Source: a virus (lineage: Duplodnaviria > Heunggongvirae > Uroviricota > Caudoviricetes). Taken from it: a DNA stretch of 50,979 nucleotides. Below the pieces are notes generated by a model. That model had not been told where the DNA came from and made no database searches. It worked only from the letters and a program-made list of their open reading frames with translations. A program made the translations under genes and the position numbers. Shown here one piece after another: positions 1 through 50,979 of this stretch. The stretch lies in the IMG/VR virus record IMGVR_UViG_2526164596_000013; one strand, 5' to 3'. Positions within the stretch are counted from its first letter, which is position 1. Every line of letters starts with the position of its first letter.

Positions 1-573
1 GTGTTATCTTACTTAATAGCAATTCATTTTGTTTTACTTGGGAATTCTTCTGATTTAAAAAGCTTTTGGAAATCTGAAGTAATACGGCGGGAGTATATGG
101 ATATCTGGAGGCTTTTCAGAGAAAAAAAACAGCGTAACAGGAATTTCCTTTTCTGGTGGCGGCTGGCTAACGAAATGTATATTAATGGTAATAAATTACA
201 TAAGAAAGCTGCTAAAAAGTTAAACAATAAAATAATTAACAAATTTGGTTGCGAGATTGGACTGGGAGCAAAAATTGGAAAAGGGCTAACAATTCCTCAT
301 CACGTTGGAATTGTTGTTCATTTTGCTGTTGATGCTGGTGAAAATTTGGTGTTACGACAGAATACTACGATTGGACAGATAGATGGTGACATACCTGGTT
401 CAAGAGTAAAAATTGGTAGTAACGTTGATATCGGAGCTAATTGTTGCATCATTGGATTATCACGTAAAATCGGGGATAATGTAAAAATAGGCGCAATGTC
501 TTTTATAAATAAAGATATACCATCAAACTGCACATATATAACTAAAAAGAGCGGTGTTGTATTGTATAAATAG
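1..573 (+). CDS. hexapeptide-repeat (left-handed beta-helix) acetyltransferase-like protein; may be 5'-partial at window edge
   Basis: ORF begins at base 1 with GTG; product has tandem [LIV]G-hexapeptide repeats (GLGAKIGKG, IGSNVDIGANCCIIG, IGDNVKIGAMS); region is markedly AT-rich relative to the phage body; stop TAG 571-573 followed by hairpin terminator. Confidence 0.55.
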   Translation: MLSYLIAIHFVLLGNSSDLKSFWKSEVIRREYMDIWRLFREKKQRNRNFLFWWRLANEMYINGNKLHKKAAKKLNNKIINKFGCEIGLGAKIGKGLTIPHHVGIVVHFAVDAGENLVLRQNTTIGQIDGDIPGSRVKIGSNVDIGANCCIIGLSRKIGDNVKIGAMSFINKDIPSNCTYITKKSGVVLYK

Positions 574-580
574 AGCACAT

Positions 581-620
581 AAAGCCATCGATATTTCTAT
601 CGATGGCTTTTTCTTTTTAT
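581..620 (+). terminator. rho-independent terminator after acetyltransferase gene
   Basis: inverted repeat aaagccatcgata/tatcgatggcttt with 4-nt loop followed by ttctttttat. Confidence 0.5.
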
Positions 621-1194
621 TGTGGGGCGACTGGCCACTCAATATCCGCTGCTACTGTTGTATCAACACGGTTCAGCAACACCCGATACTTTTTCCAGGC
701 TTCCAGCAATGAGGTTTCTTCCTCCGTTGCGATTTCCAGATCTACAGCATCCTGAAGTGGCGCAATATGCTCACTGGCTACCTGCATCAGGCTGTTTTTG
801 TTTCTTCCGCCTCCCGGATCCGGAACAGTTTTTCTGCTTCTGCATCTTTCACCCAGGCTGTGCCGTTCCACTTCTGAAACTCCCCTTCCGGGGATAACCA
901 AGTGGCATTTTCCGGTAACGGACCGAGTTCAGAAATAAATAACGCGTCGCCGGAAGCCACGTCATAAACCGTTTTACCCCGATGATCTTCAACGAGATGC
1001 CACGATGCCTCATCACTGTTGAAAACAGCCACGAAGCCTGCCGGAATATCTGGCGGTGCAATATCGGTACTGTTTGCTGGCAGACCTGTATGAGGCGGAA
1101 TATATGCGTCACCTTCACCAATAAATTCATTAGTTCCGGCCAGCAGATTATAAATTTTTATGGTCCGTGGTTGTTCACTCATTCTGAATGCCAT
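617..1194 (-). pseudogene. tfa: tail fibre assembly protein Tfa, split into two frames by a 1-nt shortfall in a homopolymer (T5 at 795-799 on plus strand)
   Basis: ORF 787-1194 encodes the Tfa N-terminal part ([24 protein letters not shown]...) and ORF 617-901 in another frame encodes the C-terminal part (...[15 protein letters not shown]...[14 protein letters not shown]); join requires one extra A in the acaaaaac run. Confidence 0.7.
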
Positions 1195-4100
1195 TATGCA
1201 AGCCTCACAATATAGTTAAATGCGATGTTTTTGACGGTGTTTTCCGCGTTACCAGCAGCGTTAACGGTGATGGTATGTCCATGTGAACCAATCGCAACGG
1301 AGTGCGTATGAGCACCAATACCGACAGTATGTGCGTGTGCACCTGCGCTTGCAGCAGTACCCGATACAGAGTGCGTATGAGCGCCTGCAGAAGAAGTGTT
1401 AACACTGTATTTAGAATAATCAGGTGATCCACTTCCCGGAGCACCACTGGAACCACCTGAAACAAATGTCATCGAATGGGTATGTGCACCGGCTGAAGCA
1501 GCCGTACCGCTAACACTATGGGTATGCGCACCAGTGTTATTCGTGGATTTAGTGCCGTAATCAAACGACGATGTGGTTTTCGTCCCCAAATCCGTACTGG
1601 ATGCGCTGGCGCTGTGGGTGTGCGATTTAATGCCGTCCTGTTCCTGAGACAATACGGCACGACCACTGGCGGGCTTGCCCTTAATCGTCCAGCCACGCAT
1701 ATCAGGGATCACGCCTGACGGATAAGCAACTGCAAGTTTCGGGTAAGTAGATTTGTCAAAAGTCTGCCCCTGCATCAGGGCATAACCAGACGGAACGGTA
1801 TCTGATGGCCACGGGATTGGTGCACCGACTGGATAAAACTCTGCAGGAGGATGAGCCGAGGTGTAAAGCTGCGCCCACGGCGACCAGTTTGCGTCGGTCG
1901 TATCCCGTCGTGAACGAATAAATGCCGGAGCATGAGCACCGCTTGTACCACTCCAGCCGATGAGTAACTCACCTTCGCCAACGGCTGTCATCCCTTTCAG
2001 GTGAATGATATTTCCATACGCTGTTGGATATCCGTTGTTATACACCTCGTATAACTCAAGACCTGTTGCCCCCTGTGTATTGTCTGTCAGCGCGGTTACC
2101 CGACCTTTTGAAGACAGATTAACTGATGATACTGCTGTTCCACCTGACGGTAACGCCCCGATCTCTGATGCCGTTGGCTTATTTCTGGAGTTATAGTCCC
2201 TTCGCCAGCCAGGTGAATAATCTGTTCCGTGATTAATATAGGTAAACTGGGCGTTAGTTGTTCCACCACCAGTGGAGGTGGTCGGTGTGGTAATGCGGAT
2301 CGTCATCGCTGACTTTATCCCCATTACTTCAATGACAGCTCCGGCGAGATGAATATTACCGCAGCCAGTATCAGTAATGATTTTATTATTGCCATAAGAC
2401 CAGGAACCCTTGCACATCCAGTATGGATGGTTAAATGCTCCCTGAGAATCCAGCCACTCGATAAACTGTGCAGTCGTCCAGTTTCCTGTTGTTGTGCTTA
2501 CTGACCCACCGAAGGCACGGCAGGCACCAATATTTTTCGTAAAGGTGTCTTTGCCAGGGATATCCGCACCGTTCTGATCTTTCTGCAGACGTTTCTCAGC
2601 ATTGTCATTGGCTGCTTTTACTGCCTTTGGCGTTGCCGCCAGCGTTTCAGACGTGCTGTTGGTCGCGCTGCTTAGCTGGATTATCCCTTTCTGTGCTGTC
2701 GTTGCATCCTGTGCGGTGTATTTCCCGTTAGCCAGGTCATACGCGGCCTTAACGGCTTTTGGCGTTGCCGCCAGCGTTTCAGACGTACTGTTGGTCGCAC
2801 TGCTGAGCTGTACTATCCCCTTTTTCGTCGTGCTCGCATCCTCAAGCGCCACGGCGGATGCAATATCCTCTGCCCGTTTTGCCGCTGTCTCAGCGCGCGT
2901 TGCTGCAGATTCCGCCGTACTTTTGCTCTGAGCTGCCGCCGTCGCACTGCCAGCTGCCTCTGTCGCCTTCGTGGATGCCGTCGTGGCGCTACCCTTCGCT
3001 GCTGACGCCTGTCTGGTCGCCTCATCTTTTGAAGCAGACGCAGATGATGCCGATGACGACGCCGAACTGGCTGACGATGCGGCAGCCGTTTTTGAGGATT
3101 CTGCGCTGGTTTCCGACGCTTTCGCGTTCGTTTCGGATGTCTTCGCTGCGGAAGCAGACCTCGCTGCTGCGCTGGCCTGTTCAGTGGCTTCGCCAGCCTT
3201 CGTTGTGGCTGTTGAAGCAGACGATGCGGCGCTTTCTGCCGATTTTCCGGCGGCGGTGGCACTGGCTGAGGCCTGCCCGGCACTTGTTGACGCTGCACTG
3301 GCAGACGACGCAGCCGCTGTTTTTGAGCCTGCCGCAGCCGAGGCGCTCTGTCCCGCTGCCGTTTCAGAAGACCTGGCGTTCGTCTCTGACGTTTTTGCCG
3401 CCTTCGCGGAATTTCCTGCCGCTGTTGCCGAGGAAGCTGCGCTACTGGCGCTCGAGGATGCGTTCGTTTCTGATGATTTTGCCGCCTCTTTTGAAGCCGC
3501 CGCATCCCGGGCTGAGGTGGCAGCTTCTGACGCTTTCGTAGTCGCGGTGGATGCAGAAGTGGCTGCTGATTGTTGTGACGCTGCAGCATTCGTTTCTGAC
3601 GTTTTCGCGGCACTGGCACTGGTAGCTGCCGCGCTTTTTGAGGACTCTGCAGCGGCAGCACTTTTTGATGCTTCAGTGGCCTTTGTTGATGCCGTTCCTG
3701 CGCTGGAAGTCGCTGACTGAGCCGACGACGCGGCCTGTCCGGCTGACGTGCTGGCTGCGCGTGCTGAGCCTGCAGCATCAGTCGCATGGGTTGCCGCCTC
3801 ACGGGCTGATGTGCTGGCATCACTGGCTGACTTCTTCGCGGCTGCCGTGTTCTGTGCCACCACGGACGCGTTACGCGCCACCTCTTCCACCATCAGCTCA
3901 AAACGGCGCAGTGCCTCCGGACGGGCATCATCCTCCGTCATGGCACCGAGAAAATCATTCAGCGTACCGGGTCGGGAATCTTCATACACTGTGATGGTCC
4001 CGGCATGTGACGGTGGGAATCCTTCCACCAACAGAATAACGCTGTACTGACCGTACTCAACGTCCATACTGTAACGCCCGGCTTCATCCGGATTTTCAGA

Positions 4101-4223
4101 TGCCAGCGTGTTCACCACCACCGTGGTACTGTTACGTTTTGCTTTCAGCTGGATTGTGCAGTTCTGTACCGGTTTTCCTGTGCCGTCTTTCAGTACACCT
4201 GAAATTTTTACTGCCATATTCAC
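1194..4223 (-). CDS. stf: side tail fibre protein Stf (lambda-like, expanded Ala/Ser/Thr-rich repeat region)
   Basis: 1009-aa ORF; N-terminus [26 protein letters not shown] and C-terminus ...[38 protein letters not shown] match lambda Stf as recalled; overlaps tfa start. Confidence 0.85.
2627..2820 (-). repeat. tandem direct duplication (132-bp period) inside stf
   Basis: near-identical 62-bp cores at 2627-2688 and 2759-2820 (ttggcgttgccgccagcgtttcagacgt[g/a]ctgttggtcgc...), encoding KGI[VI][23 protein letters not shown] twice. Confidence 0.6.
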
Positions 4224-4227
4224 CCCA

Positions 4228-4256
4228 CAAAAAAGCCCGCCTGAACCGGCGGGCTG
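4228..4256 (-). terminator. rho-independent terminator downstream of lom
   Basis: on minus strand hairpin gcccgcc/ggcgggc followed by TTTTTT (plus-strand aaaaaa at 4229-4234). Confidence 0.5.
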
Positions 4257-4281
4257 TCATAACACTGTGTTACCTGGCTAA

Positions 4282-4881
4282 TCAGAATTTATAACCAACA
4301 CCCACGATGAATCCGTCAGTGCGCCAGTCACCACTGCCGGAGCCTTCATAAGCGACATCAATGGCCACGGATTCGGTCGGGTTAAACTGCACGCCAGCTC
4401 CCCACGCCAGAGACGTGTTGCTGTGGCGACCGTCATCACTTCCGGTCAGCACATCGTGCTTTTTCCCCTTGTTGTCAGTTACGCGGAGATAATCCCCGGA
4501 GAAAGTCGACACACGGCTGTAAGCCACACCCGCCATCGCATACGCGCTGAACCATTCATTCACGCGTACAGACGGCCCCGCCATCACGCTGAACCAGCGG
4601 TTACGCACGGAATCTTCATGCCAGCGGGTATCGCTGTAGTGCGTTTTTTGCTCATCCTCAGCATTGGCATAACTGAAGGACGTAATCAGCCCCAGCGCGT
4701 CCGTAAACTCATAACGGTATTTCACGTTAATCCCGTTCAGATTATCGCTGCCGGGAGCGTTCGTACGGGCATGAAGATACCCCGCGCTCAGTGTGGACTG
4801 ATGTTCAGACGCCCATGCAGGCGCACCGGATACGGACAGACAGATGGCTGCGGACAAAATGGCTGCACAAACTTTACGCAT
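4282..4881 (-). CDS. lom: outer-membrane protein Lom (Ail/Lom family)
   Basis: 199-aa ORF with signal peptide MRKVCAAILSAAICLSVSGAPAWA and beta-barrel-like C-terminus ending GYKF; position between J and stf as in lambda. Confidence 0.85.
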   Translation of the reverse strand: MRKVCAAILSAAICLSVSGAPAWASEHQSTLSAGYLHARTNAPGSDNLNGINVKYRYEFTDALGLITSFSYANAEDEQKTHYSDTRWHEDSVRNRWFSVMAGPSVRVNEWFSAYAMAGVAYSRVSTFSGDYLRVTDNKGKKHDVLTGSDDGRHSNTSLAWGAGVQFNPTESVAIDVAYEGSGSGDWRTDGFIVGVGYKF

Positions 4882-4903
4882 AATTACCTCTCGCTTTTCT
4901 GCA

Positions 4904-4930
4904 ATAAAAAAGGCGCCATTTCTGGCGCCC
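4904..4930 (-). terminator. rho-independent terminator downstream of J
   Basis: on minus strand hairpin ggcgcc-agaaat-ggcgcc followed by TTTTTT (plus aaaaaa 4905-4910). Confidence 0.5.
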
Positions 4931-4948
4931 GTATATGGGTTATAAAAT

Positions 4949-7900
4949 TCAGCTGATACTGATGCCTGCGGTGGCTTTCTTCATCACCACAACCAGCAAA
5001 TCGCTGATACTTGCTGTGGGATACCAGTTATTCACCAGCCATGCTGACACCGAAAACTCCAGTGTCATGTGACCGTGACCGGCAGGCATATCAATAACAC
5101 CACTGTAAATCAGCGTATTATCCAGCGCGGTACGGTTATAAATTTCAGCACCGTTTTTCCGCACTATCAGACGGCATGAGGAGTAAATATCAGTATGCTC
5201 TTTCTCATGTTTAGCGCCGCTGAATGCCACCGCCGGAATAACAATCTGCCGGTCAAACGGCTGATCGTCATAAACCCTGACGGTAATGGTCCCTGATGGC
5301 CACCGCTCCGGTGCACGGGAGTCCCGGGGGAAAGCTTTGCCCACTGTTTTAACGAGATCGCCTTCAATCTGGTTGGCGGACAGTTTTCCCAGAACCCGAC
5401 AGTTTTCGTTAATCGTGACGTTGTTGAGCGTCCCGGAGTTCGCATTCACGTTACCGCTGATATCGGCATTTTTCGCCGTCAGCCGCCCGTCCGGTGTCAG
5501 GGAAAATGCCGGAGGATTACCGCCGCTGGTAATGGTGGGAGCCGTCAGGTATTTCAGGAACACTTCGTTCATGAATATCTGATCGCCCTGACCAACAAAC
5601 ATCGGCTTTGTGTTGCCATTCGCAGGATTAATCATCGCAATCCGGTCAGCAGCCAGAAGCACCTGACTCTGCATACCTGCTGGCGTATTCTCAATACCGG
5701 CTCCGATACCCGCAATATAAAGGCGTCCGTCCTTCATCTGCTGCAGTTTCACGGCCCACATGCTGTTCAGGTTATTATTTGTATCAACCTGAACTTTCTG
5801 TATCTGCTGGATTGCCGCGCTCTGATTTTCCAGTTTTTTATTGACGGTCTGCGTGATTTCATTGCTGACATTCGTAATGGACGTCCTGATTTCAGCCAGA
5901 TCAGGCGCAAGCTGACCGTTATCAATCTGTGTCCACAACTCCTGAGCCAGATGGGTTTTCCCTATCTCTCCTTTGAAAAAATCCAGATAGCCGGATGCAT
6001 CATCACTCGGCTGGCCAACAGCCTCCACAAATGCCGATTTGCCAACAGTATTCACACTGCGGATATAAAAATAATAATCATGGCCCGGTTTGATATTGAT
6101 ACTGGCAGCTATCCAGTACAGCGCCGAGCCAAGATAGCGGGCTGCGGTTTCAACCTGCCTGATATCCGCAATCCGCTTTTCCGAGAACCAGAACTCAAAC
6201 TGTACCGTCGGGTCATAAACGGCAAGATGCGGCGTGGCGGTTATCTGAAAATAGCCCGGCGTCAGCTCAATCCGCGACGGTGCTGCCGGTGCGGCAATCC
6301 GGAAGGTGGTGGTGGCAGGTTCACCCTGCTGGCCATAGCTGTTTATCGCCCGCACCGTCAGGGTGTATTCCCCGAGCGGCAGGCCGCTGAAACGGTGCTC
6401 CGTGTCTGCGGTGATGGCGGTGGTCACCAGTCTGGCATCCGTTCCCTTACCACTGGTCAGGCGCAGACTGAAGCGCACACCCTTCACCACCCGCGGCGTG
6501 TCCCATTTCGCCTGCGCCAGATACTGGCCGTCAGCTGCGCTCACCTCCACCGTCAGGTGCTGCACTGCCGGTGGGATGACGCTGTTCAGGGAACCTGACT
6601 GCGGCTCAAAGCGGGCACCGTTATCCACGATGGCTTCTTTTTCCGGTACGTGCTGCACCGCCGTGATGGCAAAGGTGCCGTCCGTGTTTTCCCGGATGGA
6701 GACACAGCGGAACAGGCGACGGCGCAGTGACGGCAGGGAGAGTCCCCACACCCCGTATGTCTCCACACCATCAGGCAGGGTACTGACCTGTATCCGGTCC
6801 GGCGCGGGGTGTTCGGTGATGTCCACACTCACCGGCTTACCGCTGCCGTTAATCAGGTTCACCGTGGCGGCACCGGTCTCCGGAAGTGTCACTTCACGGT
6901 CCAGCGTCAGGGTGCGGGTGGCAGCATCAATGGACAGGACACGTCCGCCGGTCAGAGTCCCGGCATAGTCGTTATCACAGATTTCAATGATGTCACCGGG
7001 TGTGTGCCGCAGCCCCTGAGACCCGAGCGTGAAATCCACCGTCTGCGTTTCCAGCAGTTCAGTCTTTATCACCCACAGTCCGGCACGGTGGGCCTGACCG
7101 CGGCTGGTACAGCCGAACGCGTCCATCTTCAGCAGGTTGCGTCCGTAGCGCAGTATGGCTTCCGGGTCTTCCACCAGTTCCGTGGAGGTCTGCCAGCCGT
7201 TCTGCGGGTCGGTGTAATTCACCTCCACCGCCGTGTGCCGGTCCTTCAGGGCACTGAAGCTGTAGCGGAATCCCACGCCGTTATCATCCACCACCACATC
7301 GCTGTTGGTGTACGGCCACACCACATCCGACGGGCGGTCCTGAACGAACGTCAGCGTCTGACCGTTCCATACCGGCATACAGCGCATCGCAGAGCAGAAA
7401 TCACTGAGAACGTCCCACGCCTTACGCTGTTGTGCCAGGTACGCATTAAAGGTCATCCGCGGCTCTGTCCCCCCGAAACCATCCGGGACCGTCTGGTCGC
7501 AGTACTGCCCGATGGCATACAGCGCCCACTTGTCCACATCCGCCGCCCCCAGACGTTTTCCCATGCCGTAGCGCGGGTGAGTCAGCATGTCCCACAGGCA
7601 CCAGGCCGGGTTGTTGCTGTATGCCGGTTTCAGACTGCCGTCCCAGATACCACTGTACGTGCGTTTTTCCGGGTCATAGTTTGACGGCACCTGGATGATG
7701 CGACCGCGGATATGGTAGTTCACCGTCATCTGCTGGCCGCCGAACTGCTCCGCATCCACCTGCAGCCCCACAATGGCCGTGTTCGGGTAGCACTGTTTCA
7801 CATCGATGATTTCGGTGTATGACGACCACAGCGTCTTATTCTGCAGCTGGTCCGTGGTGCTGTCCGCCGTCTCCCTGACCATCCGGATGTTAAAGGGCCG

Positions 7901-8422
7901 GGGAGGCAGATTATCCAGAATCACCGAGGCCAGGAACTGTGAGGTGGTCTTGCCGTTAATGGTGACGTCCTTTTCCGTCACCCAGCGGCCATTACGCTGT
8001 AACTGAATCAGAATCCGGACAGAGGAAGGATTACGGTCGCCCTTTGACGTGGTCTGCACCAGTGACTGCACCCCGAAGGTAACCCGCAGGCGGTCAATGT
8101 TCGCGGACGTAATGGTGCGCGTCACCGGTTTTGCCTTCGTCACTTCCACGCCCAGTCCGGTTTCAGCTCCGGAGGACTCAAAGCCTTCCGGTGGTGTCTG
8201 CTCCTGCTCCCCGGCGCGCCAGACCGCCGTCACACCGTGTATCACGGGATTGCCGTCCGTGTCCGTCAGTGGGGTTTTGTTCACCAGAATACTCTGCAGT
8301 CCCTTCACCGGACCTTCTATCGGTCCCTCACCAATCGCATCAATCACACTCATCATCTGCGTGGATTTGAGATTATCCTTCGCCTCACGAGGCGTGTGTG
8401 CCTTACCGCCACCTTTTCCCAT
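4949..8422 (-). CDS. J: tail tip / host-specificity protein J
   Basis: 1157-aa ORF; N-terminus [37 protein letters not shown] and long internal stretches match lambda J as recalled. Confidence 0.9.
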
Positions 8423-8627
8423 ACAGCCTTCCCCTGAATAAATTAACCGCCACTTGCCATTCCGTACAGAAGTCGGATATCCTTCGCCCGAAAAGCATGA
8501 AACACATTTCTGCCATGCTAAAGAGAAACCCCGGTATCAGCAGATACCGGGGTTTTCTTTCATGCCCACCGATAATCCTGTTGGTTAAAACCGGTAATGG
8601 CATAAAAATTCTGAATATCTTCACATT

Positions 8628-8760
8628 TTCACACACTGACTGTGGCGCTTATAATTTCGCTGCGTTAGTGTTTTTTTGCCCGAGTAACAAAAACAACTCC
8701 TTAACATTGATCTTCATTTGTCTGTCCCCGCAGCTCCGCGATCACTGCGGGATTTTTTTA
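8628..8760 (+). ncRNA. candidate small RNA: sigma70-like promoter plus intrinsic terminator inside the I-J intergenic insertion
   Basis: TTCACA (8628-8633) - 16 nt - TATAAT (8650-8655); about 70 nt downstream a hairpin ccccgcag/ctgcggg (8726-8751) followed by attttttta; no convincing ORF in between. Confidence 0.3.
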
Positions 8761-8764
8761 TGTT

Positions 8765-9445
8765 TTATCCCTGTCGCCCGATAACCACGACCGTTCCGCC
8801 CCCGCCTTCATCACGGGTGCTGATGTCCTGGGATATACGGCGGGAGCCAACCAGCATTTCCCCGTAAGGCACCGGCATCGGGTTCCCCTGGGCAATCATG
8901 TTATCCAGCGAGGAAAAGTACGTGTTCTGTCTGCCGTTATCCGTTGCGCGGTAATCCGGTGTTTTTGCCTTCGGGGCCAGCATCTGGGCCACACCGCCCA
9001 GAATCATGCTGGCTCCAAGTGAAAACAGCATCGTGGTGGCAGAAAAACCACCGGCTGCCAGGGCTGAACCCCATAACGCCATTGATGCCCCGGCAGTGAA
9101 GAAAGAGCCCACGATGGCTGCCGCCCCCAGCACAATCTGCAGTCCACCCTTTCCGGCCCCGGCCAGTCGCGGCACAATATGGATGACCGTTCCCTCACCC
9201 AGCTGTTCGTGAAGACGGGCGTACACCGCCTCCGGTGCCGTGTCATAACCGGCAATACGTATCTGGTACCAGCCTTCGTTCATCTGACGGCGAAAGCCCG
9301 GCACCTGTAACGACAGCGCCCGGATGGCTTCCGCTGCCGTGTTCACATACAGGCTGAGGCGGCGGCCAAATCGTTGTAAATCCCCGTGAAGGCAGATGCG
9401 TGCCAGTGGCGGTGACGCCAGACAGAATGCGTTCGTCGTTGCCAT
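8765..9445 (-). CDS. I: tail assembly protein I
   Basis: 226-aa ORF; MATTNAF...ARICLHGDLQRFGRR...TYFSSLDNMIAQGN...VVVIGR matches lambda I as recalled. Confidence 0.8.
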   Translation of the reverse strand: MATTNAFCLASPPLARICLHGDLQRFGRRLSLYVNTAAEAIRALSLQVPGFRRQMNEGWYQIRIAGYDTAPEAVYARLHEQLGEGTVIHIVPRLAGAGKGGLQIVLGAAAIVGSFFTAGASMALWGSALAAGGFSATTMLFSLGASMILGGVAQMLAPKAKTPDYRATDNGRQNTYFSSLDNMIAQGNPMPVPYGEMLVGSRRISQDISTRDEGGGGTVVVIGRQG

Positions 9446-10086
9446 TTTTCGGAATACCTCTCCCGTTTACTCAGTTGTTCAGGCAGATGGTGAAGCAGCT
9501 CACCGTTGCCGCAGTAAATGGCGGCATGGTTCGGTACCGAAGCACCAAAGCAGCACAGCAGAATATCGCCCGCCTGTGCAGAGGACAGGGGCACCCGGTA
9601 AAAGCCGGTGACCGCCATATTGTCCAGGTAAAGGTTCTGACCGTTGCGCCACCAGTCATCCTCGCGATGAAAATCCGGCATCTCAGTCCCCGCCAGATGA
9701 TAAGCATCCCGGAACAGCGTGTAACAGTCCGTCACCCCGTGCTCAAAGCGCCGTCCTGTCAGATGTGGCACACAGCGGAATTTGTGAATGTCACCCCGGC
9801 AGACCAGCCACCAGGGCAGTGCGCTTTTTATCTGCAGCCGCCGGTCAGCCTCGCTCAGCCAGGGCAGCCCACCGGGATGACTGTGGACCAGTGCCACAAT
9901 CTCCCCCTGCATCTCTGCCCGCAGCCAGTCTTCCGGTGCGATACGAAAATACGCCTCCGGCTCTGCAGAAATATTCACACAAGGGATATACCACTCCCCC
10001 TCCGGCGTGCTTATCACGAAGCCACACGACTCCGCAGGCGCACACCGCCGGGCATGCGCCAGAATCGCTGATTCAGTCTGTGTCAT
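9343..10086 (-). CDS. K: tail assembly protein K (NlpC/P60-MPN family); 3' end overlaps I in another frame
   Basis: start chosen at MTQTESAILAHARRCAPAESCGF (ATG at 10086) inside the longer ORF 9343-10347; HSHPGG motif and catalytic Cys region present; 3' extent uncertain. Confidence 0.65.
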   Translation of the reverse strand: MTQTESAILAHARRCAPAESCGFVISTPEGEWYIPCVNISAEPEAYFRIAPEDWLRAEMQGEIVALVHSHPGGLPWLSEADRRLQIKSALPWWLVCRGDIHKFRCVPHLTGRRFEHGVTDCYTLFRDAYHLAGTEMPDFHREDDWWRNGQNLYLDNMAVTGFYRVPLSSAQAGDILLCCFGASVPNHAAIYCGNGELLHHLPEQLSKRERYSEKWQRRTHSVWRHRHWHASAFTGIYNDLAAASACM

Positions 10087-10096
10087 AAACCGGGAT

Positions 10097-10795
10097 TTAC
10101 TGCGAAAGTTTATTAATGGAAAGGAAACCGCCAAAATTGCCGACATTCCTGCGCAGTTCACACCCGCGCATGCACTTGCTGCATCTGTCCTTACGGATAT
10201 CCGTGGTGGGGTTGTCGAACTCATCCGCCACCGCAGGACCGTTATACCCGCATTCATCTCCCCGGTAATCCCACATACAGGTGTTCGCCAGCATGATGCG
10301 ACCGGGAAACAGCGCCCCGTCCGTCTCGGTCGGTGTAGCCAGCACAAACGAGGCCGTCATGGCTGTCAGCTGCGACATCTGCTCCACCACCCAGCGGTCA
10401 CTCAGCTCCTGCTCCGGGTCCGCCTCCGGATTGCCCGCAACGAAATTCACCGCATCCAGAAAACGGGCATACACCCGGCGGCGGACCACCGTGGCCCCCA
10501 CCAGACTCTGCAGGTCTTCCGCCATCCCGGTGACCAGACCGAACAGATTGGACACCGTCAGCGACGGTCTGGCACTGCTGCCCCGGCCGTTCATCTCAAA
10601 GCCGCTGCCGTCAATCGGGTATGCCTCATACTTACGCCCCTGCCAGGTGACCGGCTCCCCTTTTTCATTCAGCTCATTACAGAAAAAATACCGCTCACCA
10701 CCCTGTACCGTCAGGTCGATTTCCCAGAGTACCACCCGCGGTGACTGCTCTGACTTAACCGACTCGTTCAGACTTTCTTCGCGAATATCCTGCAT
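10097..10795 (-). CDS. L: minor tail protein L
   Basis: 232-aa ORF, same length and position as lambda L; Cys-rich C-terminus. Confidence 0.75.
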   Translation of the reverse strand: MQDIREESLNESVKSEQSPRVVLWEIDLTVQGGERYFFCNELNEKGEPVTWQGRKYEAYPIDGSGFEMNGRGSSARPSLTVSNLFGLVTGMAEDLQSLVGATVVRRRVYARFLDAVNFVAGNPEADPEQELSDRWVVEQMSQLTAMTASFVLATPTETDGALFPGRIMLANTCMWDYRGDECGYNGPAVADEFDNPTTDIRKDRCSKCMRGCELRRNVGNFGGFLSINKLSQ

Positions 10796-11124
10796 CAGTT
10801 CACCACCTGCTTAAACTCCGCGCTGAACTCAACGCGCAACATCCCGACCCGCGCAGACCACCCGGCACAGGTCACCTTTATCTGCCGGTATGCATAGGGT
10901 GGCTTCCACAAAAATGCCTTCCAGCCACCGTGCTCTGCCAGGAACGCTTCCAGATGCCGGGCCTCCTCCCGGGTCACGGAAAGCGTCACCCTGTATGTTT
11001 TCAGGTCAGCATTCAGCCCTGCCGCCATACGCTGTGAGTACCCGTCACCAAAACGCACTTCACGCACCGATGGCTGCGAGTTCACCTCCATATCCGGCTT
11101 CACTTTCCAGCGAAAGGTTTTCAT
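10795..11124 (-). CDS. M: minor tail protein M
   Basis: 109-aa ORF, same length and position as lambda M. Confidence 0.75.
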   Translation of the reverse strand: MKTFRWKVKPDMEVNSQPSVREVRFGDGYSQRMAAGLNADLKTYRVTLSVTREEARHLEAFLAEHGGWKAFLWKPPYAYRQIKVTCAGWSARVGMLRVEFSAEFKQVVN

Positions 11125-13693
11125 CCACCGCTCCCTGATAACATACCGCCATCACGCAACTGCAGCCGGAGTTCATCCTGTGCCCCCTTGCGGGCCATCT
11201 CATACACCGCTTTCATCAGCTGCGGCCCTGCCCGCCCGTTGGGGCCGTCGTTCTGAATCACCACGTGATTGTTCTGATTAAAATTAATGCCTTCCGCCCG
11301 CCGCATCTGCGCCGGACTTCCGGCACCGCCGACATAACCACCTTCCGCATAGCCCCGCATCAGGCGGTACAGATTGCCGACACCAATCCGGCTGGTCGCC
11401 TCCTTCGTGAAGACAAACTCCCCGCGATGAACAATCCCCGCAGGTTCATATTTACCCCCGTCCCCGTAAATCCCCCGGTCGCGAAATGGAAGTTCGCCGC
11501 CGCAGCCTGAATGGCTGTACCGCCTGACGCGGATGCGCCGCCACCAACAGCCCCGCCAATGGCGCTGCCGATACTCCCGACAATCCCCACCATTGCCTGC
11601 TTAAGCAGAATTTCTGTCATCATGGACAGCACGGAACGGGTGAAGCTACGCCAGTTCTGTTCACTGCCGGTCAGCATCGCCGCCATATTCTGTGCAATAC
11701 CATCAAAGGTCTGCGTGGCCGCGTTTTTAACCTGCGAAAAACTGTCCGTCGCACTTTCCGCCCACTCGCCCCAGCCGGACTTCATCCCGGACATCCAGCT
11801 TCCACGAAGCTGCTCCTCCGCAGACCAGGTGTTCTTCAGTGCCGATGTGGCCTTCGCCAGCGCAGCCGGATTATCACCGTACACCTCACGAAGGCGCTGC
11901 TCTTCCGACTCCCGCTGCGCCTGACGGTCGGTGAGGCCGCGGGCTTTTGCTCTGATTGCCGCCTGCTTCGCGCTCTGCTGCTGTTCAAACCGCGCCGCCT
12001 GCTGTGCCAGCTCATTCAGCCGTTTCTGGTGTTCAATCTTGTCGCCCAGCTCAGCCAGCTGGCGTTTGTACTCCAGCGTTTCTTTCTCATGGGCCAGCAG
12101 GGATTTTTCCTGCTCAGATAACTGCCGTTTCGTGGCGGCCTCTTTCAGGACCACATACTGATTTTCCGCTTCCCATAAATCCCGGCGCTGCTGGCTGATT
12201 TTCTCATTCACACCGCTGTGTTTTTCCAGCGTCCTGAGCTCGGTTTCAAGCGCCAGCATGGCTGCATGCGCCCGGTCTTCCTGGCGCTCACCGGCAGACA
12301 CCTTCACACCTGACGGCTTTTTCAGCGTCGATTCATAATCCTTTTTTGCCGACGCCATCAGCGTGTTGTAATCCGCCTGCAGGATTTTTCCGTCTTTCAG
12401 GGCCTTATTCAGCTCTTCCTGCCGGGCGGTATATTTATCCAGCGGCGTCTGCAGGCGCTCATACGCCTTCTGCGCCTCTCCGGTATACTTCAGCTGTGAC
12501 GCCTCACGCTCAGCCCGGTCCCTTGCCGCCAGTTCACCGGCTTTTTCCATATCCGACTGCAGCGTGGCCGCTGCCAGACCCAGACGGGCATTTTCCCGGT
12601 CATCCCATGCCCCCTGAAGGTTCGCACGAAAAGAGGAGGTCTTTCCCCGGCGCTGGCTCCGGCTCTGGTACCACTGCCATTTTTTATCCGCCTCATCAAA
12701 TGCCTTCTGCGCACTGGCGAGCATATCCGCTGAGGATTCAGGACGACCGATATCCAGAATGGCATCCCACATCGATTTGAATGCCTTCCCTGTTTTATCC
12801 GCCCAGGTCTCCAGTGTTCCCATGTTTTCTTTCAGGCGACGGGTCTGCTCATCAAAGCCTTTCGTGGCGATATCGTTCGCCGCCTGCAATGCCCCGGCCT
12901 CGTCTCCGGAACGCTGCAGCTGTGCAACATACGCAATCTGCTCTGCCGTCACGTTACGGAACTGGCGCGCCATCGCCATTAGTCCCGACGTCGGGTCAGT
13001 GGTCAGCTTCCCGAAGGCTTCAGCGACTTTATCCACCTCCACACCGGATGCAGAGGAGAAACGCGCCACACTCTGGTTGATGGCATCAAACTGTTCACCA
13101 CCACGCACACCGGCATTCACCAGGGCTGCCAGTGACTCTCTCGCCTGGTTAAACGTCAGCCCTGCTGCCTGCCCGGCTCTTGAGAGAGTCAGCATACGAT
13201 CGGCAGTCAGTCCGGACTGATTACCGGAAAGAACCAGGGTTTTATTAAACGCTGAAAGCGTGGAATCTCCCTGGTACCAGGCGTACACCAGCGCACCTGT
13301 CGCCACCGCCAGCGAGGTGACCCCGACCATCGGCAGGGTGATCGCACCGGCGAGCCCCCTGAACATGGGGATCATCCCGCCGAAGGAGTCCTTCACCTGA
13401 CCGCCCTGTTGCAGCAGGATCAGCCAGGGATTCTGACCACCGGCAAGCTGCGTGGCGATATCCGTAAACTGTGCGGGCAGGGTTCGCATGGCCGCTTTAT
13501 ACTGCCCGACGGAAATCCCGGCTTTTTGTGCAGCCAGCGCCTGGCGGCTCAGGCCCTGTTCAACAGCACTGGCGGTTTTTCTGGCGTCGGTATCCAGACC
13601 TGAAAAATGACGCCTTACCCGGCTCATCTGCTCATCGAAACGGACAGCATCCAGACTCAGGTCAATAACAAGATCACCAACCGGCTGGGACAT
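11121..13693 (-). pseudogene. H: tail tape-measure protein H, split by a 1-nt shortfall in a homopolymer (C5 at 11455-11459 on plus strand)
   Basis: ORF 11360-13693 matches lambda H from MSQPVGDLVIDLSLDA... to ...FHFATGGFTGTG then goes out of frame; ORF 11121-11360 encodes the expected H C-terminus (MRGYAEGGYVGG...QNNHVVIQNDG...); one extra G in the acggggg run restores GKYEPAGIVHRGEFVFTKEATSRIGVGNLYRLMRGYA. Confidence 0.75.
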
Positions 13694-14545
13694 ATCTCAC
13701 ACCTCCCGGAATCCCCGCTGAAGCCATCATTAATGCGGCATCATCCACCATGACATCCGCCACATCCGCAGACGATAAAATATCGCGCCCTCCGTCCCCA
13801 CCGAACCGGACGCCTCCGGCAAGTCCTGCCGCTTTCTGCATCAGCATTTTGTCCTCATCCGGCCTCTCCACCTGCTCTTCCTCATGCCGGGGGACAAGCA
13901 GACTGAAATCAGAGGGATGCATATCCGGATCGCAAAAAAACAGGCTGAGTACAGCGTACGTCAGCCCGGAAAAATGCATATCCAGCTGGGTATCCTGAAA
14001 ATAATGCGTGCGGTAAAAACGGTGCCAGTCGGCATATTCGGTGGATGTCATCCCGGCAAGCATGGCGCGCCAGTCGGGTCTCCCCATCTCACGCGCCAGT
14101 CTGAGGGCAAAGTTCAGCTCGCCGTCGAAGACTTTCCCGCAGAAAAATCATCATCAGTCAGCGTGTTATTTTTCGCCACTTCAGTAATATCAGTATCCGG
14201 ACGAACAGCTTCGATCATCCCGGACAGGCACAACACCACGTCTTCCGCCCGGGCAATGGCATCGGCAGGCCAGGTGGTGAGCACTTCCTGCTCTATCTTC
14301 ATCACGGCCTCATTCATTGACGGTGACTGCGTTTTCTGTGGATGGTTATGCCACAGGGACATCGCCACCAGAAACGCGCCGGTTCTGACGAGATCTTCCA
14401 CGCTTACCTGCAGGTTGCCGCAGGATTCTGCCTGTTCTGCACGCCGTTTCAGGAGGGCAAGATGCTCGATACGCTGCAGCGCAGACAATTCGGAAAGCGT
14501 GACAGACACACCGTTATATTCAAATTGTTCTGTTTTCAGAAACAT
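13674..14545 (-). CDS. GT: tail assembly chaperone GT fusion made by programmed -1 ribosomal frameshift
   Basis: slippery heptamer G GGA AAG (rc of 14132-14138) near end of G; the -1 frame continues open to 13674 (T part), as in lambda G/GT. Confidence 0.65.
14114..14545 (-). CDS. G: tail assembly chaperone G
   Basis: 143-aa ORF upstream of H; ends ...DDDFSAGKSSTAS with slippery GGGAAAG near the 3' end. Confidence 0.75.
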   Translation of the reverse strand: MFLKTEQFEYNGVSVTLSELSALQRIEHLALLKRRAEQAESCGNLQVSVEDLVRTGAFLVAMSLWHNHPQKTQSPSMNEAVMKIEQEVLTTWPADAIARAEDVVLCLSGMIEAVRPDTDITEVAKNNTLTDDDFSAGKSSTAS

Positions 14546-14558
14546 GTATTACCTCCGT

Positions 14559-15311
14559 TTACCCTGCAGCGCCCGCTTCAGTAACGGTGACTTCAGCCAC
14601 TGCGGCGAACTGACCATTTCCGCTCACCACAGGGATCTGCACCTTACCTGTCGCCACGCCGTTTACCGTAATTGTCATATCTTTCACACTAATGGTGGCT
14701 TTCGACGGATCGGCGGAAACCGCTCTGAACGTCTTGTCGGTTGCACTTTCCGGCTCAAAAGAAACCGTCAGGGTGGTTGTTTTCCCTTTTGCCACCGTAC
14801 CGGATGTCGGCGTCACCTTAATCGCACTGACCGGCGTAATTTTGCTGCGTTCTTCCGCTACAGAAGGTTTACCCACGTTAGTGACTTTCACCGTGCGGGT
14901 GATCACTTCTTTCGCCGTCACGGCCTTACCGATACTGCTGACCCAGCCACGAAACACATCCACCGTGCCATTCGGAAAACGGATTTTATAGGCCCGGACA
15001 TCGCCGCTTTCAAACCAGCCTATAAGCCCTTTCTGGCCTTCCTCTCCCGGTTTCCAGGCCAGCGTAAAACTGGTATCACCTGCAGATTTCTGCCCCTGCC
15101 CGGTCGCGGTCCAGTCTGCGTCTTCATCATCCAGGTAGTTATCATCGTAGGATTCTGCCGTCATCTCGCCCGGCGTCAGATCCTTCACCTTAGCCAGTCG
15201 CTGCCAGTCAGCGTCTGACAACGGGTTTGCATAAGCATCACCCTTGCCGTTGTAAACCCACAGAGTGGTACCGGCACCTTTTACTGGCTCCAGGGGATTT
15301 GGTGTTGCCAT
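14559..15311 (-). CDS. V: major tail protein V (with C-terminal Ig-like region)
   Basis: 250-aa ORF in lambda V position; N-terminal [20 protein letters not shown]. Confidence 0.8.
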
Positions 15312-15318
15312 ATCGTCC

Positions 15319-15714
15319 TCACATCTCGTATGTAATGGAATAAGTCAGATCCGCAGAGCTCCATAACGCCATATCGTCATCACGACGATACTCATAGCCC
15401 TGCGTAACCATCGTGGTAATCAGTCCTGCCAGTGCCGGGATCGCAGTCATCGCCGGATAAATCCGGCTTTCCATCCACTGATCAAGCTCTGAATCCGGTA
15501 CCTGTGCCGGTAAAAACACCTCAATATGCAGTGTGGCCCGCCAGGTATCTGCATCCAGCTCTTCACCGGTATACTCTGCATCCGTCAGATAAACCGCGAT
15601 CGCAGGAAAATCCTCTTCGTCAAAAACAACGGGGCGACCATCAAACAGCGTCGCCCCGTGTTCATGCTGCTCGAGTGCATCCAGCACTGCGGCACGAATG
15701 TCAGTGTGTTTCAT
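15319..15714 (-). CDS. U: tail terminator protein U
   Basis: 131-aa ORF, lambda U length and position. Confidence 0.75.
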
Positions 15715-16286
15715 CGTTTTATCGCAATCCTCAGTTGTTGTTTCAGCGCGTATGCCAGTTCTTTGGGCAGGCGTTCACGACGGATACGGTCAACGTTTTC
15801 ATCAAACGCCTGTTTCAGTGGGGCTGCCATCGGGATTTTCACCACCTGAATGGGAAGGCGATTACGCTTTTTCCTGCCCTTGTCGTCATTGCCCTCCTCA
15901 TATCTGGCCTGGGGAAGACGTTGCATAACATGCCAGCGCCCATTATTTAATCGCTGGATAAATGCCCGCTGATAACGATGCTGACCGGCTTTGAGTATGC
16001 TGTCCGGACGACGCCCCAGCATTCTGATCCCCAGCTTAATCACAGGGAGATCACCGCGGTTAACGATAATTCTGGCATTCGGATTTCTGACCGTCGCCCG
16101 TTTCAGTCTGGACCGTTCCTTAACCAGTTTCCGTCTCACCCTGGTTTCCCGGGCAACCTGTGACGAAGACTGATTAATCGCCGTTGTGGCCACGCGGTTA
16201 ATCGTCATTGCTGAAGCCGCCGGAATGGCGTTTTTACGAACCCGGCTCAGATTGTCAATCGCCTGATCAAGCCCTTTTATCGCCAT
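15711..16286 (-). CDS. Z: tail completion protein Z
   Basis: 191-aa ORF, lambda Z length and position; 4-nt overlap with U. Confidence 0.75.
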   Translation of the reverse strand: MAIKGLDQAIDNLSRVRKNAIPAASAMTINRVATTAINQSSSQVARETRVRRKLVKERSRLKRATVRNPNARIIVNRGDLPVIKLGIRMLGRRPDSILKAGQHRYQRAFIQRLNNGRWHVMQRLPQARYEEGNDDKGRKKRNRLPIQVVKIPMAAPLKQAFDENVDRIRRERLPKELAYALKQQLRIAIKR

Positions 16287-16300
16287 AATTCACCCTGCGT

Positions 16301-16654
16301 TTATCGTCGCCGGTTAACTGCGGGTGGTTGCCCACGGTTGAGCCAGAGATAACAGCTGCCCCCGTCATCCGGAGAAACACGATCCACCCAGAATGTCTCA
16401 CCATTAATGGTCAGCGTGTCACCACGCCGCACGGCACGAACCGTATCCGTCCGCACAAATAATGACGGGCTGCTTCCTTCAATACGGACCCCGCCACCGG
16501 CAAACCCCAGCGACTCCGGATCGTCAAAAACCCCCTGAACTTCGCTGCCACACTGTGCCCCCGAGGTGAACTGCGCACAGAGCCCCATCACTTCAACGAT
16601 CGTACTGTCCACCCCGGCGAGGGCAGCATCAAAGGCATTCTGAAAATCACGCAT
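16301..16654 (-). CDS. FII: head-tail connector protein FII
   Basis: 117-aa ORF, lambda FII length and position. Confidence 0.75.
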   Translation of the reverse strand: MRDFQNAFDAALAGVDSTIVEVMGLCAQFTSGAQCGSEVQGVFDDPESLGFAGGGVRIEGSSPSLFVRTDTVRAVRRGDTLTINGETFWVDRVSPDDGGSCYLWLNRGQPPAVNRRR

Positions 16655-17078
16655 ATTCAGCCGTTCCGTGCTGTATCATGGCCGTTGCCAGTGATGATGG
16701 CACCAGAACACGCATACCCCGTAACGCCAGCTCAACGGGACGACCTGTCTCCGGGCAATACCCCATTACTTGCAGGCACTTCCGTACCCGGACGGCTTTA
16801 ACATCATCCGGAGCATCCGTGTTGTTCAACTGCTCACCATCGTCTGTGTGATTTTGATCAGCCCCGCTCTCATCAGAGTGCATAATGCCCTCCGGGGAAA
16901 CAGCAAGCTCCTCTTCCCACTCAGACACACGTTGCGCAATATCCGCAGCACTCCCCGACATATCCGCCTCGCGCCCCAGCAGGCCAGCCAGTTGACGAAG
17001 ACGATTCAGATTTTCTTCTTTTGTTGCCATCTCAGCCTCCTGTGAAAAAAGACACGGGGGCATTTCGCCCCCGCTCAC
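16647..17078 (-). CDS. FI: DNA packaging protein FI
   Basis: 143-aa acidic ORF between E and FII. Confidence 0.7.
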   Translation of the reverse strand: MSGGEMPPCLFSQEAEMATKEENLNRLRQLAGLLGREADMSGSAADIAQRVSEWEEELAVSPEGIMHSDESGADQNHTDDGEQLNNTDAPDDVKAVRVRKCLQVMGYCPETGRPVELALRGMRVLVPSSLATAMIQHGTAEYA

Positions 17079-17081
17079 GGA

Positions 17082-18110
17082 TTATTTCACCTGCACCACC
17101 ACAAACTCATCCGGATCCGGCAGCACCATCAGCGGTGCGGACTGCGTCATGGTGAATTCACGGGCCGGATCGCCCACAGTCAGCCAGTGTTTCGGATAAC
17201 GGGAAGAGGCCACCACACCTTCGGACAACGCCTGCGCATCCTGAATGGCACCATAGCAACGAATGCCCTCTGCTGCCGTATTCCCCAGGACCAGTATGCC
17301 CACCGGCAGATAACGTTTTTCGGTACCGTCGTCTGCCACATAAGACGTTTTCGCCACCACAATGGCCAGATCACCGTAATACCCTTTGAAAGACACCACC
17401 GCGCCCAGGTCTTTCACTGCCGTTTCGAGTTGTGAATTTGAGCCGCGACGGGTATCCAGTTTTTCGCGGAACAGCTTAAAGCCATTCAGCAGACGCCAGA
17501 CCGTACCGTCCATAATGGCAATATTCACAAGACCGCTGGCCTGATCGCAGTAAAGGTCAATATCATGCGTCGGATCAAACGTATCACGGTCCTGCTCAGA
17601 CCATTTTTTACCGTCGGCCTGCTCAATGTTATTTCCTTCAGAGCGTCCGAAATCCACCTCGACCGTGTCAAACTGTTCCCCTTCCATGGTGTATTTGCCA
17701 TACAGCACGGCATTCACCGCCTGCATTTCTTCCACCTGGACAATAGCGTGCTCTTCCTGTTTGAGGTTATCGGTAATGATACGCAGACGACGGTAGGCCG
17801 GGTCGTTCAGCTGAGCCGGATCTTCACCAGGAAGGCGCTCAACCGCCTGCTGGTAATTAAATTCGTGTTTGGGCTTGACGTAGCCCGGACGTAACACGCG
17901 GGTTTCACCACCGCGATGGCGAAGCACTTTTCCTTCAACGATCGGGGAGACATAGGCCGCCACCGGCGTTTTTCCGGTAATTTTGTCCAGCATCACCTCT
18001 TCGGTGTGGAAATTCACCGTACGGCGGAAAAACAGCTCCAGAAACAGCGCACGGAATTTAACTTTTTGTTCGGTATAACCGAGTAACTGGCGGGTCGTAA
18101 ACAATCCCAT
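17082..18110 (-). CDS. E: major capsid protein E
   Basis: 342-aa ORF; long colinear identity to lambda E as recalled (...RGGETRVLRPGYVKPKHE..., ...KLDTRRGSNS.LETAVKDLG..., ...GDPAREFTM.QSAPLM...). Confidence 0.9.
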   Translation of the reverse strand: MGLFTTRQLLGYTEQKVKFRALFLELFFRRTVNFHTEEVMLDKITGKTPVAAYVSPIVEGKVLRHRGGETRVLRPGYVKPKHEFNYQQAVERLPGEDPAQLNDPAYRRLRIITDNLKQEEHAIVQVEEMQAVNAVLYGKYTMEGEQFDTVEVDFGRSEGNNIEQADGKKWSEQDRDTFDPTHDIDLYCDQASGLVNIAIMDGTVWRLLNGFKLFREKLDTRRGSNSQLETAVKDLGAVVSFKGYYGDLAIVVAKTSYVADDGTEKRYLPVGILVLGNTAAEGIRCYGAIQDAQALSEGVVASSRYPKHWLTVGDPAREFTMTQSAPLMVLPDPDEFVVVQVK

Positions 18111-18167
18111 AAATCAGTTCCTTTCATTAAGAAATCAGTCAGGCCAACGCGGTGGCCTGATAACGTG

Positions 18168-18515
18168 TTACGGCAGCGCCGCGTGACTCAGGGCACTGCC
18201 GGTAAAGGCGTTGGCCTTTTTGTGTTCATCCACACTTTCAGGCCAGCGGATTGCCTCCGTCGCAAAGGTCCCCGACTTGTAATACGTCAGCACCGCCTCT
18301 GTGCCTTCAAGCGGCAGTACCAGTATGCCAACCGCACTACCGGCTTTCTGTCCGTCCCAGACCACCAGTTTCCCGGTGGCTTCATCCAGCATCAGGGGCG
18401 TCAGAGCCGGTGTTGCAGAAGAAATCCCGCTGCTGCCTGTGGCGGTATGAGCCGGATCATTACCGGCAAAAATACGTACTTCCGCACGCTGTTCAGTGAT
18501 GGTTTTCGTCACCAT
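18168..18515 (-). CDS. D: head decoration protein D
   Basis: 115-aa ORF; DPAHTATG...TPLMLD...KLV.WDG...AVGIL...YKSGTF match lambda D as recalled. Confidence 0.85.
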   Translation of the reverse strand: MVTKTITEQRAEVRIFAGNDPAHTATGSSGISSATPALTPLMLDEATGKLVVWDGQKAGSAVGILVLPLEGTEAVLTYYKSGTFATEAIRWPESVDEHKKANAFTGSALSHAALP

Positions 18516-18551
18516 TTTGTTAAAACCTCATATTGATGGTCAGCACTGACT

Positions 18552-20057
18552 TCATGGCATGGCCATGAGCATTTTCACGTCCGCATCACCGTCTTCTGAC
18601 GCCTGTGACACGCCCCCCTGGACCGCTGCCGGTGAATGGTTCGCCATGAAATGTTCAAACATGGCGGCTGTGGATGCAGAGACCGGTTCGGCCTTACCTG
18701 ATCCCGCAGCCAGCACAGCCCGGGCGTTCTCCACGGTCATTCCCGGGCAGGCCGCCAGTTTTTCAGCCTGCGCTTCTGCCCCTTTTGCCTCATCCAGGGC
18801 CATGATCTGATCACGAAGTGAGGGCCCGGCATCCGCCAGTGGTGCAGCCGCCAGGATCGGGCGGGCTTTTTCCACCGTCATCTCCGGCATCGCCGCCAGC
18901 GTTGCTGCCAGTTGTTCACGACCGTTCGCTTCTTCACACGCCATAATGCGATCGGCTTCACTCTGCGCGGATGCCACCGGCTGCTGCGGTGCCGCCGCGG
19001 CCAGAATCGCCCGGGCCTGTTCAACGCTCATGCCCTGTTGCCCTGCCAGCATCGTGGCAAGCTGTTCACGTCCTTTCGCTTCCTGGCATGTCAGGATCCC
19101 CATCACTCGCTGGTTCTCCTGCACGGCGGCTTCCGTTGCAGTTAATTGCGGCATAGTGCCTCCTCTGACATTACTGTTCAGCGCCGTGGCCATCACACTG
19201 ATGGCATCCGACGCATTGATTAATTCATCCGCCAGCCCGGCCTCAATGCCGGACTGACCTTCAAAAACGGCGGCCTCTGTTCCCGTGACCGCATCCACAG
19301 ACAACCCGGTATACATCGCCACTTTTTCGGCAAACATCCGGTGCGCCGCATCAATCCGCTGCTGCATATCCTGGCGAACCTCTGCCGGCAACGCTTCAAA
19401 CTGATTGCCATCCACCTTGTGCGCCCCGGCATAAATCAGCGTGATATCCACACCGGCCTGCGCCAGATGACCGGCATAGCTGACATGGCTCATCATCACG
19501 CCAATGGAGCCGATACGGGATGTCTGGGTAACCAGCCGTCGGGAGCAGGCCGACGCCAGCAGCATGGCTGCAGAACAGGCCGTGTCATTGCACAGTGCCC
19601 AGACCGGCTTCTGCTGACGGAGGCGGTAAATCATGTCAGCGCAGTCAAACGCGCCGGCGGCCTGCCCGCCCGGACTGTCAATGTCCAGCAGTATGCCCCG
19701 CACCTGGCTATCTGCCATTGCCTGCTGAAGACAGGCGACAATGCCGTCATAGCCAGTCATTCCGGAAAATGGCCGCATCCCCCCCAGCCGGTGCACCAGC
19801 GTGCCGGTCACCGGCAGTACCGCAATACCGTTCACCACCCGGTAAACACGGGCCGGTCGTTTACCTCCGGCCATGTACTCGTCCGTTTCAGCCAGCATTC
19901 CGGGAGCATCAAGCTGTACCTGCTGTTGCGGTACCGAAAGACTTGCTGCCCCCATCTCGCGCCCCAGCGCGCAAAAGAAAACCCGCGCATAGGCGGACTC
20001 CAGAAGCAGCGGTTCATTGAATGCTGCTGCAATAATGTGTGAAAGATTACGTCTCAC
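18552..20057 (-). CDS. C: head maturation protease C (S49/ClpP-like) with C-terminal Nu3-like scaffold repeats
   Basis: 501-aa ORF in lambda C/Nu3 position; C-terminal third has three tandem ~36-aa repeats (...EAKGREQLA.MLAGQQGMSVEQARAILAAA...). Confidence 0.8.
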   Translation of the reverse strand: MRRNLSHIIAAAFNEPLLLESAYARVFFCALGREMGAASLSVPQQQVQLDAPGMLAETDEYMAGGKRPARVYRVVNGIAVLPVTGTLVHRLGGMRPFSGMTGYDGIVACLQQAMADSQVRGILLDIDSPGGQAAGAFDCADMIYRLRQQKPVWALCNDTACSAAMLLASACSRRLVTQTSRIGSIGVMMSHVSYAGHLAQAGVDITLIYAGAHKVDGNQFEALPAEVRQDMQQRIDAAHRMFAEKVAMYTGLSVDAVTGTEAAVFEGQSGIEAGLADELINASDAISVMATALNSNVRGGTMPQLTATEAAVQENQRVMGILTCQEAKGREQLATMLAGQQGMSVEQARAILAAAAPQQPVASAQSEADRIMACEEANGREQLAATLAAMPEMTVEKARPILAAAPLADAGPSLRDQIMALDEAKGAEAQAEKLAACPGMTVENARAVLAAGSGKAEPVSASTAAMFEHFMANHSPAAVQGGVSQASEDGDADVKMLMAMP

Positions 20058-21639
20058 GTGGTGTTGTCTCCTCTTCCGGCCTGCGACTCTCCGCTATCTG
20101 CTGCTGATACGCCTGCGCTATCCACACCGGACGTGAGAGTCCGGCTTTTTCCCGCTCTGCAGATTCCCTGACCTGCTGGCGGAAAATGTCCTGATAATCC
20201 TCGCCCATCAGCGCCAGCTCTTTCTCATACGTGCTCAGTCCGGCCTCAATGCGCATCACTGATTCCTGAACCTCCTTGAGCCCGTCAATGGCCATTCTTC
20301 CGGCTCCAATCCACTCAGCCCGTGACCAGGCTGATCGCGCCTGATAAAAATCAAACCGTGCCCGTGGCGGACGAATAATCCCCCGAAGAAGTGCCTCTTC
20401 CAGCCAGCAGGAAAACATCTGCGTGGCCAGCCGGGACGCAATAAATTTTCGCCGCCCCATAAAATAGCGCCACGACTCATTGGCGGATGCGCGGGCACTT
20501 GAGTAACTGACCTTCGAGTAATCACGGGACAACTGTTCGTAGGAAACGCCAAGACCGGCGGCGATATACCGCAGCAGCGCCTGTTCAAGCGCCGAAAATC
20601 CATTGTCTGAATCCTGCGCGGTCTGAAGTTTCAGATCATCACCGGGGAAAAGGTGCGGAATTTTGACACCGCCCAGCGTCACGCTATTCGTGTCATACCA
20701 GGTGGAGAACTTATCCAGAATATTAATAAGCGGATTATCCTTCTGCCCCTGCGGCGCACCGGCGATATATTCAAAGGCCTTTTCGGTATCAAGGTCACTT
20801 TCAATCGTCGCTGCATACATCGCCTTCACTATGGCCGACTGAAGCTGTGTTGCCTGCAGGGAATCCAGCATCTTCAGCCGTTCCATAACGCTGTAAAACT
20901 GATTGGCTCCACGGGTCTGCCCGTCCTCCACCGGCTCGAAAATATGCAGCATGGCCGGACGCCCGGTGGGTAGTTCACGCGGGATCCGTTCCCATCGTCC
21001 ACTCCCGGAGCGAGGAAAATCATCCTCACAGATATGGTACGCAACGGCACGGCCATATCGATCAACCTCCACACCGGCCCGCAGAAAACGGTTCCCGATA
21101 CCGTGTCCTGGCGTGTCCACCCGTTTCGGACTCACGGCTTTAAAACGCGTACGAAACAGTTGCGTACTCTCCGTATCCCAGACCGGCTGCACAAAGATTT
21201 CGCCGTTAAACGCATGAACGCCCACACCTTCACGGATAAATTCCGTAAACGTGCGTTTCCCTTCCACGTCGATCTCACCAAACATCCCTTCTGCGTATTC
21301 TGACCAGGCCGCCTCCACCTCATCGACAAAACTTTTTGCCGCGGTCTCCCGCATCCCCAGCCAGCGCCAGTTCGGACGGTAGCTGATAAGAAACATATGC
21401 CCGACAATGTGATCCTTATGCAGGGCCACCGCATTGGCCGCTATTCCGTTATTGCGCACCAGATCATCTGCACGGGCATTCCCCAGACGCAACGCGGGCA
21501 GCAGGGCCGCATCGGCACTCTGCGAGGGTGGCAACCACTCTGCCATTTGCCCGCCAAATCCTGCACCGCCACCGTTGTAGCTGAGGCTCTCCCGAAGCGG
21601 AACGCCGTTCACATCAATCAGGACAGGCGTTCGTTTCAT
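20047..21639 (-). CDS. B: portal protein B
   Basis: 530-aa ORF (lambda B about 533 aa) between W and C. Confidence 0.85.
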   Translation of the reverse strand: MKRTPVLIDVNGVPLRESLSYNGGGAGFGGQMAEWLPPSQSADAALLPALRLGNARADDLVRNNGIAANAVALHKDHIVGHMFLISYRPNWRWLGMRETAAKSFVDEVEAAWSEYAEGMFGEIDVEGKRTFTEFIREGVGVHAFNGEIFVQPVWDTESTQLFRTRFKAVSPKRVDTPGHGIGNRFLRAGVEVDRYGRAVAYHICEDDFPRSGSGRWERIPRELPTGRPAMLHIFEPVEDGQTRGANQFYSVMERLKMLDSLQATQLQSAIVKAMYAATIESDLDTEKAFEYIAGAPQGQKDNPLINILDKFSTWYDTNSVTLGGVKIPHLFPGDDLKLQTAQDSDNGFSALEQALLRYIAAGLGVSYEQLSRDYSKVSYSSARASANESWRYFMGRRKFIASRLATQMFSCWLEEALLRGIIRPPRARFDFYQARSAWSRAEWIGAGRMAIDGLKEVQESVMRIEAGLSTYEKELALMGEDYQDIFRQQVRESAEREKAGLSRPVWIAQAYQQQIAESRRPEEETTPRET

Positions 21640-21842
21640 AACCTCACTCCCAGCGGACGACGGCGACGGCGGGTTGTCCCCAGTACCGACTCCGCATCAT
21701 TGATCGCCCGGTTAAGCTCATCCAGAGAAGCTGCCGTATATTCAATTCTGCGACCATCTTTCTGGACAGACACCACCCGTTTACCGGTTAATAAATCAAG
21801 GCGCGCCTGACGCAGCGCCTGCAGTTCAGCGACTGTAACCAT
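21636..21842 (-). CDS. W: head-tail joining protein W
   Basis: 68-aa ORF, lambda W length and position. Confidence 0.75.
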   Translation of the reverse strand: MVTVAELQALRQARLDLLTGKRVVSVQKDGRRIEYTAASLDELNRAINDAESVLGTTRRRRRPLGVRL

Positions 21843-23753
21843 TCACTCCTCCGGACAGCTTCGCTGCCAGTTCTTTAAGGGTTGGCCGGGTCGTCTCTTC
21901 TTCCCGGGATTTTGCCAGTACAGCCAGATCAAGCTGCCAGCGTTGCACGGACACACGTAATGCCGCGTAGGCATACACCAGGCAGTCCAGCGCTTCGTTA
22001 CGCCGCTTTTTGTTATCCCACAGCAGACGCATCTTTCCTTTTTCCCACTTCTCCACAAGCTCTTCCGCGACCAGTTGCTGCGCCTCTGTCTGCGAAAAAA
22101 TCTCCGGATCATCAGGAAAACGGATGGCATACGACGTGGCTTCATCCGCAGGCGTGGGCTCGGCTTTCATACGGGCATAGAGAATTTCTTTTGCGGTGTC
22201 CGTCCCCACTTCACACAGATAAACGCCCCGCTGATTGCGGGTTTTCGGCATGGTGATCACCGGCTTGCCATAGACAGACGCGCCTTTTACCGGCAGCACA
22301 CGGAAAACACCGTGTTTTTTGACCTCTGGTAGACGATTTCACCATCGATCCCCCCGGTGTCCCAGCAGACACGGGAAATGGTCATTTCGGTGCCATCCGC
22401 ATGGCGGTATTTTTTGTTGATCGCCGCATCCACACGTAACAGCGTCTCTTCCTCATCGGGACGTCCCATAATGATGATTTTATCCACCAGAAAGGCTTCC
22501 TCTCCCGGAGCCCATCCCCAGACATACATCTCAAAACGGTTTCGCTGCGAGTCAATGCCCGCCGTCAGATAAACCACCCGGGCAGGCACCGCCGCCGTGT
22601 AATGAACAACCTTATCCATCAGTACCTGGTGATCGAGTTTTTCGCCCACGGCCTCTTCCCAGGTCTCGCCCAGCGTGGTGTTCACAAAGGTTTTCAGGCC
22701 GTTGGGATCTTTCAGTGCATCCAGCCAGTCATAGACAATCTGTACCCAGGTGGTGAACGGACTGTACGCCGTCCAGATATGGAATGTGATGGAGCGCGGC
22801 GGCGGAATTTCATTATCCGCGGCGCTGAAAAACGTCAGACCGTCGCGGGTCCACATCCCCGTGTTTTCGCAGATCCACCGCCCGTTGCTCTGGTCAAGCT
22901 CAGACTGATGGATCACGCAGCCATGATGTTCACAGAGGTAGAAAACGCTTTCGGGGCTGTCCTTCTCCCATTTAAGGCCAAAAGGCGTGGACTCATCGCC
23001 AAATTTCAGATACTGCGCCTCCCCACAGTGCGGGCAGGGCACATAAAAACGCATGAAATGCGCCGACTCGTTGGCCGCTTTTTCGATCTGGCAGGAGCCT
23101 TTTATTTTAGGCGTCGAGCCGCGAATGGATTTTGGCCATACCGAGCCCTCAATACGCTTATCCCCCAGCAGGGTTGGCGAGCCCTCTTTTTCGACATCCG
23201 GCTCGAACGAGGAAAGTTCGTCATAGCAGACCACGTCCACGGATTTTTCACGGTAGTTTTTTGCTGCCGCACCACCCAGGCACCAGAAGCCCACCCCCGA
23301 TGAAAAGCGTTTCAGCGTAAGAGTATTGTCACGATGTTTACGACCCAGCCACGGGGAAAGATCTTTCAGGCATGGCACGTCCCGAATCGTCGCCTCCACG
23401 TGAGACTTCATAAAATCTTCAGCGGCAGAATCCGTGGGCTGAAAAAGCAGACTGTTTCGGGATTTATGCTCAATAAAATACCCGGCGACTCCCAGCAACA
23501 TCTTTGTATAGCCAACACGGGCAGATTTAATCAGATTAACAGTGCGGATCTGATCATTCCCCATACTGTTCATGATGGCGATCTGGAACGGCAGCGTTTT
23601 CCATTCGCCGTCACCGTATGAGGATTCTTTCGGCAGATAATAATACTGGTCAGCCCATTCAACTGCCGTCATCGGTACAACCCTGACCAGAGGCTGCAGC
23701 GCAACCGAAACGGCGGCCACCATATTATTCAGTTGTTGCTCTGATATATTCAT
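21826..23753 (-). pseudogene. A: terminase large subunit A, split by a 1-nt shortfall in a homopolymer (T6 at 22315-22320 on plus strand)
   Basis: ORF 22287-23810 matches lambda gpA from MNISEQQ (ATG at 23753) to ...IVYQRSK then goes out of frame; ORF 21826-22299 continues the gpA C-terminus (VKGASVYGKPV...WDNKKRRNEALDCLVYAYAALR); tcaaaaaacacggtg needs one more A to read SKKHGVFRVLPVKG. Confidence 0.8.
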
Positions 23754-24231
23754 CCAGCAAATCCGGTAATTTATCCCCTGCCCGCGCACACTGATTTGCG
23801 CCCTTTGCAATAAGGGTTTTCAGATGGTCAATATGACGTGGCGTTAAATCCGGGAACTGTCGCTGCATGGATAACGGAATGGAATCAAGCGTACTGGACA
23901 ATGCCATCGCCAGTTTGCTGAGGGCGAAAACGCAGAAGTCTGAATCGATGAGCTTACCTTCGGTTACCTGATTTTTAAGTTTTTGAGCTACAGCCTGTTC
24001 TTCTGTCAGTTCAGCTCTGGCCCGAAGCAGCCTTTCCTCCAGTTCTCCCCCGTCATCAGGTGTTCTCTGATTGTGTTGTCGCCGCTCGCGATCTATCTCC
24101 AGTACAGTTTTAACGTCATATAAAACTTCCCTCCCCCGACGTTCAACAGGAGGAACGCCCCATTTATCAAATGCCTGAACAGAGATACCGATGGAGGAGG
24201 CCATATCACTTTTATTCAATAAAAAGGCCAT
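23725..24231 (-). CDS. Nu1: terminase small subunit Nu1
   Basis: product ...MASSIGISVQAFDKWGVPPVERRGREVLYD...FCVFALSKLAMALSSTLDSIPLSMQRQFPDLTPRHIDHLK resembles lambda Nu1; start chosen at ATG 24231 (alternative 24249); 3' end overlaps A start. Confidence 0.75.
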   Translation of the reverse strand: MAFLLNKSDMASSIGISVQAFDKWGVPPVERRGREVLYDVKTVLEIDRERRQHNQRTPDDGGELEERLLRARAELTEEQAVAQKLKNQVTEGKLIDSDFCVFALSKLAMALSSTLDSIPLSMQRQFPDLTPRHIDHLKTLIAKGANQCARAGDKLPDLLDEYIRATTE

Positions 24232-24447
24232 CTCCTCTCCATAAGTCATCGATAAAAAGCGAAACAACAACCATGTGTTTTTGCAAAACCATTTGATATC
24301 ATTGACATTTTTCGCATTGACGACATCAAAACACATCGTAAGGTTGTTGTATTTATTTTATTTTCACCTTACTTATCAATTAGATATACCAAACAATTAA
24401 ACAACAACCACCCCCTCAAAAAATCTCATAAATAGTGAAAACGCGCG

Positions 24448-24459
24448 AGGTCGCCGCCC
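24448..24459 (-). other. cos: cosN cohesive-end site (12-nt GGGCGGCGACCT identical to lambda)
   Basis: rc of 24441-24470 reads GGGGCGGCGACCTCGCGCGTTTTCAC, matching the lambda left-end sequence GGGCGGCGACCTCGCGGGTTTTCGC; lies about 200 bp upstream of Nu1 as cosN/cosB does in lambda. Confidence 0.85.
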
Positions 24460-24665
24460 CGTAACCGGTCGGATCGCCGGAAAGGACCCACGAAATGATA
24501 ATGATTATCATCTATATAAGGTTTATCACAACATGTGTGTACGCCATCAAACCACGAGAAATAATCAATTATGACGCAGGTATCGTATTAATTGATCTGC
24601 GTCAAATTAACGTAAAAGCAACTTCAGATAATACAAATCAGCAACACTGAATATGGGGAAACATT

Positions 24666-24851
24666 ATGTCATCAAAGAACAGAACCCGCAGAACAACAAC
24701 CCGCAACATCCGATTTCCAAACCAGATGATTGAACAAATTAACATCGCTCTTGATCTGAAAGGTTCAGGAAACTTTTCAGCGTGGGTTATTGAAGCCTGC
24801 AGAAGAAGGCTGTCAACAGAGAGTTCGGGTATGAATTACATAATTAAGTAA
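24666..24851 (+). CDS. small ribbon-helix-helix-like protein (hypothetical), moron between Rz and cos
   Basis: 61-aa ORF opposite to the late genes; IRFPNQMIEQINIALDLKGSGNFSAWVIEACRRRL resembles an RHH (Arc/MetJ/CopG-type) fold; weak SD ggggaa. Confidence 0.4.
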   Translation: MSSKNRTRRTTTRNIRFPNQMIEQINIALDLKGSGNFSAWVIEACRRRLSTESSGMNYIIK

Positions 24852-24983
24852 CATGGTGTTCACAGAACACGCAGTTACCGGACACATCAGTTTTCCATTC
24901 GCTCCCCGGCAGTACAGGCTTCCCCTCTGACGGGATAGCCTGAAAAAATAACACAGAAAATTATTTGTTATAATTAATATAAC

Positions 24984-25124
24984 TTACTCAAAAAAAAGCG
25001 ACGAGAAAATCAGCATCAACGAACAATAAGCGCCAATACGTGATAACAAATGGCAGCCATATTTATCTGCAGTATAAGCAATGGACAGGATAACCACACC
25101 AGAAACCGTCAGCATAAAATCCAT
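24984..25124 (-). CDS. hypothetical 46-aa hydrophobic peptide
   Basis: ATG at 25124 preceded by GGGGAAG SD at 7-nt spacing; product MDFMLTVSGVVILSIAYTADKYGCHLLSRIGAYCSLMLIFSSLFFE; below ORF-track size cutoff; no homologue recognised. Confidence 0.3.
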   Translation of the reverse strand: MDFMLTVSGVVILSIAYTADKYGCHLLSRIGAYCSLMLIFSSLFFE

Positions 25125-25474
25125 TTGAACTTCCCCGGACAAAATCGACTCATCTAAAGATTTACAGCTCTTTTTATTATCAATATGTTAAAAGTAAAAT
25201 AAACAGATGTTCAATAACACGAATACAAAAACGTGCTGAAATTCAATGAATCCATTTCTGTGTCATCAATTAATAGTGATAAACATCCGGCTTCTTCCAC
25301 CATCGCACCGGACAGGCGACTATGAGGGGACAACGCCGCGCTCCGTTAACGCGGTAAACCCCGGTGTGTATCGTTTTTGATTATCCCCGCACACTCGCGC
25401 AGAGGAGTCTCCCTGTCGGGCTGCGGTCTCTGTTAATGAGGGAATACAGCGACGATACGGCGCATCAACAAAAC

Positions 25475-25948
25475 TTATTTCAGGCACTGAGTGCGGATAT
25501 AGTCCTGTGCCCCTTCCAGTTGCTTGTGCATCGTCATCAGCCGCTCTCTGAGGGTGAAATAATCCCGTGTAACGGTGTCTGCCAGTTGGGGGCCGGTTGC
25601 ATTATCCACGCCGGAGGTGGTGGGGGCTTCACGCACGGAGCCTGGACAGGTGGCGTTGATCCGCAGGCGCTTACGACCAGCGGCAACATCAGCGCGCAGA
25701 GTTTCATTTTCAGCTCTCGCATCGGATAATTCCCTCGAGTATTTTGCATCGAGCGCAGCAACATCGCGCTGGCGCACCTGCATATCAGTAATGGTTGCGT
25801 TCGCCAGCTTCAGTTCACTGGCTTTGTTATCGCGCTGCGCTTTGTAGGTAATCGCGTTATCACGGTAATGGTCTGTTGCCATCCACAGCGCACCACAGGC
25901 CACCAGCAGAATAACGATAAACGCGGAAAGCATTCGGTTTATGTTCAC
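25475..25948 (-). CDS. Rz: i-spanin Rz
   Basis: 157-aa ORF; [44 protein letters not shown]...[18 protein letters not shown] matches lambda Rz as recalled; N-terminal TM helix. Confidence 0.9.
25537..25722 (-). CDS. Rz1: o-spanin Rz1 (lipoprotein) embedded in Rz in +1 frame
   Basis: [22 protein letters not shown] lipobox followed by [14 protein letters not shown] proline-rich segment as in lambda Rz1; start at 25722 chosen by alignment. Confidence 0.8.
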
Positions 25949-26076
25949 CCCAGCAACCCCGACGAAGACAACATCATCCAGGCCATGGAAAGAAAAAGAG
26001 CAACCAGCATTAGTGAAAATGAAATGCCGACAATTACACAGAGGATCTTCGCCAGCGTTATGAGTTTGTCTGACAT
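25945..26076 (-). CDS. hypothetical 43-aa membrane peptide between endolysin and Rz
   Basis: ATG at 26076 preceded by AGGGAGG SD; product [43 protein letters not shown]; stop overlaps Rz start. Confidence 0.4.
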
Positions 26077-26090
26077 GCTTAATCCTCCCT

Positions 26091-26273
26091 TCACGATTTC
26101 AACGCAATGACCAGTTTTGCCAGCCCATACAGCATCGGGGACACAGCAACACCGACCGCTACCCACTTAATGGCAAAAGCCAGTGCTCTGCTGATGTCAT
26201 CAGTTACAGGCGCTTTCAGTTCAAGGCCATTTTTCATAGTCAACCTCAACAGAATTCGTTTATACTTCGCCAT
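26091..26273 (-). CDS. hypothetical 60-aa protein with C-terminal hydrophobic helix
   Basis: ATG at 26273 with AGGGAG-like SD; product [60 protein letters not shown]; start uncertain (ORF extends to 26306). Confidence 0.3.
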
Positions 26274-26304
26274 GTTCTCCCTTGCCTTACTCAAGGTCAG
26301 AAAC

Positions 26305-26345
26305 ACAAAACCCCGCTTGGTGCCAACAAACGGGGTTTTTACTTT
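26305..26345. terminator. hairpin with flanking T-runs on both strands between endolysin and downstream small ORFs
   Basis: aaaaccccg-(15 nt)-cggggttttt; T-rich on plus after the stem and on minus (ttttgtgttt) after the stem. Confidence 0.4.
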
Positions 26346-26429
26346 TATTCACTTACGTTTCGCCAGTTCGCAGGATTTCGTGTTATCCGCCCGCGTGGCC
26401 ATACCTTATTTTTCAGCAAAATATTCTGC

Positions 26430-26963
26430 TTATCTGTCGATTCCCCAGCACGCCAGCGCGCTCTCCTGGTCACGACGGGATACCTGACCATAACAGTTAT
26501 TTGAGCGGATACGGCAGTCTCTGCCACCGTCCTTAATCCACCAGCGAATCGCCTCACACGCTCCCCTGCGGTCACCAGCATTCAGCCGCTTATAAAACGT
26601 CGACGGGAAACACTTACCGGGGCCAATGTTATAGGGACAGAATGACGCTATACCCGCTTTCTGTGGTTCGGTCAGTGGAACTTTAATATTGCGCTCCACC
26701 CATGCCAGCGCCTTATCCCGTTCAATGGCATTAACCTGGTCGCATTTTTCCTTCGACAGTTTCATGCCCGGAATAACAGGTTTACCATCCACCATTGTGG
26801 CACCGCGGCAGATGGTCCAGATACCCGCACCATCACGGTATGCCGTTGTGTGGTTACCTTCTTTTTCATCCAGAAACTGGTCGAGAATATCAGGCGCAGG
26901 CGCACCGATGGCAATCAACGCCAGAACGGCAGCCGACAGGCCATATTTGATTTTGGTGTTCAT
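26430..26963 (-). CDS. R: SAR endolysin (phage-lysozyme family, phage 21 R-like)
   Basis: 177-aa ORF; N-terminal hydrophobic signal-anchor LSAAVLALIAIGAPAP followed by lysozyme core (EGNHTTAYRDGAGIWTICRGAT...); downstream of a pinholin. Confidence 0.8.
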   Translation of the reverse strand: MNTKIKYGLSAAVLALIAIGAPAPDILDQFLDEKEGNHTTAYRDGAGIWTICRGATMVDGKPVIPGMKLSKEKCDQVNAIERDKALAWVERNIKVPLTEPQKAGIASFCPYNIGPGKCFPSTFYKRLNAGDRRGACEAIRWWIKDGGRDCRIRSNNCYGQVSRRDQESALACWGIDR

Positions 26964-27091
26964 GGATATTTATCAGGATTTATCGGTTCCGAATCCCTGG
27001 ATATGTTAAATCTTCAGCCCGCCAGAGGTAGGACACTGGCGTTTTTCCTGATGGCTGAAATATATCTGACAATTTCAGTAGAGGATTAACC

Positions 27092-27406
27092 ATGCATAAC
27101 GATCAACATAATTATGATTTATGCCTGCAAGCCATAAATGAGCGGGTAAAATCAGAGTGCCTCTTACTCCTCCCACAAGAACACGATGCAGTAAAATCCA
27201 TTCAGGCTGAGCCGTATGGACATCTCACACCTGTGACTCTCGGCATTATCGCCAGAGCATTAACACAGCCCATGCTTATGCGTATTAAGACCAATATAAA
27301 TAACTGGTTGAATGAAGAATTAAGCTACCTTGATTGTGAGTGGGACAATCATTACGCAAAAACACAAAAAGAACGCATCTTCAGTCGATTATCCAGCAAC
27401 AGATAA
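27092..27406 (+). CDS. hypothetical protein (104 aa), oriented against the late operon
   Basis: ATG 27092 preceded by GAGGA SD at 7 nt; no recognised domain; convergent with 27416-28222. Confidence 0.45.
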   Translation: MHNDQHNYDLCLQAINERVKSECLLLLPQEHDAVKSIQAEPYGHLTPVTLGIIARALTQPMLMRIKTNINNWLNEELSYLDCEWDNHYAKTQKERIFSRLSSNR

Positions 27407-27415
27407 CGAGCCACC

Positions 27416-28222
27416 TTATATACGCCCTTTCAGATAAGTCATCCCCGGCTGCATCCAGTCAACAGGTGCTTTCTTAAAGGGCGTATTATCAAAATCACGC
27501 AGAAGAGCCTCCAGCACAACTGCATCATTGTCAGCACCACTGGCCATCATTTCAATCTCAGCTGCTACCTGCAGATATCCCATGCAACGACCAATGCGCT
27601 TCATCAGCCCCTGCTTTTTATTGTTCTTCAGGTAATCAATGGCAAATTCAATGAGCGCCTCACTATGCTGGTGCGATGGCGGTGTTAATTTCCCATTTTC
27701 TGAGATGGTTATTTTCCCGCCATCTCCGTATACAACAAAGGATGGCCGGTTACACTCCCATTCCTGATCTTTATCAGGTGCAGACGCAATAAAATAACGT
27801 TTATTTCCTTCCTCTCCGGCACTTTTAACCGTAATGGAGTACTCAGACTGCAGACAAGACGCCTCTTTTTCTGACCGCAGTGTTGACGGCGGCATCTTCA
27901 GAGAACCAGTAATTCTTCCCGGTAGCTTTCCTTTGTAGGTTATCAACACATCCTGCGCCTCTAAAATTATGGGGCGCTTTTCCGGCAACGGTTCGTTCCC
28001 TTCACATAACCCGGCAGCAACATCCATGAAAAACTGCTTCGCCTGCTTTTTCGCCTCAGCTTCGTAAAACTCCAGCGTGGCACCTTCAGTACGGTCAAGA
28101 CTAATCGCCACATCTGGCAACAACAGTGACGGATACCCACCAATTTCCAGTGCCACAGTAACAGTAATCTTATCCGGATAATTATTTATCCCTTTAACAC
28201 CCAGTTCGTATTTTTTCTTCAT
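27416..28222 (-). CDS. hypothetical protein (268 aa) inserted between holin and endolysin
   Basis: ATG 28222 lies 4 nt after the holin stop with GGGGGGAG SD inside the holin 3' end; no recognised domain. Confidence 0.55.
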   Translation of the reverse strand: MKKKYELGVKGINNYPDKITVTVALEIGGYPSLLLPDVAISLDRTEGATLEFYEAEAKKQAKQFFMDVAAGLCEGNEPLPEKRPIILEAQDVLITYKGKLPGRITGSLKMPPSTLRSEKEASCLQSEYSITVKSAGEEGNKRYFIASAPDKDQEWECNRPSFVVYGDGGKITISENGKLTPPSHQHSEALIEFAIDYLKNNKKQGLMKRIGRCMGYLQVAAEIEMMASGADNDAVVLEALLRDFDNTPFKKAPVDWMQPGMTYLKGRI

Positions 28223-28226
28223 CGCT

Positions 28227-28442
28227 TTACTCCCCCCGCGCCGCCTTACGACGGTCCTCTCTGATTTTGAAATACAGGTTAGTCAGATATGTCAGCAGCC
28301 CAAACAGCAGACTCCCCAGCACGCCTATTGCCGCCCACTGAGACGGGGAAACCCTGTCCAGCAACTGCAGGAACCAGTAGCCCGTTCCCACCGCTGACGT
28401 GGTGTATGACACACCTGTTGTGATTTTTTCCATCTGGTACAT
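28227..28442 (-). CDS. S: pinholin (phage 21 S21-like) with dual-start MYQM motif
   Basis: [71 protein letters not shown] closely resembles S21 (two TM domains, Met1/Met4 dual start, charged C-terminus); ORF extends upstream to 28547. Confidence 0.85.
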
Positions 28443-28591
28443 ACCCCGTCTCCCGTTATCCGGAAGCTGACAACAATAAAAAAGCCACCAGTTAACTACT
28501 GATGGCTCTGATAACTCATGCAGGCGTCTCAGACGATCCACTGACACTACCGGTGAGTTTAACGATACCTTCCATTTGACTGGCTCACTTT

Positions 28592-30445
28592 TTATGATGA
28601 TGCCGGTGCATTTATCTCCAGCACCAGACTTTCTATCTCAACGCCATACGTTGCATTTTTGGTAATATCCGTCAGCGTCAGTGCATTTAGTCCCACTGCC
28701 AGACTGTCTTTTATGGCCTGGAATGCCGGGCCAGCCACTCCATTCAGTTTCGGAGTAACCGTGGCACTGCCGGCGGTGAACACCAGTTCCAGCGTTTGCC
28801 AGTCATTACTGTAATTCCCGAACTCGCCCAACTTTGTGTTTCCTGCTTTCTTGTGATGCATCAGATTCAGTTTGCCGTCTGTGGTCTGGGTGAAGAACGA
28901 CATCAGGAACGGGTTACCAGTCCCGGTCATCGCCACGACGTCAGGTAACGCTACATCGGTATACAGATAAATTCCCAGGCCGAACTGGTTGTTGGTCAGT
29001 GCGCCTGACAGTCGAAACTTACAGCTCAGTCTGCCACCCCGTGTCAGCAGGGAGACTGCGTCATCCACCGGGCGCGTCAGGGACCAGGCTTTATTGCTCT
29101 GCTTGGTGATCTTAAATACACCCTCTGACAACTGAATTCCGCCATTCTTAATGCTCCAGCCCTGCGCAGCAGCGTCTCCGGCTGTCGGCAACAGGGAGAT
29201 TGTGCGTACGGATGCATCTTCAGACGGCCCCGATGGCGTGTCGCCGCCGGGCGAGGGTTTGATTTCCGGTGCCTTACCACTGATGAAGGCTGAGGTGCGC
29301 CCGGCTGCGTTCAGAATAGCGGTTGCCATACGATCCGGAATAATGCTCCTGCGCGCCCATGAACTGAAATGTGTCGGGCGGTTTGATGATACCTGGTTTC
29401 CATTCGTTCTCGATGCCGCACCGTAATATCCTGATGCCGGAATATCCGGATCTTCTGCCGGTGCGTTAGTGGCGGTATTGACGCCGTTACCGTCTGTCAT
29501 GAAGGGCACAAAATAAACGCCCTCACTCTCCCTGTTTTTATACCCGCCGTACACGGTGTCGTACTGGGTAGCGTATGTATTTTTCCAGTAATACGTCGTG
29601 TCACCACAAATCCACGGCACATTTACAGCACTGCCACCATGACACTGCGCGTTAAACACAGTGAGGTCAGCACGAAACTGCTTCAGCATGGCTGTAAACA
29701 GCGCAGGTTGCTGTGCGTAGGTGGCGGCGTTCATGTCAAACTCTCCCTGCATCCAGCACACCGCCAGCAACACATTTTTCGGGTTCTTCTGTAATGCAGC
29801 TTTAGTGCGCGCAATCAGGTCCTGATATAACGGTTTACCCACACCCCAGCGTGCCGAATCCTGGCTGGCCCCCGCGTCCGCACTGAATGTCCCCTCCGCG
29901 CCCTTGGTGAATGCCGAACCACCACGACAGCATGGTACCAGCAGGATCCCCGCGTTATTCGGGATATACGGGAGCAGTTTTTTGGCAATATGTAAGCCCT
30001 GGCCGACACAGCCGTACTGCCCTTTGCTCAGGTCTGCCTTCGGATGATTCAGCGTACTCATATCCTGCACATCATGCAGACAGTGGTCAGCCGGGATGAT
30101 GTCGTTATACGTACAACTCTCTCCACCCGGAGTTACCGTGCTGCGGCGCGCCAGCTGTTTAATGCGCGGATCCGGAGCATCGTAAGAATCCGGTAACGGA
30201 AGCCCTTCACCGTAGGCCATGCCGTTGGACTGTCCGGCAAGCACAACCACGTAGAACCAGTCCGGCTCAGATGAAGGGCCGACCTGTGGATCTCCTTCAA
30301 TAGCCACCGCCTGCATCAGTGTGTACGGCGTAATGGCAACCGGTCCGCCATATGGCTGCCAGCCCTCTTTCAGTTTGTGTGTCAGCTTTTCCGCAAGGTC
30401 TGACGGCGACGCCGCCCTGACAACATCATAGTGTTTAAATGCCAT
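28592..30445 (-). CDS. NanS-p-like sialate O-acetylesterase (N-terminal DUF1737-like region + SASA esterase), Stx-phage-type moron
   Basis: 617-aa ORF starting [38 protein letters not shown]..., GGSAF/GQSN-type esterase motifs; same position (between tRNA cluster and S) as the large esterase ORF of Stx phages; GGGAGGA SD. Confidence 0.7.
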
Positions 30446-30892
30446 GAATCCTCCCGGCCGGGATAATATTGTGAGTAAAATGAGGAGCGGGCTGAAGTCC
30501 GGAAGTTACAGGACAATGGCAGAAGAGAGACAATAGCCCGCAATACGAAAAAGGCCGCGCTATTGCGCAGAGTGATTACTGTCGGATATTATTCGCCAGC
30601 TGAAATATTACTTCACGTTTTGTTGTTTATTCCTTGCCGCCCGCGTCTCCCTGCGCGGGATTTTTTTGTCCATAAGAAAGCCCCTCCGGAGAGGGCTGGA
30701 GAGTGGCGCTATGTGCCATTGCATGGTGCCGGGTGCCTCCCGGTGAATTCAGTACCAGCACCTGAATCCGCGATTATCCCATATACCTACTCGCTGATTG
30801 CCCCTCCGCACAGGGGGATTCACCATGCCAGTTTCTTTTAACAAACTCCCCGCAAAACAGACAACTGTCAACCGTCTGAATTGTGAGACATT

Positions 30893-30920
30893 TAAAAAAA
30901 AGGCCCGCAAAAGCGAGCCA
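30893..30920 (-). terminator. rho-independent terminator immediately 3' of tRNA-Arg(UCU)
   Basis: minus strand hairpin ggctcgc-tttt-gcgggcc followed by TTTTTTTT. Confidence 0.5.
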
Positions 30921-30933
30921 GGGAAAATAAGTG

Positions 30934-31010
30934 TGGCGCGTTGTACTGGATTCGAACCAGTGACCGATTGCTTAGAAGGCAATTGCTCTGTCCGGCTGAG
31001 CTAACAACGC
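30934..31010 (-). tRNA. argO: tRNA-Arg (anticodon UCU)
   Basis: rc gives GCGTTGTTAGCTCAGCCGGACAGAGCAATTGCCTTCTAAGCAATCGGTCACTGGTTCGAATCCAGTACAACGCGCCA; cloverleaf with 7-bp acceptor, anticodon loop CTTCTAA, encoded CCA. Confidence 0.85.
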
Positions 31011-31023
31011 AGGGTACAGATAA

Positions 31024-31100
31024 TGGACCGCCATCGAGGACTCGAACCCCGCGCAACCAGCTTCGAAGGCTGGCGCTCTATCCTGATGAGCTAATGGCGG
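31024..31100 (-). tRNA. argN: tRNA-Arg (anticodon UCG)
   Basis: rc gives CCGCCATTAGCTCATCAGGATAGAGCGCCAGCCTTCGAAGCTGGTTGCGCGGGGTTCGAGTCCTCGATGGCGGTCCA; anticodon loop CTTCGAA; acceptor stem CCGCCAT/ATGGCGG; encoded CCA. Confidence 0.75.
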
Positions 31101-31107
31101 TATGTGA

Positions 31108-31179
31108 TGGTGGCCCTTGCTGGATTTGAACCAGCGACCTGGCGATTATGAGTCGCTCTCACCACTGAGCTAAAGGGCC
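31108..31179 (-). tRNA. ileZ: tRNA-like gene with CAU anticodon (Ile2/Met-type), atypically short
   Basis: rc gives GGCCCTTTAGCTCAGTGGTGAGAGCGACTCATAATCGCCAGGTCGCTGGTTCAAATCCAGCAAGGGCCACCA (72 nt); good acceptor and T arms, loop CTCATAA, but the anticodon stem 5' side appears about 4 nt short. Confidence 0.55.
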
Positions 31180-31340
31180 GGGAGCCGCATAATAACGACG
31201 CGTAATTAATTCTTCAATATCATCCGTTCTGGCTGACTAAATCCTGTACTTCCCGAACCGTCTGCTCAAAACATTCAGTCTCCAGCTCAACGCCAATTGC
31301 ACGACGCCCGAGCGCCAGTGCTGCTTTGACGCTACGGACA

Positions 31341-31371
31341 TAAAAAAGCCAGCCACTGGGGGAGGCTGGCG
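31341..31371 (-). terminator. candidate intrinsic terminator on minus strand upstream of the tRNA cluster
   Basis: minus strand hairpin gccagcc-tcccccagt-ggctggc followed by TTTTTT. Confidence 0.4.
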
Positions 31372-31550
31372 AAACTCGTAGAGCAAAAGTGTTGTTACAC
31401 TAACTTCGTCACAGGGTTATCCTGCAATACTCAAAATACACAATATTTACAAAACTAATAGTATACAAGGCGATCTTTAAGATTTTGTTATAAATTATTG
31501 CCTTTCTCCTCTTTCCATGAGCTTTCTGGGTAGCCACAGAATTCCGGGTA

Positions 31551-31577
31551 CAGAAAAACCCGCTCAGCGGCGGGTTT
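31551..31577 (-). terminator. second candidate intrinsic terminator on minus strand
   Basis: hairpin aacccgc-cgctga-gcgggtt followed by TTTTTCT on minus strand. Confidence 0.3.
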
Positions 31578-32004
31578 AAGCTGTGTGACGAAGTAACCAC
31601 TCTTAACAGCATAACCAATTTTTTACGTACGTAAACCACTAAATGATATTTGCGAGAATGCTACCGAGTATTGAAAACACCACTACAAATACATAAGCAA
31701 ATCTCAACAAATAACCAACAAATAATTTCCAGTGTTATTTTTAGCCTGTTTAAATTGAACCTTCAAATTATAGAGCACTTATAAATAACAGCCGTTAATA
31801 TAAATTGGCTAATAGATTTATTTTTATTCAGCCAAGAGCCATGAATAGGATTCGATAGAAAAAAGTTCAGATAAAAATAGAGATCTACTTCACAAATCAA
31901 ACGAGAAACCAAAACTTACATCTTGAAATAATCACATTGATTAGATGAATATTTATCGCGCAGTGACATCATTTTTTAATAATAGTTCAAAAAAAGGGCT
32001 CACG

Positions 32005-33087
32005 ATGAAAAAATTAACAGTGGCAATTTCTGCTGTAGCTGCATCAGTACTGATGGCGATGTCTGCTCAGGCAGCTGAAATTTATAATAAAGACAGTAAC
32101 AAGCTGGATCTGTACGGGAAAGTTAATGCTAAGCACTATTTCTCCTCTAATGATGCAGATGATGGTGATACTACTTATGCCCGTCTTGGCTTCAAAGGTG
32201 AAACCCAAATCAACGATCAACTGACTGGTTTCGGTCAGTGGGAATATGAATTCAAAGGCAACCGCGCTGAATCTCAAGGTTCCTCCAAAGATAAAACCCG
32301 TCTTGCCTTCGCTGGCCTGAAATTCGGTGACTACGGCTCAATCGATTACGGCCGTAACTACGGTGTAGCATACGACATCGGTGCGTGGACTGACGTTCTG
32401 CCAGAATTCGGTGGCGATACCTGGACCCAAACAGATGTGTTCATGACTGGTCGCACCACTGGTGTTGCAACTTATCGTAACAACGACTTCTTTGGTCTGG
32501 TTGATGGTCTGAACTTTGCTGCTCAGTATCAGGGTAAAAATGACCGCACTGACGTAACTGAAGCTAATGGTGATGGTTTCGGTTTCTCCACTACTTATGA
32601 GTATGAAGGATTCGGTGTAGGTGCAACCTATGCTAAATCTGACCGCACTAATAATCAGGTTATCTACGGTAACAACAGCCTGAATGCATCTGGTCAAAAT
32701 GCTGAAGTATGGGCAGCTGGTCTGAAATATGATGCGAACAACATCTATCTGGCTACCACCTATTCTGAAACCCAGAACATGACTGTTTTTGGTAATAACC
32801 ATATTGCCAACAAAGCACAAAACTTCGAAGTAGTTGCACAATATCAGTTCGACTTCGGTCTGCGTCCGTCCGTTGCTTACCTGCAATCTAAAGGAAAAGA
32901 CTTGGGTGCGTGGGGTGATCAGGACCTGGTTGAATATATTGATGTAGGTGCAACCTATTACTTCAACAAAAATATGTCCACTTTTGTTGATTACAAAATC
33001 AACCTGATTGATAAGAGCGATTTCACGAAAGCATCTGGCGTTGCTACCGATGATATCGTTGCTGTAGGTATGGTTTACCAGTTCTAA
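32005..33087 (+). CDS. outer-membrane general porin (OmpC/NmpC/Lc-like), phage-borne moron
   Basis: signal peptide [23 protein letters not shown] then [17 protein letters not shown]... and C-terminal ...VAVGMVYQF typical of enterobacterial trimeric porins; opposite strand to the late genes, between Q and the lysis genes as nmpC is in DLP12. Confidence 0.85.
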
Positions 33088-33102
33088 TTTGATTACTAAA
33101 AG

Positions 33103-33158
33103 ATATGTTGCGGGAGGCTTTGCCTCCCCAACATATAAGTGGCTCCCTCAAGCCACTT
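33103..33158. terminator. two adjacent hairpins immediately 3' of the porin gene
   Basis: inverted repeats atatgttgcgggaggc/gcctccccaacatat (33103-33136) and aagtggct/agccactt (33137-33158); T-rich flank on minus strand. Confidence 0.4.
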
Positions 33159-33223
33159 CCTTTAGGAGCACAACCTTGCTTCTAACTATATAAACCTTCT
33201 GTTATATATTACCCTTTATTTTT

Positions 33224-33258
33224 GGGGGCGTTGCAACGCCCCATTTTTAATAATTTTT
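33224..33258 (+). terminator. rho-independent terminator (plus strand)
   Basis: perfect palindrome gggggcgttgcaacgcccc followed by atttttaataattttt. Confidence 0.5.
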
Positions 33259-33275
33259 AGTAAACAATTGGCATA

Positions 33276-33659
33276 TTAATTAGAGTTATTAACAACGATA
33301 TCCATCTCTAACCGGATATCTAATGCCATTAACATCCCTTCAATTATGCCCTCAGCCTTCTGTAACCTTTTCCCGATATAACCATCAGAGCAGCAATGCT
33401 TACCTGCCAGTGACATGAATGTCATACCGACTACATAATAATCTACTAATAAATCGTGCAAATCGCTGTTGTTCTTTTTCAGACGGGCCATGCACCCGCA
33501 AATAATCATCGCGTCATCGTCACAACATTGCGGGCGAGATTTTACTTTTGAAGTAATTAATCCCTTAAAACCGGCGGCAATGGACGACCAGGTCACATCT
33601 TCATGATTATTTGCCGCCCACGCTCCCCAGCGTTCGAGAACCATCTGAATATCACGCAT
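33276..33659 (-). CDS. Q: late-gene antiterminator Q (QuuD-type)
   Basis: 127 aa from [24 protein letters not shown]... with Cys-rich putative zinc-binding segment ([20 protein letters not shown]); matches the DLP12 QuuD family as recalled. Confidence 0.8.
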
Positions 33660-33676
33660 CAACTTTCTCCACAAAA

Positions 33677-34696
33677 TCAGGACAGCACACCAATCGCCAG
33701 CGCGCGATCGATAAAACGAAATATCAGCTCCAGTTGGGAACCATACTTCTCTTCAAATGCCACGGTATCCGCATGTAGTTCGTCATGGTGTTTTCTGCAC
33801 AAAGGCAACACAAAAAGGTCATGCGCTTTTGTACCCATTCCACCCTGACCATGACCAATCAGGTGATGAGGATCGTCGGCTGGCTTACCACAACATGCAC
33901 ACGGCTGCGTCTTAACCCAGCGCGTGTACTTTTCATTAACCCAGCGACGACGTTTTGGGCGTAACATAAAAGACTCCGGCGACTCCGGATCCACTTTCAG
34001 CGCCAGCACCTTTTTCGCTTTATCCTGGATGATGCTGGTGGCAGGAACCGAAGGCACAAGGTCACTTTCCCGGGTGACAGACGGCACAACAGGCTTCGGT
34101 AATCTCAGTGCCTTACGGGCTGCACTTTCCGGTAAGGCATCCGCCAGGTCATTACGAATCAGCCACCAGCACAGTTCCGGCATTGTCACAACGTGACTGT
34201 CATCAAAACCGAGATCCCGACGCACAACAGACAACACCCAGCGGGCACAGTTATCCGTTGCCATTGATTCCAGCCGTTCCGTGAACTGATCGCGCAGCTG
34301 GTTATCGCAGTGCCAGCACAGACGGATTGCACCCGGAGCGTGTCGCATTGTGGTCATGTTCTCGCTGTGCCTGTCGGAATGAGGCCACTGGCAGCCTTTT
34401 TCACGAAGTAACCAGCTTTCAAGACATTCCACGCCACCAGCACGACGGATCACTGCCTCATTGCGGAACACGGCCCGAACGGCAGGATCATCCGCCAGCG
34501 GTTGTGATGCCGCCGGAACGGCACCACTGGCGAAAGATGAATAACGTTCCGGCTCAGGCTCCAGCAGGACACGCCCCTGCATAAACAGGGGCATCAGCTC
34601 TGAACCGGGCCTGAACAATACAATCCCCATACGCGGGGCAATTTCAGGGGTCAGCAGTGCTCTCACGGTCACCTCAGCAAACGATATTGAATGCAT
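33677..34696 (-). CDS. DUF968-like phage protein with C-terminal Cys/His-rich (HNH-like) motif
   Basis: 339-aa ORF; C-terminus [43 protein letters not shown]; sits in the nin-equivalent position between replication genes and Q; start codon uncertain. Confidence 0.55.
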
Positions 34697-34717
34697 ACAG
34701 AGAAAAAAACTCAGTCA

Positions 34718-34921
34718 TCACGCAGTAAACTCCTTCACCAGTATTTCAAACTGGCTTACCTGTCCTTCCAGTTCCTCCACGCAATCCACCAGCTCATCCA
34801 CCGCCTTTTGTGTACGGTGTTTTGCCTGCAGCAGATCACGAAGCGCCGGAGTAAGCTGCTTGCGGAGCGTATCTTTTGCCACGCTCGTTTTTTCCATCTG
34901 TTCAGCACAACGAAGCATCTC
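34718..34921 (-). CDS. hypothetical small coiled-coil protein
   Basis: ORF 34718-34975 (TTG at 34975 overlapping dnaB stop; first ATG at 34921); fills gap between helicase and DUF968 genes. Confidence 0.35.
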   Translation of the reverse strand, partial: EMLRCAEQMEKTSVAKDTLRKQLTPALRDLLQAKHRTQKAVDELVDCVEELEGQVSQFEILVKEFTA

Positions 34922-34971
34922 CTGCGCCTGCCGACGAAGTTGTTCCGGTGAAACAGTGGTTGTTCTGTTGT

Positions 34972-36372
34972 TCAAAATAAACGCTCCGTTTTACTGCCCG
35001 ACATGCGGTTATTGCTGTATCTGCGCGGATTGCCCGGCGTCATGGGTGTGGAAAGAACCCGGGCACTCTCCTGGTCCACAGGCAGAAAATGTCCGTTATG
35101 AAAACGCCGGTAAATGGTCCCGAGCGTGCCATTACGCTGTTTCGTGATGTTGATTTCTGCTATGCCTCTGGCCTGAGTTTCCGGGTTGTATACCTCATCC
35201 CTGTAAAGCATCAGAATGATGTCGGCATCCGCCTCGATTTCCCCGGAGTTTTTCAGGTCCGAGTTCATTGGGCGTTTATTGGGTCTGGATTCCACGCCGC
35301 GGGAGAGCTGGCTCAGAGCAATCAGCGGAAAACCGCCGGATTTTGCCAGGCTTTTAAGTCCCTTTGAGATTTCCCCCACCGCAAGGTCGTGACGCCCCGT
35401 GCTGCGGGTTTTAATCAGGCCGAGGTAATCGACCACCACCAGCGCCGTTTCCGGGTGTTTCATCCGGTGGTGCTTCGTGGTTGCACATATCTCATCAATG
35501 GTCAGGTTTGCCTGGTCCACCATCCAGATATTACGCCCCGTCATTCGTCCCACGCCCTGCGAGAAACGCGCCCAGTCTTCATCTTCAAAACGGGCAACAG
35601 ACTTAAGACGGGATACCGGCATTCCACCGGCAGCAGACACCATACGTTCACCAATCTGGATGTTCGCCATCTCCATGGTGAACAGAAGCACGCCATGCCC
35701 CTGCTCAGTCACCTTGTCGATGATGTCCAGCGCAAGTTCGGTTTTCCCCATCGAAGGACGGGCGGCAATGAATACCAGGTCTCCGGGCTCCATACCGCCC
35801 GTTTTTGCGTCCAGTTCATCAATACCGGTCATCAGCGCCCTGGATTTCTCCAGTCCCTGATTGCGGCATTCAACACGGTCGACCACTTCCGGAAGGACAT
35901 CATCAATGTGAACCGGCTGAATGACGCCCTTTCCGGTCGACAGTGAGGCCATCATGTTCTGCGCATCCTTCAGGGCATCCTCGGCTGCTTCACAGGTATA
36001 CGCATCACGTAAATTCTGTAATGCTTCAGTCAGTGTTTTTTCTGCATCGCGCAGTGCGGCATTGCGCCGTAACGCTGCGACATAGTGCTCCAGTGAAGAC
36101 TTCACCCAGGTTTTGCGTCCGGTGTCGGTAATCACCGGGGCAAGTTCCGGCATCTCATTGCACAGCAGTACGGGGTCAATGACGCCGGATATGCGAGCCT
36201 GTCTGCAAATCCCCGCGTAAATATCCCGGTACTGACGCACAAAAAATACATCCGCCGGAAGTGTGGCCAGAATATCCATCACTTCCGGATCGGCCCCACG
36301 CAGAAAAAACGCACCGATGACAGCGCCTTCCAGGTCATCGTTACGCCATGCCGGGGTGTTCTGGCTGGTCAT
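34972..36372 (-). CDS. replicative DNA helicase (DnaB family)
   Basis: 466-aa ORF; Walker A GARPSMGKTELAL, DnaB-like C-terminal RecA fold motifs (IALSQLSRGVESR..., EIEADADIILMLYRDEVYN). Confidence 0.85.
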   Translation of the reverse strand: MTSQNTPAWRNDDLEGAVIGAFFLRGADPEVMDILATLPADVFFVRQYRDIYAGICRQARISGVIDPVLLCNEMPELAPVITDTGRKTWVKSSLEHYVAALRRNAALRDAEKTLTEALQNLRDAYTCEAAEDALKDAQNMMASLSTGKGVIQPVHIDDVLPEVVDRVECRNQGLEKSRALMTGIDELDAKTGGMEPGDLVFIAARPSMGKTELALDIIDKVTEQGHGVLLFTMEMANIQIGERMVSAAGGMPVSRLKSVARFEDEDWARFSQGVGRMTGRNIWMVDQANLTIDEICATTKHHRMKHPETALVVVDYLGLIKTRSTGRHDLAVGEISKGLKSLAKSGGFPLIALSQLSRGVESRPNKRPMNSDLKNSGEIEADADIILMLYRDEVYNPETQARGIAEINITKQRNGTLGTIYRRFHNGHFLPVDQESARVLSTPMTPGNPRRYSNNRMSGSKTERLF

Positions 36373-37277
36373 GCGGCAACACCTCCGATACGAGAACGGT
36401 AGCTGGGCCAGTTAAACGACAACCAGTTGCGCCCGCCATCGGTGATCCTGTCGGCAATCCGGGGACTGATGAACGCCCACAATTCTTCCGGTGAAAGGTT
36501 GCTGATCAGGATAGTTGGCAAAATACCCTCATACCGGGCATTGATAATTTCCTGCAAAATGGCCATTTCAGCCGCACTGCCAAACTGAACGCCGACTTCG
36601 TCGACAATCAGCAAATCCAGTGACGCATAATGCTCAATGACGTCATCCGCTGTTTTTTCACTGTCATTCCGCCAGCAGTTTTTCACAGCCCGGGTAAGGC
36701 GCATCACGTCGGTGATCTCCACACTGGCCAGATAGTTACGGATGATGTGTTTTGCCATTGATACCGCCAGATGATTTTTCCCGGTACCGCAACTGCCGGT
36801 CATAACAAGACTGGTACCGTTCTCCAGCATATCTGGCCAGTTCTCCGCATAGCGGCGACAGGCCGCAAGATTTCTGGCTGCGTCAGGATTAACCTCCAGA
36901 TAATTATCAAACTCGCAGTCCCGAAAACGCAGAGCAATTCCGGCGTTATCAGTCAGTTCTTCCGCCTTGAGGGACGACAGTTCCATGGTCAAATCACTGG
37001 CCTCAGCGATCAAGCAGTCAGGGCAGCATGAAATTTTTTCTCTGTCCTCGCCATTACGATCGATCCACACCAGTATATGCGTACGATATTTACCGTGTTT
37101 TTCGCAATATCCGCGACCTTCACGCATCAGGCAGGAACGATAAGGCCATGGCTTTTCGCCCTTCTGAGCAAATGCAATCTCTGCCCGTAACTCATCCATT
37201 TCTGCCCGTAACTCATCCATTCGCGCCTGTAGTCTTGTTTGTTTCTCACGTTGGTCAATCGTCATCATCGCTGTCAC
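36369..37277 (-). CDS. helicase loader, DnaC/IstB-like AAA+ ATPase
   Basis: 302-aa ORF; Walker A TGSCGTGKNHLAVSMA, Walker B LLIVDEVG; N-terminal Cys-rich segment; ATGA overlap with dnaB. Confidence 0.8.
   Translation of the reverse strand: MTAMMTIDQREKQTRLQARMDELRAEMDELRAEIAFAQKGEKPWPYRSCLMREGRGYCEKHGKYRTHILVWIDRNGEDREKISCCPDCLIAEASDLTMELSSLKAEELTDNAGIALRFRDCEFDNYLEVNPDAARNLAACRRYAENWPDMLENGTSLVMTGSCGTGKNHLAVSMAKHIIRNYLASVEITDVMRLTRAVKNCWRNDSEKTADDVIEHYASLDLLIVDEVGVQFGSAAEMAILQEIINARYEGILPTILISNLSPEELWAFISPRIADRITDGGRNWLSFNWPSYRSRIGGVAA
37180..37221 (-). repeat. perfect tandem duplication of a 21-bp unit inside the helicase-loader gene
   Basis: tctgcccgtaactcatccatt at 37180-37200 and again at 37201-37221; encodes RMDELRAEMDELRAE in frame. 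Confidence 0.8.
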
Positions 37278-37278
37278 C

Positions 37279-38205
37279 TCAGAATGTCAATTTGTTACTG
37301 GATTTACCGAATTTGTCAGACATGGCTCCCAGGCCAGCCAGGACATCGACCTGTCGCTGTCGCCCACCTCCGTGAGCGGCTGGCTGTTGCCAGTAATCTT
37401 CGAAGTGACGATCGGGTCCAAAGAACGTCGCAGCCTGCTTCACGAACTGTGTGCCGGTATTTCCTGTAGCACGTACCCAGGCGGCATACCGCTTCACGCC
37501 ATCAAGCATGGTCTCCGGTTTTATTCCCTCCCTGATACGGGCTTTCCAGGCTTTGAAGGCTGCTGACTTGGAATTGCCACCAGCACGTTTGGGATATTCC
37601 TGCCAGGCCTGTTCAAATTCCGGTGAATATTCCTGTCGGGCAGAACGCGCTGGTGCAGACGCGTCAGCGGATGCGCCAATATCTTGCGGTTCATGTTTTG
37701 AATTTACTGGTGGTTCATGTTTTAAACCTTGTGGATCTGGAGTCAGATTCTGAAGGGTCAAACGCGTATTTTTGCCAGAATCTGAAGGGTCAAACACGCC
37801 TGAACATACAGATTCTGACGGTTCAGATTTTGAAGGTTCAGAATCTGAAGGGTCACGTAATACTGAAAGTCTGCGCTGCTGTTTCAGTTCTGCAACCTTA
37901 TCCCGCTCAGTTCTGGCAAGCTGCTCAAGCCGATCAGCATTCAGATGATAAAGATTGGACGTATTACGGTTACCTTTGCGGCGTGACTGACGCGTCAGCC
38001 AGCCATCAGCCTCCAGTTCGGAGATTGCCGTTCTGACTGTACTTTCTCCCAATCCAAGCTGTCGACATATGGTTTCAACACCCGGGTAGCACACCCCGTC
38101 ATCATTCGAATAATCAGCCAGGCGCGCCATAATCATCAGTTTTGCACCTTTGACGCCATATGCTGCGCATGCATCCCAGACATTACCGAGGATCTTGCTA
38201 CTCAT
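37279..38205 (-). CDS. O: replication initiator (lambda O-like) with internal origin iterons
   Basis: 308-aa ORF; N-terminal DNA-binding-like domain, acidic/Pro-rich linker, iterons inside the coding sequence as for lambda O/ori. Confidence 0.7.
   Translation of the reverse strand: MSSKILGNVWDACAAYGVKGAKLMIMARLADYSNDDGVCYPGVETICRQLGLGESTVRTAISELEADGWLTRQSRRKGNRNTSNLYHLNADRLEQLARTERDKVAELKQQRRLSVLRDPSDSEPSKSEPSESVCSGVFDPSDSGKNTRLTLQNLTPDPQGLKHEPPVNSKHEPQDIGASADASAPARSARQEYSPEFEQAWQEYPKRAGGNSKSAAFKAWKARIREGIKPETMLDGVKRYAAWVRATGNTGTQFVKQAATFFGPDRHFEDYWQQPAAHGGGRQRQVDVLAGLGAMSDKFGKSSNKLTF
37687..37860. repeat. ori: origin-like iteron cluster inside O-like gene
   Basis: four copies of cag[at][at]tctga[ac]gg[gt]tca at about 37744, 37776, 37809 and 37839, plus two copies of ggttcatgtttt at 37687-37730. 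Confidence 0.6.
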
Positions 38206-38426
38206 ACGACACCTCCCAGACGCTTAAACATTTTTCCGGACTGAAACGCCACCAGCGGGTAACTCAGGGTATAAGTACGCCCCTGCACCTGGCAGACAAC
38301 CTTCTGACTTTCTGCATTGACCAGGCAAACCCGCAGAACGAGGCCGTTGCTGGTGGTAAACCACTGCCCCACTCGGGGGCAACGGTTGTATCGGTGATAC
38401 AGGAAATTAACGATGTGGCGGATCAT
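38202..38426 (-). CDS. hypothetical protein (74 aa), translationally coupled upstream of O
   Basis: ATGA overlaps at both ends (with O at 38205 and with upstream ORF at 38423-38426). Confidence 0.4.
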   Translation of the reverse strand: MIRHIVNFLYHRYNRCPRVGQWFTTSNGLVLRVCLVNAESQKVVCQVQGRTYTLSYPLVAFQSGKMFKRLGGVV

Positions 38427-38617
38427 GGACGCACCTCCGCCGTAGTTACGTATTTAACCGGGCTACCTTTCATTGAGATGGTTTCACACATCTCTGCCGC
38501 TTTCAGTTCCGCTGTTTTTCTGGATTTATAGCGACGGTGCCAGACAGATACATCCGTGCGAACTGATACATCGTTTCTGTATTCCGTAGTGGAGATGATG
38601 ATTTCGTAACTAATCAT
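38423..38617 (-). CDS. hypothetical protein (64 aa), translationally coupled
   Basis: start overlaps stop of 38614-39468 ORF; part of a chain of 4-nt-overlapping genes. Confidence 0.4.
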   Translation of the reverse strand: MISYEIIISTTEYRNDVSVRTDVSVWHRRYKSRKTAELKAAEMCETISMKGSPVKYVTTAEVRP

Positions 38618-39468
38618 GGGCGAACCTCCTTGTCAGAACCATTCAGCCTGGAATCAACAAGTGCAGCGCCAAAAACAGCATCACCAACACGGTCGTACAG
38701 TTTGCTAGCCAGCGGAGATTCAACGGCCTTAAGCATTGGATAAAGCTGGCTTGTCCAGATTTGATGGATTTCACGCAAATGCAGGTATACGCCTCTGGCG
38801 TTTCGTGCGACAGCTGACATATCAACCGCGTCAGCACCAGATAAATTCTTCTCCATCTGGTTAAAGGCGTTGATGTATGCCTCTTTGAACTGGGCAGCAC
38901 GTTTACCAGTGAAGCCCATGGCAAGAAACGCAAAACCGTCGCGGGTGATTTGGTAACAAGGGAGTTTGCGGCCTGATGCGTCGGTGTATTCACTTAACAC
39001 AAAATTGTGTTCAGTAAATTCAGCGGAACATTCGAGGTTTCTAATTCTATCTAAAACCCGCTCATGCCGTTTAGTAAAGTAATTAGCTACTGCAAGAGAT
39101 GTGGTGACAACGCGACCATTGATAATCGTGATTTCAGGGCGAGATTGGGTTGGGAGAGTAGTCATGGTGACAGCCCCTATGTTGAATTCAATGAACTCAC
39201 CACCAAGGCTTTCCACGACCATATAGGTGGTGAGACGTACAGGGGTGGAAATACCGGTCAACATAGAACCCGGCCCAACCGAAGTTGGCCCTGCACGCCC
39301 CACCATAATTTGGGCGTAACGATGCTCATGACACGAAAAAACCGCATGAGCGCGGTTGTGCTCTATATTGAATTTCGGGTTTCCACGCCCGGCACCCGCT
39401 TTATAAGGTGCAGAGACAGTGTAACGTCCCGAAATTGCAGAATCAATATTTGGTCTTGAAATGATCAT
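38614..39468 (-). CDS. phage regulatory protein, Rha-family domain in C-terminal half
   Basis: segment VVTTSLAVANYFTKRHERVLDRIRNLE...FVLSEYTDASGRKLPCYQITRDGFAFLAMGFTGKRAAQFKEAYINAF resembles the Rha phage-regulator domain as recalled; N-terminal 110 aa unassigned. Confidence 0.5.
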   Translation of the reverse strand: MIISRPNIDSAISGRYTVSAPYKAGAGRGNPKFNIEHNRAHAVFSCHEHRYAQIMVGRAGPTSVGPGSMLTGISTPVRLTTYMVVESLGGEFIEFNIGAVTMTTLPTQSRPEITIINGRVVTTSLAVANYFTKRHERVLDRIRNLECSAEFTEHNFVLSEYTDASGRKLPCYQITRDGFAFLAMGFTGKRAAQFKEAYINAFNQMEKNLSGADAVDMSAVARNARGVYLHLREIHQIWTSQLYPMLKAVESPLASKLYDRVGDAVFGAALVDSRLNGSDKEVRP

Positions 39469-39576
39469 ATAGCTGCTGATATCTTTAGAACTGTTCTTGG
39501 ATGTTTCGGAGCCGTTTTATGCGAAACAGCTCCCCGTTATTGATGTTGAGTGAGCCGGGTTACTCCCGGCTTTTTT

Positions 39577-40290
39577 TCATCGCTGCCAACCAATAACCTG
39601 AAATAACCCCATTTTCGGGTGATACCAGCGAGTCCCTCGCGGTTCTGCTTCCTCCATAACCCGATAAAAAGCAGCCATAAACGGTTCCACAGCAACAATT
39701 GCGCGACGTGACAACAATCCGTCCGGCGTCATGAACTCATGGGTGTCTGTAGGAATCTGATAGGCGTTCACCAGATTGCGGCATTTATCATCTGACAAAC
39801 CGGTTTTTGCTTTCAGTTGGCGATATCCGGCATAGCCCTCACGAATAGTGCCCTTTTTAATTTGCTCGACTGTTTCAGCAACGTGGCTGACTTTTTCTTC
39901 CACCTGAGTGATCCGTTTCTGTTGGCGAACGGCTTCAAGAGCCATCGCGGCAACCATTTCGATTTCGCTCATTGGCTTACGGATCTGTTCTTCCAGTTCG
40001 CGCCAGCGATCTACCAGGCGAGCAGTGAATTCAGGGCAGAGCTGTGCGACGACAATGATGCTGTCGCGCTTACCTTGTTCTCCTTCAAACAGGTAATGCT
40101 CATATTGAACTTTAAAACCTAAGTTATTGATTTTCTCGGAAACAGCCATTGGCGGTTTCCGGATGATGTTTTTAGCAACCAGGCGTTCGATACTACGTTT
40201 AACATCTGAGTGCTGACTACCCACCAGCTCTGCGATCTCAACGCTGGTCATGGATGCTTTGTCGTTAAAAATTGCGGTGTTCACTGCCAT
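39577..40290 (-). CDS. phage regulatory / antirepressor-like protein (Rha/Ant-type N-terminal motif)
   Basis: MTSVEIAELVGSQHSDVKRSIERL... motif; start at ATG 40290 preferred over 40326 (SD taaggag directly adjacent, so start uncertain). Confidence 0.45.
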   Translation of the reverse strand: MAVNTAIFNDKASMTSVEIAELVGSQHSDVKRSIERLVAKNIIRKPPMAVSEKINNLGFKVQYEHYLFEGEQGKRDSIIVVAQLCPEFTARLVDRWRELEEQIRKPMSEIEMVAAMALEAVRQQKRITQVEEKVSHVAETVEQIKKGTIREGYAGYRQLKAKTGLSDDKCRNLVNAYQIPTDTHEFMTPDGLLSRRAIVAVEPFMAAFYRVMEEAEPRGTRWYHPKMGLFQVIGWQR

Positions 40291-40403
40291 CTCCTTACGG
40301 ATAAATTCTTTTAAGATTCCGCACATTCGTACTTATTGGTGCCGAACCTTCCTTCAGTTATCCTTTTGATCCCTATAAACAAAAGAACCAAAGGAGGTTC
40401 GAC

Positions 40404-40697
40404 ATGAAAGTTCAGGCCGTTGGTTTATTCTGGTTTCGCGATGCGATTCAGTATCATGAGCTCAAAAATATTTTTACTGATGCTGATGTGCTCTCCGACA
40501 GTTACACCGAGTGGAAACACGACGCTGAAAAATTGATTAAGCGTGTCGAAAGAGGCGGGCAACGAGTTATTAAAGTTGAAGCGGATACAGCCGAGTTCAT
40601 CACCTGGTGTACAAGCGAAGGCATTGGAATCAATGCCGAAGGTAGAATGCAGTTCGCATCCTTTAAGGCTTACCAACAACTTCTCAGCGAACGCTAA
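40404..40697 (+). CDS. hypothetical protein (97 aa) between the cro-like gene and the Rha-like gene, opposite strand
   Basis: strong SD AAGGAGG 7 nt before ATG 40404; G-rich first codon positions; fully overlapped by an antisense ORF (40425-40757), so strand assignment is not certain. Confidence 0.45.
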   Translation: MKVQAVGLFWFRDAIQYHELKNIFTDADVLSDSYTEWKHDAEKLIKRVERGGQRVIKVEADTAEFITWCTSEGIGINAEGRMQFASFKAYQQLLSER

Positions 40698-40767
40698 TGT
40701 GATCGGGGCAATCGAAATGGTTGTCCCATCGTATTTAATAGTTATTTTTTCGCTCATATCACCACCA

Positions 40768-40977
40768 TCACTTCCCATCTTCCGTGTGCGCTAGGCTTGG
40801 GTGTGTATATGGAATGCTCGGATCCAAATGACAAAGAATGGCAACATCCTCCGGAACACCTCGCGTTTTCCACTTTCCAACACCTTGACTGCCACGAGGC
40901 CTTCCTTTCTTTGGGAACCTGCGACCAATAGCGGCATTGGTTTTAAATTGAATTTTTAATATTTCATAAAGGGTCAT
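40768..40977 (-). CDS. cro: Cro-like regulator (DicC/YdaS-type HTH)
   Basis: 69-aa ORF divergent from cI across a 111-bp operator region; FKTNAAIG...VGKWKTRGVPEDVAIL resembles the YdaS/DicC Cro-like family as recalled; no obvious SD. Confidence 0.5.
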   Translation of the reverse strand: MTLYEILKIQFKTNAAIGRRFPKKGRPRGSQGVGKWKTRGVPEDVAILCHLDPSIPYTHPSLAHTEDGK

Positions 40978-40989
40978 TCTTTAGTCTCA

Positions 40990-41070
40990 CACCAGATACT
41001 TTGTTATCCAACGATGTTAACCACAGGAATCCAAAGTATCAAGAAATTCTGTTACTTTAGTATCAACAAC
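40990..41070. promoter_or_regulatory. OR-like operator/promoter region between cro-like gene and cI
   Basis: inverted half-sites GATACTTTG (40995-41003) and CAAAGTATC (41032-41040), plus related TACTTTAGTATC (41054-41065). Confidence 0.5.
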
Positions 41071-41088
41071 CATGAGAGGAGAAGAAAA

Positions 41089-41745
41089 ATGAAGTCTTTA
41101 GGTGAACGTCTCATCAACGCACGGCAAAAAGCTGGGTTAACACAAGATGCGTTGGCTAAAAAAGCTGGGATCACCAGAGTTGCAATCAGTAAAGCCGAGC
41201 AAGGCCTTACAAAAAGTTTCAACGGTGACACCCTTTTTAAAGTTGCAGCTGCACTGCGGTGTTCACCGCAGTGGCTTCAGAACGGAGATGAAAAAGATAA
41301 GCATTGGGAAAATAATGTTAAGAGCTGCCCACAGAGAGACACAGCACACTCTTACCCTGTAATTAACTGGGTTCAGGCAGGATTATTCGCAACTTCTGGT
41401 GATGACTACAACATGTATGATCAGGATAATTGGAGGCATTCTGTAAAATACGCTGGTGAGAGGGGGTTCTGGCTGGAAGTGCACGGAGACTCAATGACTT
41501 CGCCCGTAGGAATAACATTTCCTGAAGGAATGTCGATCCTTGTCAACCCAGATAAAGAAGTTTTTTCAGGGTGTTACGTCATCGCCAGAAAAAAATCCAC
41601 CAATGAAGCAACATTCAAAAAATATATTTCTGACATGGGAAAGGCGTTTCTAAAGCCCCTTAATCCACAATATCCAATCATAGAAATGGACAATGATTGC
41701 GAAATAGTAGGTGTTGTGGTTGATGCCAGGTGGGATATTTTCTGA
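41089..41745 (+). CDS. cI: prophage repressor cI (N-terminal HTH, C-terminal S24 LexA-like autopeptidase)
   Basis: ATG 41089 with GGAGAAG SD; HTH LTQDALAKKAGITRVAISKAEQG; C-terminal GDSM Ser and downstream Lys (ATFKK) of S24 peptidases. Confidence 0.85.
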   Translation: MKSLGERLINARQKAGLTQDALAKKAGITRVAISKAEQGLTKSFNGDTLFKVAAALRCSPQWLQNGDEKDKHWENNVKSCPQRDTAHSYPVINWVQAGLFATSGDDYNMYDQDNWRHSVKYAGERGFWLEVHGDSMTSPVGITFPEGMSILVNPDKEVFSGCYVIARKKSTNEATFKKYISDMGKAFLKPLNPQYPIIEMDNDCEIVGVVVDARWDIF

Positions 41746-41747
41746 CC

Positions 41748-41850
41748 AGACACAAAACACAAAACACAAAAAGAAACCAAAGTATCAAAAATCACTTGCC
41801 ACACCTTGATACCTTAGTTACCATAAAACAAAGTTCGTAACTGAGGTATC
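41748..41850. promoter_or_regulatory. OL/pL-like operator region downstream of cI
   Basis: (CACAAAA)x3 at 41751-41773 followed by repeats of the same half-site as OR: CAAAGTATC (41778-41786), TTGATACCTT (41807-41816), GAGGTATC (41843-41850). Confidence 0.45.
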
Positions 41851-41855
41851 ATCTC

Positions 41856-42272
41856 ATGATCAATAAAGCTACAACTCTTGACTGTCTCGAAGAACTGAAA
41901 AACCTCGGCAGCCTCATTACACTAATAGCAAAAGCAACACCTGATGCTACGCTCTCTAGCGATATAGAGTCATGCGCAGGGCTGGCATGGGATATGACAA
42001 ATAGCATATCCAGAAAGCTATCGTCAGCAATGCTTTTACAGAATAAAAATTCTGCAATCAACAACCGTCTTCGCACCCAACGCGAAGCCTGCGGCTTAAC
42101 AACCGCCGAACTCGCCAGGCTGCTCGATCTCGATGAAGAAATTATCATCCAGTGGGAGAGCGGAGAGTATGAACCAACTATCAGTATGCTTATCCCACTG
42201 GCAAATATTCTTGGCTGCGATCCGATGTGGCTGTTAACTGGTAAACCAACAGGTGGGGATACTTGCGCATGA
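41856..42272 (+). CDS. hypothetical protein with C-terminal XRE-family helix-turn-helix
   Basis: 138-aa ORF; C-terminal LRTQREACGLTTAELARLLDLDEEIIIQWESGEYEPTISMLIPLANILGCDPMWLL is a Cro/C1-type HTH; first gene after the OL-like operators. Confidence 0.55.
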   Translation: MINKATTLDCLEELKNLGSLITLIAKATPDATLSSDIESCAGLAWDMTNSISRKLSSAMLLQNKNSAINNRLRTQREACGLTTAELARLLDLDEEIIIQWESGEYEPTISMLIPLANILGCDPMWLLTGKPTGGDTCA

Positions 42273-42511
42273 AAAACTGTGATGCTTACCATATTTGTCT
42301 CATTGGTGAATTGCTTGATTTCATACAAAAAAGCACTGCGCGCAATAATAAAAATATAACATATGGTGATCTGGTAATAATTTCAGAGGATATAAAGAGC
42401 ATCGCTCTTAAATTCAAGAGCGACGCGAGTATTGATGACGCTATTTACGCTTATCTTGCGAAAATAATTGACGGATCCAAAATCCAGCCTCTGGATGAAC
42501 CTCGTCAGTGA
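42269..42511 (+). CDS. hypothetical protein (80 aa), ATGA-coupled to the HTH gene
   Basis: ATG 42269 overlaps stop of 41856-42272; GGTGGGGA upstream. Confidence 0.45.
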   Translation: MKNCDAYHICLIGELLDFIQKSTARNNKNITYGDLVIISEDIKSIALKFKSDASIDDAIYAYLAKIIDGSKIQPLDEPRQ

Positions 42512-42668
42512 AAAACTCCTTTGATGAAGATGAGAACTGCTTCATAAACTTTACTTTATCTTCAGGTGAAACTACCTGACGAATTAATGCGGAGATAGCA
42601 ACTTTGTGCCAAATTAATTCTTTTTTGAGTTCTGAAATCTCTTTTTCGAGTTGCTCTGCGTTAATCAT
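42441..42668 (-). CDS. hypothetical coiled-coil protein (75 aa), convergent with the early-left operon
   Basis: ATG 42668 preceded by GGAGGA at 5-nt spacing; 3' end overlaps 42269-42511 on the other strand. Confidence 0.45.
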   Translation of the reverse strand: MINAEQLEKEISELKKELIWHKVAISALIRQVVSPEDKVKFMKQFSSSSKEFFTDEVHPEAGFWIRQLFSQDKRK

Positions 42669-42847
42669 TTATCCTCCATTGAGAGCTGAATTGAAAATGG
42701 GGACCAACACGCGGCTACGTGTGGTCGTGCGCCGGACACGGATAAGCATCCGGTAACTGATTATCAATCATTGCGGAAACAGTCTCAATATGAAAACACT
42801 TCTGAGACTCGCTATATAGCAGGACATATAAGTCAGCTGAGGAAGCC

Positions 42848-43213
42848 ATGAAAAAGTTCGAAAACATAACTGTTCTCCATGTTGATGACTTTGATTATAC
42901 AAACCCGGAACTTCTCCCGGAGGTTGTAAAGGCAATAGATGTTGCCGATATAGTGATTAGAGAAAAGAGAATTGTCAAAAACAGGCTCGCATGCACTTCA
43001 GGAGCAATGACAGAAACAACCTCACAGCAAGATAATTACGAAGGCATTTGTCTGGAGCCTGATTCATTTGCGGTAAATGTTTATCATTTATTGCATGCAA
43101 CACAGGTATTACATATGTCCAGTAATCACGAAACGAAAACACTCGGCAGCGAAATTCTGAGTTTTGCATGTGAGTATACAAAAGCTGCTGCCGAAAAAGA
43201 ATTAGCGCAATAA
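42848..43213 (+). CDS. hypothetical acidic protein (121 aa)
   Basis: ATG 42848 preceded by GAGGAAG SD. Confidence 0.45.
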   Translation: MKKFENITVLHVDDFDYTNPELLPEVVKAIDVADIVIREKRIVKNRLACTSGAMTETTSQQDNYEGICLEPDSFAVNVYHLLHATQVLHMSSNHETKTLGSEILSFACEYTKAAAEKELAQ

Positions 43214-43407
43214 CAACAAATATGCCCTGAACGTTTATTGCGGTTTTATCGCCGGGGATTGTTACAACCTTAATCCACAGGAGGCTTTATTGTGACTTTT
43301 ATAAAGAATATGGCATCACACAAGACCGCCTGCCTTATTGCACAATACGGTGAAAATTACATGCATATTGCCTGCTTATTTCTGCGTAAAGCATACGGGA
43401 GATAATA

Positions 43408-43620
43408 ATGCATCAGAAAACAGCAGAACACGAACAAACCAGAGTATTGCTGACCATCAAAAACGGGAAAGTAATATTCATTCGCCATGTTCATGACGAT
43501 GAACTTGTAGGAACTCTTTCAACATTCCTGTTTATTGCAGAAAGGGCAGGATATGACGTTATTGCACCAGCAGATGAAGATGAAGATGAAGATGAAGATG
43601 AAGATGAAGATGAGGAATAA
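43408..43620 (+). CDS. hypothetical protein with poly(Glu-Asp) C-terminal tail
   Basis: ATG 43408 with GGGAG SD; ends ...APADEDEDEDEDEDEDEE encoded by a hexanucleotide repeat. Confidence 0.5.
   Translation: MHQKTAEHEQTRVLLTIKNGKVIFIRHVHDDELVGTLSTFLFIAERAGYDVIAPADEDEDEDEDEDEDEE
43573..43614 (+). repeat. hexanucleotide microsatellite (GATGAA)6+GATGAG
   Basis: seven tandem 6-bp units at the 3' end of ORF 43408-43620. Confidence 0.9.
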
Positions 43621-43856
43621 ATATCATGCAATACGATGAATTCCAGGCTGAAGCAACAGCCAATGGTATACGAACTGGCAGTATGACGATTGATTATCAC
43701 GACGCCATACGTCGTCTGGATGCCGGAGAATTCGATACTCCTAATGTGCGAGGTTTACGTATCCTTCAGTGTCTGGCGCAAGCCGACGAAGCAGGATTAC
43801 TGGGTAAACTTCCGGTTGAGATGAAGGTTGCTCAGTGGCGATGGTTGGATTTGCCC

Positions 43857-44762
43857 CTATATTTCCAGACATCTGTTATCACTTAACCCATTACAAGCCC
43901 GCTGCCGCAGATATTCCCGTGGCGAGCGATAACCCAGCGCACTATGCGGATGCCATTCGTTATAATGCTCGAACGCCTCTGCAAGGTTCTTTGCTGCCGT
44001 TAACCCGTCTGGTTTGGGCATGATACTGATGTAGTCACGCTTTATCGTTTTCACGAAGCTCTCTGCTATTCCGTTACTCTCCGGACTCCGCACCGCCGTG
44101 TTCTTCGGTTCAAGTCCCAACATCCGGGCGAACTGGCGTGTTTCATTAGCCCGGTAGCATGAACCATTATCCGTCAGCCACTCCACTGGAGACGACGGAA
44201 GATCGTTGCCGAAGCGGCGTTCCACCGCTCCCAGCATGACGTCCTGTACTGTTTCACTGTTGAAGCCGCCGGTAGTCACCGCCCAGTGCAGTGCCTCACG
44301 ATCACAGCAGTCCAGCGCGAACGTGACACGCAGTCTCTCTCCGTTATCACAGCAGAACTCGAACCCGTCAGAGCACCATCGCTGATTGCTTTCTTTCACG
44401 GCCACTCTGCCTGTATGTGCCCGTTTCGATGGCGGTACAGCAGGTTTTCGCTCAAGCAACAGCGCATTCTGGCGCATGATCCGGTAAACACGTTTGGCAT
44501 TGATCGCAGGCATACCATCAAGTTCTGCCTGTCTGCGAAGCAGCGCCCATACCCGACGATAACCATACGTGGGCAGCTCTCCGATAACATGGTGTATACG
44601 GAGAAGCACATCCGTATCATCAGTGTGACGACTGCGGCGGCTATCCATCCAGTCATCGGTTCGTCTGAGAATGACGTGCAACTGCGCACGCGACACCCGG
44701 AGACAACGGCTGACTAAGCTTACTCCCCATCCCCGGGCAATAAGGGCGCGTGCGCTATCCAC
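43857..44762 (-). CDS. insD: IS2 transposase OrfB (DDE integrase core)
   Basis: 301-aa ORF matching IS2 InsD as recalled. Confidence 0.85.
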
Positions 44763-45085
44763 TTTTTTGCCCGTCCATATTCAACGGCTTCTTTGAGGAG
44801 TTCATTTTCCATCGTTTTCTTGCCGAGCAGGCGCTGGAGTTCTTTAATCTGCTTCATGGCGGCAACAAGTTCAGAGGCAGGAACAACCTGTTCTCCGGCG
44901 GCGACAGCGGTAAGACTTCCTTCCTGGTATTGCTTACGCCAGAGAAATAACTGGCTGGCTGCTACACCATGTTGCCGGGCAACGAGAGAGACCGTCATCC
45001 CCGGTTCAAAGCTCTGCTGAACAATTGCGATCTTTTCCTGTGTGGTACGCCGTCTGCGTTTCTCCGGCCCTAAGACATCAATCAT
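44720..45085 (-). CDS. insC: IS2 OrfA (HTH transposase subunit)
   Basis: [56 protein letters not shown]... matches IS2 InsC as recalled; overlaps orfB as expected for a -1 frameshift fusion. Confidence 0.85.
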
Positions 45086-45553
45086 CTGTTCTCCAATGAC
45101 TAGTCTAAAAACTAGTATTAAGACTATCACTTATTTAAGTGATACTGGTTGTCTGGAGATTCAGGGGGCCAGTCTAATGGTTGTATGTGACGACATTCAT
45201 CAACGAAGAAGAAGACAAGAACGGCACAATTGATATCTTGAATGAACACGGAACAACTGAACACGCCGTGGTATATAACGGGATGTATGGGTTTATGACG
45301 ATATATCCCGGCCCCATTCGATTTGCCTTACAACAGTATATTGAATGGAATTTAATTCAAAAATACGGCGAAGCTGAAGGAATGGGAAGAGCGCTGTTTC
45401 TTTATCAGAAAATGCTCACTACTTCCCCTGATAAAGGTTTCATTCTTTCAGATATGGGTCGAGAAGGGCTTGAAATCCTTCTGGATGAAATTATTAACGA
45501 AATGAATACTCATGGCATGCAATCCGAAACAGATATTAAGTAAAAGGGACCAC

Positions 45554-45775
45554 ATGACCGTTATCGAGCATATCCAGGAAAATCCAGATTGCAGTAGAGA
45601 AGATATATCCCTCGCACTTGGAAGAAGCGCAACTTCTATCAGTAATGAATTATCACGGTTATTGTGGAATGGGTTAATAGTACGAACTGGAGAAAAAAAC
45701 AAAATGATTCTGTACTGCGTAAACAATCTGCCGTTTGGATACAGCAATCCCCTAAGTGTTATGTTCAACCAGTGA
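45554..45775 (+). CDS. hypothetical small winged-helix-like protein
   Basis: ATG 45554 with AAGGGA SD just after the stop of the IS2-disrupted ORF; fold assignment is only an impression. Confidence 0.4.
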   Translation: MTVIEHIQENPDCSREDISLALGRSATSISNELSRLLWNGLIVRTGEKNKMILYCVNNLPFGYSNPLSVMFNQ

Positions 45776-45818
45776 TAGTGATGTTCCGACAGGAGAGAGC
45801 AGAGAAAGGGGAATCAGC

Positions 45819-46478
45819 ATGAAATTTTCCAAATTTTCTGAGTTGGTGAATCGTATTTTGTCCAACAACCACAGCCATCGTCGCGATATGGATGTAACGA
45901 TCGTTGTTCATTCGCCTGGCAGCATTGGTTCAACACCCTCAGTTGAAGTTCAGTCAATTCACGCTGGTTTTGATTGGGATTCCGGGAAAGTGCTGATTTT
46001 CCCAGCACAGCCACTGACCACTCTAACACCAGAACAGATTACTGATATTACTGATAGTGTGCGCAAAGGTCAGTCCTGGCACGCATATCAGGAATACAAG
46101 AAGCATAAAGAGCAGTTGGAAAAATTATCGATTGAACTTGATGCCGCAAAACAGCGCATTGCAGAGCTGGAGGGTAATTTCACGGCGCTGGCAGCGGAGA
46201 ATGCGGGGCTAAAGGCGATATGTGATGACCGTCGCAGGTTCATCATGAATGGGGTGCAGATGGGTTATATCAAGGTGCCAGCAGCGGAAACAGATCCAGA
46301 CCTTGAGACAATTCGCATTGCTATATCACCACAAAAGCCCATTCCAGCCACCGATGCTTTCCTGGCTGAAGTACGGGCGCAGGGCGTGGAGATGTTTGCG
46401 GAGTGTGCATACACGCTTGAACATCATGATCACGCAGTAGCCTTCGCCGCTGAGCTTCGCAAAGGAGGCAACCAGTGA
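45819..46478 (+). CDS. Ead/Ea22-like protein, paralog 1
   Basis: ATG 45819 with AAAGGGGA SD; coiled-coil segment ...ALAAENAGLKA... and C-terminus ...PATDAFLAEVRAQGVE...AAELRKGGNQ shared with the next gene. Confidence 0.5.
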   Translation: MKFSKFSELVNRILSNNHSHRRDMDVTIVVHSPGSIGSTPSVEVQSIHAGFDWDSGKVLIFPAQPLTTLTPEQITDITDSVRKGQSWHAYQEYKKHKEQLEKLSIELDAAKQRIAELEGNFTALAAENAGLKAICDDRRRFIMNGVQMGYIKVPAAETDPDLETIRIAISPQKPIPATDAFLAEVRAQGVEMFAECAYTLEHHDHAVAFAAELRKGGNQ

Positions 46479-47161
46479 GCAAGATTGACTATCAAGAACT
46501 GCGCGAGGCGGCGGAACAGGCAACGCAAGATGAATGGGTAGCATATATTTTGCCGGGTCATAACGGCATTTATCCTGCGCGCACGTCTGAGGGTAGGCAT
46601 TGCGGATACTTTATTGACTGGCCTGGCGTCTGTCAGGGGCGGGAGAGCATCAACATGAGCATCAGAACCTACGCAGTGAATTGCAATGACGCATGGCTAA
46701 ACACCGAAGGTGATGACATCTCCGGCTCATACGTTAAGTACAAAGACCATCAGGAAGTGGTTGCCGCTCTTGAGGCCAAGTGCGCGGCGCTGGCAGCGGA
46801 GAATGCGGGAATAAAGTCTGCAATTCCAGAATCACGGGATATTGAAGATGACAATGACAATATGGATGACGTATCTCTCGCGGAAGACTTCGGGTTCAAT
46901 CATGCAATAGAACGGATGAGGAGACAGATACCTGAAACGCCAACCACTGATGCTTTCCTGGCTGAAGTCCGGGCGCAGGGGGTGGATGCTGCTATAGAAG
47001 CTGCAAAAAATCTGGTGGCCCAAGAATATGAGTATAAGGATTTCAAAGCGGCGCAGAGTGATTGCTGTATGTACCCTGGTTCAGACCTGGTAGGGAAGGT
47101 TGAAATGACTGAGTGGTTAGTTGACTTTGCTGCCCAGCTTCGCAAAGGAGGCAACCAGTGA
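46475..47161 (+). CDS. Ead/Ea22-like protein, paralog 2
   Basis: GTG start overlapping previous stop (GTGA); N-terminus MSKIDYQELREAAEQA; repeats ALAAENAGIK and TTDAFLAEVRAQGVD...AAQLRKGGNQ. Confidence 0.5.
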   Translation: MSKIDYQELREAAEQATQDEWVAYILPGHNGIYPARTSEGRHCGYFIDWPGVCQGRESINMSIRTYAVNCNDAWLNTEGDDISGSYVKYKDHQEVVAALEAKCAALAAENAGIKSAIPESRDIEDDNDNMDDVSLAEDFGFNHAIERMRRQIPETPTTDAFLAEVRAQGVDAAIEAAKNLVAQEYEYKDFKAAQSDCCMYPGSDLVGKVEMTEWLVDFAAQLRKGGNQ

Positions 47162-47643
47162 GCGAAATTAATTACCAGGCACTGCGTGAGGTGGCGGAAC
47201 GTGCAATTCCAGCAATGGAACGCCTGTTAATGTTGCCAGCTGATGATGACTTGTTAAGTGAACAGGAACTTAAAGATTACGGTGTGGATATTGATGCGCT
47301 CAACGCCTTCAAATTTCTGACCGGACCAGAAACCGTGCTGGCACTGCTGGATGAACGGGAAAGAAACCTGCAATACATCAAAAGCCGCGATCAGGAGAAC
47401 GAGGATATTGCGCTAACGGTAGGGAAGCTGCGCGTTGAGCTTGAAGCAGAAAAACAGCGGGCAAAAGTTCTATTTATGGAAAATGCTCGGCTTAAGTCAG
47501 GCATAGCCGGTCTGATACACCTCGGTATTCGATATGCAGATGTTGAGGTCATGAAAATTGCTGGAGATGCCCAGCTTTCTACCCCATGCACTGACAGCAT
47601 CATAAACAGCATTGCAACAGGCATTCGCATCAAAGGAGAGTGA
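47158..47643 (+). CDS. Ead/Ea22-like protein, paralog 3 (N-terminal module only)
   Basis: GTG start overlapping previous stop; N-terminus MSEINYQALREVAERA parallels paralog 2. Confidence 0.45.
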   Translation: MSEINYQALREVAERAIPAMERLLMLPADDDLLSEQELKDYGVDIDALNAFKFLTGPETVLALLDERERNLQYIKSRDQENEDIALTVGKLRVELEAEKQRAKVLFMENARLKSGIAGLIHLGIRYADVEVMKIAGDAQLSTPCTDSIINSIATGIRIKGE

Positions 47644-47644
47644 T

Positions 47645-48160
47645 ATGGCGTTAACACACCACGAACTCTGTCAGATTGCGTACAAGTTCCTTAAGCGCAA
47701 CGGGTTCAAGGTTTGCTTTCATGACCGCTTTGTTGCTGTAACCAGTACCGGAGAACAGCCAGATGCTATGGGATTCAGAAATTCAGCATCATGCCTGATA
47801 GAGGCGAAGTGTTCTCGTGCTGACTTGTTGGCAGATAGAAAAAAGCGTTTCCGTAAAAATCCCTCACTTGGCATGGGCGACTGGCGATTCTTTATTAGTG
47901 AGCCGGAAATTATTTCAGTTGAGGATTTACCTCCCGGCTGGGGATTACTTCACGTTGTTAACGGAAGAGTACGGAAAGTACATGGATGGCCCAGGGGTAA
48001 TTGCTGTTGGGGTAATCCTGACGATAAGCCATTTACTGGGAATAAGCAGGTTGAATGCGATTACATGTTATCTGCATTAAGGCGCATGGAGTTGAGAGGG
48101 CACCTTAATGAAATATATGACGGTGTGATTGTTAATAAGAAAGAAGGAAACGCGGCATGA
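47645..48160 (+). CDS. hypothetical protein with PD-(D/E)xK nuclease-like motif
   Basis: ATG 47645 with AAAGGAGAG SD; product has ...TGEQPDAMGF...(12 aa)...CLIEAKCS (D ... E-x-K spacing typical of restriction-endonuclease-fold nucleases) and a Cys-rich segment GNCCWGNPDDKPF. Confidence 0.45.
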   Translation: MALTHHELCQIAYKFLKRNGFKVCFHDRFVAVTSTGEQPDAMGFRNSASCLIEAKCSRADLLADRKKRFRKNPSLGMGDWRFFISEPEIISVEDLPPGWGLLHVVNGRVRKVHGWPRGNCCWGNPDDKPFTGNKQVECDYMLSALRRMELRGHLNEIYDGVIVNKKEGNAA

Positions 48161-48888
48161 TCACTATTACCAAAGGGCGACTGCTGACAATCAAGCAGTG
48201 GCGCGAAACATACGGACCGGGTAGCAACGTTGTGCTTCCAGCAGAAGAAGCGGAAGAGCTGGCACGGATTGCGCTGGCATCACTGGCAGCAGAGCCGGTG
48301 GCAAAGATTATAGCTCATTACCCATTAGGAGTTGACGCAGGCAAACAAAAATTCGTACAGGCCATTAGAGAGCTTCCTGACTTTGGCGGATATCTATTTG
48401 CCGCCCCTCCAGCGCCGATAGTGCCGGAAGAAATGTATTGGCAGGATGCGCCAGTTGAAGGCAGCAGCAAAGCGGCTGCATACGCTACAGGCTGGAACGA
48501 TTGCCGCGAAGCCATGCTTCAGTCCGGAAACTTTCGGGAAAATAAAGATTCGTCAACCAATAATTTTCGGAAAATCCCGGAAGCGTCAACCAGCTCTCCG
48601 GTAACTCCGGCTCTTCTGCCTGGTGGTTTCACCATTGAGGAGGCGAAGGAATTACATGAAGACCTGGTACGCAGCCACATAAGCAAGGCCTTAAGTGGCG
48701 AAAAGATGAAAAAGAAAGATCGCGATGCTGATTTGCGCTGGATTCATGGCGTTATAGTTCAGGCAGCGTGGTTTGTAAAAGCATCACTGGAGCAGAATGC
48801 ACTATCGGGCAACTCTCCGGTAACTCCGGATGGTTGGATAAGCTGTAGTGAGCGAATGCCGGACGACAGGCAGGAGGTGAATCAATGA
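48157..48888 (+). CDS. hypothetical protein (243 aa) ending in a WIS..ER.P motif reminiscent of DUF551
   Basis: ATGA-coupled to the upstream gene; contains an internal direct repeat (ctctccggtaactccgg at about 48590 and 48810, SPVTP twice). Confidence 0.45.
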   Translation: MITITKGRLLTIKQWRETYGPGSNVVLPAEEAEELARIALASLAAEPVAKIIAHYPLGVDAGKQKFVQAIRELPDFGGYLFAAPPAPIVPEEMYWQDAPVEGSSKAAAYATGWNDCREAMLQSGNFRENKDSSTNNFRKIPEASTSSPVTPALLPGGFTIEEAKELHEDLVRSHISKALSGEKMKKKDRDADLRWIHGVIVQAAWFVKASLEQNALSGNSPVTPDGWISCSERMPDDRQEVNQ

Positions 48889-48968
48889 GCTGGCCTGATG
48901 CAATCGTAACTCTGGGGGTGGTATTCGCAGCAGCGTTTGTTGTGTTCTCGATTTGTCGATGGGGATAA
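48885..48968 (+). CDS. hypothetical 27-aa hydrophobic peptide
   Basis: ATG 48885 overlaps upstream stop (ATGA), AGGAGG 9 nt upstream; product MSWPDAIVTLGVVFAAAFVVFSICRWG. Confidence 0.3.
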   Translation: MSWPDAIVTLGVVFAAAFVVFSICRWG

Positions 48969-48972
48969 CCAC

Positions 48973-49215
48973 ATGTTCGCTTTGATTCAACGCGGTCAGA
49001 TATACACGGACAGAGCCGGATACCCCGTGGTGATTACTCGCATCACTGAGCACTCAGTGTTCTTTCGACGGATGGACGGACGATCCGGGCGGGTACGCAT
49101 TGGTGAGTTAAACTGCCTGTTCGAACATATTGACCACCAGGAGTACCGCAAAATTCTCGCGGACACTGAGCAGGAAAAGCACCTGAAAAAATTACGAGCC
49201 ATAAAAAGGAAGTAA
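48973..49215 (+). CDS. hypothetical protein (80 aa)
   Basis: ATG 48973 within ORF 48937-49215; basic C-terminus. Confidence 0.4.
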   Translation: MFALIQRGQIYTDRAGYPVVITRITEHSVFFRRMDGRSGRVRIGELNCLFEHIDHQEYRKILADTEQEKHLKKLRAIKRK

Positions 49216-49218
49216 AGA

Positions 49219-49365
49219 ATGAATAAAGCATTTGAACGATGGGTCCACCAGCGTTACGGCAATCGCTATGACCTGACGCGAGATGTTGACGGCTTCCACT
49301 GTCGTGAAGTTGTGAAGCGAATGTTTGAAGTGTGGTGCCACTGCCGTGGGCTGAGTGTTGTGTGA
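49219..49365 (+). CDS. hypothetical 48-aa Cys/His-containing protein
   Basis: ATG 49219 preceded by AAAGGAAG; product MNKAFERWVHQRYGNRYDLTRDVDGFHCREVVKRMFEVWCHCRGLSVV; below ORF-track cutoff. Confidence 0.35.
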   Translation: MNKAFERWVHQRYGNRYDLTRDVDGFHCREVVKRMFEVWCHCRGLSVV

Positions 49366-49373
49366 GGTAATAC

Positions 49374-49610
49374 ATGGGCAATGTGATTCAACTGGCTCCC
49401 AATGAATGGGTTTGTGAAAGCGTTCTTATCGCAATTACCGGGCTCAAACCAGGCACAATTCTTCGGGCCCGGAAAGAATGCTGGATGGTTGGAAGAGAGT
49501 ATATTCACGTATCACCAGACGGTAATCCAAAGCCTTCCAGTGAATGTATGTATAACAGAAAAGCAATAGATGCCTGGGTCGCCTCAATGAAAAACAAACA
49601 ACCCAGGTGA
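49374..49610 (+). CDS. xis: excisionase-like protein (Xis)
   Basis: 78-aa ORF immediately upstream of int with GAGG SD; small basic protein in the canonical xis position. Confidence 0.6.
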   Translation: MGNVIQLAPNEWVCESVLIAITGLKPGTILRARKECWMVGREYIHVSPDGNPKPSSECMYNRKAIDAWVASMKNKQPR

Positions 49611-49665
49611 TTTAATATCATGAAATATGTAAGCTCGTATCGCTCTTGGGCGTCTGGAGGTATCG

Positions 49666-50979
49666 ATGGATAAAGTCAAATATCCAACAGGCGTCGAAAA
49701 CCACGGCGGCACATTACGCATCTGGTTTAATTTTAAAGGTAAACGTGTCAGGGAAAATCTTGGTGTCCCTGACACTGCCAAGAACAGGAAGATCGCCGGG
49801 GAACTGCGGACATCAGTATGTTTTGCCATCCGCACAGGAAGCTTTGATTATGCTGCACAGTTCCCTGACTCCCCCAACCTTCAGGCTTTTGGGGTAAGTA
49901 AAAAAGAAATTACGGTGAAGGAACTTGAAGAAAAGTGGCTGGATCTGAAACGAATGGAAATCTCTGCAAATGCATTCAATCGCTATGAATCCGTTGCAAG
50001 AACGATGGTTCCGAAAATTGGAGGCAGTAGACTGGTATCATCGGTAACCAAAGAGGAATTGCTGTATATCAGGAAAGATTTGCTTACCGGGTATCAGAAT
50101 TCAACGAAAAACAAAGCAGCAGCAAAAGGACGGAGCGTCGTTACTGTAAATTATTACATGACGACAATCGCTGGAATGTTTCAGTTTGCTGCAGATCACG
50201 GTTACTTAGAAGCAAATCCCTTCCAGGGAATTAAGCCTCTTAAAAGAGCCAGGGCAGAGCCAGATCCGCTAACTCGTGACGAATTTATTCGCCTGATAGA
50301 TGCTTGCCGACATCAGCAGACGAAAAACCTGTGGTCATTGGCTGTGTACACAGGAATGCGTCACGGTGAACTGGTCTCCCTGGCCTGGGAAGATATCGAT
50401 CTGAAGGCAGGAACAATTACCATCAGGCGCAATTATACGAAACTTGGTGAGTTCACTCTACCGAAAACTGAAGCAAGCACAAACAGGGTTGTGCACCTTA
50501 TCCAGCCCGCTATCAGTGTCCTGAAAAATCAGGCTGAAATGACAAGACTGGGTAAGCAGTACAACATCAAGGTGCAACTACGTGAATATGGACGTTCAGT
50601 GAACCATGAATGTACTTTCGTGTTTAACCCTCAAGTGGTTAGAAAAAGCGAACAGGTAGGTTTTGTCTACAAAGTCGATTCTGTAGGTGACTCATGGGAA
50701 ACAGCCATTAAGCGTGCAGGGATCAGGCATCGAAAGGCATACCAGTCACGACACACTTATGCGTGCTGGTCATTATCTGCCGGAGCAAACCCAAGCTTCA
50801 TTGCCAGCCAGATGGGCCATGCAAGTGCCCAGATGGTATTCAATGTATACGGAGCATGGATGACTGACAGCAATGCAGAACAGATCGCAATGCTGAATCA
50901 GAAGCTGACAGATTATGTCCCAATGATGCCCCATAGTCACCAAAGTGACACCAGAGGCTTATTAAAATCAGTAAGTTAA
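49666..50979 (+). CDS. int: tyrosine integrase (phage integrase family)
   Basis: 437-aa ORF with GGAGG SD; C-terminal catalytic residues in ...RHTYACWSLSAGANPSFIASQMGHASAQMVFNVYGAWM...; stop at the last bases of the window. Confidence 0.9.
   Translation: MDKVKYPTGVENHGGTLRIWFNFKGKRVRENLGVPDTAKNRKIAGELRTSVCFAIRTGSFDYAAQFPDSPNLQAFGVSKKEITVKELEEKWLDLKRMEISANAFNRYESVARTMVPKIGGSRLVSSVTKEELLYIRKDLLTGYQNSTKNKAAAKGRSVVTVNYYMTTIAGMFQFAADHGYLEANPFQGIKPLKRARAEPDPLTRDEFIRLIDACRHQQTKNLWSLAVYTGMRHGELVSLAWEDIDLKAGTITIRRNYTKLGEFTLPKTEASTNRVVHLIQPAISVLKNQAEMTRLGKQYNIKVQLREYGRSVNHECTFVFNPQVVRKSEQVGFVYKVDSVGDSWETAIKRAGIRHRKAYQSRHTYACWSLSAGANPSFIASQMGHASAQMVFNVYGAWMTDSNAEQIAMLNQKLTDYVPMMPHSHQSDTRGLLKSVS

Follow-up and report, generated by a model that had tools for sequence, protein, structure and literature searches.

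Why does a short, AT-rich acetyltransferase gene stand next to the tail-fibre genes of a prophage, and on what does its product act? The gene occupies the first bases of a 50,979-nucleotide stretch of DNA from a tailed virus (IMG/VR record IMGVR_UViG_2526164596_000013; this stretch, at its full length, is called the window below). In public annotation it carries the name "serine acetyltransferase", and also sacF or sat. The reason for its presence has been stated to be unexplained (PMC9603915); another paper does no more than count it among predicted "fitness" genes, and it has come up as a signature sequence for Shiga-toxin-producing strains (PMC5737611). Searches of the literature on the acetyltransferase, tail-fibre assembly, superinfection exclusion and lysogenic conversion, including the CP-933T spelling variant, returned annotation-level mentions and no functional paper, and the O157 transcriptome and proteome literature that mentions CP-933T names other genes or none.

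A complete gene with its own terminator

The acetyltransferase coding sequence spans positions 1–573 on the plus strand and is complete, with a GTG start and a TAG stop, encoding 190 residues of a predicted CysE/WcaB-like hexapeptide-repeat O-acetyltransferase. The preliminary description had placed the true start beyond the edge of the window. Base 1 is instead the first base of the GTG, and in Escherichia coli strain 15A (O111:H21, locus L001), which is 99.98% identical to the window over its first 5 kb, an AGGAG sequence is found 7 nt upstream of it. P1-like homologues have an ATG at the equivalent codon, and their similarity to the window begins there. Homologues are 188–201 residues long and cover 97–100% of the query. 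An alternative ATG at codon 33 (window position 97) was considered and rejected, as coverage by PHROG and by the homologues runs from residues 1–15 and the P1-like homologues start at codon 1.

The GC content is 0.33–0.36 over positions 1–600, against 0.46–0.64 in the tail-gene DNA up to 8 kb. Downstream of the stop codon there is an intrinsic terminator on the plus strand (582–619), scanned on the identical L001 DNA, which is composed of a 13-bp stem (582–611) with a 4-nt loop, followed by TTCTTTTT. Its RNA is predicted to fold with -22 kcal/mol (z = -4.7), and none of 200 shuffled sequences folds equally well. The hairpin fills the 43-bp gap between the convergent stops of the acetyltransferase gene and tfa, and the spacing between the ends of these two genes is constant across the viral loci. 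On the other side of the gene, about 95 bp of AT-rich upstream DNA are common to the lambdoid and P2-like contexts and contain promoter-like hexamers, which in the P2-like copy read TTGAAT-17-TATAAT. Promoter prediction finds hexamers upstream of the gene in all three contexts scanned, at a frequency not above that in shuffled AT-rich DNA. The features of a moron are present: low GC content, orientation against the tail operon and a terminator of its own. The open reading frame, the Pfam matches given below, the base composition and the hairpin bear out the earlier description of a hexapeptide-repeat acetyltransferase with lower GC, on the strand opposite to the tail genes and with its own terminator.

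The neighbouring genes are all on the minus strand. The tail-fibre assembly gene tfa (Caudo_TAP; 617–1194) is split in the window by a 1-nt deletion (T5 for T6, near 795–800) into two open reading frames, 787–1194 and 617–901; L001 has an intact 192-residue copy (Caudo_TAP, E 7e-43). It is followed by the side tail fibre gene stf (1194–4223), with Pfam phage_tail_N, Phage_fiber_2 repeats and a Collar domain, and then by lom (4282–4881) and J (4949–8422).

Location within the prophage

In strain 15A, the sequence resembles that of E. coli K-12 across yecD and as far as L001 position 11105, in the 5′ end of yecE. The similarity resumes on the integrase side about 23 bp earlier in K-12 coordinates, which defines the att core. 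The attR boundary, which the preliminary description had left upstream of the window, was in this way located at a host/phage junction in yecE, and the acetyltransferase start codon (L001 12001) lies 896 bp inside the prophage from there. In between there are a gene of the DinI family (Pfam E 1e-18) and what is left of a Pin/Cin invertase. This remnant consists of the helix-turn-helix C-terminus with an internal stop, and it matches P1-type Cin at 66–69% over residues 146–180 by tblastn. An SOS-box-like CTGT-N8-ACAG, noticed by eye, precedes the DinI-like gene.

The att core, located in strain 15A, is absent from the window itself, which stops at gene boundaries: its last base is the last base of the integrase stop codon, and several IMG/VR prophage contigs also begin at base 1 of the acetyltransferase gene. 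The window looks like a gene-delimited prophage call rather than a true att-to-att element. The host element is a lambdoid prophage integrated in yecE.

As the outermost gene of the window, with a GC content unlike that of the phage structural genes, the acetyltransferase gene might be taken for a host gene just beyond attR, a reading to which we give next to no probability. Because K-12 similarity ends 896 bp outside the start codon, within yecE, the gene is phage cargo and not a host gene; in addition, phage-type genes lie between the junction and the acetyltransferase, the K-12 yecD–yecE interval has no acetyltransferase gene, and copies are known from phage genomes and phage-plasmids.

A separate family within the CysE/WcaB clade

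The protein is matched by Pfam Hexapep (E 6e-06; 26.2 bits, just below the 27-bit cut-off) and Hexapep_2, by NCBIfam models of left-handed β-helix acetyltransferases, and by PHROG 2154, a phage family without an assigned function (E 5.9e-84; residues 15–190 against profile positions 5–181 of 185). The AlphaFold model (pLDDT 96.2) has five N-terminal helices (residues 2–82) and then a β-helix, with short strands from about residue 85, and Foldseek relates it to β-helix acetyltransferases with a probability of 1.00. An identity as a membrane acyltransferase-3 of the Oac type is unsupported, the Pfam matches being to hexapeptide families only and the model being that of a soluble helical and β-helix protein. 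A scan with the PADLOC defence models gave no family at E ≤ 0.1.

The nearest solved structures are all CysE (Foldseek TM 0.72–0.75), and the sequence matches in the PDB are also best to CysE (E 1e-13 for the protein alone, 1.6e-25 for the family profile). Besides the architecture of a helical N-terminal domain followed by a β-helix, the protein shares with E. coli CysE the His/Asp catalytic dyad: in the alignment, His100 corresponds to His158, Glu85 to Asp143 and Gln120 to Gln178, and the His100 column holds histidine in at least 90% of 106 family sequences. Together with the public annotation, these matches and the retained catalytic His/acid pair would agree with a genuine serine O-acetyltransferase, that is, a phage metabolic gene supplying O-acetylserine for cysteine supply or the CysB regulon. 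We regard this as highly improbable. The score falls short of the cut-offs of the CysE equivalog models (62.4 versus 210.65 bits for TIGR01172, 39.8 versus 397 for NF008349), and the residues that would hold the substrate are missing. In CysE, serine and cysteine are bound by Asp92, Asp157, Arg192 and His193, in E. coli numbering (PMC9547175). The Asp92-Pro93 segment has no counterpart in the phage protein, Asp157 is replaced by Pro99 in a variable column, and the columns of Arg192 and His193 are also variable across the 106 members. The phage protein has 190 residues, against 273 in CysE, and its N-terminal helices, with 82 residues, are about 60 residues shorter. The C-terminal tail of CysE, which binds CysK and mediates cysteine feedback, is absent: the phage protein ends about 10 residues after the β-helix, whereas CysE is about 35 residues longer and ends in GDGI. 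No cys genes adjoin the gene in the loci examined. The acetyl-transfer machinery appears to be retained and the L-serine pocket to be lost, and the database name "serine acetyltransferase" is probably wrong.

Other equivalog models are missed as well. EpsC, though the best NCBIfam match, gives 76 versus 150 bits, and WcaB gives 54 versus 196, the gene being placed in a prophage and not in the wca cluster. By BLASTP, WcaB is slightly better (35% over 109 residues, E 1e-15) than CysE (33%, E 7e-11). WcaB, the colanic-acid O-acetyltransferase of E. coli, resembles the phage protein in size (162 versus 190 residues), in its CysE-like β-helix and in the "xHH/xHG" motif, and it is likewise without the CysE serine-binding residues and the C-terminal tail; the K-12 annotation gives a lipid-linked sugar intermediate as its substrate. 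The two differ in the N-terminal helices, where the phage family has an FWWRLA motif and the phage copies have a hydrophobic first helix. From these comparisons, the protein is best described as a family of its own within the CysE/WcaB clade.

Convergent adjacency to tfa in different phage types

Of 5,426 complete E. coli genomes, 530 carry the gene, as 533 chromosomal and 66 plasmid copies. In 528 of the 530, tfa adjoins it: a query with window positions 1–1200, which hold both genes, was covered to at least 80% in 528 genomes, compared with 530 for the gene alone. In 68 of 80 IMG/VR loci a Tfa homologue lies within 400 bp in convergent orientation, and a further 4 loci stop at a contig edge. 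The convergent pairs include acetyltransferases of 43–66% identity combined with Tfa proteins of 39–50% identity, and the same layout is found beside Collar-type fibres in Citrobacter phage phiNP (47% identity) and Hafnia phage yong2 (35%). Sequenced phages with the gene are JL22, vB_EcoM-Ro157c2YLVW, phiNP and yong2.

The surroundings of the pair vary. Apart from the lambdoid prophage at yecE, it is found in a contractile-tailed prophage at yfhH, accompanied by the same invertase remnant, and in the three P2-like prophages inspected (O157:H7 TW14359, O104:H4 and 2011C-4315) it is placed centrally in the tail region, between gpU and tfa. What stays constant is that the gene and tfa lie side by side and convergent; a place at the end of the prophage is not conserved. 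The preliminary description had recognised at this prophage end a classic position of lysogenic-conversion genes; the phage origin stands, through the yecE junction and the copies in phage genomes, and so do the moron features, but the terminal position does not, the gene being mid-tail in P2-like elements and within the C segment in P1-like ones.

The fibre gene upstream of tfa differs between contexts, and the site downstream of tfa also holds other morons, namely a methyltransferase gene and a macro-domain gene. The linkage is to tfa and not to one receptor-binding tip, and a favoured insertion site alone could be an alternative account of it. More distant members of the family have other settings: one end of a P2/HP1-like element beside zntA, a place adjoining the integrase of one P2-like phage, and plasmids with type IV pilus genes (bfp, prepilin peptidase and others), IS66 and an EspF-like fragment. 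The acetyltransferase is not among the genes listed in the P2/P4 hotspot paper.

P1-like elements and the invertible C segment

In phage JL22, inverted repeats of 602 nt, 99% complementary to each other, enclose a 5.46-kb segment beside cin, the classical invertible C segment, and the gene is inside it. From cin onwards come Sv′, U′ and the acetyltransferase gene, with tfa and stf on the opposite strand. In another P1-like contig (L161) the segment is inverted relative to both flanks, so that R, Sc, Sv′, U′ and the acetyltransferase gene are co-directional, and in other P1-like contigs cin has been lost and the segment is fixed. [quoted passage not shown] The block that these elements have in common with the window runs from the start codon through tfa to the last ~650 nt of stf, which travel with tfa and the acetyltransferase gene into P1-like phages; by blastn, window positions 2–1331 and 1548–1837 are 89–95% identical to JL22 and Ro157c2YLVW.

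In the lambdoid context, no significant inverted repeats or crossover sites were found around the gene, and the invertase remnant is dead. These two observations suggest that an invertible fibre segment stood here ancestrally and gave way to the cassette.

The deep linkage to tfa, the location of the JL22 gene in an inverted-repeat-bounded segment beside cin and its co-directional position downstream of R-Sc-Sv′-U′ in the inverted contig raise the question of whether the enzyme acts during lytic growth on the phage's own fibre system (the fibre, its chaperone or the receptors of the dying cell), with Cin inversion as a P1-like expression switch. We consider this quite unlikely. The gene is convergent with tfa in every context, with the terminator in between; no inverted repeats flank the lambdoid copy, whose only trace of an invertase is the dead remnant; and in the P1-like elements the ~490-bp spacer stands between U′ and the gene. 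Moreover, β-helix acetyltransferases of the CysE/WcaB clade act, to our knowledge, on small hydroxyl or amine compounds and on sugars, not on proteins.

Purifying selection

Pairwise comparison of alleles taken from the lambdoid, myovirus, P2-like and P1-like settings gave dN/dS values of 0.04–0.19. The largest dS in the close group is 0.49, and a 69%-identical allele stands at about 1.8. Substitutions are concentrated in the first 40 residues, and the β-helix is nearly invariant. As judged from these alignments, the acetyltransferase gene is under purifying selection. The carrier strains span serotypes O157, O111, O103, O121, O45 and O104, and this diversity of O serotypes makes an O-antigen-specific sugar an unlikely target.

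Clues to the acceptor

Neighbourhood statistics were obtained from 53 chromosomal relatives, sampled as one genome per species. About 43 of the 53 loci have heterogeneous neighbours unrelated to glycans, and there is no dominant partner family. The argument that the family is always found in a polysaccharide operon was rejected, since only about 10 loci have envelope-glycan neighbours. Among these, a 43%-identical member from Leminorella grimontii, with the FWWRLA and GAMSF motifs, is located within the waa LPS-core operon, in the order GT1, GT8, WaaY, one open reading frame and the acetyltransferase, followed by a convergent WaaL. In two Pseudomonas genomes a member is directly 3′ of a Wzy_C/WaaL-type gene, and another Pseudomonas locus has a member beside an MsbA-like ABC transporter, a small kinase and pseudaminic-acid genes. 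Elsewhere, members have an FkbM methyltransferase gene or genes for capsule synthesis as neighbours.

The phage copies are linked to fibres with Collar domains. A Collar-type domain is also found in the LPS-core-binding fibres T4 gp12 and P2 gpH, and the LPS core is the receptor of P1, P2 and Mu. We know of no description of O-acetylation of the E. coli LPS core. Taken together, the relatives in LPS clusters, the Collar fibres and the loss of the serine-binding residues point to an LPS sugar as the likeliest acceptor, and to masking or serotype conversion as the likeliest role.

The mixed neighbourhoods leave room for a different acceptor, such as a small molecule, a xenobiotic, an antibiotic, colanic acid or ECA, or for a passenger of low effect at a tolerated insertion site. 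Family members are found as stand-alone genes on plasmids beside bfp and IS66, in islands near zntA and at random chromosomal sites, the fibre type beside tfa varies, and the methyltransferase and macro-domain morons share the site. We consider this explanation rather unlikely, although it deserves serious consideration. Against it, selection on the gene is strongly purifying and some relatives are in LPS-core operons, and chance insertion alone could hardly account for a synteny with tfa that is still seen at 35–43% identity in phages of Escherichia, Citrobacter and Hafnia.

Discussion

The reading that we favour, and to which the sequence comparisons lend about an even chance, is that the gene is a moron expressed in the lysogen, whose product O-acetylates an envelope glycan, probably LPS, and thereby changes recognition by tail fibres. 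The enzyme would use acetyl-CoA at the cytoplasmic face of the inner membrane and place the acetyl group on a sugar of a lipid-linked envelope glycan before export, an LPS core or O-unit intermediate being the likeliest. The altered surface would then change recognition by Collar-type fibres, by other phages and by antibodies, resulting in lysogenic conversion or receptor masking. As a cassette with tfa and the fibre tip, the gene would pass on the masking function together with the fibre type. The preliminary description had proposed acetylation of a surface polysaccharide as a block to superinfection, and this is still the most probable function on indirect grounds, namely the missing serine-binding residues and the relatives in LPS clusters.

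A narrower version, in which the protein is an LPS-core O-acetyltransferase that masks the receptor of the Collar fibre, one cassette with fibre tip and chaperone serves lambdoid, P2-like and P1-like phages, and inversion of the C segment couples the host-range switch to masking, is unlikely as a whole. In such a system, a flip of the C segment would change the fibre type and at the same time place the acetyltransferase gene in or out of the late tail-fibre transcript.

The nearest functional precedent would be NeuO, the polysialic-acid O-acetyltransferase of the E. coli K1 prophage CUS-3 (PMC3046976, PMC13001214). Both are soluble hexapeptide-repeat O-acetyltransferases, predicted in the present case, encoded by prophage accessory genes, and NeuO modifies a surface glycan and affects recognition by phages and the immune system. 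NeuO belongs to another β-helix subfamily, and no NeuO chain is found among the 60 PDB matches listed for the present protein. NeuO is also phase-variable through a 5′ heptanucleotide repeat, whereas no tandem repeats were found in the acetyltransferase gene or in the 900 bp upstream of it, and NeuO acts on the K1 capsule, while the carriers of the present gene span many serotypes.

Other phage-encoded systems offer parallels in arrangement or in effect. The genes cor (phi80, N15 and HK022) and llp (T5) encode small envelope proteins that block FhuA directly, and they are located beside receptor-binding genes. The likeness would be that of a masking gene tied to a receptor-binding module and moving with it; the difference is that cor and llp do not encode enzymes, whereas the present gene encodes a predicted one. 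Oac of Shigella phage Sf6 is an integral-membrane acyltransferase, encoded next to int and att, that acetylates LPS so that the surface of the lysogen no longer matches the phage receptor. Oac is of an unrelated membrane family and its gene lies beside int/att, while the present protein is a predicted soluble β-helix enzyme encoded beside tfa, yet the proposed biology is alike (for serotype conversion in Shigella, see PMC3636060). By analogy with these systems, the gene is probably a further case of a known class, the prophage-borne modifiers of surface glycans.

The gene is found in about one tenth of the complete E. coli genomes, and the listed carriers include the main Shiga-toxin serotypes O157:H7, O111, O103, O121, O45 and O104:H4. 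If its product were a passenger enzyme with another substrate, it would be an ordinary moron. If the LPS-core masking and cassette reading is true, an undescribed O-acetyl modification of the E. coli LPS core would be encoded in about 10% of the complete genomes, including those of O157:H7. More generally, should LPS be what is acetylated, this would be a clear case of a receptor-masking gene moving with a tail-fibre module between unrelated phage types, and a widely distributed phage gene governing susceptibility to phages and the antigenicity of the surface, with a bearing on phage therapy, typing and serology.

Borders of the element

The first base of the window is the first base of the acetyltransferase coding sequence, and base 50979 is the final base of the integrase stop codon. 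The window is a prophage call cut at gene limits; both att sites and ~0.9 kb of DNA belonging to the prophage fall outside it. The full element sits in yecE, with a core of ~23 bp. Beyond the window, in the nearly identical locus of E. coli strain 15A (L001), the outermost prophage gene, adjoining attR, is a DinI-family gene (L001 11368-11616, + strand), which is preceded by an SOS-box-like CTGT-N8-ACAG motif at about L001 11338-11357. The order of dinI, acetyltransferase gene and tfa in L001 is also found in Citrobacter phage phiNP, where a hicAB pair intervenes.

The acetyltransferase gene and the tail-fibre region

Likewise beyond the window, the C-terminal helix-turn-helix of a Pin/Cin-type DNA invertase survives as a remnant with an internal stop codon. 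It occupies L001 11720-11845 on the - strand and lies upstream of the acetyltransferase gene at a distance of 155 bp. A Pin/Cin-type remnant is similarly located upstream of the acetyltransferase gene in a different prophage, a myovirus integrated at yfhH (loci L085 and L087). The presence of the same invertase remnant upstream of the gene in both prophages suggests that a tail-fibre segment here was ancestrally invertible and that the acetyltransferase cassette has taken the place of part of it. In P1-like phage-plasmids, the gene is enclosed by the Cin-invertible C segment, bounded by 602-nt inverted repeats (4401-9864 in phage JL22, L083; 1402-6865 in a second P1-like contig, L161). This segment occurs in both orientations among sequenced P1-like elements, and in one orientation the acetyltransferase gene reads in the same direction as the late tail-fibre genes R-S'-U'.

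Accessory genes other than the acetyltransferase also adjoin tfa in related prophages (5937-6605 in loci L101-L105; 6204-7094 in L088). In one of these settings a class I methyltransferase gene is flanked by two tfa copies, and in another a macro-domain protein gene is placed between the fibre gene and tfa; their presence there indicates that the tfa-adjacent site is an insertion hotspot.

The window's copy of tfa reads as two overlapping ORFs (787-1194 and 617-901, - strand) because a homopolymer run near 795-800 has lost 1 nt (T5 versus T6 in strain 15A). In that strain, which is 99.98% identical, tfa is unbroken and encodes a 192-residue Caudo_TAP protein. The deletion may represent either a true inactivating frameshift or a sequencing error. 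The middle of stf (2600-3900, - strand) is a long repetitive stretch rich in Ala, Ser and Thr, with a GC fraction of about 0.6, a strongly negative AT skew, long spurious ORFs in other frames and two 87-bp repeats (2604-2690 and 2736-2822; 85% cross-match).

Other cargo genes

One candidate for a second cargo gene that could alter the cell surface is a general porin gene, full-length (31945-33087, + strand; Porin_1, E 3.7e-153) and annotated as OmpC in strain 15A, which lies downstream of the Q antiterminator region. A SASA-family sialate O-acetylesterase-like gene encoding 617 aa and three tRNA genes (Arg-tct, Arg-tcg and a CAT-anticodon tRNA annotated as Ile) lie at 28592-30445 and 30934-31179 (- strand). 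In Stx phages, this position is occupied by stx; the strain 15A annotation contains no toxin gene in the stretch between the tRNAs and the esterase-like gene. A single element thus holds an acetylesterase-like as well as an acetyltransferase gene.

Follow-up and report, generated by a model that had tools for sequence, protein, structure and literature searches.

PasB (pathogenicity-associated sRNA B) was described in EPEC O127:H6 strain E2348/69 as an sRNA of 83 nt, encoded on the minus strand of NC_011601.1 (1466343..1466261) within prophage PP6, between E2348C_1436 and E2348C_1437 (table S6, PMC8550237). It produced a Northern band of the predicted size, was present at a higher level in overnight static LB than in DMEM and depended on Hfq for its stability; the log2 fold change of pasB in the comparison of the wild type with delta-hfq, as calculated with DESeq2, was −6.8 under activating and −2.4 under non-activating conditions (PMC8550237). 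PasB was recovered as the second RNA in RIL-seq chimeras, its partners in the activating condition being bfpB, bfpI, ftsZ, galE, ler, perB and rplX (PMC8550237). It contacts mRNAs of ler and per, the master regulators of virulence, and ranks among the most abundant accessory sRNAs bound to Hfq in EPEC. No function was assigned to PasB in that work or in the later study of Zhu, Shabalina & Storz (PMC8550237; bioRxiv 10.64898/2026.05.13.724894).

In the EHEC strain O157:H7 Sakai, homologous Hfq-CRAC peaks were named EcOnc22, EcOnc23 and EcOnc24 and were located in prophages Sp15, Sp14 and Sp11 respectively (Tree et al. 2014, table S2, PMC4104026); EcOnc22 yielded a Northern band of ~85 nt that was destabilised in delta-hfq (PMC4104026). 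The anti-sRNAs AgvB and AsxR and the sRNA HnrS, also from EHEC (PMC4104026, PMC13502914), are like PasB short Hfq-dependent non-coding morons of lambdoid prophages, occur in multiple copies by way of several prophages and join a terminator part that is conserved to a targeting part that varies. HnrS additionally shares the motif AAUCUUC with PasB and pairs with an AGAAG ribosome-binding site (PMC13502914). Unlike PasB, these genes are situated downstream of PR'/lysis genes and not in the tail operon, HnrS lying after Rz, and they have no homology to PasB beyond the short motif. HnrS (EcOnc10-12, 66 nt) was considered and rejected as an identity for the RNA described below, as in Sp9 and Sp12 it follows Rz, and the window lacks its terminator motif. 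The Rfam models for AgvB and AsxR gave no match in the window.

The sequence analysed here, referred to as the window, is the whole stretch of 50,979 nucleotides from the tailed-phage record IMGVR_UViG_2526164596_000013. Its tail genes are on the minus strand, and the 342-bp gap between tail genes I and J which the sequence-only reading had pointed out was exact at 8423-8764: the gpJ ORF occupies 4949..8422 on the minus strand (1157 aa, six gpJ/tail-tip domains in Pfam) and the gene I ORF occupies 8765..9445 on the same strand (226 aa, Lambda_tail_I in Pfam). The accompanying remark that I and J are essentially contiguous in lambda was slightly overstated, as lambda has a gap of 60 bp (15445-15504), which itself contains a hairpin and a T-run. 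Of 5426 complete E. coli genomes, 1612 contained the full 342-bp gap, a recurrence which argues that it is more than a chance spacer, and among the matches listed there was no annotated feature beneath it.

The right half of this gap, 8599-8764, can be identified as the pasB gene with a probability of about 0.9, that is, as the gene for an Hfq-dependent prophage sRNA of ~83-98 nt. This 166-bp module on the plus strand, consisting of promoter, sRNA and terminator, is 98.2% identical to the E2348/69 locus and is placed between the I stop codon and a J-proximal module. When the table S6 coordinates were transferred by alignment, the published 83-nt PasB fell at 8677..8759 on the plus strand, and 82 of the 83 nt were identical between EPEC E2348/69 and the window. 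When reverse-complemented, the published Northern probe, AATCCCGCAGTGATCGCGGAGCT (table S6, PMC8550237; Pearl Mizrahi et al. 2021), matches 8732-8754 exactly; this is its single site in the window, where none is expected by chance. The sole difference within the sRNA is an A at 8703 (position 27), which is a C in E2348/69. PasB and PasB-2 differ at this same position 27 (Zhu, Shabalina & Storz 2026, bioRxiv 10.64898/2026.05.13.724894), and by sequence the window allele is most likely the PasB-2 variant. Because of the probe match, the 98.2% identity of the locus and the difference at position 27, the feature is taken to be the pasB gene, most likely PasB-2. The feature had thus been described before under the name PasB, and probably under EcOnc22-24 as well.

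The setting of the gene is equally shared. In E2348/69, a gene annotated as 'tail assembly protein' and one annotated as 'phage attachment tail tip protein J' flank pasB, which is antisense to both, so that the two loci have in common the I-J junction of a lambdoid prophage and the strand opposite the tail genes. The window copy has its own promoter and a 3' stem-loop with poly-U; promoter and terminator are identical to those of E2348/69, including the stem and the U7. The two gaps differ on the J side, the E2348/69 gap being 240 bp, with a 77-bp J-proximal segment of its own in place of the 176-bp module of the window. The sequence-only reading had predicted a plus-strand transcript of about 100 nt at 8660-8760, antisense to the tail operon, which corresponds to the 83-nt PasB detected by Northern blotting in E2348/69 (PMC8550237); its guess at a regulatory RNA is borne out by the Hfq dependence of PasB in that strain and by its chimeras with mRNAs (PMC8550237). 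That reading had treated the whole gap as the locus of a candidate sRNA. The sRNA is real, but it was already known and named, and it takes up the right 166 bp, while the left part is a separate module next to J. The data for a stable Hfq-dependent transcript of ~83 nt come from the E2348/69 copy and the Sakai EcOnc22 allele only.

Rfam 15 gave no gathering-level match in 8423-8764, either in a search of the whole window or in an E-value search of 8350-8850, and the best sub-threshold matches in the gap scored at most 27 bits, which is chance level. On these searches PasB is without a family in Rfam 15, and a validated sRNA gene has been missed by both genome annotation and Rfam.

The distribution and variability of the PasB module were assessed in complete E. 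coli genomes and in a junction sample comprising the I-J regions of 80 IMG/VR loci, 12 genome contigs, E2348/69 and Sakai. A search at word size 11 located 5544 copies of the 166-bp module, spread over 1813 of the 5426 genomes, with identities of 70-100% and as many as 11 places in one genome. It was also present in 147 phage records, mostly Stx-converting phages, and in inducible phages such as ASU11, which was obtained by mitomycin C induction. In the account of Zhu et al., PasB hardly varies and is mostly single-copy (bioRxiv 10.64898/2026.05.13.724894), probably because their search of bacterial genomes used a word size of 28 and filtered matches at 75% coverage. Across 29 distinct alleles the shared elements were an upstream box, the position of the −10, GCGTTA at 8662-8667, a U-run, an A-A-N tract, a pyrimidine-rich core and the terminator CCCGCAG...CUGCGGGAU6-8; the rest of the module (leader, spacer, terminator loop and even the −35) diverged by 20-35%. 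A spacer unconserved in sequence among relatives, which had been named beforehand as evidence against the sRNA, is not what was found: in the 29 alleles the upstream box and the terminator are invariant and the core is nearly so.

Comparison of the junctions indicated that the gap is made up of two independently assorting modules. In at least 21 loci the J-proximal 176 bp were 100% identical to the window while the PasB module was only ~81% identical; loci of the E2348/69 type had a PasB module ~98% identical to that of the window and a different J-proximal segment (77 bp). In 50-nt windows the PasB body formed the deepest identity trough, at 64-72%, between flanks of 98-100%, and other mosaic troughs of similar depth were seen nearby in coding sequence. 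Neither the two modules nor the ancestral hairpin described below was found in the PasB papers (PMC8550237; bioRxiv 10.64898/2026.05.13.724894), and the same is true of the distribution in 1813 of 5426 genomes, the invariant elements and the sodC gene in the gap of relatives.

The promoter proposed in the sequence-only reading, TTCACA-N16-TATAAT at 8628-8655 on the plus strand, matched the sigma-70 consensus at 11 of 12 positions. A scan of 7900-9300 located three promoter-like sites against 1.0 expected from shuffles. Among the 29 alleles and Sakai Sp15, the −10 position was kept in every allele and the −35 was lost in the diverged ones. Immediately upstream is the box ATAAAAATTCTGAATATCTTCACATT (8602-8627, plus strand), which in the form ATAAAAnTTCTGAATnTCTTCACATT was invariant across the 29 alleles. 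The box contains TCTGA-N6-TCACA at 8610-8625, a 9/10 match to the CRP core; both half-sites were invariant in the 29 alleles and Sakai Sp15, with variation in the N6 spacer alone. The distance from the box to the −10 was also kept in diverged alleles although the −35 was lost, and for these two reasons the box is regarded as a candidate activator site. Standard activating positions for CRP, which recognises TGTGA-N6-TCACA, are −41.5 or −61.5. The centre of the element in the window is at approximately −44.5 from the predicted +1 and −60 from the published 5' end, which is not cleanly a class II or a class I position, and the number of CRP-like patterns in the window was not above chance (four found, 1.95 expected). 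Stationary LB is free of glucose, and the higher PasB level there agrees with a role of CRP without being specific to it. CRP as the activator at the invariant box is treated as a lead only.

The TATAAT predicts a +1 near G8662, within a region (8662..8676) in which GCGTTA is followed by a U7 run and which is supported by the −10 spacing and by its invariance in the alignment; the resulting RNA would be 98 nt. The published 5' end, deduced from read coverage and band size, transfers to 8677 (PMC8550237), 15 nt downstream of this predicted start. It is possible that the coverage-based end is imprecise, that the leader GCGUUAGUGU7 is cut off by processing, or that a second −10, TAGTGT at 8666-8671, is in use; the TAnnnT of this second candidate was kept in every allele.

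At the other end, the GC-rich hairpin and T-run which had been noticed downstream of the promoter constitute an intrinsic terminator at 8727..8759 on the plus strand, recognisable by scanning, folding and alignment. The 7-bp stem is formed by CCCGCAG (8727-8733) and CTGCGGG (8745-8751) and is followed by T7 at 8753-8759, so that the terminator ends 5 nt from the I stop codon. The terminator scan identified two sites against 1.5 expected. Among alleles the stem was invariant and the loop variable, and RNAalifold of 14 alleles gave a consensus helix of seven pairs consisting of the terminator only. No covariation was detected in the sRNA in these 14 alleles, because the terminator stem never varies, and the structure consequently adds no evidence. 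The folding energy of the sRNA was not better than that of shuffled sequences (z = −0.9 and −1.3) and the body was predicted to be unstructured. An open body with the terminator as the only helix is common among Hfq sRNAs.

The sequence features associated with Hfq binding were all present. The U-rich AUUUGUCUGU precedes the terminator stem and U7 follows it, and an (AAN)4 tract, AACAAAAACAAC, is located at 8686..8697 (plus strand), with the A-A-N pattern retained in every allele. On established knowledge of the ARN motif and of Hfq modules (for example refs 17 and 27 of PMC4104026), this tract is a candidate distal-face site. A pyrimidine-rich, single-stranded core at 8692..8715 (plus strand) was nearly invariant and contains CUCCUU (8697-8702) and AUCUUC (8710-8715); its consensus in the 29 alleles was AAYUCC.U ... 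UURAUCUUC at 8695-8715. Complementarity was scanned with 14-nt windows of E2348/69 PasB against six RIL-seq target fragments, with mononucleotide-shuffled targets as the control. The sole consistent excess was given by AACAACUCCUUCACAUUG, which corresponds to 8692-8709 (mean z of approximately −2.1 over the six targets with this simple shuffle), the best windows for individual targets ranging from −1.4 to −5.4. This stretch includes the anti-Shine-Dalgarno-like CUCCUU and, immediately 3' of it, the position-27 polymorphism at 8703. Zhu et al. place their proposed seed a few nucleotides further downstream, directly before the terminator (bioRxiv 10.64898/2026.05.13.724894), where the invariant AUCUUC is found. 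Both the CUCCUU region and AUCUUC are candidate seeds. Unrestricted RNAduplex comparison of PasB with the target fragments yielded long duplexes that were no better than those of shuffles.

In the current Sakai record, the coordinates of EcOnc22-24 lead to 240-bp gaps that separate a 'tail assembly protein' gene from a 'host specificity protein' gene, and the strand is the one opposite to these tail genes. As these coordinates, published in 2014, refer to an older sequence version, the shift was estimated from a 55-nt terminator-bearing sequence common to Sp9 and Sp12, which we take to be HnrS (EcOnc12 and EcOnc10). A shift of approximately +125 to +145 nt was required in Sp9 and Sp12 alike, or about +130. 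Once shifted, the EcOnc22 peak covers positions ~1343-1405 of locus L095, which is the body of a diverged PasB-like allele from the U-run to the start of the CCCGCAG stem, and on this sequence evidence PasB and EcOnc22-24 appear to be one family. EcOnc22-24 resemble the window in the upstream box, the AAUCUUC core, the CCCGCAG/CUGCGGG-U7 terminator, the strand logic and the location in the I-J gap; they differ from it in a diverged body, another leader, the loop CUCCGCUAACU and differing −35 and −10 (AATAAT) elements. The equivalence was not found stated in PMC4104026 or in the PasB papers, and table S6 lists EHEC homologues for PasA and PasD only (PMC8550237). Sakai Sp12 holds a gap of the window type, one 1-nt deletion apart and with an identical sRNA sequence, and no Hfq-CRAC peak is listed on this allele in table S2 of PMC4104026. 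This is weak negative evidence. The missing peak may be due to a similarity of those cultures to the condition with little PasB, and it fits a low level of PasB in virulence-inducing medium.

The left, J-proximal module (8423..8598, 176 bp) is absent from E2348/69 and includes the J Shine-Dalgarno at 8427-8434 on the minus strand. The second hairpin and T-run reported in the sequence-only reading at 8527-8560 is genuine and very stable, but belongs to this separate module next to J and not to the sRNA. It is a bidirectional terminator-like structure at 8520..8560 with the stem CCCCGGTATC (8529-8538) and GATACCGGGG (8543-8552), A/T runs on either side and a U-rich tail in both directions, and its folding z-scores against shuffles were −7.3 for the plus and −5.5 for the minus strand. 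The module was found in 1446 genomes, was essentially invariant and travelled with the J allele; the genome search detected no diverged or elsewhere-placed copies, consistent with a single invariant lineage.

A hairpin with a U-run on the late strand upstream of J was present in every lambdoid junction examined, lambda included, and this is the reason for considering it ancestral. The 60-bp lambda gap is in essence ACCGCC-TGCG-GGCGGT followed by TTTTGTCATTT and lies upstream of the ribosome-binding site of J; in Enterobacter, Rahnella and Pantoea, the gaps at distant homologues of I measure 42-54 bp and consist of just a GC hairpin and T7; and E. coli types with a short gap have CAGGCAYCC-loop-GGRTGCCTG and TTGTTTTT on the late strand, in which one stem position reads C-G, U-G or U-A, a compensatory series. 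The lambda hairpin is like that of the window in having, on the late strand, a U-run and a position closely upstream of the ribosome-binding site of J, and unlike it in sequence, the hairpin of the window having U-rich tails in two directions and lying within a 176-bp module. We know of no reported function for the lambda I-J hairpin. From these comparisons the hairpin of the window is read as the local version of the ancestral late-strand hairpin, in the same place with unrelated sequence, and the PasB module as an insertion between the I stop codon and this hairpin.

The left module could alternatively generate a second plus-strand sRNA of ~70 nt (~8490-8560), running from a weak promoter-like site, TTGCCA-18-TATCCT at 8454..8483 on the plus strand, to the hairpin. 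The layout would be typical of an sRNA, with a 5' hairpin (GCAUG...CAUGC) and then a strong terminator with the tail UUUUCUUUC, and the promoter-like site is at the right distance. However, this site matches the consensus at just 9 of 12 positions, the module is a single invariant lineage, and one natural variant (g06) lacks the hairpin by deletion. All other gap types and lambda, moreover, have the hairpin U-tail on the late strand only, and the only Rfam likeness was a non-significant one to STnc310 (19 bits, E = 0.4). A second sRNA from this module is considered unlikely.

The pasB gene is in this view a moron-type insertion between gene I and the ancestral hairpin preceding J, transcribed from its own sigma-70 promoter opposite to the tail genes and ending at the intrinsic terminator. 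For the E2348/69 copy, identical at 82 of 83 nt, it was demonstrated that the RNA accumulates in lysogens, mainly in stationary LB, that its abundance depends on Hfq and that it is ligated on Hfq to mRNAs such as ler, perB, bfpB, bfpI, ftsZ and galE. Beyond an Hfq-dependent sRNA with many RIL-seq partners, we infer the following mechanism. Hfq would be bound through the U-rich terminator module and the (AAN)4 tract, base-pairing would take place through the unstructured pyrimidine-rich core (CUCCUU at 8697-8702 and AUCUUC at 8710-8715), and the translation or stability of the targets would be altered as a result.

PasB might instead act mainly in cis, pairing with the I-J part of the late tail transcript, with trans targets being secondary. 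RNase III cleavage or transcriptional interference would then reduce the synthesis of J, the tail tip, which could damp spontaneous induction or affect incoming phages with the same allele. PasB is perfectly complementary to the I-J intercistronic transcript and pasB is antisense to I-J at the same spot in all alleles, but such complementarity is trivial for any inserted antisense gene. The sRNA body is the deepest trough of divergence between flanks of 98-100% identity, although mosaic troughs of similar depth occur in the nearby coding sequence. The pasB alleles assort independently of the J-proximal module, and the complement of the PasB terminator is without a U-tail on the late strand, so that late transcription would not be stopped there. 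Against this, PasB is abundant on Hfq with trans partners, and the gap of relatives with sodC retains a PasB-like body without its promoter. A principally cis-acting PasB is, on this balance, quite improbable.

The allele comparison also raises the tentative and rather doubtful idea that PasB-type genes are a hypervariable family of phage-borne regulators, acting both in antisense and in trans, which is fixed at the I-J junction. If so, the body would diversify for allele-specific action on the late transcript or for new host targets, the former amounting to control of J synthesis, of spontaneous induction or of competition between related prophages. A host factor at TCTGA-N6-TCACA, possibly cAMP-CRP, would switch transcription, and a cAMP-CRP switch would fit the finding that stationary LB gives more PasB than glucose-rich DMEM. 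Such a family would also be far larger than reported, taking in PasB and EcOnc22-24 with up to 11 copies per EHEC genome. Handles on the function of PasB are the apparent PasB/EcOnc22-24 family, the two-module gap around the ancestral hairpin, the candidate operator, the candidate seed CUCCUU/AUCUUC and the position-27 difference at 8703 inside the stretch favoured by the duplex scan (8692-8709).

It is very improbable that the promoter-like and terminator-like motifs are insulators, or have arisen by chance in a spacer that makes no stable RNA. Single matches to promoter and terminator consensus sequences are common, as the terminator scan illustrates (2 against 1.5 expected), and the fold z-scores of the sRNA are weak. 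However, a locus 98% identical across promoter, body and terminator produces a Northern-validated RNA (PMC8550237), the Sakai allele has Hfq-CRAC peaks and a band of ~85 nt (PMC4104026), and conservation is selective for the upstream box, the −10 position, the core and the terminator. The absence of a stable RNA is already contradicted by the published Northern and RIL-seq data.

The gap of the window allele includes a 128-aa frame on the plus strand (8398..8784) and a 77-aa ORF on the minus strand (8403..8636), both of which were interrupted, by stop codons or shifts of frame, in the sister alleles of 341, 343, 338, 295 and 240 bp; the earlier statement that no ORF has a credible RBS holds in that there is no Shine-Dalgarno and the frames are broken in sisters, but long open frames do exist here. 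Protein-coding readings of the gap were rejected on account of these broken frames, and we give almost no credence to a small protein moron (the 128-aa plus ORF or a minus ORF of 66-77 aa), for which there is one open frame across the entire gap, the annotation of the minus ORF in phage ASU11 as hypothetical protein gp9c and the presence of real protein morons in the I-J gaps of relatives (sodC; a 181-aa lipoprotein-like ORF), but against which all frames are disrupted in sister alleles, through differences of 1-5 nt or a deletion of 47 bp, neither start has a Shine-Dalgarno, and the minus ORF runs across the GC hairpin of 10 bp and overlaps the start of J.

In three loci the I-J gap was 851 bp and carried sodC, encoding a Cu,Zn superoxide dismutase, on the PasB strand; sodC and its own terminator are followed by a body and terminator of PasB type that lack the PasB promoter. 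Prophage sodC thus has the same insertion point and antisense orientation as pasB and differs from it in being protein cargo, while the window, unlike these relatives, has neither sodC nor a conserved ORF. Two distant relatives had gaps of 582-626 bp, one of them with the 181-aa lipoprotein-like ORF. The term moron, which the sequence-only reading had suggested, is apt because the junction of relatives holds sodC or other cargo.

The I-J gaps of three prophages of E. coli O157 Sakai, Sp15 (1192-1431 of locus L095), Sp11 (L096) and Sp14 (L097), were identical and 240 bp long in each case. Given a coordinate shift of approximately +130 nt, these gaps coincide with the Hfq-CRAC peaks EcOnc22, EcOnc24 and EcOnc23 respectively (Tree et al., 2014; PMC4104026), which appears to link the PasB family to EHEC small RNAs described in 2014. 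A candidate for HnrS, another EHEC prophage sRNA, was located downstream of Rz at 2646-2711 (minus strand) of locus L002 and at ∼371-436 (plus strand) of locus L104; it was recognized by its terminator and by 55 nt that Sp9 and Sp12 share without a difference. Near its 5' end the candidate carries AAUCUUC, the heptamer that is invariant among PasB alleles, and the reported pairing partner of HnrS is an AGAAG ribosome-binding site (PMC4104026, PMC13502914).

The I-J junction of some relatives harboured additional genes. In three loci (L075, 2182-3032; L078; L092) the gap measured 851 bp. Its PasB strand carried the Cu,Zn superoxide dismutase gene sodC with a terminator of its own, and beyond this came a PasB-like body and terminator lacking the PasB promoter. 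This promoterless copy may have been silenced or may be of the 3'-UTR type. The 582-bp gap of a Pseudocitrobacter prophage (L086) contained a 181-amino-acid lipoprotein-like ORF in the direction of the tail genes (2136-2681), which is further cargo at this junction. Near-identical E. coli phage I-J sequences were also present on three short genome contigs, L083, L085 and L092, labelled Streptomyces flavalbus, Parendozoicomonas haliclonae and a Clostridiales MAG; these labels most likely reflect contamination or mis-binning rather than true host range.

A frame of 128 amino acids without stops spans the entire I-J gap of the window allele (8398-8784, plus strand), and in phage ASU11 a 66-amino-acid hypothetical protein, gp9c, is annotated on the opposite strand of the gap (L103 1481-1681, minus strand). 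Both are interrupted in sister alleles and are probably annotation artefacts. On the late strand, immediately 5' of J, a GC hairpin with a trailing T-run is retained from lambda (L102 746-805, equivalent to lambda 15445-15504) to prophages of Enterobacter, Rahnella and Pantoea, and was located in the I-J gaps of L087, L088, L090, L091 and L094. To our knowledge, no function has been described for this I-J hairpin.

Other structured RNAs were detected on the minus strand of the window. An IS009 element at 654-851 (Rfam match, 219 bits against a gathering threshold of 117) fits the PasB neighbourhood, because IS009 and IsrG are the most frequent structured-RNA matches flanking PasB (Zhu et al., 2026; bioRxiv 10.64898/2026.05.13.724894). 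STnc100 (30668-30857, 129.5 bits), for which the same authors argue a common ancestor with PasD, directly adjoins three tRNA genes (30937-31179). The adjacent C4 antisense RNA (39223-39310, 82 bits) and isrK (39335-39411, 62 bits) are a P1/P7-type immunity RNA pair inside the prophage.

What the first reader, a model, noticed from the sequence alone, without database searches (positions are those of the whole stretch)
11121..13693. Tape-measure gene H interrupted at a G5/C5 run
After ...FHFATGGFTGTG the reading frame leaves the lambda H sequence; the expected continuation GKYEPAGIVHRGEFVFTKEATSRIGVGNLYRLMRGYA is read in the adjacent frame and leads into the 79-aa ORF 11121-11360. The shift maps to ccccc at 11455-11459.
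Basis: seen in the sequence. Interest (0 to 1): 0.5.

Follow-up and report, generated by a model that had tools for sequence, protein, structure and literature searches.

The report
Tape-measure gene broken by homopolymer miscall
The lambda-type tail tape-measure gene in this prophage is split by one missing G in a run of six, and comparison with independent assemblies of the same prophage shows this is most likely a sequencing error in a 2012 draft genome, not biology.

Summary
On the minus strand, gene H reads in frame to ...FHFATGGFTGTG. It then leaves frame at a G5 run (C5 at 11455-11459 on the plus strand). The native continuation GKYEPAG... lies in the adjacent frame and runs into the 79-aa ORF 11121-11360.

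The window is contig AIHP01000019.1 of the E. coli DEC15B draft genome. Over 43.8 kb it differs from the prophage in the complete genome of O111:H21 strain 15A by one SNP and four one-base deletions. All four are in homopolymers and lie in H, terminase A, a tail-fibre assembly gene and one intergenic site. Four other independent drafts are identical over 4-14 kb apart from run lengths and at most one SNP, and all carry G6 and an intact 857-aa H.

The 777-aa frameshifted product occurs on one contig only; the intact product occurs on at least 24. In complete E. coli genomes with identical flanks, G6:G5:G7 is 311:4:0. The G5 cases I examined sit in error-laden or long-read assemblies.

Best reading is a homopolymer under-call (about 0.8). 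A genuine inactivating mutation is the main rival (about 0.15). GenBank phage PhiR5_1 shows the same G5, which keeps a small chance that the split is tolerated. Interest is low.

The parts
11455..11459 (-). G5 run on the coding strand (C5 on the plus strand). This is the frameshift site; relatives carry G6.
   Evidence: Searches give the sequence. Searches show G6 in strain 15A and in four independent drafts that are otherwise identical. Searches give G6:G5:G7 = 311:4:0 in complete E. coli genomes.
11457..13693 (-). Native part of H, residues 1-745. It contains the TMP_2 domain (aa 54-256) and the Tape_meas_lam_C domain (aa 631-705). It corresponds to lambda gpH* plus the first part of gpHC.
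11360..11456 (-). Out-of-frame tail of the 777-aa ORF: 32 non-native residues plus the TGA stop. It replaces the invariant segment GKYEPAGIVHRGEFVFTKEATSRIGVGNLYRL.
11121..11456 (-). True continuation of H in the adjacent frame, residues 746-857 of the intact protein. Its last 79 codons form ORF 11121-11360. It includes the C-terminal segment that binds gpI in the lambda tail tip.
   Evidence: PDB 9e7m chain matches aa 823-853. PMC12617516 reports gpH residues 818-849 bound to the gpI trimer.
22315..22320 (-). T6 run on the plus strand where strain 15A has T7. It splits terminase gene A into ORFs 22287-23810 and 21826-22299.
795..799 (-). T5 run on the plus strand where strain 15A and other drafts have T6. 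It splits the tail-fibre assembly gene into pieces of 135 aa and 56 aa (the 56-aa figure comes from the sibling DEC15 drafts). The 135-aa product is found only in the DEC15A, DEC15B and DEC15C drafts.
30693..30695 (.). G3 where strain 15A has G4. The position is intergenic or pseudogene sequence.

Best explanation
The interruption is most likely a homopolymer-length under-call in the draft assembly the window comes from (E. coli DEC15B, GCA_000250515.2, contig AIHP01000019.1). In the real DNA the run is most likely G6. H would then be an ordinary intact 857-aa lambda-family tape-measure gene lying between T and M. Shown: where the window comes from, the exact site, and the fact that the window differs from independent assemblies of the same prophage almost only in homopolymer lengths, always shorter. 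Inferred: that the cause is sequencing or consensus error and not mutation. No reads were available.
For: 1. Provenance. The locus fetched from AIHP01000019.1 is 100% identical to window 1360-23693. The 777-aa product is EHY05177.1 [E. coli DEC15B].
2. Comparison with the complete genome of O111:H21 strain 15A. Over 43,857 aligned bases there are 1 SNP and 4 one-base deletions in the window. All four are in homopolymers: T6 to T5, G6 to G5, T7 to T6, G4 to G3. Only 7% of bases lie in runs of 4 or more, so four random deletions all falling there has P about 2e-5. With an assumed genuine indel share of 10%, 4 or more indels among 5 differences has P about 5e-4.
3. Four other independent drafts (L102, L103, L089, L092) are identical to the window over 4-14 kb apart from G6 versus G5 in H, A6 versus A5 in the tail-fibre assembly gene where covered, and one SNP in L092.
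4. The exact frameshifted 777-aa product is on 1 contig in the whole collection. The intact 857-aa product identical to the repaired one is on at least 24 contigs, including the sibling draft DEC15C.
5. The site is a proven hotspot for assembly error. In NZ_CP025920.1 the same tail region occurs twice: one copy is intact with G6, and the copy at the record end has G5 plus about 20 other one-base deletions, nearly all in mononucleotide runs of two or more. O145 RM9873-C1 (G5) and its sister RM9872 (G6) show 0 SNPs and 2 G-run deletions in 40 kb. Of the 10 longest contigs carrying a separate 79-aa ORF, 8 have G5, and 6 of those 8 are megabase-scale contigs with H, L, K, I and J shredded into many ORFs.
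6. Direction. Only contractions are seen: G7 in 0, G5 in 4 and G6 in 311 records. IMG/VR gives G5 on 1 contig and G6 on 65.
7. The 32 residues that the shift would destroy are identical between this protein and lambda gpH, although the two proteins are only 78% identical overall. The segment is therefore under strong constraint.
Against: No reads were seen, so error is inferred and not demonstrated. Homopolymer contraction is also the commonest genuine frameshift mutation, and prophage genes are under no selection while repressed. The T5 break in the tail-fibre assembly gene is shared by three separately assembled DEC15 drafts. That needs either a systematic platform bias or a genuine shared mutation. 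Frameshifted gene A with the same 488 + 157 aa split occurs in short-read (Logan) and metagenome contigs of another prophage lineage, so genuine breaks of this kind exist. The sequencing platform of the DEC drafts could not be checked because Hazen et al. 2012 is not held. GenBank phage PhiR5_1 independently shows G5.
Confidence: 0.8

Rival explanations
1. A genuine 1-nt deletion has made H a pseudogene. By replication slippage, the DEC15B prophage has truly lost one G from the G6 run, as well as one T in gene A. It can then no longer make tails or package DNA and is a decaying, defective prophage.
For: Slippage in mononucleotide runs is the main natural source of frameshifts (established knowledge). 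Three breaks in essential late genes would fit a prophage drifting without selection. Genuine frameshifted A alleles at the same T run exist in short-read and metagenome assemblies of other prophages. DEC15B is a separate isolate from strain 15A: it carries an IS2 copy that 15A lacks and lacks 15A's IS903B. Some private mutations are therefore expected.
Against: The ratio of 4 homopolymer deletions to 1 substitution in 43.8 kb is far from what genuine divergence usually gives. All the changes are contractions. The allele is private to one 2012 draft, while at least 24 other contigs of the same haplotype are intact. The sibling draft DEC15C has intact H.
Confidence: 0.15
2. The G5 allele is genuine and still functional. 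One route is a -1 slip of peptidyl-tRNA-Gly on the G run, which would regenerate exactly the wild-type sequence TGTGGKYEP. The other is expression of H as two polypeptides: a gpH*-like N-terminal piece, and a gpHC-like 79-aa piece re-initiated at the overlapping TGATG.
For: Reading the sequence, slipping back one base on ACG GGG G and then reading GGT AAA restores the native protein. The break lies downstream of the Gly-rich region where lambda gpH is cut into gpH* and gpHC, and the 79-aa ORF contains the gpI-binding C-terminus (PMC12617516). Phage PhiR5_1, deposited with host E. coli C, carries the same G5 and all its other structural genes are intact. PhiR12_2_star has a different 1-nt deletion about 100 nt further on.
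Against: There is no X XXY YYZ heptamer. The downstream RNA is not unusually structured (z = -1.1). The run is not conserved: lambda reads ACGGGAACCGGCGGCAAA. G6, which is in frame, is the state in about 98-99% of copies. The shift destroys 32 invariant residues. Before cleavage, uncut gpH presumably has to tether the ruler to the tip, so a split protein should fail (inference). The 3' end of H has six times the window's density of G/C runs of 5 or more. That alone explains why error-prone records break there.
Confidence: 0.03
3. The G run is a phase-variable (contingency) tract that switches tail production on and off.
For: G5 recurs on several unrelated haplotypes: the window, PhiR5_1, IMG/VR contig L012 and four RefSeq genomes.
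Against: A run of 6 is short for a contingency tract. No G7 was found among 315 copies with exact flanks. The run is absent from lambda and other alleles. The recurrent G5 cases that could be examined sit in demonstrably error-laden assemblies.
Confidence: 0.02

Closest known systems
Bacteriophage lambda gpH (tail length tape-measure protein, NP_040595.1; PDB 8iyk, 8iyl, 8k35, 9e7m)
   Same: The gene sits in the same place, between T and M. It has the same Pfam domains, TMP_2 and Tape_meas_lam_C. The repaired protein is 857 aa against 853 aa and is 78% identical end to end, with residues 659-781 almost invariant.
   Different: As written in the window, the ORF is broken after residue 745. At the DNA level lambda has no G run at that place.
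Homopolymer-length consensus errors in draft and long-read bacterial assemblies
   Same: The differences from independent assemblies of the same element are confined to mononucleotide runs, all are contractions, and each creates an apparent frameshift. The same run is miscalled in other assemblies that are visibly error-laden.
   Different: The platform and coverage of the DEC15B draft could not be verified here. One of the four contractions is shared by three sibling drafts.
Lambda G/GT programmed -1 ribosomal frameshift (tail assembly chaperones)
   Same: It lies in the neighbouring genes of the same operon. A -1 shift would also be what restores H here.
   Different: G/GT uses a conserved slippery heptamer and the shift is conserved across relatives. 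Here there is no heptamer, no conservation of the run and no conserved out-of-frame arrangement.

Membership tests
Lambda-family tape-measure protein (gpH) | TMP_2 and Tape_meas_lam_C domains | tested here: met
   PF06791 at aa 54-256 (E = 2e-69) and PF09718 at aa 631-705 (E = 6e-22), found in both the window ORF and the intact allele.
Lambda-family tape-measure protein (gpH) | Full-length similarity to lambda gpH and position between T and M | tested here: met
   78% identity over 858 columns after repair. The gene order G, T, H, M, L, K, I, J is seen.
Lambda-family tape-measure protein (gpH) | One uninterrupted reading frame through the gpI-binding C-terminus | tested here: not met
   In the window as written the frame breaks at 11455-11459. 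The feature is met in strain 15A and in at least 24 other contigs of the same haplotype.
Sequencing or assembly homopolymer artefact | Differences from independent assemblies of the same DNA are confined to run lengths | tested here: met
   4 homopolymer deletions against 1 SNP in 43.8 kb. L089 shows 0 SNPs in 14.2 kb apart from two run lengths.
Sequencing or assembly homopolymer artefact | The variant is private to one assembly or project | tested here: met
   The 777-aa product is on 1 contig. The 135-aa tail-fibre assembly product is found only in three DEC15 drafts.
Sequencing or assembly homopolymer artefact | Raw reads disagree with, or only weakly support, the consensus at the run | not testable with these tools
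   No read data are available. The paper describing the DEC drafts is not held.
Programmed -1 ribosomal frameshift site | Slippery heptamer X XXY YYZ with a downstream stimulatory structure | tested here: not met
   The sequence is ACG GGG GTA, which is not a heptamer. The downstream 104 nt fold at z = -1.1 against shuffles.
Programmed -1 ribosomal frameshift site | The out-of-frame arrangement is conserved among relatives | tested here: not met
   In-frame G6 occurs in 311 records against G5 in 4, and in 65 contigs against 1 in IMG/VR. Lambda has no run.
Phase-variable homopolymer tract | Length polymorphism in both directions at a conserved tract | tested here: not met
   G7 was found in 0 records. 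The tract is absent in lambda and in PhiR12_2_star.

The most novel reading that the evidence does not exclude
The G5 allele is real in at least some phages, notably the plaque-forming PhiR5_1, and tails are still made. That would happen either through low-level -1 slippage of tRNA-Gly on the G run or because gpH can work when its gpHC C-terminal module is made as a separate 79-aa polypeptide. Either route would mean that the covalent link between the ruler and its tip anchor is dispensable.
Probability: 0.04. Interest if true: 0.55.

Novelty: not a real feature. Interest (0 to 1): 0.07.

Why it matters
If this is an artefact, the value is practical. The apparent pseudogenes for H, A and the tail-fibre assembly protein in the DEC15B draft should not be read as evidence that the prophage is defective. 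This G6 run in the glycine-rich 3' end of lambda-type H genes is a recurrent trap for annotation, seen in RefSeq genomes, long-read assemblies and at least one deposited phage genome.

If the break were real and tolerated, it would bear on an open point in lambda biology: whether uncut gpH is needed, and what the gpHC fragment does.

Tried and rejected
- **Source paper for the PhiR phages.** I tried to read it (Brenes and Laub 2025) to learn how PhiR5_1 was sequenced. It is not held. I only traced the citation through PMC13190303.
- **Description of the DEC drafts.** I tried to read Hazen et al. 2012 for the sequencing platform. It is not held.
- **A close relative of PhiR5_1.** I searched complete E. 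coli genomes for a relative more than 99% identical, to test its G5 against an independent assembly. The best hit was 97.4%, too distant to use.
- **G5 shared by descent.** I considered that the window and PhiR5_1 or IMG/VR contig L012 inherited G5 from a common ancestor. I rejected this because their flanks differ within 50-300 nt, while the window is identical to G6 carriers for more than 8 kb on both sides.
- **A frameshift-stimulating RNA structure.** None stands out.
- **Phase variation.** No G7 alleles were found.
- **My first guess at provenance.** From memory of accession order I took AIHP to be DEC15A. That was wrong: the protein record names DEC15B.

Full report
**What is in the sequence**

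The window carries a lambdoid prophage with its late genes on the minus strand. Gene H starts at 13693 and reads in frame as a lambda-type tape-measure protein up to ...AANFHFATGGFTGTG (residue 745). After the run ggggg at 11459-11455 (C5 at 11455-11459 on the plus strand), the frame continues as 32 unrelated residues. It stops at a TGA that overlaps the ATG of a 79-aa ORF, 11360-11121.

Translating 11456-11121 on the minus strand gives GKYEPAGIVHRGEFVFTKEATSRIGVGNLYRLMRGYAEGG... through to the natural stop. That is the C-terminus of lambda gpH.

**What the gene is**

The ORF has the TMP_2 domain (aa 54-256) and the Tape_meas_lam_C domain (aa 631-705). It lies between T and M. With one G restored, it gives an 857-aa protein that is 78% identical to lambda gpH over its full length, and residues 659-781 are almost invariant.

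In lambda, gpH is cut in its glycine-rich region (about residues 690-720) into gpH* and a C-terminal fragment, gpHC. Residues 818-849 of gpHC bind the gpI trimer in the tail tip (PMC12617516; PDB 9e7m matches aa 823-853). The break in the window falls inside gpHC. It would destroy 32 residues that are identical between lambda and this phage.

**Where the window comes from**

An exact look-up of the 777-aa product finds a single contig: AIHP01000019.1 of GCA_000250515.2. The locus fetched from it is 100% identical to window 1360-23693. NCBI names the protein EHY05177.1 [Escherichia coli DEC15B]. The window is thus part of a draft genome from the diarrheagenic E. coli (DEC) collection. From memory, that is Hazen et al. 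2012, J Bacteriol 194:3026. The reference was located, but the paper is not held, so the platform is unverified.

**Comparison with independent assemblies of the same prophage**

The complete genome of E. coli O111:H21 strain 15A (NZ_CP077477.1) carries the same prophage. Over 43,857 aligned bases there is one true SNP (window 19997) and four one-base deletions in the window:

| Site in window | Change (15A to window) | Location |
|---|---|---|
| 795-799 | T6 to T5 | tail-fibre assembly gene |
| 11455-11459 | C6 to C5 | H |
| 22315-22320 | T7 to T6 | terminase A |
| 30693-30695 | G4 to G3 | intergenic |

- In strain 15A all three genes are intact.
- Only 7% of bases lie in runs of four or more, so four random deletions all landing there has P about 2e-5.
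- If an assumed 10% of genuine differences were indels, 4 or more of 5 being indels has P about 5e-4.
- Four further independent drafts (GCA_032232535.1, GCA_040168245.1, GCA_047878345.1, GCA_029999375.1) match the window over 4-14 kb with 0-1 SNP. They otherwise differ only at the H run (G6) and, where covered, the run in the tail-fibre assembly gene (A6).
- The intact 857-aa protein identical to the repaired one is on at least 24 contigs, including the sibling draft DEC15C (EHY07996.1). The frameshifted one is on one contig.

**How the site behaves elsewhere**

Among 5426 complete E. coli genomes, exact 81-, 82- and 83-mers around the site give G5 in 4 records, G6 in 311 and G7 in 0. In IMG/VR, G5 is on 1 contig and G6 on 65.

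I examined two of the four G5 records.

- **NZ_CP025920.1** holds the same tail region twice. The internal copy is intact with G6. The copy at the end of the record has G5 together with about 20 other one-base deletions, nearly all in mononucleotide runs of two or more. There J, I, K, L, M and H are all annotated as frameshifted.
- **O145 strain RM9873-C1** (G5) and its sister RM9872 (G6) show no SNP in 40 kb and two G-run contractions.

The separate 79-aa ORF is called on 115 contigs. Of the ten longest, eight have G5, and in six of those eight H, L, K, I and J are shredded into many small ORFs. This is the signature of noisy long-read assemblies.

The last 580 nt of H encode a glycine-rich stretch and hold six times the window's average density of G/C runs of five or more. 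That explains why error-prone records break there.

**Points that cut the other way**

- The T5 break in the tail-fibre assembly gene is shared by the drafts of DEC15A, DEC15B and DEC15C, and is found nowhere else. That needs either a systematic bias of that project's platform or a real shared mutation. The complete genome of strain 15A, which I infer but could not prove is DEC15A, has T6.
- Frameshifted gene A with the same 488 + 157 aa split occurs in short-read and metagenome contigs of another prophage lineage. Real breaks at such runs do exist.
- GenBank PV340545.1 (phage PhiR5_1, host field E. coli C) has the same G5 and the same 777 + 79 aa annotation, with all other structural genes intact.
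- PV340551.1 (PhiR12_2_star) has a different one-base deletion, GGGGGTTATG to GGGGGTATG, about 100 nt downstream.
- I could not learn how those phages were sequenced, nor find a relative close enough to check them.

**Alternatives considered**

- **Programmed -1 frameshift.** It would restore the exact native protein. But there is no slippery heptamer and no notable downstream structure (z = -1.1). The run is absent from lambda, and the in-frame state is the rule.
- **Phase variation.** This is not supported, because no G7 was found.
- **G5 shared by descent with PhiR5_1 or the IMG/VR contig.** This is excluded by divergent flanks within 50-300 nt, set against more than 8 kb of identity to G6 carriers on both sides.

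**Verdict**

The interruption is real in the deposited sequence. It is most likely a homopolymer under-call in the DEC15B draft (about 0.8). A genuine inactivating deletion in that isolate is the main rival (about 0.15). A tolerated or recoded split of gpH is a remote possibility (about 0.03-0.04) that only the PhiR5_1 record keeps alive. H itself is an ordinary member of the lambda tape-measure family.

Noticed in passing
window 22315-22320 (gene A, ORFs 22287-23810 and 21826-22299, minus strand): Terminase large-subunit gene A is split by T7 to T6 relative to strain 15A. The same 157-aa C-terminal fragment, next to a 488-aa N-terminal piece, is also called in short-read (Logan) and metagenome contigs of a different prophage context. 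A real frameshifted A allele therefore circulates elsewhere.
   Followed up: partly
window 795-799 (tail-fibre assembly gene, ORFs 787-1194 and 617-901, minus strand): The gene is split by T6 to T5. The resulting 135-aa product is found only in the three drafts DEC15A, DEC15B and DEC15C, while strain 15A and 113 other contigs have the intact 192-aa protein. This is either a systematic platform error or a real mutation shared by the clone.
   Followed up: partly
window 43857-45130: An IS2-like element (InsC/InsD-type ORFs of 136 and 301 aa) is inserted in the early region. It is absent from the strain 15A prophage, and strain 15A in turn carries an IS903B copy that the window lacks. DEC15B and 15A are therefore distinct isolates or stocks.
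   Followed up: partly
L002 / L011 (PV340545.1 PhiR5_1, 38565) and L003 (PV340551.1 PhiR12_2_star, 37823-37871): Two deposited genomes of plaque-forming phages annotate H as two CDSs, each because of a one-base deletion in or next to a G run in the 3' glycine-rich part of H. PhiR5_1 has exactly the window's G5. Read support is unknown.
   Followed up: partly
L005 (NZ_CP025920.1, 5104129-5118381) versus L007 (same record, 14160-29295): This RefSeq 'complete' genome of strain 103605 ends with a second, error-laden copy of a prophage tail region. It differs from the internal copy by about 20 one-base deletions, and six genes are annotated as frameshifted. It looks like an untrimmed or low-coverage contig end.
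   Followed up: yes
window 19997: This is the only true substitution (A in the window, G in strain 15A) across 43.8 kb of shared prophage. It lies near the portal/protease gene boundary. Its effect on coding was not examined.
   Followed up: no
window 13674-14545 (minus strand): ORFs of 143 aa (14114-14545) and 137 aa (13674-14087) upstream of H correspond to the G and T tail assembly chaperone genes. These are joined in lambda by a programmed -1 frameshift. The slippery site was not inspected here.
   Followed up: no

What the first reader, a model, noticed from the sequence alone, without database searches (positions are those of the whole stretch)
21826..23753. Terminase large subunit split by a one-base shortfall in a T6/A6 run
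Translation of both frames shows the gpA sequence continuing across 22315-22320; tcaaaaaacacggtg needs one additional A to read ...QRSKKHGVFRVLPVKGASVYGKPV. The same pattern occurs in H and tfa. Three independent -1 homopolymer events in essential genes suggest systematic homopolymer under-calling in the assembly rather than biology, but a decaying, non-inducible prophage is the alternative.
Basis: seen in the sequence. Interest (0 to 1): 0.6.

Follow-up and report, generated by a model that had tools for sequence, protein, structure and literature searches.

The report
Terminase gene split by sequencing error
The prophage's DNA-packaging enzyme gene really is broken in this sequence by one missing A in a run of seven, but an independent assembly of what is evidently the same strain's raw reads has the full run, so the break is almost certainly a base-calling error in an old draft genome.

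Summary
The lambda-type terminase large subunit gene (gpA, minus strand, 23753 to 21826) is split at a T6/A6 run (22315-22320), and one extra A restores a 642-aa protein. H (C5, 11455-11459) and tfa (T5, 795-799) have the same kind of defect. I found a fourth in a non-coding hairpin (G3, 30693-30695).

The window is contig AIHP01000019.1 of draft GCA_000250515.2. Against the near-identical prophage in complete genome CP077477 (O111:H21 strain 15A), it differs by these four one-base homopolymer deletions, two substitutions and two IS events.

Key test: the window's private allele of gene C occurs in only one other place in the collection, a Logan assembly of sequencing run SRR099150. That contig matches the window at every base over 2.9 kb except that it has A7, with gpA intact at 642 aa. 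None of the 30 listed complete genomes with this context has the short run, and none of the 387 matches it exactly.

The gpA split is therefore most likely a consensus under-call (about 0.8), and the H split probably is too. The tfa shortfall is shared by three sibling drafts, so it is either inherited or a systematic error. This is not a biological novelty; interest is low.

The parts
22287..23753 (-). Upstream piece of the terminase large subunit gene gpA (488 aa, then an out-of-frame tail ending in a stop).
   Evidence: GpA_ATPase at residues 49-293; GpA_nuclease profile positions 3-160 of 294.
22315..22320 (-). The T6 (+) / A6 (coding strand) run that is one base short. Relatives have 7.
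   Evidence: gap against 15A; A7 in the SRR099150 contig.
21826..22299 (-). Downstream piece of gpA in the -1 frame (157-aa ORF from an internal GTG).
   Evidence: GpA_nuclease profile positions 171-287. It is called as a separate gene in the source contig.
23725..24231 (-). Terminase small subunit gene (Nu1-type), overlapping the start of gpA.
   Evidence: 15A annotation, mapped to window coordinates; PF07471 Phage_Nu1, 168 aa.
11455..11459 (-). C5 (+) / G5 (coding) run in the tape-measure gene H, one base short of the C6 in relatives. It splits H into 777 aa (11360-13693) plus 79 aa (11121-11360).
   Evidence: The sibling AIHQ and other assemblies have an intact 857-aa H.
795..799 (-). T5 (+) / A5 (coding) run in tfa, one base short of the 6 in relatives. 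It splits Tfa into 135 aa (787-1194) plus 56 aa (617-787).
   Evidence: It is shared by drafts AIHO, AIHP and AIHQ only.
30693..30695 (+). Non-coding G3 run, one base short of the G4 in 15A. The missing G spoils an otherwise perfect hairpin, AGCCCCTC-CGGA-GAGGGGCT.
19997..19997 (-). Private substitution in gene C (Ser instead of Pro at codon 21, judged by my reading of the frame). It served as the strain marker that links the window to run SRR099150.
   Evidence: A in the window, G in 15A; this exact C product is on record only in AIHP01000019.1 and SRR099150_321.

Best explanation
The window is a lambdoid prophage integrated next to yecE, in the 2012-era draft contig AIHP01000019.1 of an O111:H21-type E. 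coli. From the order of the accession numbers it is probably strain DEC15C, but I did not verify this.

The terminase large subunit gene is a normal lambda-type gpA, with an N-terminal ATPase and a C-terminal endonuclease. The one-base shortfall in its A7 run is most likely a consensus base-calling error: a homopolymer under-call of the kind typical of flow-based (454) reads. It is not a mutation in the bacterium. The shortfalls in H and in the non-coding hairpin are probably the same kind of error.

Shown here:
- the position and nature of the break;
- the intact allele in the closest relatives;
- the intact allele in an independent assembly of a read set that carries this strain's private marker.

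Inferred:
- that SRR099150 is this strain's own read set;
- that the chemistry was 454.
For: 1. Against the near-identical prophage of complete genome CP077477, the 51-kb window differs by four one-base deletions, no insertions, only two substitutions and two IS events. All four deletions are in homopolymers. Placement in homopolymers by chance has P of about 1e-7.

2. One of the four lies in non-coding DNA, so the process is blind to gene content.

3. The window's private gene-C protein is on record in only two contigs of the whole collection: the source contig and Logan contig SRR099150_321. In that contig gpA is 642 aa and the run is A7. Over 2890 aligned bases, the extra A is the only difference from the window.

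4. The sibling draft AIHQ lacks both the gpA split and the H split.

5. No complete E. coli genome among the 387 that match this 69-nt context matches it exactly. The 30 listed are all 69/70 with one gap.

6. In other assemblies, the same downstream ORF arises from independent -1 events at A7, at a G6 run 35 nt upstream, and at a CC. The short C5 run of H is found in a complete genome (strain 103605) in which all five annotated tail genes of the stretch fetched are flagged frameshifted. The downstream 79-aa H fragment, which is called separately only when H is broken, turns up mostly in assemblies whose tail genes are split into many pieces. These runs are therefore habitual miscall sites.

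7. The lab I believe produced these drafts (from memory) described its contemporaneous pipeline as 454 Titanium plus Celera (PMC3491183). Homopolymer indels are the well-known weakness of 454 (abstract of PMC3534400).
Against: - No reads were inspected.
- The link between SRR099150 and this strain rests on one private substitution. The run could come from a very close but different isolate.
- If the strain carried a second prophage with the same 60-nt context, a k-mer assembler could have taken the A7 path from it. The base rate is low: 398 places in 387 records. The contig also shows no other paralogue-type differences.
- The sequencing chemistry of this particular draft was not documented here.
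- The tfa shortfall is reproduced in three separate drafts. Random consensus error does not predict that, and it shows at least one site may be genuine.
- The strain does carry real changes: an IS2 insertion with a 5-bp target duplication and two SNPs.
Confidence: 0.8

Rival explanations
1. A genuine -1 replication-slippage mutation in the A7 run has inactivated the terminase endonuclease domain. On this view the prophage is a decaying, non-packaging remnant in this isolate.
For: - Homopolymers are also the natural hot-spots for slippage.
- The prophage shows real private changes: IS2 at 43846-45176 with target duplication ATGGT and a substitution in gene C.
- The tfa shortfall is shared by three sibling drafts, which would fit an inherited pseudogene.
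- Ten kilobases of host flank in the sibling drafts show no broken genes, so the drafts are not riddled with errors.
Against: - The only other sequence carrying this strain's private marker has A7 and an intact gpA.
- The sibling AIHQ and the complete genome 15A are intact.
- Four indels against two substitutions, all of them deletions, is far from the indel-to-substitution ratio of about 1:10 seen in wild-type E. coli mutation accumulation (my own knowledge).
- One of the events is in non-coding DNA.
Confidence: 0.12
2. The culture that was sequenced was a mixture of A6 and A7 cells, because the tract is unstable. Two assemblers then picked different alleles from the same reads.
For: Two assemblies that share the private marker disagree only at this run. 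The A7 run and the neighbouring G6 run are recurrently shortened in unrelated assemblies.
Against: - Flow-based read noise would produce the same disagreement without any real heterogeneity.
- Seven-base tracts slip rarely in repair-proficient cells (my own knowledge).
- Many of the recurrent cases lie in assemblies with numerous broken genes, which points to error.
Confidence: 0.05
3. The shortened run is real and is functionally bypassed. The deletion creates A_AAA_AAC, a canonical -1 slippery heptamer, so ribosomes (or RNA polymerase slippage) could still make some full-length gpA, as a leaky or regulated terminase.
For: Read directly from the sequence, a -1 shift on tcA_AAA_AACacg restores the gpA frame. 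The prophage uses a genuine programmed -1 site elsewhere, G_GGA_AAG between G and T at 14132-14138.
Against: - The arrangement is not conserved. Relatives are in frame with A7.
- The 78 nt downstream fold no better than shuffled sequence, z = -0.16.
- The allele itself is probably not real.
Confidence: 0.02

Closest known systems
Bacteriophage lambda terminase large subunit gpA (Pfam GpA_ATPase PF05876 plus GpA_nuclease PF20454)
   Same: - Both domains are present in the same order.
- The gene order Nu1-A-W-portal-protease-D-E is the same.
- The repaired length of 642 aa is close to lambda's 641 (lambda's length is from my own knowledge).
- It is 97% identical to the intact gene of the isolated Escherichia phage PhiR12_1.
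   Different: As written in the window, the reading frame is broken in the middle of the nuclease domain by one missing base.
Homopolymer-length consensus errors of flow-based (454 / Ion Torrent) and long-read assemblies
   Same: - The differences are single-base, confined to homopolymers, and all under-calls.
- They hit coding and non-coding DNA alike.
- The gpA one is not reproduced in another assembly carrying the same strain marker.
- The same runs are broken in other visibly error-prone assemblies.
   Different: The tfa site is reproduced in three drafts of the same project, so for that site the error would have to be systematic.
Defective lambdoid prophages of pathogenic E. coli, such as the frameshifted morphogenesis genes catalogued for O157:H7 Sakai prophages (my own knowledge)
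   Same: It is a lambdoid prophage at a typical integration site (yecE), with an IS insertion and remnant genes.
   Different: For gpA the frameshift is not inherited by clonal relatives and is not reproduced in the independent assembly.
Programmed -1 frameshift of lambda G/G-T
   Same: A slippery heptamer of the X_XXY_YYZ type is present at the gpA break.
   Different: There is no conservation of the shifted arrangement and no downstream structure. The genuine G/G-T site sits elsewhere, at 14132-14138.

Membership tests
Lambda-type terminase large subunit gpA | N-terminal GpA_ATPase domain | tested here: met
   PF05876, E = 1e-54, residues 49-293, profile positions 5-247 of 247.
Lambda-type terminase large subunit gpA | C-terminal GpA endonuclease domain in one polypeptide with the ATPase | tested here: not met
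   In the window as written the domain is divided, with profile positions 3-160 in one ORF and 171-287 in the next. It is met in the 15A allele (positions 3-286 in one stretch) and in the SRR099150 contig (642 aa).
Lambda-type terminase large subunit gpA | Gene order Nu1 - A - W - portal | tested here: met
   Phage_Nu1, the GpA domains, gpW and Phage_portal_2 in that order.
Assembly or base-calling artefact (homopolymer under-call) | The difference from trusted relatives is a one-base length change inside a homopolymer | tested here: met
   four of four indels. P of about 1e-7 under uniform placement.
Assembly or base-calling artefact (homopolymer under-call) | Not reproduced when the same strain is assembled or sequenced independently | tested here: met
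   For gpA: the SRR099150 contig shares the private gene-C allele and has A7. That it is the same strain is inferred. This could not be reached for H or tfa.
Assembly or base-calling artefact (homopolymer under-call) | Individual reads disagree on the run length | not testable with these tools
   No read access.
Assembly or base-calling artefact (homopolymer under-call) | The data came from a chemistry prone to homopolymer errors | tested here: inconclusive
   The project paper is not held. The contemporaneous pipeline of the lab I believe made these drafts (from memory) was 454 Titanium plus Celera.
Genuine prophage pseudogene | The allele is shared by clonal relatives or reproduced in independent data | tested here: not met
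   Not met for gpA and H: AIHQ, 15A and other assemblies are intact. Met for tfa only within the three sibling drafts.
Programmed -1 ribosomal frameshift | Slippery heptamer, a conserved out-of-frame arrangement, and a downstream stimulatory structure | tested here: not met
   The heptamer A_AAA_AAC is present. The arrangement is not conserved. The downstream fold has z = -0.16.

The most novel reading that the evidence does not exclude
The A6 allele is real, and the A-run (with the neighbouring G6 run) acts as a slippage-prone switch that turns the prophage's packaging enzyme off and on. Alternatively, the A_AAA_AAC heptamer allows low-level -1 frameshifting that keeps a trickle of functional terminase.
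Probability: 0.03. Interest if true: 0.45.

Novelty: not a real feature. Interest (0 to 1): 0.07.

Why it matters
The value here is mainly as a caution. Anyone scoring this prophage as defective or non-inducible, or counting terminase, tape-measure and tail-fibre-assembly pseudogenes in the AIH* draft genomes, would be misled by single-base homopolymer miscalls.

It also shows a practical check. A private allele can be used to find an independent assembly of the same strain's reads, and that assembly can then be read at the suspect run.

If the split were real, it would only be one more decaying lambdoid prophage, which is common in pathogenic E. coli.

Tried and rejected
- Looking up the 488-aa upstream gpA product found nothing, because the source's gene call uses another start (478 aa).
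- The integrase look-up was useless. The protein is in 11,746 blocks and the source contig was not reached, so no host flank of the AIHP contig itself could be examined.
- The IS2-disrupted gene fragment is not on record.
- No complete genome shares the IS2 junction, so there is no closer complete relative than 15A.
- The 79-aa H fragment is too widespread for the look-up to reach SRR099150.
- The 56-aa Tfa fragment found only the three sibling drafts plus contigs that start there or carry a different 7-nt deletion. The state of H and tfa in SRR099150 therefore remains unknown.
- The project paper (PMC3370608) is not held, and searches for AIHP, DEC15C or SRR099150 gave nothing usable.
- The 69-nt context searches cannot by percentage alone tell a one-gap match from a one-mismatch match. 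I rely on the absence of any exact match and on the 70-nt spans of the listed hits.
- The programmed-frameshift idea was considered and rejected.
- Several fetched loci never reached the scripting machine. As a result, L028 beyond 2.9 kb and the AIHQ locus were compared only through gene lengths and exact-protein look-ups.

Full report
**What is in the sequence**

The late-gene half of the window is a lambda-type morphogenesis operon on the minus strand. It runs Nu1, A, W, portal, protease/scaffold C, D, E, FI, FII, Z, U, V, G/T, H, M, L, K, I, J, lom, a tail-fibre gene and tfa.

gpA starts at 23753 and reads in frame to ...IVYQRSK. It then runs into NTVFSVCCR and a stop at 22287. The rest of the protein (LPVKGASVYGKPV...) continues in the -1 frame down to 21826. 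The junction is a run of six T on the + strand at 22315-22320, and one more base restores the frame.

Pfam puts the ATPase domain and endonuclease-profile positions 3-160 in the first piece and positions 171-287 in the second. The break is therefore inside the nuclease domain.

The other two sites it named are also correct:
- H has C5 at 11455-11459 and is cut into 777 + 79 aa.
- tfa has T5 at 795-799 and is cut into 135 + 56 aa.

**Comparison with the closest complete genome**

A search of 5,426 complete E. coli genomes found the same prophage in O111:H21 strain 15A (CP077477). It sits at the same chromosomal site, between yecE and yecD/aspS. There the terminase gene is an uninterrupted 1929 nt, H is 2574 nt and tfa is 579 nt.

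A base-by-base comparison over the whole window gives the following differences:
- Four one-base gaps, all deletions in the window and all in homopolymers: T6 to T5 in tfa, C6 to C5 in H, T7 to T6 in gpA, and G4 to G3 at 30693.
- Two substitutions, at 19997 and 50037.
- An IS2 in the window at 43846-45176, 1331 bp with a 5-bp target duplication ATGGT.
- An IS903B in 15A, with a 378-nt loss.

The fourth shortfall is in non-coding DNA. It spoils a hairpin that is perfect in 15A.

Runs of six or more hold 0.76% of the bases, yet took three of the four deletions, giving P of about 1e-7 under uniform placement. Homopolymer specificity alone does not separate slippage mutation from miscalling. Four deletions, no insertions and only two substitutions is, however, an unusual spectrum for real divergence (my own knowledge of E. 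coli mutation-accumulation spectra).

**Source of the window**

The truncated H product is on record in a single contig, AIHP01000019.1 of GCA_000250515.2, a WGS draft.

From the accession series and the taxonomy entries DEC15A-E, this is probably one of the DEC15 strains of the diarrheagenic E. coli collection. By my memory of the accession order it is DEC15C. I could not read the project paper. A paper from the lab I believe made these drafts (from memory), published in the same year, describes 454 Titanium reads assembled with Celera (PMC3491183). The weakness of 454 at long homopolymers is well documented (PMC3534400 abstract). The chemistry of this draft is therefore likely but not shown.

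**The key test**

The substitution at 19997 changes gene C, and the resulting 501-aa protein is private. In a collection of 153 billion gene positions it is on record in only two contigs. One is the source contig. The other is contig 321 of the Logan assembly of sequencing run SRR099150.

That 9.4-kb contig covers Nu1 to V. In it gpA is called as one 642-aa protein and the run is A7. Over 2,890 aligned bases the extra A is the only difference from the window. All the other genes on the contig that can be compared with the window have the same lengths.

The simplest reading is that SRR099150 is this strain's own read set, and that an independent assembler recovered seven A's from it.

Two loopholes remain:
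- The run could come from a very close sister isolate.
- A k-mer assembler could in principle have taken the A7 path from a paralogous prophage.

The second is unlikely. Only 398 places occur in the 387 records that have this 69-nt context, and the contig shows no other paralogue-type differences.

**Sibling assemblies and other genomes**

- The downstream 157-aa gpA ORF is on record in only one contig in the 0.2-1 Mb size class, the source. The 463-kb AIHQ contig that carries the same prophage therefore does not have the split. AIHQ also has an intact 857-aa H.
- Five other assemblies with the identical J protein and the same host flank (yecD, aspS) have intact H and Tfa.
- Among complete genomes, none of the 387 that match the gpA context matches it exactly, and the 30 listed hits each span 70 nt. 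None of 3,691 has the short tfa run in exact context. Four of 641 have the short H run. In the one of those four that I inspected, all five annotated tail genes of the stretch are flagged frameshifted.
- In unrelated assemblies the same downstream gpA ORF is produced by independent one-base losses at the A7 run, at a G6 run 35 nt upstream, or at a CC.
- The 79-aa H fragment turns up in 247 blocks. The ones read are mostly assemblies with tail genes split into many pieces.

These runs are habitual miscall sites.

**The tfa site is different**

The truncated Tfa products are on record only in the three sibling drafts AIHO, AIHP and AIHQ. The alignment shows the same A5 in all three and A6 in 15A. 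AIHO is otherwise identical to the window over 3.8 kb. Over 4.6 kb reaching into aspS, it differs from 15A only at this run.

A random consensus error would not recur in three separate assemblies. This site is therefore either a real mutation inherited within the clone or a reproducible, context-dependent miscall of that project's pipeline. I could not reach the tfa region of any read-level assembly, so I leave it open at roughly even odds.

By my own knowledge, tfa is dispensable for plaque formation in laboratory lambda, so calling it essential overstates the case.

**Alternatives for gpA**

- *A genuine private slippage mutation (about 0.12).* It is contradicted by the SRR099150 contig.
- *A mixed A6/A7 culture (about 0.05).* Without reads it cannot be separated from read noise.
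- *A bypassed frameshift (about 0.02).* The deletion does create the slippery heptamer A_AAA_AAC, and a -1 shift there would restore the frame. However, the arrangement is not conserved in any relative, and the downstream 78 nt fold no better than shuffles (z = -0.16). The genuine programmed site of this operon, G_GGA_AAG between G and T, is present and separate.

**Verdict**

- The gene is an ordinary lambda-type terminase large subunit, 97% identical to that of the isolated phage PhiR12_1.
- The H and non-coding shortfalls probably are too.
- The tfa shortfall is unresolved.
- Nothing here is new biology, and interest is low.

Noticed in passing
window 43846-45176: A complete IS2 (1331 bp; InsC/InsD-type ORFs at 44720-45130 and 43857-44762 on the minus strand) with a 5-bp target duplication ATGGT. 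It interrupts a 193-aa hypothetical early-region gene. It is absent from strain 15A, and no complete E. coli genome shares the junction, so this is a real, strain-private insertion.
   Followed up: yes
window 45787-46164, against NZ_CP077477.1 at about 100680-101736: Strain 15A has an IS903B here and lacks 378 nt that the window retains. The two prophages therefore differ by two independent IS events despite near-identity elsewhere.
   Followed up: partly
window 30679-30697: A fourth one-base homopolymer shortfall (G3 versus G4), in non-coding DNA just after a terminator-like GC stem plus T7. The missing G breaks a perfect 8-bp hairpin, AGCCCCTC/GAGGGGCT, seen in 15A.
   Followed up: partly
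window 22353-22358 (C6 on +, G6 on the coding strand), 35 nt upstream of the A-run: In four unrelated assemblies (L018, L019, L022, L026), gpA is broken by loss of one G from this run instead, giving the same downstream 157-aa ORF. It is a second habitual miscall or slippage site in the same gene.
   Followed up: partly
window 795-799; loci L015, L016, L040: The short tfa run is identical in three sibling drafts (AIHO, AIHP, AIHQ) and in no other assembly found. It is either an inherited clone-specific pseudogene or a reproducible pipeline error.
   Followed up: partly
window 14132-14138 (minus strand): The canonical lambda G/G-T programmed -1 slippery heptamer G_GGA_AAG lies 18 nt before the G stop codon, with the T ORF (13674-14087) following. 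This is a genuine frameshift site and should not be confused with the defects.
   Followed up: partly
window about 30900-33100: Between the antiterminator Q gene (33276-33674) and the lysis genes lie three tRNA genes (Arg, Arg, Ile, by 15A's annotation), a methyltransferase remnant and a 380-aa OmpC-type porin gene (31945-33087). A SASA-family esterase gene (28592-30445) lies further downstream, just before the holin gene. No Shiga-toxin gene is present at the position where Stx phages carry one.
   Followed up: no
window 43408-43620: A small ORF ending in a long alternating Asp-Glu tract (…DEDEDEDEDEDEDEE), encoded by a GAT/GAA-rich repeat just upstream of the IS2-disrupted gene.
   Followed up: no
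window 1 and 50979: The window starts exactly at the start codon of a serine acetyltransferase cargo gene (1-573) and ends exactly at the end of the integrase gene (49666-50979). It therefore looks like a predicted prophage interval cut at gene boundaries.
   Followed up: no

What the first reader, a model, noticed from the sequence alone, without database searches (positions are those of the whole stretch)
24480..25130. Moron region between Rz and cos: RHH-like gene, convergent 46-aa hydrophobic ORF and a Fur-box-like palindrome
Where lambda carries bor, this phage has a 61-aa RHH-like protein (plus strand), a 46-aa hydrophobic peptide with a good SD on the other strand, and 38 bp from cosN the sequence TGATAATGATTATCATC (24496-24512), which resembles hexamer repeats of the Fur box (GATAAT GATAAT CATTATC) as I recall it. 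A small regulator next to a small membrane peptide is reminiscent of toxin/antitoxin or lysogenic-conversion modules. The palindrome could alternatively be part of cosQ.
Basis: partly seen in the sequence, partly recalled or inferred. Interest (0 to 1): 0.45.

Follow-up and report, generated by a model that had tools for sequence, protein, structure and literature searches.

The report
Known Fur box beside lambda cosQ
The stretch is the ordinary cos-proximal end of a lambda-type E. coli prophage: a Fur (iron repressor) binding site already shown to bind Fur in E. coli K-12 prophages, a conserved small gene of the YlcI/YnfO family that lambda itself carries, and an optional AT-rich insert with an unproven 46-codon reading frame; it is not a toxin-antitoxin pair.

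Summary

- **Fur box.** TGATAATGATTATCA (24496-24510) is a perfect 7-1-7 Fur box, 6 bp from cosQ (24483-24489). It is the orthologue of the 'nohA'/'nohB' Fur sites of the K-12 Qin and DLP12 prophages. Those sites were gel-shifted and selected in vivo, and Fur ChIP-exo puts a peak at the same place in a CFT073 prophage. Lambda has it too. It sits at a fixed distance from cosQ in lambda-type cos phages of about nine genera, whatever the neighbouring cargo. Several intact phages lack it, so it is not cosQ and not essential.
- **The 61-aa gene.** It is a YlcI/YnfO (DUF3950) gene, 90% identical to an ORF in lambda and under purifying selection. It is only weakly RHH-like.
- **The 46-aa ORF.** It lies in a roughly 460-bp AT-rich insert that replaced the 3' end of ynfO. 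It occurs without ynfO, and ynfO mostly occurs without it. Its length is not beyond chance, and its one diverged copy shows no purifying selection.

What Fur regulates here is unsettled. The most novel open reading is a role of Fur at cos itself.

The parts
23725..24336 (-). Context: terminase small subunit (Nu1-type). PGAP starts it at 24231. The late operon runs on the - strand of the window.
   Evidence: ORF list; RefSeq annotation of the identical prophage
24448..24459 (.). cosN 12-nt cohesive-end sequence, AGGTCGCCGCCC (reverse complement of GGGCGGCGACCT, identical to lambda)
   Evidence: Sequence; alignment with lambda, Qin and DLP12
24483..24489 (-). cosQ, the 7-bp packaging-termination site GGGTCCT (read on the - strand)
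   Evidence: Sequence; invariant in alignment A1; defined as a 7-bp conserved site in Feiss et al. 2015, PMC4669245
24496..24510 (.). Fur box: perfect 7-1-7 inverted repeat TGATAAT-G-ATTATCA, orthologue of the K-12 'nohA' (Qin) and 'nohB' (DLP12) Fur sites
   Evidence: Unique perfect match in the window. Same alignment column as the Qin and DLP12 sites, whose centres equal the coordinates of Chen et al. 2007. CFT073 Fur ChIP-exo peak at the orthologous position. Kept next to cosQ in 108 of 127 viral-contig sites and in about nine genera.
24511..24665 (+). Conserved 155-bp stretch between the Fur box and the ynfO start codon, shared with lambda, Qin and DLP12. It is the presumed promoter/leader of ynfO. 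The 51-codon ORF called in it (24495-24650, phrog_9395) shows no coding signature.
   Evidence: Alignment A1. Variable sites by codon position 10/11/15. No strong sigma-70 match. RNA fold z-score -0.28.
24666..24851 (+). ynfO/ylcI-family gene (DUF3950), 61 aa, transcribed away from cos and against the late operon. The first 52 codons are the conserved family core; the last 9 codons are supplied by the cassette.
   Evidence: PF13132 at 67.5 bits against a cut-off of 25, and NF041551 at 35.2 against 30. 90% identity to the lambda ORF over 52 aa. Variable sites by codon position 8/8/22 in 82 distinct copies. AF2 and Foldseek give weak RHH-like support.
24820..25280 (.). AT-rich (36% G+C) presence/absence cassette of about 460 bp that replaced the 3' end of ynfO. 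It is absent from the AR_0055 prophage, lambda, Qin and DLP12.
   Evidence: Alignment A2; composition; remnant of the ylcI 3' end at its right junction
24984..25124 (-). 46-codon hydrophobic ORF (two hydrophobic stretches, residues 3-18 and 29-45) in late-operon orientation. Its coding status is unproven.
   Evidence: ORF list. PGAP hypothetical protein WP_000347013.1. Only 13 protein clusters, all E. coli. Variants. Diverged copy with 5 non-synonymous and 2 synonymous changes. Shuffle test.
24990..24997 (.). A8 tract (T8 on the coding strand) at the 3' end of the 46-codon ORF. Its length varies between copies and changes the C-terminus (FFE*, FF*, FLSKLY*, FFFLSKLY*).
   Evidence: Alignment A2 column 355; protein variants
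25279..25465 (.). Context: G+C-rich (57%) conserved segment of unknown function between the cassette and Rz. In other prophages it directly follows ylcI/ynfO.
25475..25948 (-). Context: Rz spanin gene with embedded Rz1, the end of the lysis cassette
   Evidence: ORF list; 'lysis protein' in RefSeq

Best explanation
The interval is the normal right-end region of a lambda-type cos prophage, made of separable pieces rather than one module.

**1. The Fur box.** Immediately upstream of cosQ lies a high-affinity operator for the host iron repressor Fur. It is inherited together with cos.
- Shown in relatives: Fe2+-Fur dimers bind it in iron-replete cells.
- Inferred: the most likely consequence is repression of weak prophage-borne transcription that starts at or next to the box. 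That transcription would run leftward into ynfO and whatever accessory gene sits there, and possibly rightward into the terminase genes. These transcripts would then rise when iron is scarce.

**2. ynfO.** It is a genuine, selected small gene of the YlcI/YnfO (DUF3950) family, probably a ribbon-helix-helix-like DNA binder. It is expressed from the strand opposite to the late operon, so presumably in the lysogen. Its target is unknown.

**3. The cassette.** The roughly 460-bp AT-rich cassette is an independent insertion into the 3' end of ynfO. Its 46-codon ORF points in the late-operon direction, so any transcription from pR' reads through it. It may encode a small two-helix membrane protein, or nothing.

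The peptide and YnfO are not functional partners.
For: **Identity of the region**
- The window is 100% identical to an E. coli O111:H21 prophage.
- cosN, cosQ, the palindrome and the 155 bp up to the ynfO ATG align with lambda, Qin and DLP12.

**Fur binding**
- The Qin site centre (L005 position 3101) is 233 bp before the nohA start. The DLP12 site centre (L006 position 3602) is record position 580601. These equal the 22.3-bit 'nohA' and 25.3-bit 'nohB' sites of Chen et al. 2007.
- The nohA oligonucleotide shifted with 150 nM Fur, and the fragment had been selected in vivo by Vassinova and Kozyrev.
- A ChIP-seq summit at 1634625 in K-12 falls on the same site.
- In CFT073, Fur ChIP-exo peak P53 (1424699-1424711, iron-replete) lies on GTGATAATTATTCTCG, directly upstream of the cosQ of a prophage that has no ynfO. 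Genes of both flanking transcription units rise in the fur deletion strain (log2 +2.33, +2.95 and +2.13).

**Conservation**
- 108 of 127 lambda-type cos sites in viral contigs have a perfect box at a fixed distance from cosQ, and the central base varies freely.
- The box is kept with 0-2 mismatches in Citrobacter, Kluyvera, Kosakonia, Buttiauxella, Klebsiella, Dryocola and phi80. N15 has 3 mismatches. In all of these the upstream cargo is unrelated.

**ynfO**
- Family matches above the curated cut-offs.
- Third-codon-position bias of variable sites, 8/8/22.
- A lambda homologue.

**Independence of the peptide**
-.
Against: - No convincing sigma-70 promoter overlaps the box in a conserved way. 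The only match at the scan threshold is a - strand one that depends on a 7-bp insertion specific to this phage.
- In K-12 the Gao et al. 2023 ChIP-exo tables list no peak at the Qin or DLP12 sites. The fur deletion does not derepress ynfO, ylcI, nohA or nohD: there is no change in MG1655, and ynfO, ydfO, ylcI, ybcV and ybcW decrease in W3110 at very low counts.
- The CFT073 derepression could be indirect, for example prophage induction in a fur mutant.
- In phi80 and N15 the gene next to the box is on the late strand and ends at or inside the box. There is therefore no divergent gene for the box to regulate in those phages.
- ynfO also occurs next to HNH-type packaging modules with no Fur box upstream.
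Confidence: 0.6

Rival explanations
1. The Fur box is an accessory part of cos itself. Host Fur bound 6 bp upstream of cosQ would act on DNA rather than on a promoter. It might slow or position the translocating terminase for the terminal cut. It might protect or organise the chromosome end that is packaged last and so is thought to enter the cell first. Or it might link packaging to iron status, by analogy with host IHF at cosB.
For: - The distance to cosQ is fixed at 5-7 bp.
- The box is retained across about nine genera and in phi80 and N15 although everything further upstream differs, including cases with no divergent gene to regulate.
- The arm nearest cosQ (ATTATC) and the following T-run vary less than the distal arm.
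- In many lineages the block of conservation ends exactly at the left edge of the box.
Against: - At least six distinct prophage contexts with intact Nu1 and A genes lack the box. These include an E. albertii phage with the same Nu1 type as this window. In them similarity breaks exactly at the left edge of cosQ.
- Published genetics define cosQ as 7 bp, and termination as needing cosQ, cosN and I2 only.
- No open-access paper links Fur and cosQ.
- From my own knowledge, no growth defect of lambda on fur mutants has been reported.
Confidence: 0.15
2. The box binds Fur but has no physiological role for the phage. It would be a neutral AT-rich palindrome that hitch-hikes with the strongly selected cosQ-cosN block and happens to titrate Fur.
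For: - It is dispensable in several phages.
- No clear promoter is present.
- There is no Fur-dependent expression change in K-12 MG1655.
- The whole 200 bp around it is about 90% conserved among E. coli phages, so its conservation there does not stand out.
Against: - In other genera the flanks have diverged completely, yet the motif persists with only 0-2 mismatches and Fur-like hexamers. The Klebsiella copy matches 17 of 19 positions of the Fur consensus. Hitch-hiking over 15 bp does not explain this.
- The central N position varies while the arms stay fixed.
- The flanking genes respond to a fur deletion in CFT073.
Confidence: 0.2
3. One reading: YnfO (an RHH regulator/antitoxin) and the 46-aa membrane peptide (a toxin) form a toxin-antitoxin or lysogenic-conversion module controlled by iron through the Fur box.
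For: - The peptide is small and hydrophobic with two helix-length hydrophobic stretches.
- YnfO gives a weak HicB-like hit (E 0.012), and RHH proteins dominate its non-significant fold matches.
- The cassette has a moron-like composition.
Against: - ynfO lacks the peptide in most cos loci that carry it (83 of 97), and in lambda, Qin and DLP12.
- The peptide occurs without ynfO in L238/L239.
- The genes are convergent, not an operon.
- No toxin, antitoxin or defence family is hit.
- No antisense RNA family or promoter was found.
- The ORF shows no purifying selection, and frameshifted copies exist.
- The Fur box also occurs with entirely different cargo.
Confidence: 0.05
4. The 46-codon ORF is not a gene at all. 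It would be a chance open frame on the T-rich strand of an AT-rich non-coding insert.
For: - An ATG-ORF of at least 46 codons occurs in 44% of shuffles.
- The sense strand is 44% T, which by itself yields hydrophobic codons.
- In the only diverged copy there are 5 non-synonymous and 2 synonymous changes, and the ORF (8 changes in 141 nt) is no better conserved than its upstream flank (8 in 206 nt).
- The C-terminus changes with homopolymer length, and frameshifted variants exist.
- No homologue exists outside E. coli and no family matches.
Against: - The frame is kept open in three different genomic contexts. In the diverged copy the stop codon was replaced by another stop at the same position.
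- The Shine-Dalgarno-like GGGGAA is conserved.
- Three of four point variants among near-identical copies are at third codon positions, although this is not significant.
- ORFs this hydrophobic arise in only 1.7% of shuffles.
Confidence: 0.4

Closest known systems
Fur-binding sites 'nohA' (Qin prophage) and 'nohB/nohD' (DLP12 prophage) of E. coli K-12 (Stojiljkovic 1994; Vassinova and Kozyrev 2000; Chen et al. 2007, PMC2189734)
   Same: Orthologous position in an alignable cos region. The 15-mer is identical to the Qin and lambda sites, and DLP12 differs only at the central base. The distance to cosQ and cosN is the same, and the ynfO/ylcI gene lies on the same side.
   Different: The site here sits next to a different cosB/Nu1 specificity type and has a 7-bp insertion just after the box. 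Fur binding has not been tested on this copy. The literature assigned the sites to the Nu1 homologues nohA and nohB, whereas ynfO/ylcI, annotated later, lies 73-78 bp nearer to the box in K-12 and is read away from it.
Lambda cos (cosQ-cosN-cosB) as defined by the Feiss laboratory
   Same: cosN and cosQ are identical to lambda's and have the same spacing. The region is the right chromosome end of a lambda-type cos phage.
   Different: The palindrome lies outside the 7-bp cosQ and is not one of the defined cos subsites. The cosB side here has diverged from lambda.
YlcI/YnfO family (Pfam DUF3950, NCBIfam NF041551; E. coli K-12 ylcI and ynfO)
   Same: Scores are above the curated cut-offs. The 52-residue N-terminal core is about 90% identical to the lambda ORF. 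The location and orientation next to the packaging module are the same.
   Different: The C-terminal tail (STESSGMNYIIK) is supplied by the inserted cassette. The family has no tested function.
Ribbon-helix-helix regulators and antitoxins (Arc, CopG, NikR N-domain, HicB C-domain, ParD, MazE)
   Same: A short basic N-terminus is followed by two helices. The best fold matches are almost all RHH proteins, with TM about 0.55 and rmsd 1.4-2.4 A over about 40 residues. There is a weak HicB-like profile hit.
   Different: No significant sequence or fold match: Foldseek E is about 1 or worse and PDB profile searches are empty. The model confidence is mediocre (pLDDT 67), no strand is predicted in the monomer, and there is no partner toxin.
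Morons of lambdoid phages at the Rz-cos junction (bor/iss, ybcV/ydfO, ybcW)
   Same: The cassette is a presence/absence insertion with a deviating base composition in the classical moron hotspot between the lysis and packaging genes.
   Different: No promoter or terminator of its own was detected. The ORF is co-directional with the late operon, unlike bor, and has no demonstrated product or phenotype.

Membership tests
Fur box (Fe2+-Fur operator) | Match to the 7-1-7 inverted repeat TGATAATNATTATCA and the 19-bp consensus GATAATGATAATCATTATC | tested here: met
   14 of 14 specified bases match. It is the only such site in the window even at 2 mismatches or fewer. It matches 15 of 19 positions of the 19-mer.
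Fur box (Fe2+-Fur operator) | Binding of purified Fur to the DNA | not testable with these tools
   Shown for the orthologous Qin site, which has the identical 15-mer, by gel shift in Chen et al. 2007. Not done on this copy.
Fur box (Fe2+-Fur operator) | Occupancy in vivo | not testable with these tools
   - In relatives: in vivo selection of the nohA fragment.
- Fur ChIP-exo peak at the orthologous site in CFT073.
- ChIP-seq summit on the Qin site.
- No peak listed for the K-12 sites in Gao et al. 2023. Multi-copy mapping may explain this.
Fur box (Fe2+-Fur operator) | Fur- and iron-dependent control of an adjacent promoter | tested here: inconclusive
   No conserved promoter was found. Published RNA data conflict: flanking genes are derepressed in CFT073, while K-12 shows no derepression.
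cosQ (lambda packaging-termination site) | The 7-bp GGGTCCT, 23 bp upstream of cosN | tested here: not met
   The test is for the palindrome. GGGTCCT is a separate element at 24483-24489, and the palindrome starts 6 bp beyond it. Phages with intact terminase genes keep cosQ but lack the palindrome.
YlcI/YnfO family (DUF3950) | Profile score above the curated cut-off | tested here: met
   PF13132 scores 67.5 bits against a cut-off of 25. NF041551 scores 35.2 against 30.
YlcI/YnfO family (DUF3950) | A real protein-coding gene (purifying selection) | tested here: met
   Variable sites by codon position are 8/8/22 (6/4/21 for sites varying in at least 3 copies) among 82 distinct copies. The control ORF in the leader gives 10/11/15.
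Ribbon-helix-helix superfamily | Beta-alpha-alpha fold with a significant sequence or structure match to known RHH proteins | tested here: inconclusive
   - The AF2 model has pLDDT 67 and two helices but no strand.
- Foldseek top hits are RHH proteins, but E is 0.9 or worse.
- The phrog_497 HicB-like hit has E 0.012.
- PDB sequence and profile searches found nothing.
Type II toxin-antitoxin module | Toxin and antitoxin genes adjacent and co-transcribed | tested here: not met
   The genes are convergent with a 132-bp gap.
Type II toxin-antitoxin module | The two genes co-occur across genomes | tested here: not met
   The peptide is present in only 14 of the 97 cos loci that carry ynfO. It is absent from lambda, Qin and DLP12. 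It occurs without ynfO in L238/L239.
Type II toxin-antitoxin module | Match to a known toxin or antitoxin family | tested here: not met
   Pfam, NCBIfam, PHROGs and PADLOC give no toxin hit for the peptide, and only a weak HicB-like hit for YnfO.
Type I toxin-antitoxin module | Small hydrophobic toxin ORF plus an overlapping or adjacent antisense RNA | tested here: inconclusive
   A hydrophobic 46-aa ORF is present. No Rfam family matches, no antisense promoter-terminator pair was found, and the fold is not significant (z -1.7). Toxicity is not testable here.
Moron (independently acquired accessory cassette of a lambdoid phage) | Presence/absence polymorphism between conserved neighbours, with a deviating base composition | tested here: met
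   The cassette at about 24820-25280 is absent in AR_0055, lambda, Qin and DLP12. It is 36% G+C against 51% for the window.
Moron (independently acquired accessory cassette of a lambdoid phage) | Its own promoter and terminator | tested here: inconclusive
   No - strand promoter match was found upstream of the ORF. The only terminator-like site is a weak 6-bp hairpin at 24856-24870.

The most novel reading that the evidence does not exclude
The Fur box is a conserved, position-locked accessory element of lambda-type cos sites. In this reading host Fur, bound 5-7 bp upstream of cosQ, has a direct role at the chromosome end. That role could be in packaging termination, in protecting or circularising the end that is packaged last and so is thought to enter the cell first, or in iron-gating of read-through into the terminase genes. 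Fur would then be a second host DNA-binding factor of cos alongside IHF. The literature has filed the site only as 'the nohA/nohB promoter'. I found no open-access paper that connects it with cosQ.
Probability: 0.15. Interest if true: 0.65.

Novelty: new member of a known kind. Interest (0 to 1): 0.3.

Why it matters
As filed, the finding is mostly bookkeeping:
- The Fur box is an orthologue of sites known since 1994-2007.
- The 'RHH gene' is a ynfO/ylcI family member that lambda itself carries, although it is missing from the reference lambda annotation as I recall it.
- The supposed toxin-antitoxin pair dissolves.

Two points are worth keeping.

First, one of the strongest Fur operators in E. 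coli is physically part of the cos neighbourhood of lambda-type phages in many genera. Its regulatory target has never been settled. It was assigned to the Nu1 homologues before ynfO/ylcI were annotated. A simple box-scramble experiment in lambda would decide between moron regulation, a role at cos, and no role.

Second, prophage copies of this box are numerous, up to 14 homologous regions per E. coli genome. They may therefore matter as a Fur sink, and they complicate ChIP mapping.

Tried and rejected
- **19-bp Fur consensus, up to 3 mismatches.** No hit, because the site has 4 mismatches in the outer hexamer. I replaced it with the 7-1-7 core.
- **Rfam, permissive thresholds, 24200-25600.** Only chance-level hits.
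- **RNA folding.** The leader (z -0.28) and the cassette (z -1.7) are not significant.
- **Terminal repeats of the cassette** as a sign of a transposon or MITE. Only short chance-level repeats were found.
- **A dN/dS-type test on the peptide.** The cassette is nearly invariant in most copies. The single diverged copy gives 5 non-synonymous and 2 synonymous changes, which is too little for statistics.
- **PDB sequence and profile searches with YnfO.** Nothing found.
- **PADLOC.** Nothing for either protein.
- **Fur ChIP-exo peaks at the K-12 Qin and DLP12 sites** in the Gao et al. 2023 tables. None is listed.
- **The original cosQ papers** (PMC1461673, PMC47553). Not held in the library.
- **PICI cos sites** as a natural test of whether the box is needed for packaging. 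Every cos locus I could class by its first downstream ORF has a phage-type small terminase, so no PICI could be identified.
- **The idea that the 187-bp segment is a ybcW remnant.** Rejected: it does not align with lambda or DLP12.
- **The sit-operon Fur boxes of infant-gut lambda phages** (PMC6969025). These concern the sit operon. I did not determine where sit lies relative to cos.
Full report
**Orientation and anatomy**

The window is a lambdoid E. coli prophage drawn in reverse relative to the lambda map. It is 100% identical over 24300-25480 to the chromosome of E. coli O111:H21 strain 15A. The late genes lie on the - strand:
- lysozyme, 26430-26963;
- Rz with embedded Rz1, 25475-25948;
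- terminase small subunit, 23725-24336;
- terminase large subunit, which overlaps it to the left.

Between Rz and the small terminase gene the sequence reads, left to right:
- cosN AGGTCGCCGCCC, 24448-24459;
- cosQ AGGACCC (GGGTCCT on the late strand), 24483-24489;
- the palindrome TGATAATGATTATCA, 24496-24510;
- a 155-bp spacer;
- a 61-codon ORF on the + strand, 24666-24851;
- a 46-codon ORF on the - strand, 24984-25124;
- a G+C-rich segment, 25279-25465.

The palindrome begins 36 bp after cosN, and cosQ is a distinct element 6 bp from it.

**The palindrome is a Fur box, and a known one**

It is a perfect match to the 7-1-7 Fur motif TGATAATNATTATCA. It is the only site in the 51-kb window within two mismatches of that motif, where 0.12 are expected. 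It matches 15 of 19 positions of the classical 19-bp consensus.

Alignment with lambda and with the K-12 cryptic prophages Qin and DLP12 shows cosN, cosQ, the palindrome and the whole stretch up to the start codon of the 61-aa gene to be homologous. The 15-mer is identical in lambda and Qin. In DLP12 it differs only at the central, unspecified base.

The centres of the Qin and DLP12 copies are L005 position 3101 (233 bp before the nohA start) and L006 position 3602 (record position 580601). After the known coordinate offsets between genome versions, they coincide with the 'nohA' site (22.3 bits, position -233) and the 'nohB' site (25.3 bits) in Table 4 of Chen et al. 2007. Those authors gel-shifted the nohA oligonucleotide with 150 nM Fur. 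They also note that the fragment had been selected in vivo for Fur binding by Vassinova and Kozyrev; nohB is credited to the Fur titration assay of Stojiljkovic et al..

Two further data sets bear on occupancy in vivo:
- An FNR ChIP-seq study lists a summit at 1634625, on the Qin palindrome, among ten peaks at sites known to be bound by Fur.
- The Fur pan-regulon study lists a Fur ChIP-exo peak in CFT073 at 1424699-1424711 under iron-replete conditions. In the CFT073 sequence that interval lies on GTGATAATTATTCTCG, directly upstream of the GGGTCCT of a lambdoid prophage.

**The box travels with cos, not with the cargo**

A scan of viral contigs for the lambda-type cosQ-cosN sequence gave 127 sites, counted over all loci held at that point:
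- 108 have a perfect 7-1-7 box at a fixed distance, 21-23 bp before the start of cosQ;
- 14 have one or two mismatches;
- 5 have no box;
- the central base is C, T or A.

A scan of one genome per species found the same arrangement with 0-2 mismatches in Citrobacter, Kluyvera (three species), Kosakonia, Buttiauxella, Klebsiella and Dryocola. The Klebsiella copy, GATAATGATAATTACTATC, matches 17 of 19 positions of the Fur consensus. In all of these the sequence further upstream is unrelated and no ynfO-like gene is present.

Phage phi80 has a perfect box and N15 a degenerate one (CGATAACTATTATCG). In both, the neighbouring gene lies on the late strand and ends at or inside the box.

The box is nevertheless absent from at least six distinct contexts that have intact Nu1- and A-type genes. 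One is an E. albertii prophage with the same Nu1 type as this window. In those cases similarity stops exactly at the left edge of cosQ. Published genetics define cosQ as a 7-bp site. The box is therefore a frequent but dispensable neighbour of cos, not part of cosQ.

**What Fur does there is not settled**

The promoter scan finds no conserved sigma-70 promoter over the box. The single - strand match depends on a 7-bp insertion peculiar to this phage.

Expression data conflict:
- In CFT073, genes of both transcription units flanking the peak rise in the fur deletion strain (log2 +2.33 and +2.95 on one side, +2.13 on the terminase side). This fits repression but could also reflect prophage induction.
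- In K-12 MG1655, ydfO and the Nu1 homologues are silent and unchanged; ynfO and ylcI are not in the part of the table that is held. In W3110, ynfO, ydfO, ylcI, ybcV and ybcW fall in the fur mutant, at very low counts.
- No ChIP-exo peak is listed at either K-12 site. That may be a multi-copy mapping problem.

I rank the readings as follows:
- a Fur-controlled weak promoter region serving the adjacent accessory gene and/or the terminase genes is most likely;
- Fur binding without consequence is second;
- a direct role at cos is third, and is the most novel reading the data allow.

**The 61-aa gene**

It scores 67.5 bits against Pfam DUF3950 (cut-off 25) and 35.2 bits against NCBIfam YlcI_YnfO_N (cut-off 30). 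Lambda encodes a protein that is 90% identical over the first 52 residues, annotated only as hypothetical in one lambda record. K-12 has ynfO and ylcI at the same place.

Among 82 distinct copies, variable sites fall 8/8/22 on codon positions 1/2/3, which is clear purifying selection. The 51-codon ORF that gene callers place in the leader (phrog_9395) gives 10/11/15 and is probably not coding.

The family is small, with 106 clusters at 50% identity. Its members share the N-terminal 52 residues but have many different tails.

An AlphaFold model built on 34 sequences is of mediocre confidence (pLDDT 67) and has two helices. Its best PDB fold matches are almost all ribbon-helix-helix proteins (StnY, NikR, Arc, HicB, ParD, MazE), but with E-values near or above 1. 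A HicB-like PHROG hit has E 0.012. 'RHH-like' is plausible but not demonstrated.

The same gene also sits next to HNH-plus-terminase packaging modules. There the junction is exactly at its ribosome-binding site and no Fur box lies upstream. The gene and the Fur box are therefore separable.

**The 46-codon ORF**

It lies in an AT-rich segment (36% G+C against 51% for the window) at about 24820-25280. That segment is missing from the AR_0055 prophage, lambda, Qin and DLP12. It replaced the 3' end of ynfO and so supplies the last nine codons of the 61-aa protein.

Homologues form 13 clusters, all from E. coli and all at least 84% identical. No family library matches it.

Co-occurrence:
- Of the 97 lambda-cos loci that carry ynfO, 14 also have the ORF.
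- In near-identical copies the ORF is always next to ynfO (78 of 78 viral-contig loci with enough flank, plus this window), simply because the cassette is embedded in that gene.
- The one diverged copy (89% identity, L238/L239) lies downstream of Rz1 and upstream of a third kind of terminase module, with no ynfO.

Evidence on whether it codes for a protein:
- That diverged copy differs by five non-synonymous and two synonymous changes, and by a TAA-to-TGA change of the stop codon at the same position. The ORF is no better conserved than its upstream flank.
- The C-terminus changes with the length of a T8 tract, and frameshifted variants exist.
- An ATG-ORF this long arises in 44% of shuffles of the cassette. 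One this hydrophobic arises in 1.7%, a consequence of a sense strand that is 44% T.

The frame may encode a small two-helix membrane protein, read as part of the late transcript, or it may be nothing. I put the odds near even. Either way it is not the partner of YnfO.

**Verdict**

The Fur-box call was correct, but the site is already in the literature and belongs to the cos neighbourhood of lambda itself. The regulator gene is a ynfO/ylcI family member. The toxin-antitoxin or conversion-module idea is not supported.

The one thing that may be new is the comparative picture: a strong Fur operator locked 5-7 bp from cosQ across many genera, which I did not find discussed in the open-access library. 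I score interest at 0.3. The reading in which Fur acts at cos gets a probability of 0.15 and an interest of 0.65 if true.

Noticed in passing
window 25279-25465: A G+C-rich (57%) segment of about 187 bp between the cassette and Rz is nearly invariant in several prophages. It matches, at least in part, in 4145 of 5426 complete E. coli genomes and on plasmids (about 79% identity). In other prophages it follows ylcI/ynfO directly or lies upstream of iss. It is not present at the equivalent place in lambda, DLP12 or Qin. Its function is unknown.
   Followed up: partly
window 24495-24650 (+): A 51-codon ORF starts at the ATG inside the Fur box. It matches phrog_9395 over its full length, and some gene callers fuse it to ynfO. 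Variable sites show no codon-position bias (10/11/15), so it is probably a spurious call in the conserved ynfO leader.
   Followed up: yes
window 24666-24851 and family alignment A3: YlcI/YnfO proteins share residues 1-52 but carry many unrelated C-terminal tails (lengths 50-107 aa). The break is near codon 52, the same place where the cassette is inserted here. This looks like a recombination hotspot inside the gene.
   Followed up: partly
L206 (phage phi80, record 44960-45190): The phi80 record annotates a 76-aa 'putative Fur-regulated protein' (ORF x171.8) about 900 bp from cos, in addition to the perfect Fur box next to cosQ. The basis of that annotation was not traced.
   Followed up: no
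L010 (E. coli CFT073, record 1422880-1423980): The CFT073 prophage with the Fur ChIP-exo peak at cos carries Iss and a 'TonB family protein' gene between Rz and cos. That is iron-related cargo in the same moron hotspot.
   Followed up: no
L210, L211, L217, L218, L222, L225, L227, L231 and other loci: Assemblies of unrelated organisms contain sequence identical to lambda around cos. They include Oceanobacillus, Neobacillus, Shewanella, Leeuwenhoekiella, Raphidiopsis, Aeromicrobium, Alicyclobacillus and a Pseudomonadales MAG. Several are on low-coverage contigs. This is probably lambda control-DNA contamination in the public genomes.
   Followed up: no
K-12 Qin site, L005 3094-3108: An anti-FNR ChIP-seq study reports a peak summit exactly on the Qin Fur box, together with nine other peaks at sites known to be bound by Fur. 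The authors read this as FNR binding masked by Fur. The palindrome does not fit the FNR spacing (TTGAT-N4-ATCAA), so antibody cross-reaction or co-capture of Fur seems possible.
   Followed up: partly
window 24337-24448: The cosB side and the small terminase gene have diverged strongly from lambda, while the cosN-to-ynfO side is about 90% identical. This is a sharp mosaic boundary at cosN, consistent with a different packaging specificity combined with a shared termination side.
   Followed up: no
supplement of PMC10164565 (W3110 sheet): In W3110 but not in MG1655, ynfO, ydfO, ylcI, ybcV, ybcW and appY are all lower in the fur deletion strain (appY drops from about 1100 to about 60). This is unexplained. 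It suggests a strain- or culture-state effect on the DLP12 and Qin accessory genes.
   Followed up: no

Follow-up and report, generated by a model that had tools for sequence, protein, structure and literature searches.

Lysis timing sets phage burst size and, in Stx phages, also the release of toxin, and the standard parts list for this step comprises holin, endolysin and spanin. Small membrane proteins of the lysis cassette include the dual-start holins lambda S105/S107 and phage 21 S68/S71, whose starts lie 1-3 codons apart, and P2 LysA, a membrane protein of about 141 aa with several membrane helices that is encoded between endolysin K and the spanins LysB/LysC, is non-essential and delays lysis. 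Lcc6 of Shewanella LambdaSo, a 65-aa membrane protein, is required for lysis by a pinholin and a SAR endolysin and acts at the holin step (bioRxiv 10.1101/2024.01.23.576932). In P1, the additional membrane proteins LydC and LydD work together with a SAR endolysin (PMC9025707), and the same is described for the Mu releasin gp25 (DUF2730) (PMC9239132; bioRxiv 10.1101/2024.01.23.576932). The Mu releasin and Lcc6 have recently shown that the standard list is incomplete, and by analogy these proteins, together with LydC/LydD, set a precedent for phages with a pinholin and a SAR endolysin in which further lysis factors are small membrane proteins.

The window analysed here, 50,979 nucleotides of a Caudoviricetes virus (IMG/VR record IMGVR_UViG_2526164596_000013), an E. 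coli prophage, carries on its minus strand the order endolysin R, hairpin, ORF60, ORF43 and Rz/Rz1 (Table 1), and the region between R and Rz is one case of a widespread, shuffling peptide-gene array rather than a local oddity. An earlier note, made from the letters of the window, had reported about 500 bp with two small membrane-peptide ORFs between endolysin and Rz; the distance from the R stop codon to Rz measures 481 nt when Rz is taken to begin at a GTG and 496 nt with the ATG of RefSeq, and both ORFs are present in the orientation of the late genes. The overlap of the ORF43 stop with the Rz start, also reported there, holds for the GTG (as GTGA), which would lengthen Rz by 5 codons, but not for the RefSeq Rz ATG, which lies 11 nt downstream; in relatives the Rz ATG follows the ORF43 stop by 8-9 nt. 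R itself has a hydrophobic segment at its N-terminus, as judged by hydropathy. The conserved stretch behind its stop codon is a module-boundary or "linker" sequence common to phages with different cargo in the slot, and this motif also stands after a lipoprotein gene in L179 and in the gene-flanking repeats of L233.

Table 1. Coordinates in the window of the small-peptide genes, their signals and the neighbouring lysis genes
Feature	Position	Strand	Remarks
S21-type class II holin (pinholin), 71 aa, MYQMEK start	28227-28442	minus	context; PF04971 E=3.7e-32; RefSeq CDS
Endolysin R	26963-26430	minus	context; SAR-type phage lysozyme; PF00959 E=2.8e-25; phrog_7
Conserved stretch of ~90 nt after the R stop codon, begins GCAGAATATTTTGCTGAAAAAT	26340-26429	minus	48 unique R 3' flanks aligned
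Terminator-like hairpin	26296-26349, stem 26307-26339	both	core CCCCG...CGGGG extended by A/T pairs
ORF60 (family A), 60 aa	26273-26091	minus	WP_001151823.1; phrog_1115/4493
Internal ATG (Met13) of ORF60	26235-26237	minus	GAGG 6 nt upstream; candidate second start, 48-aa isoform
Weak sigma-70-like site TAGTCA-18-TATACT	26237-26266	plus	9/12 matches
RBS of ORF43, AAGGGAGGA	26083-26091	minus	6 nt before ATG
ORF43 (family B), 43 aa	26076-25945	minus	WP_001280932.1; phrog_4906
Rz i-spanin	25948 (GTG) or 25933 (RefSeq ATG) to 25475	minus	context; PF03245 E=7e-47
Rz1 o-spanin	embedded within Rz, ORF 25537-25764	minus	context; PF06085 E=7e-20

ORF60 and ORF43 are conserved protein-coding genes, and it is their conservation and dN/dS, not ORF length, that place them beyond chance. 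For ORF60, dN/dS is 0.24 in frame versus 0.60 and 1.90 in the other two frames, none of the 38 unique DNA variants is disrupted, and the two PHROG profiles match over the full length (phrog_1115 and phrog_4493, E=2.6e-42 and 4.3e-30); for ORF43, the corresponding ratios are 0.30 versus 0.78 and 1.93, and phrog_4906 matches at full length with E=2.1e-23, frameshifts occurring in a few loci. ORF60 is a CDS in RefSeq and in phage records, and both products bear the RefSeq name "hypothetical protein". Each gene has a strong ribosome-binding site, AAGGGAG placed 3 nt before the ATG of ORF60 and, before that of ORF43, the Shine-Dalgarno sequence that the earlier note had seen (AAGGGAGGA), which is overlapped by the ORF60 stop codon TGA (26093-26091) and is either kept in relatives or replaced by GGGGCAGGGG. 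A longer, 71-aa version of ORF60 from GTG 26306 was rejected: this codon lies immediately next to the hairpin stem, on its 3' side, and lacks an RBS, and the RefSeq start is the ATG.

At least 80% of the region is present in 990 of 5,426 complete E. coli genomes (~18%), homologues occur in Salmonella, Yersinia, Klebsiella and Achromobacter, and the plaque-forming phages PhiR5_2 and PhiR12 carry both genes, while Stx phages carry ORF43. E. coli K-12 is unsuited as a model, as the Qin prophage, with an R homologous at 86% DNA identity, has no endolysin-to-Rz slot, R directly overlapping rzpQ.

The two products differ in build. ORF60 consists of a basic N-terminal segment of about 29 aa followed by a moderately hydrophobic C-terminal membrane helix, in agreement with the C-terminal transmembrane helix first proposed for it; the best 19-residue hydropathy window covers residues 38-56 (score 1.88) with an N-terminal flank of +5, AlphaFold2 (AF2) predicts a helix over residues 25-59, and the C-terminus (...LVIALKS) has no charged tail. 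ORF43 is predicted to be a very hydrophobic single-pass membrane peptide: hydropathy gives one hydrophobic stretch and AF2 one continuous helix over residues 2-38 (pLDDT 88), which contradicts the two-helix peptide of the earlier note, and its C-terminus (...SSSGLLG) likewise lacks a charged tail.

ORF60 may be translated from two starts, Met1 and Met13, each preceded by an SD-like motif. Met13 is nearly invariant across the family; an SD-like 4-mer precedes it in 27 of 30 unique contexts, in one of them with different amino acids, and the arginine at the SD-like position (28 of 30 contexts) is always encoded by AGG or AGA, never by CGN. The dN/dS ratio is 1.05 in codons 1-12 versus 0.17 in codons 13-60, and the long form has four basic residues more than the Met13 form. 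Conservation of a protein motif could also explain the pattern at Met13. Synonymous change in the gene is lower at its 5' end (pS 0.07 in codons 1-12 versus 0.18 in codons 13-60), a conservation that was discarded as a sign of an RNA element because it is inseparable from recent recombination; a structure hiding the ORF60 RBS was likewise discarded, the leader folding no better than shuffled sequences (z = -0.1 to -1.1).

The hairpin is the 5' boundary of the peptide-gene array. Its stem of 13 pairs is the longest among the eight terminator-like matches in 5 kb (chance expectation 4.7 +/- 2.2), and it folds with -18.9 kcal/mol (z = -3.7), a stability reached by 0 of 200 shuffles. As in an intrinsic terminator, the G+C-rich stem-loop is followed by a T-run whichever strand is read, TTTTGTGTTTCT in the direction of lysis-gene transcription and TTTTTACTTTTATT on the plus strand, so that the earlier description as a bidirectional-looking terminator is apt. 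The structure is kept in relatives despite changed sequence: at the same position the inner stem reads TTTG/CAAG, TTTG/CAAA, ATTG/CAGT or GCTG/CAG(T)C with pairing preserved, Stx phages have the unrelated stem AGGCACC/GGTGCCT, and the hairpins of relatives, Stx phages included, fold with -17 to -30 kcal/mol (z = -3.5 to -5.4), values obtained from single-sequence folds instead of pair counts because the MAFFT alignment A5 is out of register for bulged stems. Behind GH108 and PG_binding_1/GH19-like endolysins, and also behind a capsid gene and tail-fibre genes, a similar hairpin stands ahead of the array or of an ORF60 relative. The terminator scan finds no hairpin in the ORF43-Rz interval, and the promoter scan no sigma-70-like site in the 33 nt between the hairpin and the ORF60 ATG.

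The endolysin-to-Rz slot is a mosaic hot spot in which small peptides (28-64 aa, single-helix, mostly C-terminally anchored) of at least five families are encoded in shuffled arrays; antirepressor genes and a DNA methyltransferase gene also occur there. Gene order across these genomes shows the hairpin-ORF60-ORF43 unit as one of the shuffling peptide-gene arrays, found mainly in lysis cassettes of unrelated makeup. With A and B standing for the families of ORF60 and ORF43, 133 loci have the order S21-R-A-B-Rz and 33 loci the order Phage_holin_8-Phage_holin_3_7-GH108 endolysin-A-B-lipoprotein; the whole unit, hairpin included, also lies behind an unrelated GH108 endolysin. Family A follows a PG_binding_1/GH19-like endolysin (the GH19 match being weak) and a hairpin and precedes a lipoprotein gene in L240, and in L237 the order is holin, R21-like endolysin, hairpin, A, methyltransferase, Rz. 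The arrangement of L232 runs capsid, hairpin, A, hairpin, A', holin (phrog_920), hairpin, X, C and a lysozyme-type phrog_7 endolysin with a hydrophobic N-terminus. In Yersinia enterocolitica, A lies 1 nt before Rz in a prophage remnant that appears in over 1,600 of the collection's index blocks. Across Escherichia, Salmonella and Yersinia, ORF60 relatives adjoin PG_binding_1 (weak GH19) endolysins, holins or Rz, and ORF43 as a rule closes the array, with Rz as the next gene. The tie of the ORF60 family to lysis is not strict, since some relatives occur elsewhere: in L230 and L233-235 they follow tail-fibre genes where the prophage ends, with direct repeats of the hairpin unit on either side of the gene in L233; in L238 a relative has tail genes on both sides; and an Achromobacter contig of myovirus type has one upstream of baseplate genes. 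A profile scan of the genome contigs with the family A alignment gave no confirmed match.

Family searches assign neither peptide to a described lysis protein. ORF60 has no Pfam match and ORF43 only a sub-threshold one to DUF3930 (E=0.08); PHROG returns families of "unknown function" and none of the lysis category for either, and NCBIfam, PADLOC and PDB sequence searches return nothing for ORF60, ORF43 or the other peptide families, for which Pfam has no match either. The regulator or antiholin-like role offered by the earlier note is supported in part and by association, through the recurrence in cassettes with unrelated holins and endolysins; Pfam, PHROG, NCBIfam and PDB sequence searches give no similarity of either ORF to a characterised holin, antiholin or releasin, Pfam in particular having no DUF2730 match at E<=0.1. 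Of the traits of a holin, a membrane helix and an endolysin neighbourhood are present, and a holin-family match and a charged C-terminal tail are absent. Literature searches by RefSeq accession and by gene position between R and Rz gave nothing relevant, and a comparative genomics study of Stx phages (PMC8136144) does not mention ORF60 or ORF43 in the passages searched.

Compared with the described systems, ORF60 and ORF43 share traits with several and coincide with none. Like lambda S105/S107 and phage 21 S68/S71, they are small membrane proteins in a lysis cassette, and ORF60 has two plausible starts of which the one for the longer product adds N-terminal positive charge; unlike in those dual-start holins, the starts are 12 codons apart, and the protein has one C-terminal helix without a charged tail or a match to a holin HMM. 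The position between endolysin and spanin genes is that of P2 LysA, a far larger protein with no sequence relation to either peptide. Lcc6, compared by description, likewise comes from a lambdoid phage whose lysis relies on a pinholin and a SAR endolysin, and is a very small protein that crosses the inner membrane once, as predicted for the two peptides; in Lcc6, however, the helix is N-terminal and followed by 43 aa of cytoplasmic tail, and the protein is encoded near int/xis outside the cassette and is essential. The Mu releasin and P1 LydC/LydD are larger proteins, and ORF60 and ORF43 match neither DUF2730 nor a holin family.

The preferred reading, given a probability of about 45%, is that ORF60 and ORF43 are accessory lysis peptides of the late operon that act at the inner membrane. 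The hairpin and the two tightly packed genes form one unit without a promoter of its own, which would be transcribed within the Q-antiterminated late operon together with S, R and Rz/Rz1; the hairpin would be read through by the Q-modified polymerase, would halt unmodified transcription as a boundary and might also stabilise the upstream S-R message. Both products would enter the inner membrane late in infection, ORF60 as a C-terminally anchored peptide with its basic N-terminus in the cytoplasm, probably in two isoforms (Met1 and Met13) that recall the dual-start holin/antiholin pairs, and ORF43 as a bare single-pass hydrophobic helix. There they would be modulators of the inner-membrane step of lysis, affecting the triggering time of the holin or the depolarisation of the membrane, and not hole-formers indispensable to the phage; that they are dispensable is suggested by the empty slot of K-12 Qin and the frameshifted ORF43 genes, and the many unrelated types of neighbouring holin and endolysin argue against a specific partner protein. 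A broader version, doubtful as a whole, would make the hairpin-bounded shuffled arrays of at least five families an undescribed lysis accessory module of the Enterobacterales, hence a new class of lysis-clock regulators across pinholin/SAR-lysozyme, canonical-holin/GH108 and PG_binding_1/GH19-like systems, with an ORF60 isoform pair of different membrane behaviour.

The same arrays could instead be moron-type cargo unrelated to lysis, accessory membrane proteins lodged in permissive late-operon joints that are marked by terminator hairpins, with superinfection exclusion, interference with membrane proteins of the host or of rival prophages, or anti-defence as possible roles. Much of the mosaic agrees with this: the antirepressor and methyltransferase genes in the same hot spot, the variable presence and combinatorial shuffling of the peptide families, the family A genes among tail and baseplate genes, the direct repeats of L233, as expected from recombinational insertion, and one relative that matches a PHROG labelled "moron ... 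membrane protein". Like the lambdoid morons (Juhala/Hendrix), the unit is a variably present insert between conserved late genes bounded by a terminator-like hairpin. Classical morons, however, have their own promoter; here the hairpin precedes the genes, with no promoter between it and them, so that expression in the lysogen is not expected, PADLOC gives no match, and in the distinct contexts examined the neighbour is clearly most often an endolysin, a holin or Rz, a strong bias to lysis cassettes. Such cargo is on balance less likely than the lysis reading. That the ORFs are non-functional, recombination scars in a mosaic joint, is hardly credible: the region is highly recombinogenic and the databases hold many truncated, fused and frameshifted versions, but the frame-specific excess of synonymous change largely refutes this explanation, and conservative substitutions between variants of 65% identity, homologues in four further genera and conserved RBSs speak against it as well.

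The "unrelated small toxin" of the earlier note finds little support. In its most explicit form, a type I toxin-antitoxin-like pair, ORF60 would be a small membrane toxin, and its RBS would be hidden under an antisense RNA, ~78 nt long, which might, speculatively, start at the promoter-like site on the plus strand and end at the plus-strand face of the hairpin. SymR/SymE and P22 sar have a geometry that resembles this layout, and with SymE/SymR, Hok/Sok and P22 sar the locus shares a small hydrophobic peptide and a two-way terminator placed for an RNA covering the RBS; the hairpin accompanies ORF60 relatives into unrelated contexts, nearly always with the T-run on the antisense side, the -10 element TATACT is kept in L179, L230, L233 and GER2, and the lower synonymous change in the first 12 codons points the same way. 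Yet that change may reflect recent recombination only, A-tracts before strong terminators are common, and the antisense promoter is at chance level (7 such sites found in the region versus 6.8 expected), lies within coding sequence conserved anyway and is absent from distant relatives (the -10 being lost in L231 and L232), for which it was rejected as a finding and is kept only for this minor rival. The toxin gene would also lack a promoter of its own, and an Rfam scan of positions 24000-29500 gave two chance-level matches, a rimP leader (E=0.58) and a eukaryotic lncRNA, and no type I antitoxin RNA; the pair is accordingly improbable. The prophage sRNAs Pas, AgvB, AsxR and STnc100 are placed by the literature upstream of the holin, outside the R-Rz slot. 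Very improbable, finally, is a role at the outer-membrane or envelope step, in which the peptides would work with the downstream Rz/Rz1 or, in GH108 and PG_binding_1/GH19-like cassettes, with the small lipoprotein, for example as membrane anchor or helper of a non-canonical spanin. The gene that immediately follows the array is usually Rz or encodes a lipoprotein of ~60 aa, the stop and start codons at this joint often overlap or almost touch, and in the GH108 cassette no i-spanin is recognised within ~1.6 kb downstream; but the few residues that each peptide has outside its membrane helix are not enough to bridge the periplasm, the Rz/Rz1 pair of the window is complete, and an identical ORF43 protein occurs with Rz alleles of 71-100% identity, which shows that ORF43 and Rz recombine freely.

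A large proportion of E. coli prophages carry the peptide genes in their lysis cassettes. If the peptides do tune lysis, they would offer a new handle on the lysis clock that is inexpensive and easy to work with, and would be an unrecognised variable in the biology of Stx phages; if they do not, they still represent a striking case of genes for micro-proteins being shuffled at a defined joint of phage genomes. In the Stx phages, the ORF43 homologue lies between ant and Rz, with Rz as its immediate downstream neighbour in 933W-type phages, and is left unannotated in the 933W reference record.

Two conserved genes for membrane peptides, ORF60 and ORF43, lie between the endolysin gene R and the spanin gene Rz, and they belong to shuffling arrays that occur chiefly in lysis cassettes with unrelated components. 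The lysis genes of the window are encoded on the minus strand, and the roughly 500 bp that the earlier note placed between endolysin and Rz, with a hairpin and two small ORFs, are real: 481-496 nt separate the R stop from Rz, and R is followed by the hairpin, ORF60, ORF43 and Rz, in that order. Both ORFs have the orientation of the late lysis genes and are tightly packed with them, the ORF43 ribosome-binding site (AAGGGAGGA) overlapping the ORF60 stop codon, and no promoter of their own was found. The proposed overlap of the ORF43 stop with the Rz start holds if Rz begins at a GTG that adds five codons, but not with the RefSeq Rz ATG, 11 nt downstream; in relatives, the Rz ATG lies 8-9 nt past the ORF43 stop.

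Features of the lysis region in the window, and the methyltransferase-like genes between endolysin and Rz in two other phages
Feature	Position	Strand	Match or remark
S21-type class II holin	28442-28227	-	PF04971
YdfR/DUF1327-fusion ORF, 268 aa	27416-28222	-	YdfR/DUF1327 N-terminus, phrog_1085 C-terminus; between holin and endolysin
104-aa ORF	27092-27406	+	phrog_1853; between holin and endolysin, strand opposite to lysis genes
SAR-type lysozyme R	26963-26430	-	PF00959
Hairpin, 13 pairs	26307-26339		T-runs on both strands; terminator-like
ORF60, 60 aa	26273-26091	-	phrog_1115/4493; WP_001151823.1
ORF43, 43 aa	26076-25945	-	phrog_4906; WP_001280932.1
Rz with embedded Rz1	start 25948 or 25933, end 25475	-	Rz PF03245; Rz1 PF06085
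L144 methyltransferase-like ORF, 311 aa	493-1428 of the interval after the R stop
L237 methyltransferase-like gene	3134-4066

Both ORFs are already annotated in RefSeq as hypothetical proteins, their PHROG families carry the label 'unknown function', and searches of Pfam, NCBIfam, PADLOC and PDB with the peptides gave no match. Among the unique DNA variants obtained from 228 loci of phage records and IMG/VR, the annotated frame of ORF60 has a dN/dS of 0.24 (38 variants) versus 0.60 and 1.90 in the other two frames, and that of ORF43 has one of 0.30 (30 variants) versus 0.78 and 1.93; in an ORF43 variant of 65% identity (MSDSIIKLARILCVVVGLSF...), nearly all changes are I/L/V or K/R swaps. Among 5,426 complete genomes of E. 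coli, 990 contain 80% or more of the 551-nt region, which is also present in the plaque-forming phages PhiR5_2 and PhiR12. Close homologues are confined to Escherichia and Salmonella; in a profile search of 1.8 billion representative proteins, members of the ORF60 family also turned up in Klebsiella, Yersinia and Achromobacter.

ORF60 consists of a basic N-terminal segment, the conserved motif RAxAFAI[KR] and a C-terminal helix. The membrane helix expected there is supported by prediction: the best hydropathy window, at the C-terminus, reaches 1.88, equal to that of the SAR segment of R, and is preceded by a flank of net charge +5. This helix is moderately hydrophobic and ends in LKS; more distant proteins of the family retain the pattern Y[KR][KR]..R[LM][ST]MK[ND]G.E..AP and often have a C-terminal RWW. 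ORF43 (hydropathy 2.89) is a membrane helix with almost nothing else, and the two-helix peptide previously suggested gives way to one continuous helix (AF2 model, residues 2-38, pLDDT 88) with a single hydrophobic stretch.

ORF60 may have a second start. Met13 is almost invariant, GAGG precedes it by 6 nt in 27 of the 30 unique contexts, one of them with different encoded amino acids, and Arg at the GAGG position (28 contexts) is without exception encoded by one of the rare codons AGG and AGA, with CGN never used; moreover, dN/dS is 1.05 over codons 1-12 versus 0.17 in the remainder of the gene. A dual start at Met1 and Met13, yielding isoforms of 60 and 48 aa, is thus possible, and conservation of a protein motif could explain the Met13 data instead.

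About 90 nt 3' of the R stop are conserved regardless of the cargo behind them, and a stable hairpin always follows, with stems that vary and pairing that is kept; Stx phages have an unrelated stem at the same place. In the window, the T-runs on both strands were verified, such runs commonly flank the stem on either side, and the hairpin (-18.9 kcal/mol, z = -3.7) has the longest stem among the terminator-like matches in 5 kb. A hairpin also lies 5' of the array, or of family A (the ORF60 family), in most unrelated contexts, and is taken as a putative marker of the array's 5' edge. The ~90-nt stretch opens with GCAGAATATTTTGCTGAAAAAT, which is found again at other module boundaries; this motif, or its form TTTTGTGYCTGAAAAAYG, looks like a recombination joint. 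It occurs at 26407-26429 in the window, at 2534-2556 in locus L179 and in locus L233, where it forms a direct repeat on either side of an inserted peptide gene (2905-2935 and 3250-3280). Rfam gave no family match, and the ORF60 leader showed no significant structure. A plus-strand promoter-like site scores no better than chance and is not retained in distant relatives; if used, it would produce an antisense RNA of ~78 nt that covers the ribosome-binding site of ORF60.

The slot between endolysin and Rz is a mosaic hot spot. The full order S21-R-A-B-Rz, with hairpin, A and B (the ORF43 family) in the slot, occurs in 133 loci; other slots hold D-A-E-A', A-B-A-A', C-B-A(-A') or A-A'. The additional small peptides in these arrays measure 28 aa (A'), 31 aa (C), 50 aa (D) and 49 aa (E), and the helix is C-terminal in A, A', C and E. 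The slot of 933W/P27-type Stx phages contains an antirepressor gene and B; in 933W, the reference record gives no annotation for this homologue of ORF43, which lies at 2424-2578 of L229, between ant and Rz. A DNA-methyltransferase-like gene of 310-311 aa sits in the slot of two otherwise different phages, and K-12 Qin lacks the slot although its R is homologous (86% DNA identity).

The hairpin-A-B unit also stands behind Phage_holin_8, Phage_holin_3_7 and a GH108 endolysin, with a 60-aa lipoprotein next, in 33 loci (L179, 561-2522, where the lipoprotein is phrog_7528, and 32 similar IMG/VR loci), while in locus L240 (2026-3299) family A lies between a PG_binding_1 endolysin that matches GH19 weakly and a ~60-aa lipoprotein. 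No recognisable i-spanin was found near either type of cassette, and both may disrupt the outer membrane in a non-canonical way. In L237, family A is located between an R21-like endolysin and Rz; in L232, a three-cassette array in which a nearly identical hairpin opens each cassette, it is interleaved with a holin, 5' of a phrog_7 lysozyme-type endolysin whose N-terminus is hydrophobic. In Yersinia enterocolitica, it lies 1 nt 5' of Rz in a widespread prophage remnant (L243-L245, 3001-3601), which comprises little beyond the family A gene, Rz and a DUF4222 gene, adjoins host genes and is found on a very large number of Y. enterocolitica contigs (listed in more than 1,600 index blocks).

The literature searched describes no function for these peptides, and the organisation of the peptide genes in hairpin-bounded arrays, the reappearance of these arrays in lysis cassettes that are unrelated, and the possible dual start all appear to be undescribed. 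A moron-type role unrelated to lysis is a serious rival to any lysis function, because family A also occurs in tail modules (3' of tail-fibre genes, between tail genes and 5' of baseplate genes) and the peptides are without any specific partner. The reading of the peptides as lysis factors, one of those put forward in the earlier note, is plausible but unproven; ORF60 and ORF43 would be expressed from the Q-antiterminated late transcript and, at the inner membrane, would modulate the timing of lysis as dispensable factors. P2 LysA is a precedent for an extra small membrane lysis factor, as is Mu releasin. LambdaSo Lcc6 (bioRxiv 10.1101/2024.01.23.576932) and P1 LydC/LydD (PMC9025707) are others, and none of the four systems is known to be homologous to ORF60 or ORF43.

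Elsewhere in the cassette, the holin begins with MYQMEK (28433-28442, minus strand) and contains two Met codons, a feature shared with the S21 dual start (MKSM), but lacks a basic residue between them, so that the usual charge-based antiholin isoform may be missing. For a sequence identical to the fusion ORF between holin and endolysin, RefSeq marks a truncated YdfR pseudogene and nothing more, and the 104-aa ORF beside it had no match in Pfam, NCBIfam or PADLOC. Downstream of Rz lie a small hydrophobic ORF of 46 aa (WP_000347013.1; 24984-25124, minus strand) and a YlcI/YnfO-family gene on the opposite strand (24666-24851, plus), directed towards the lysis genes.
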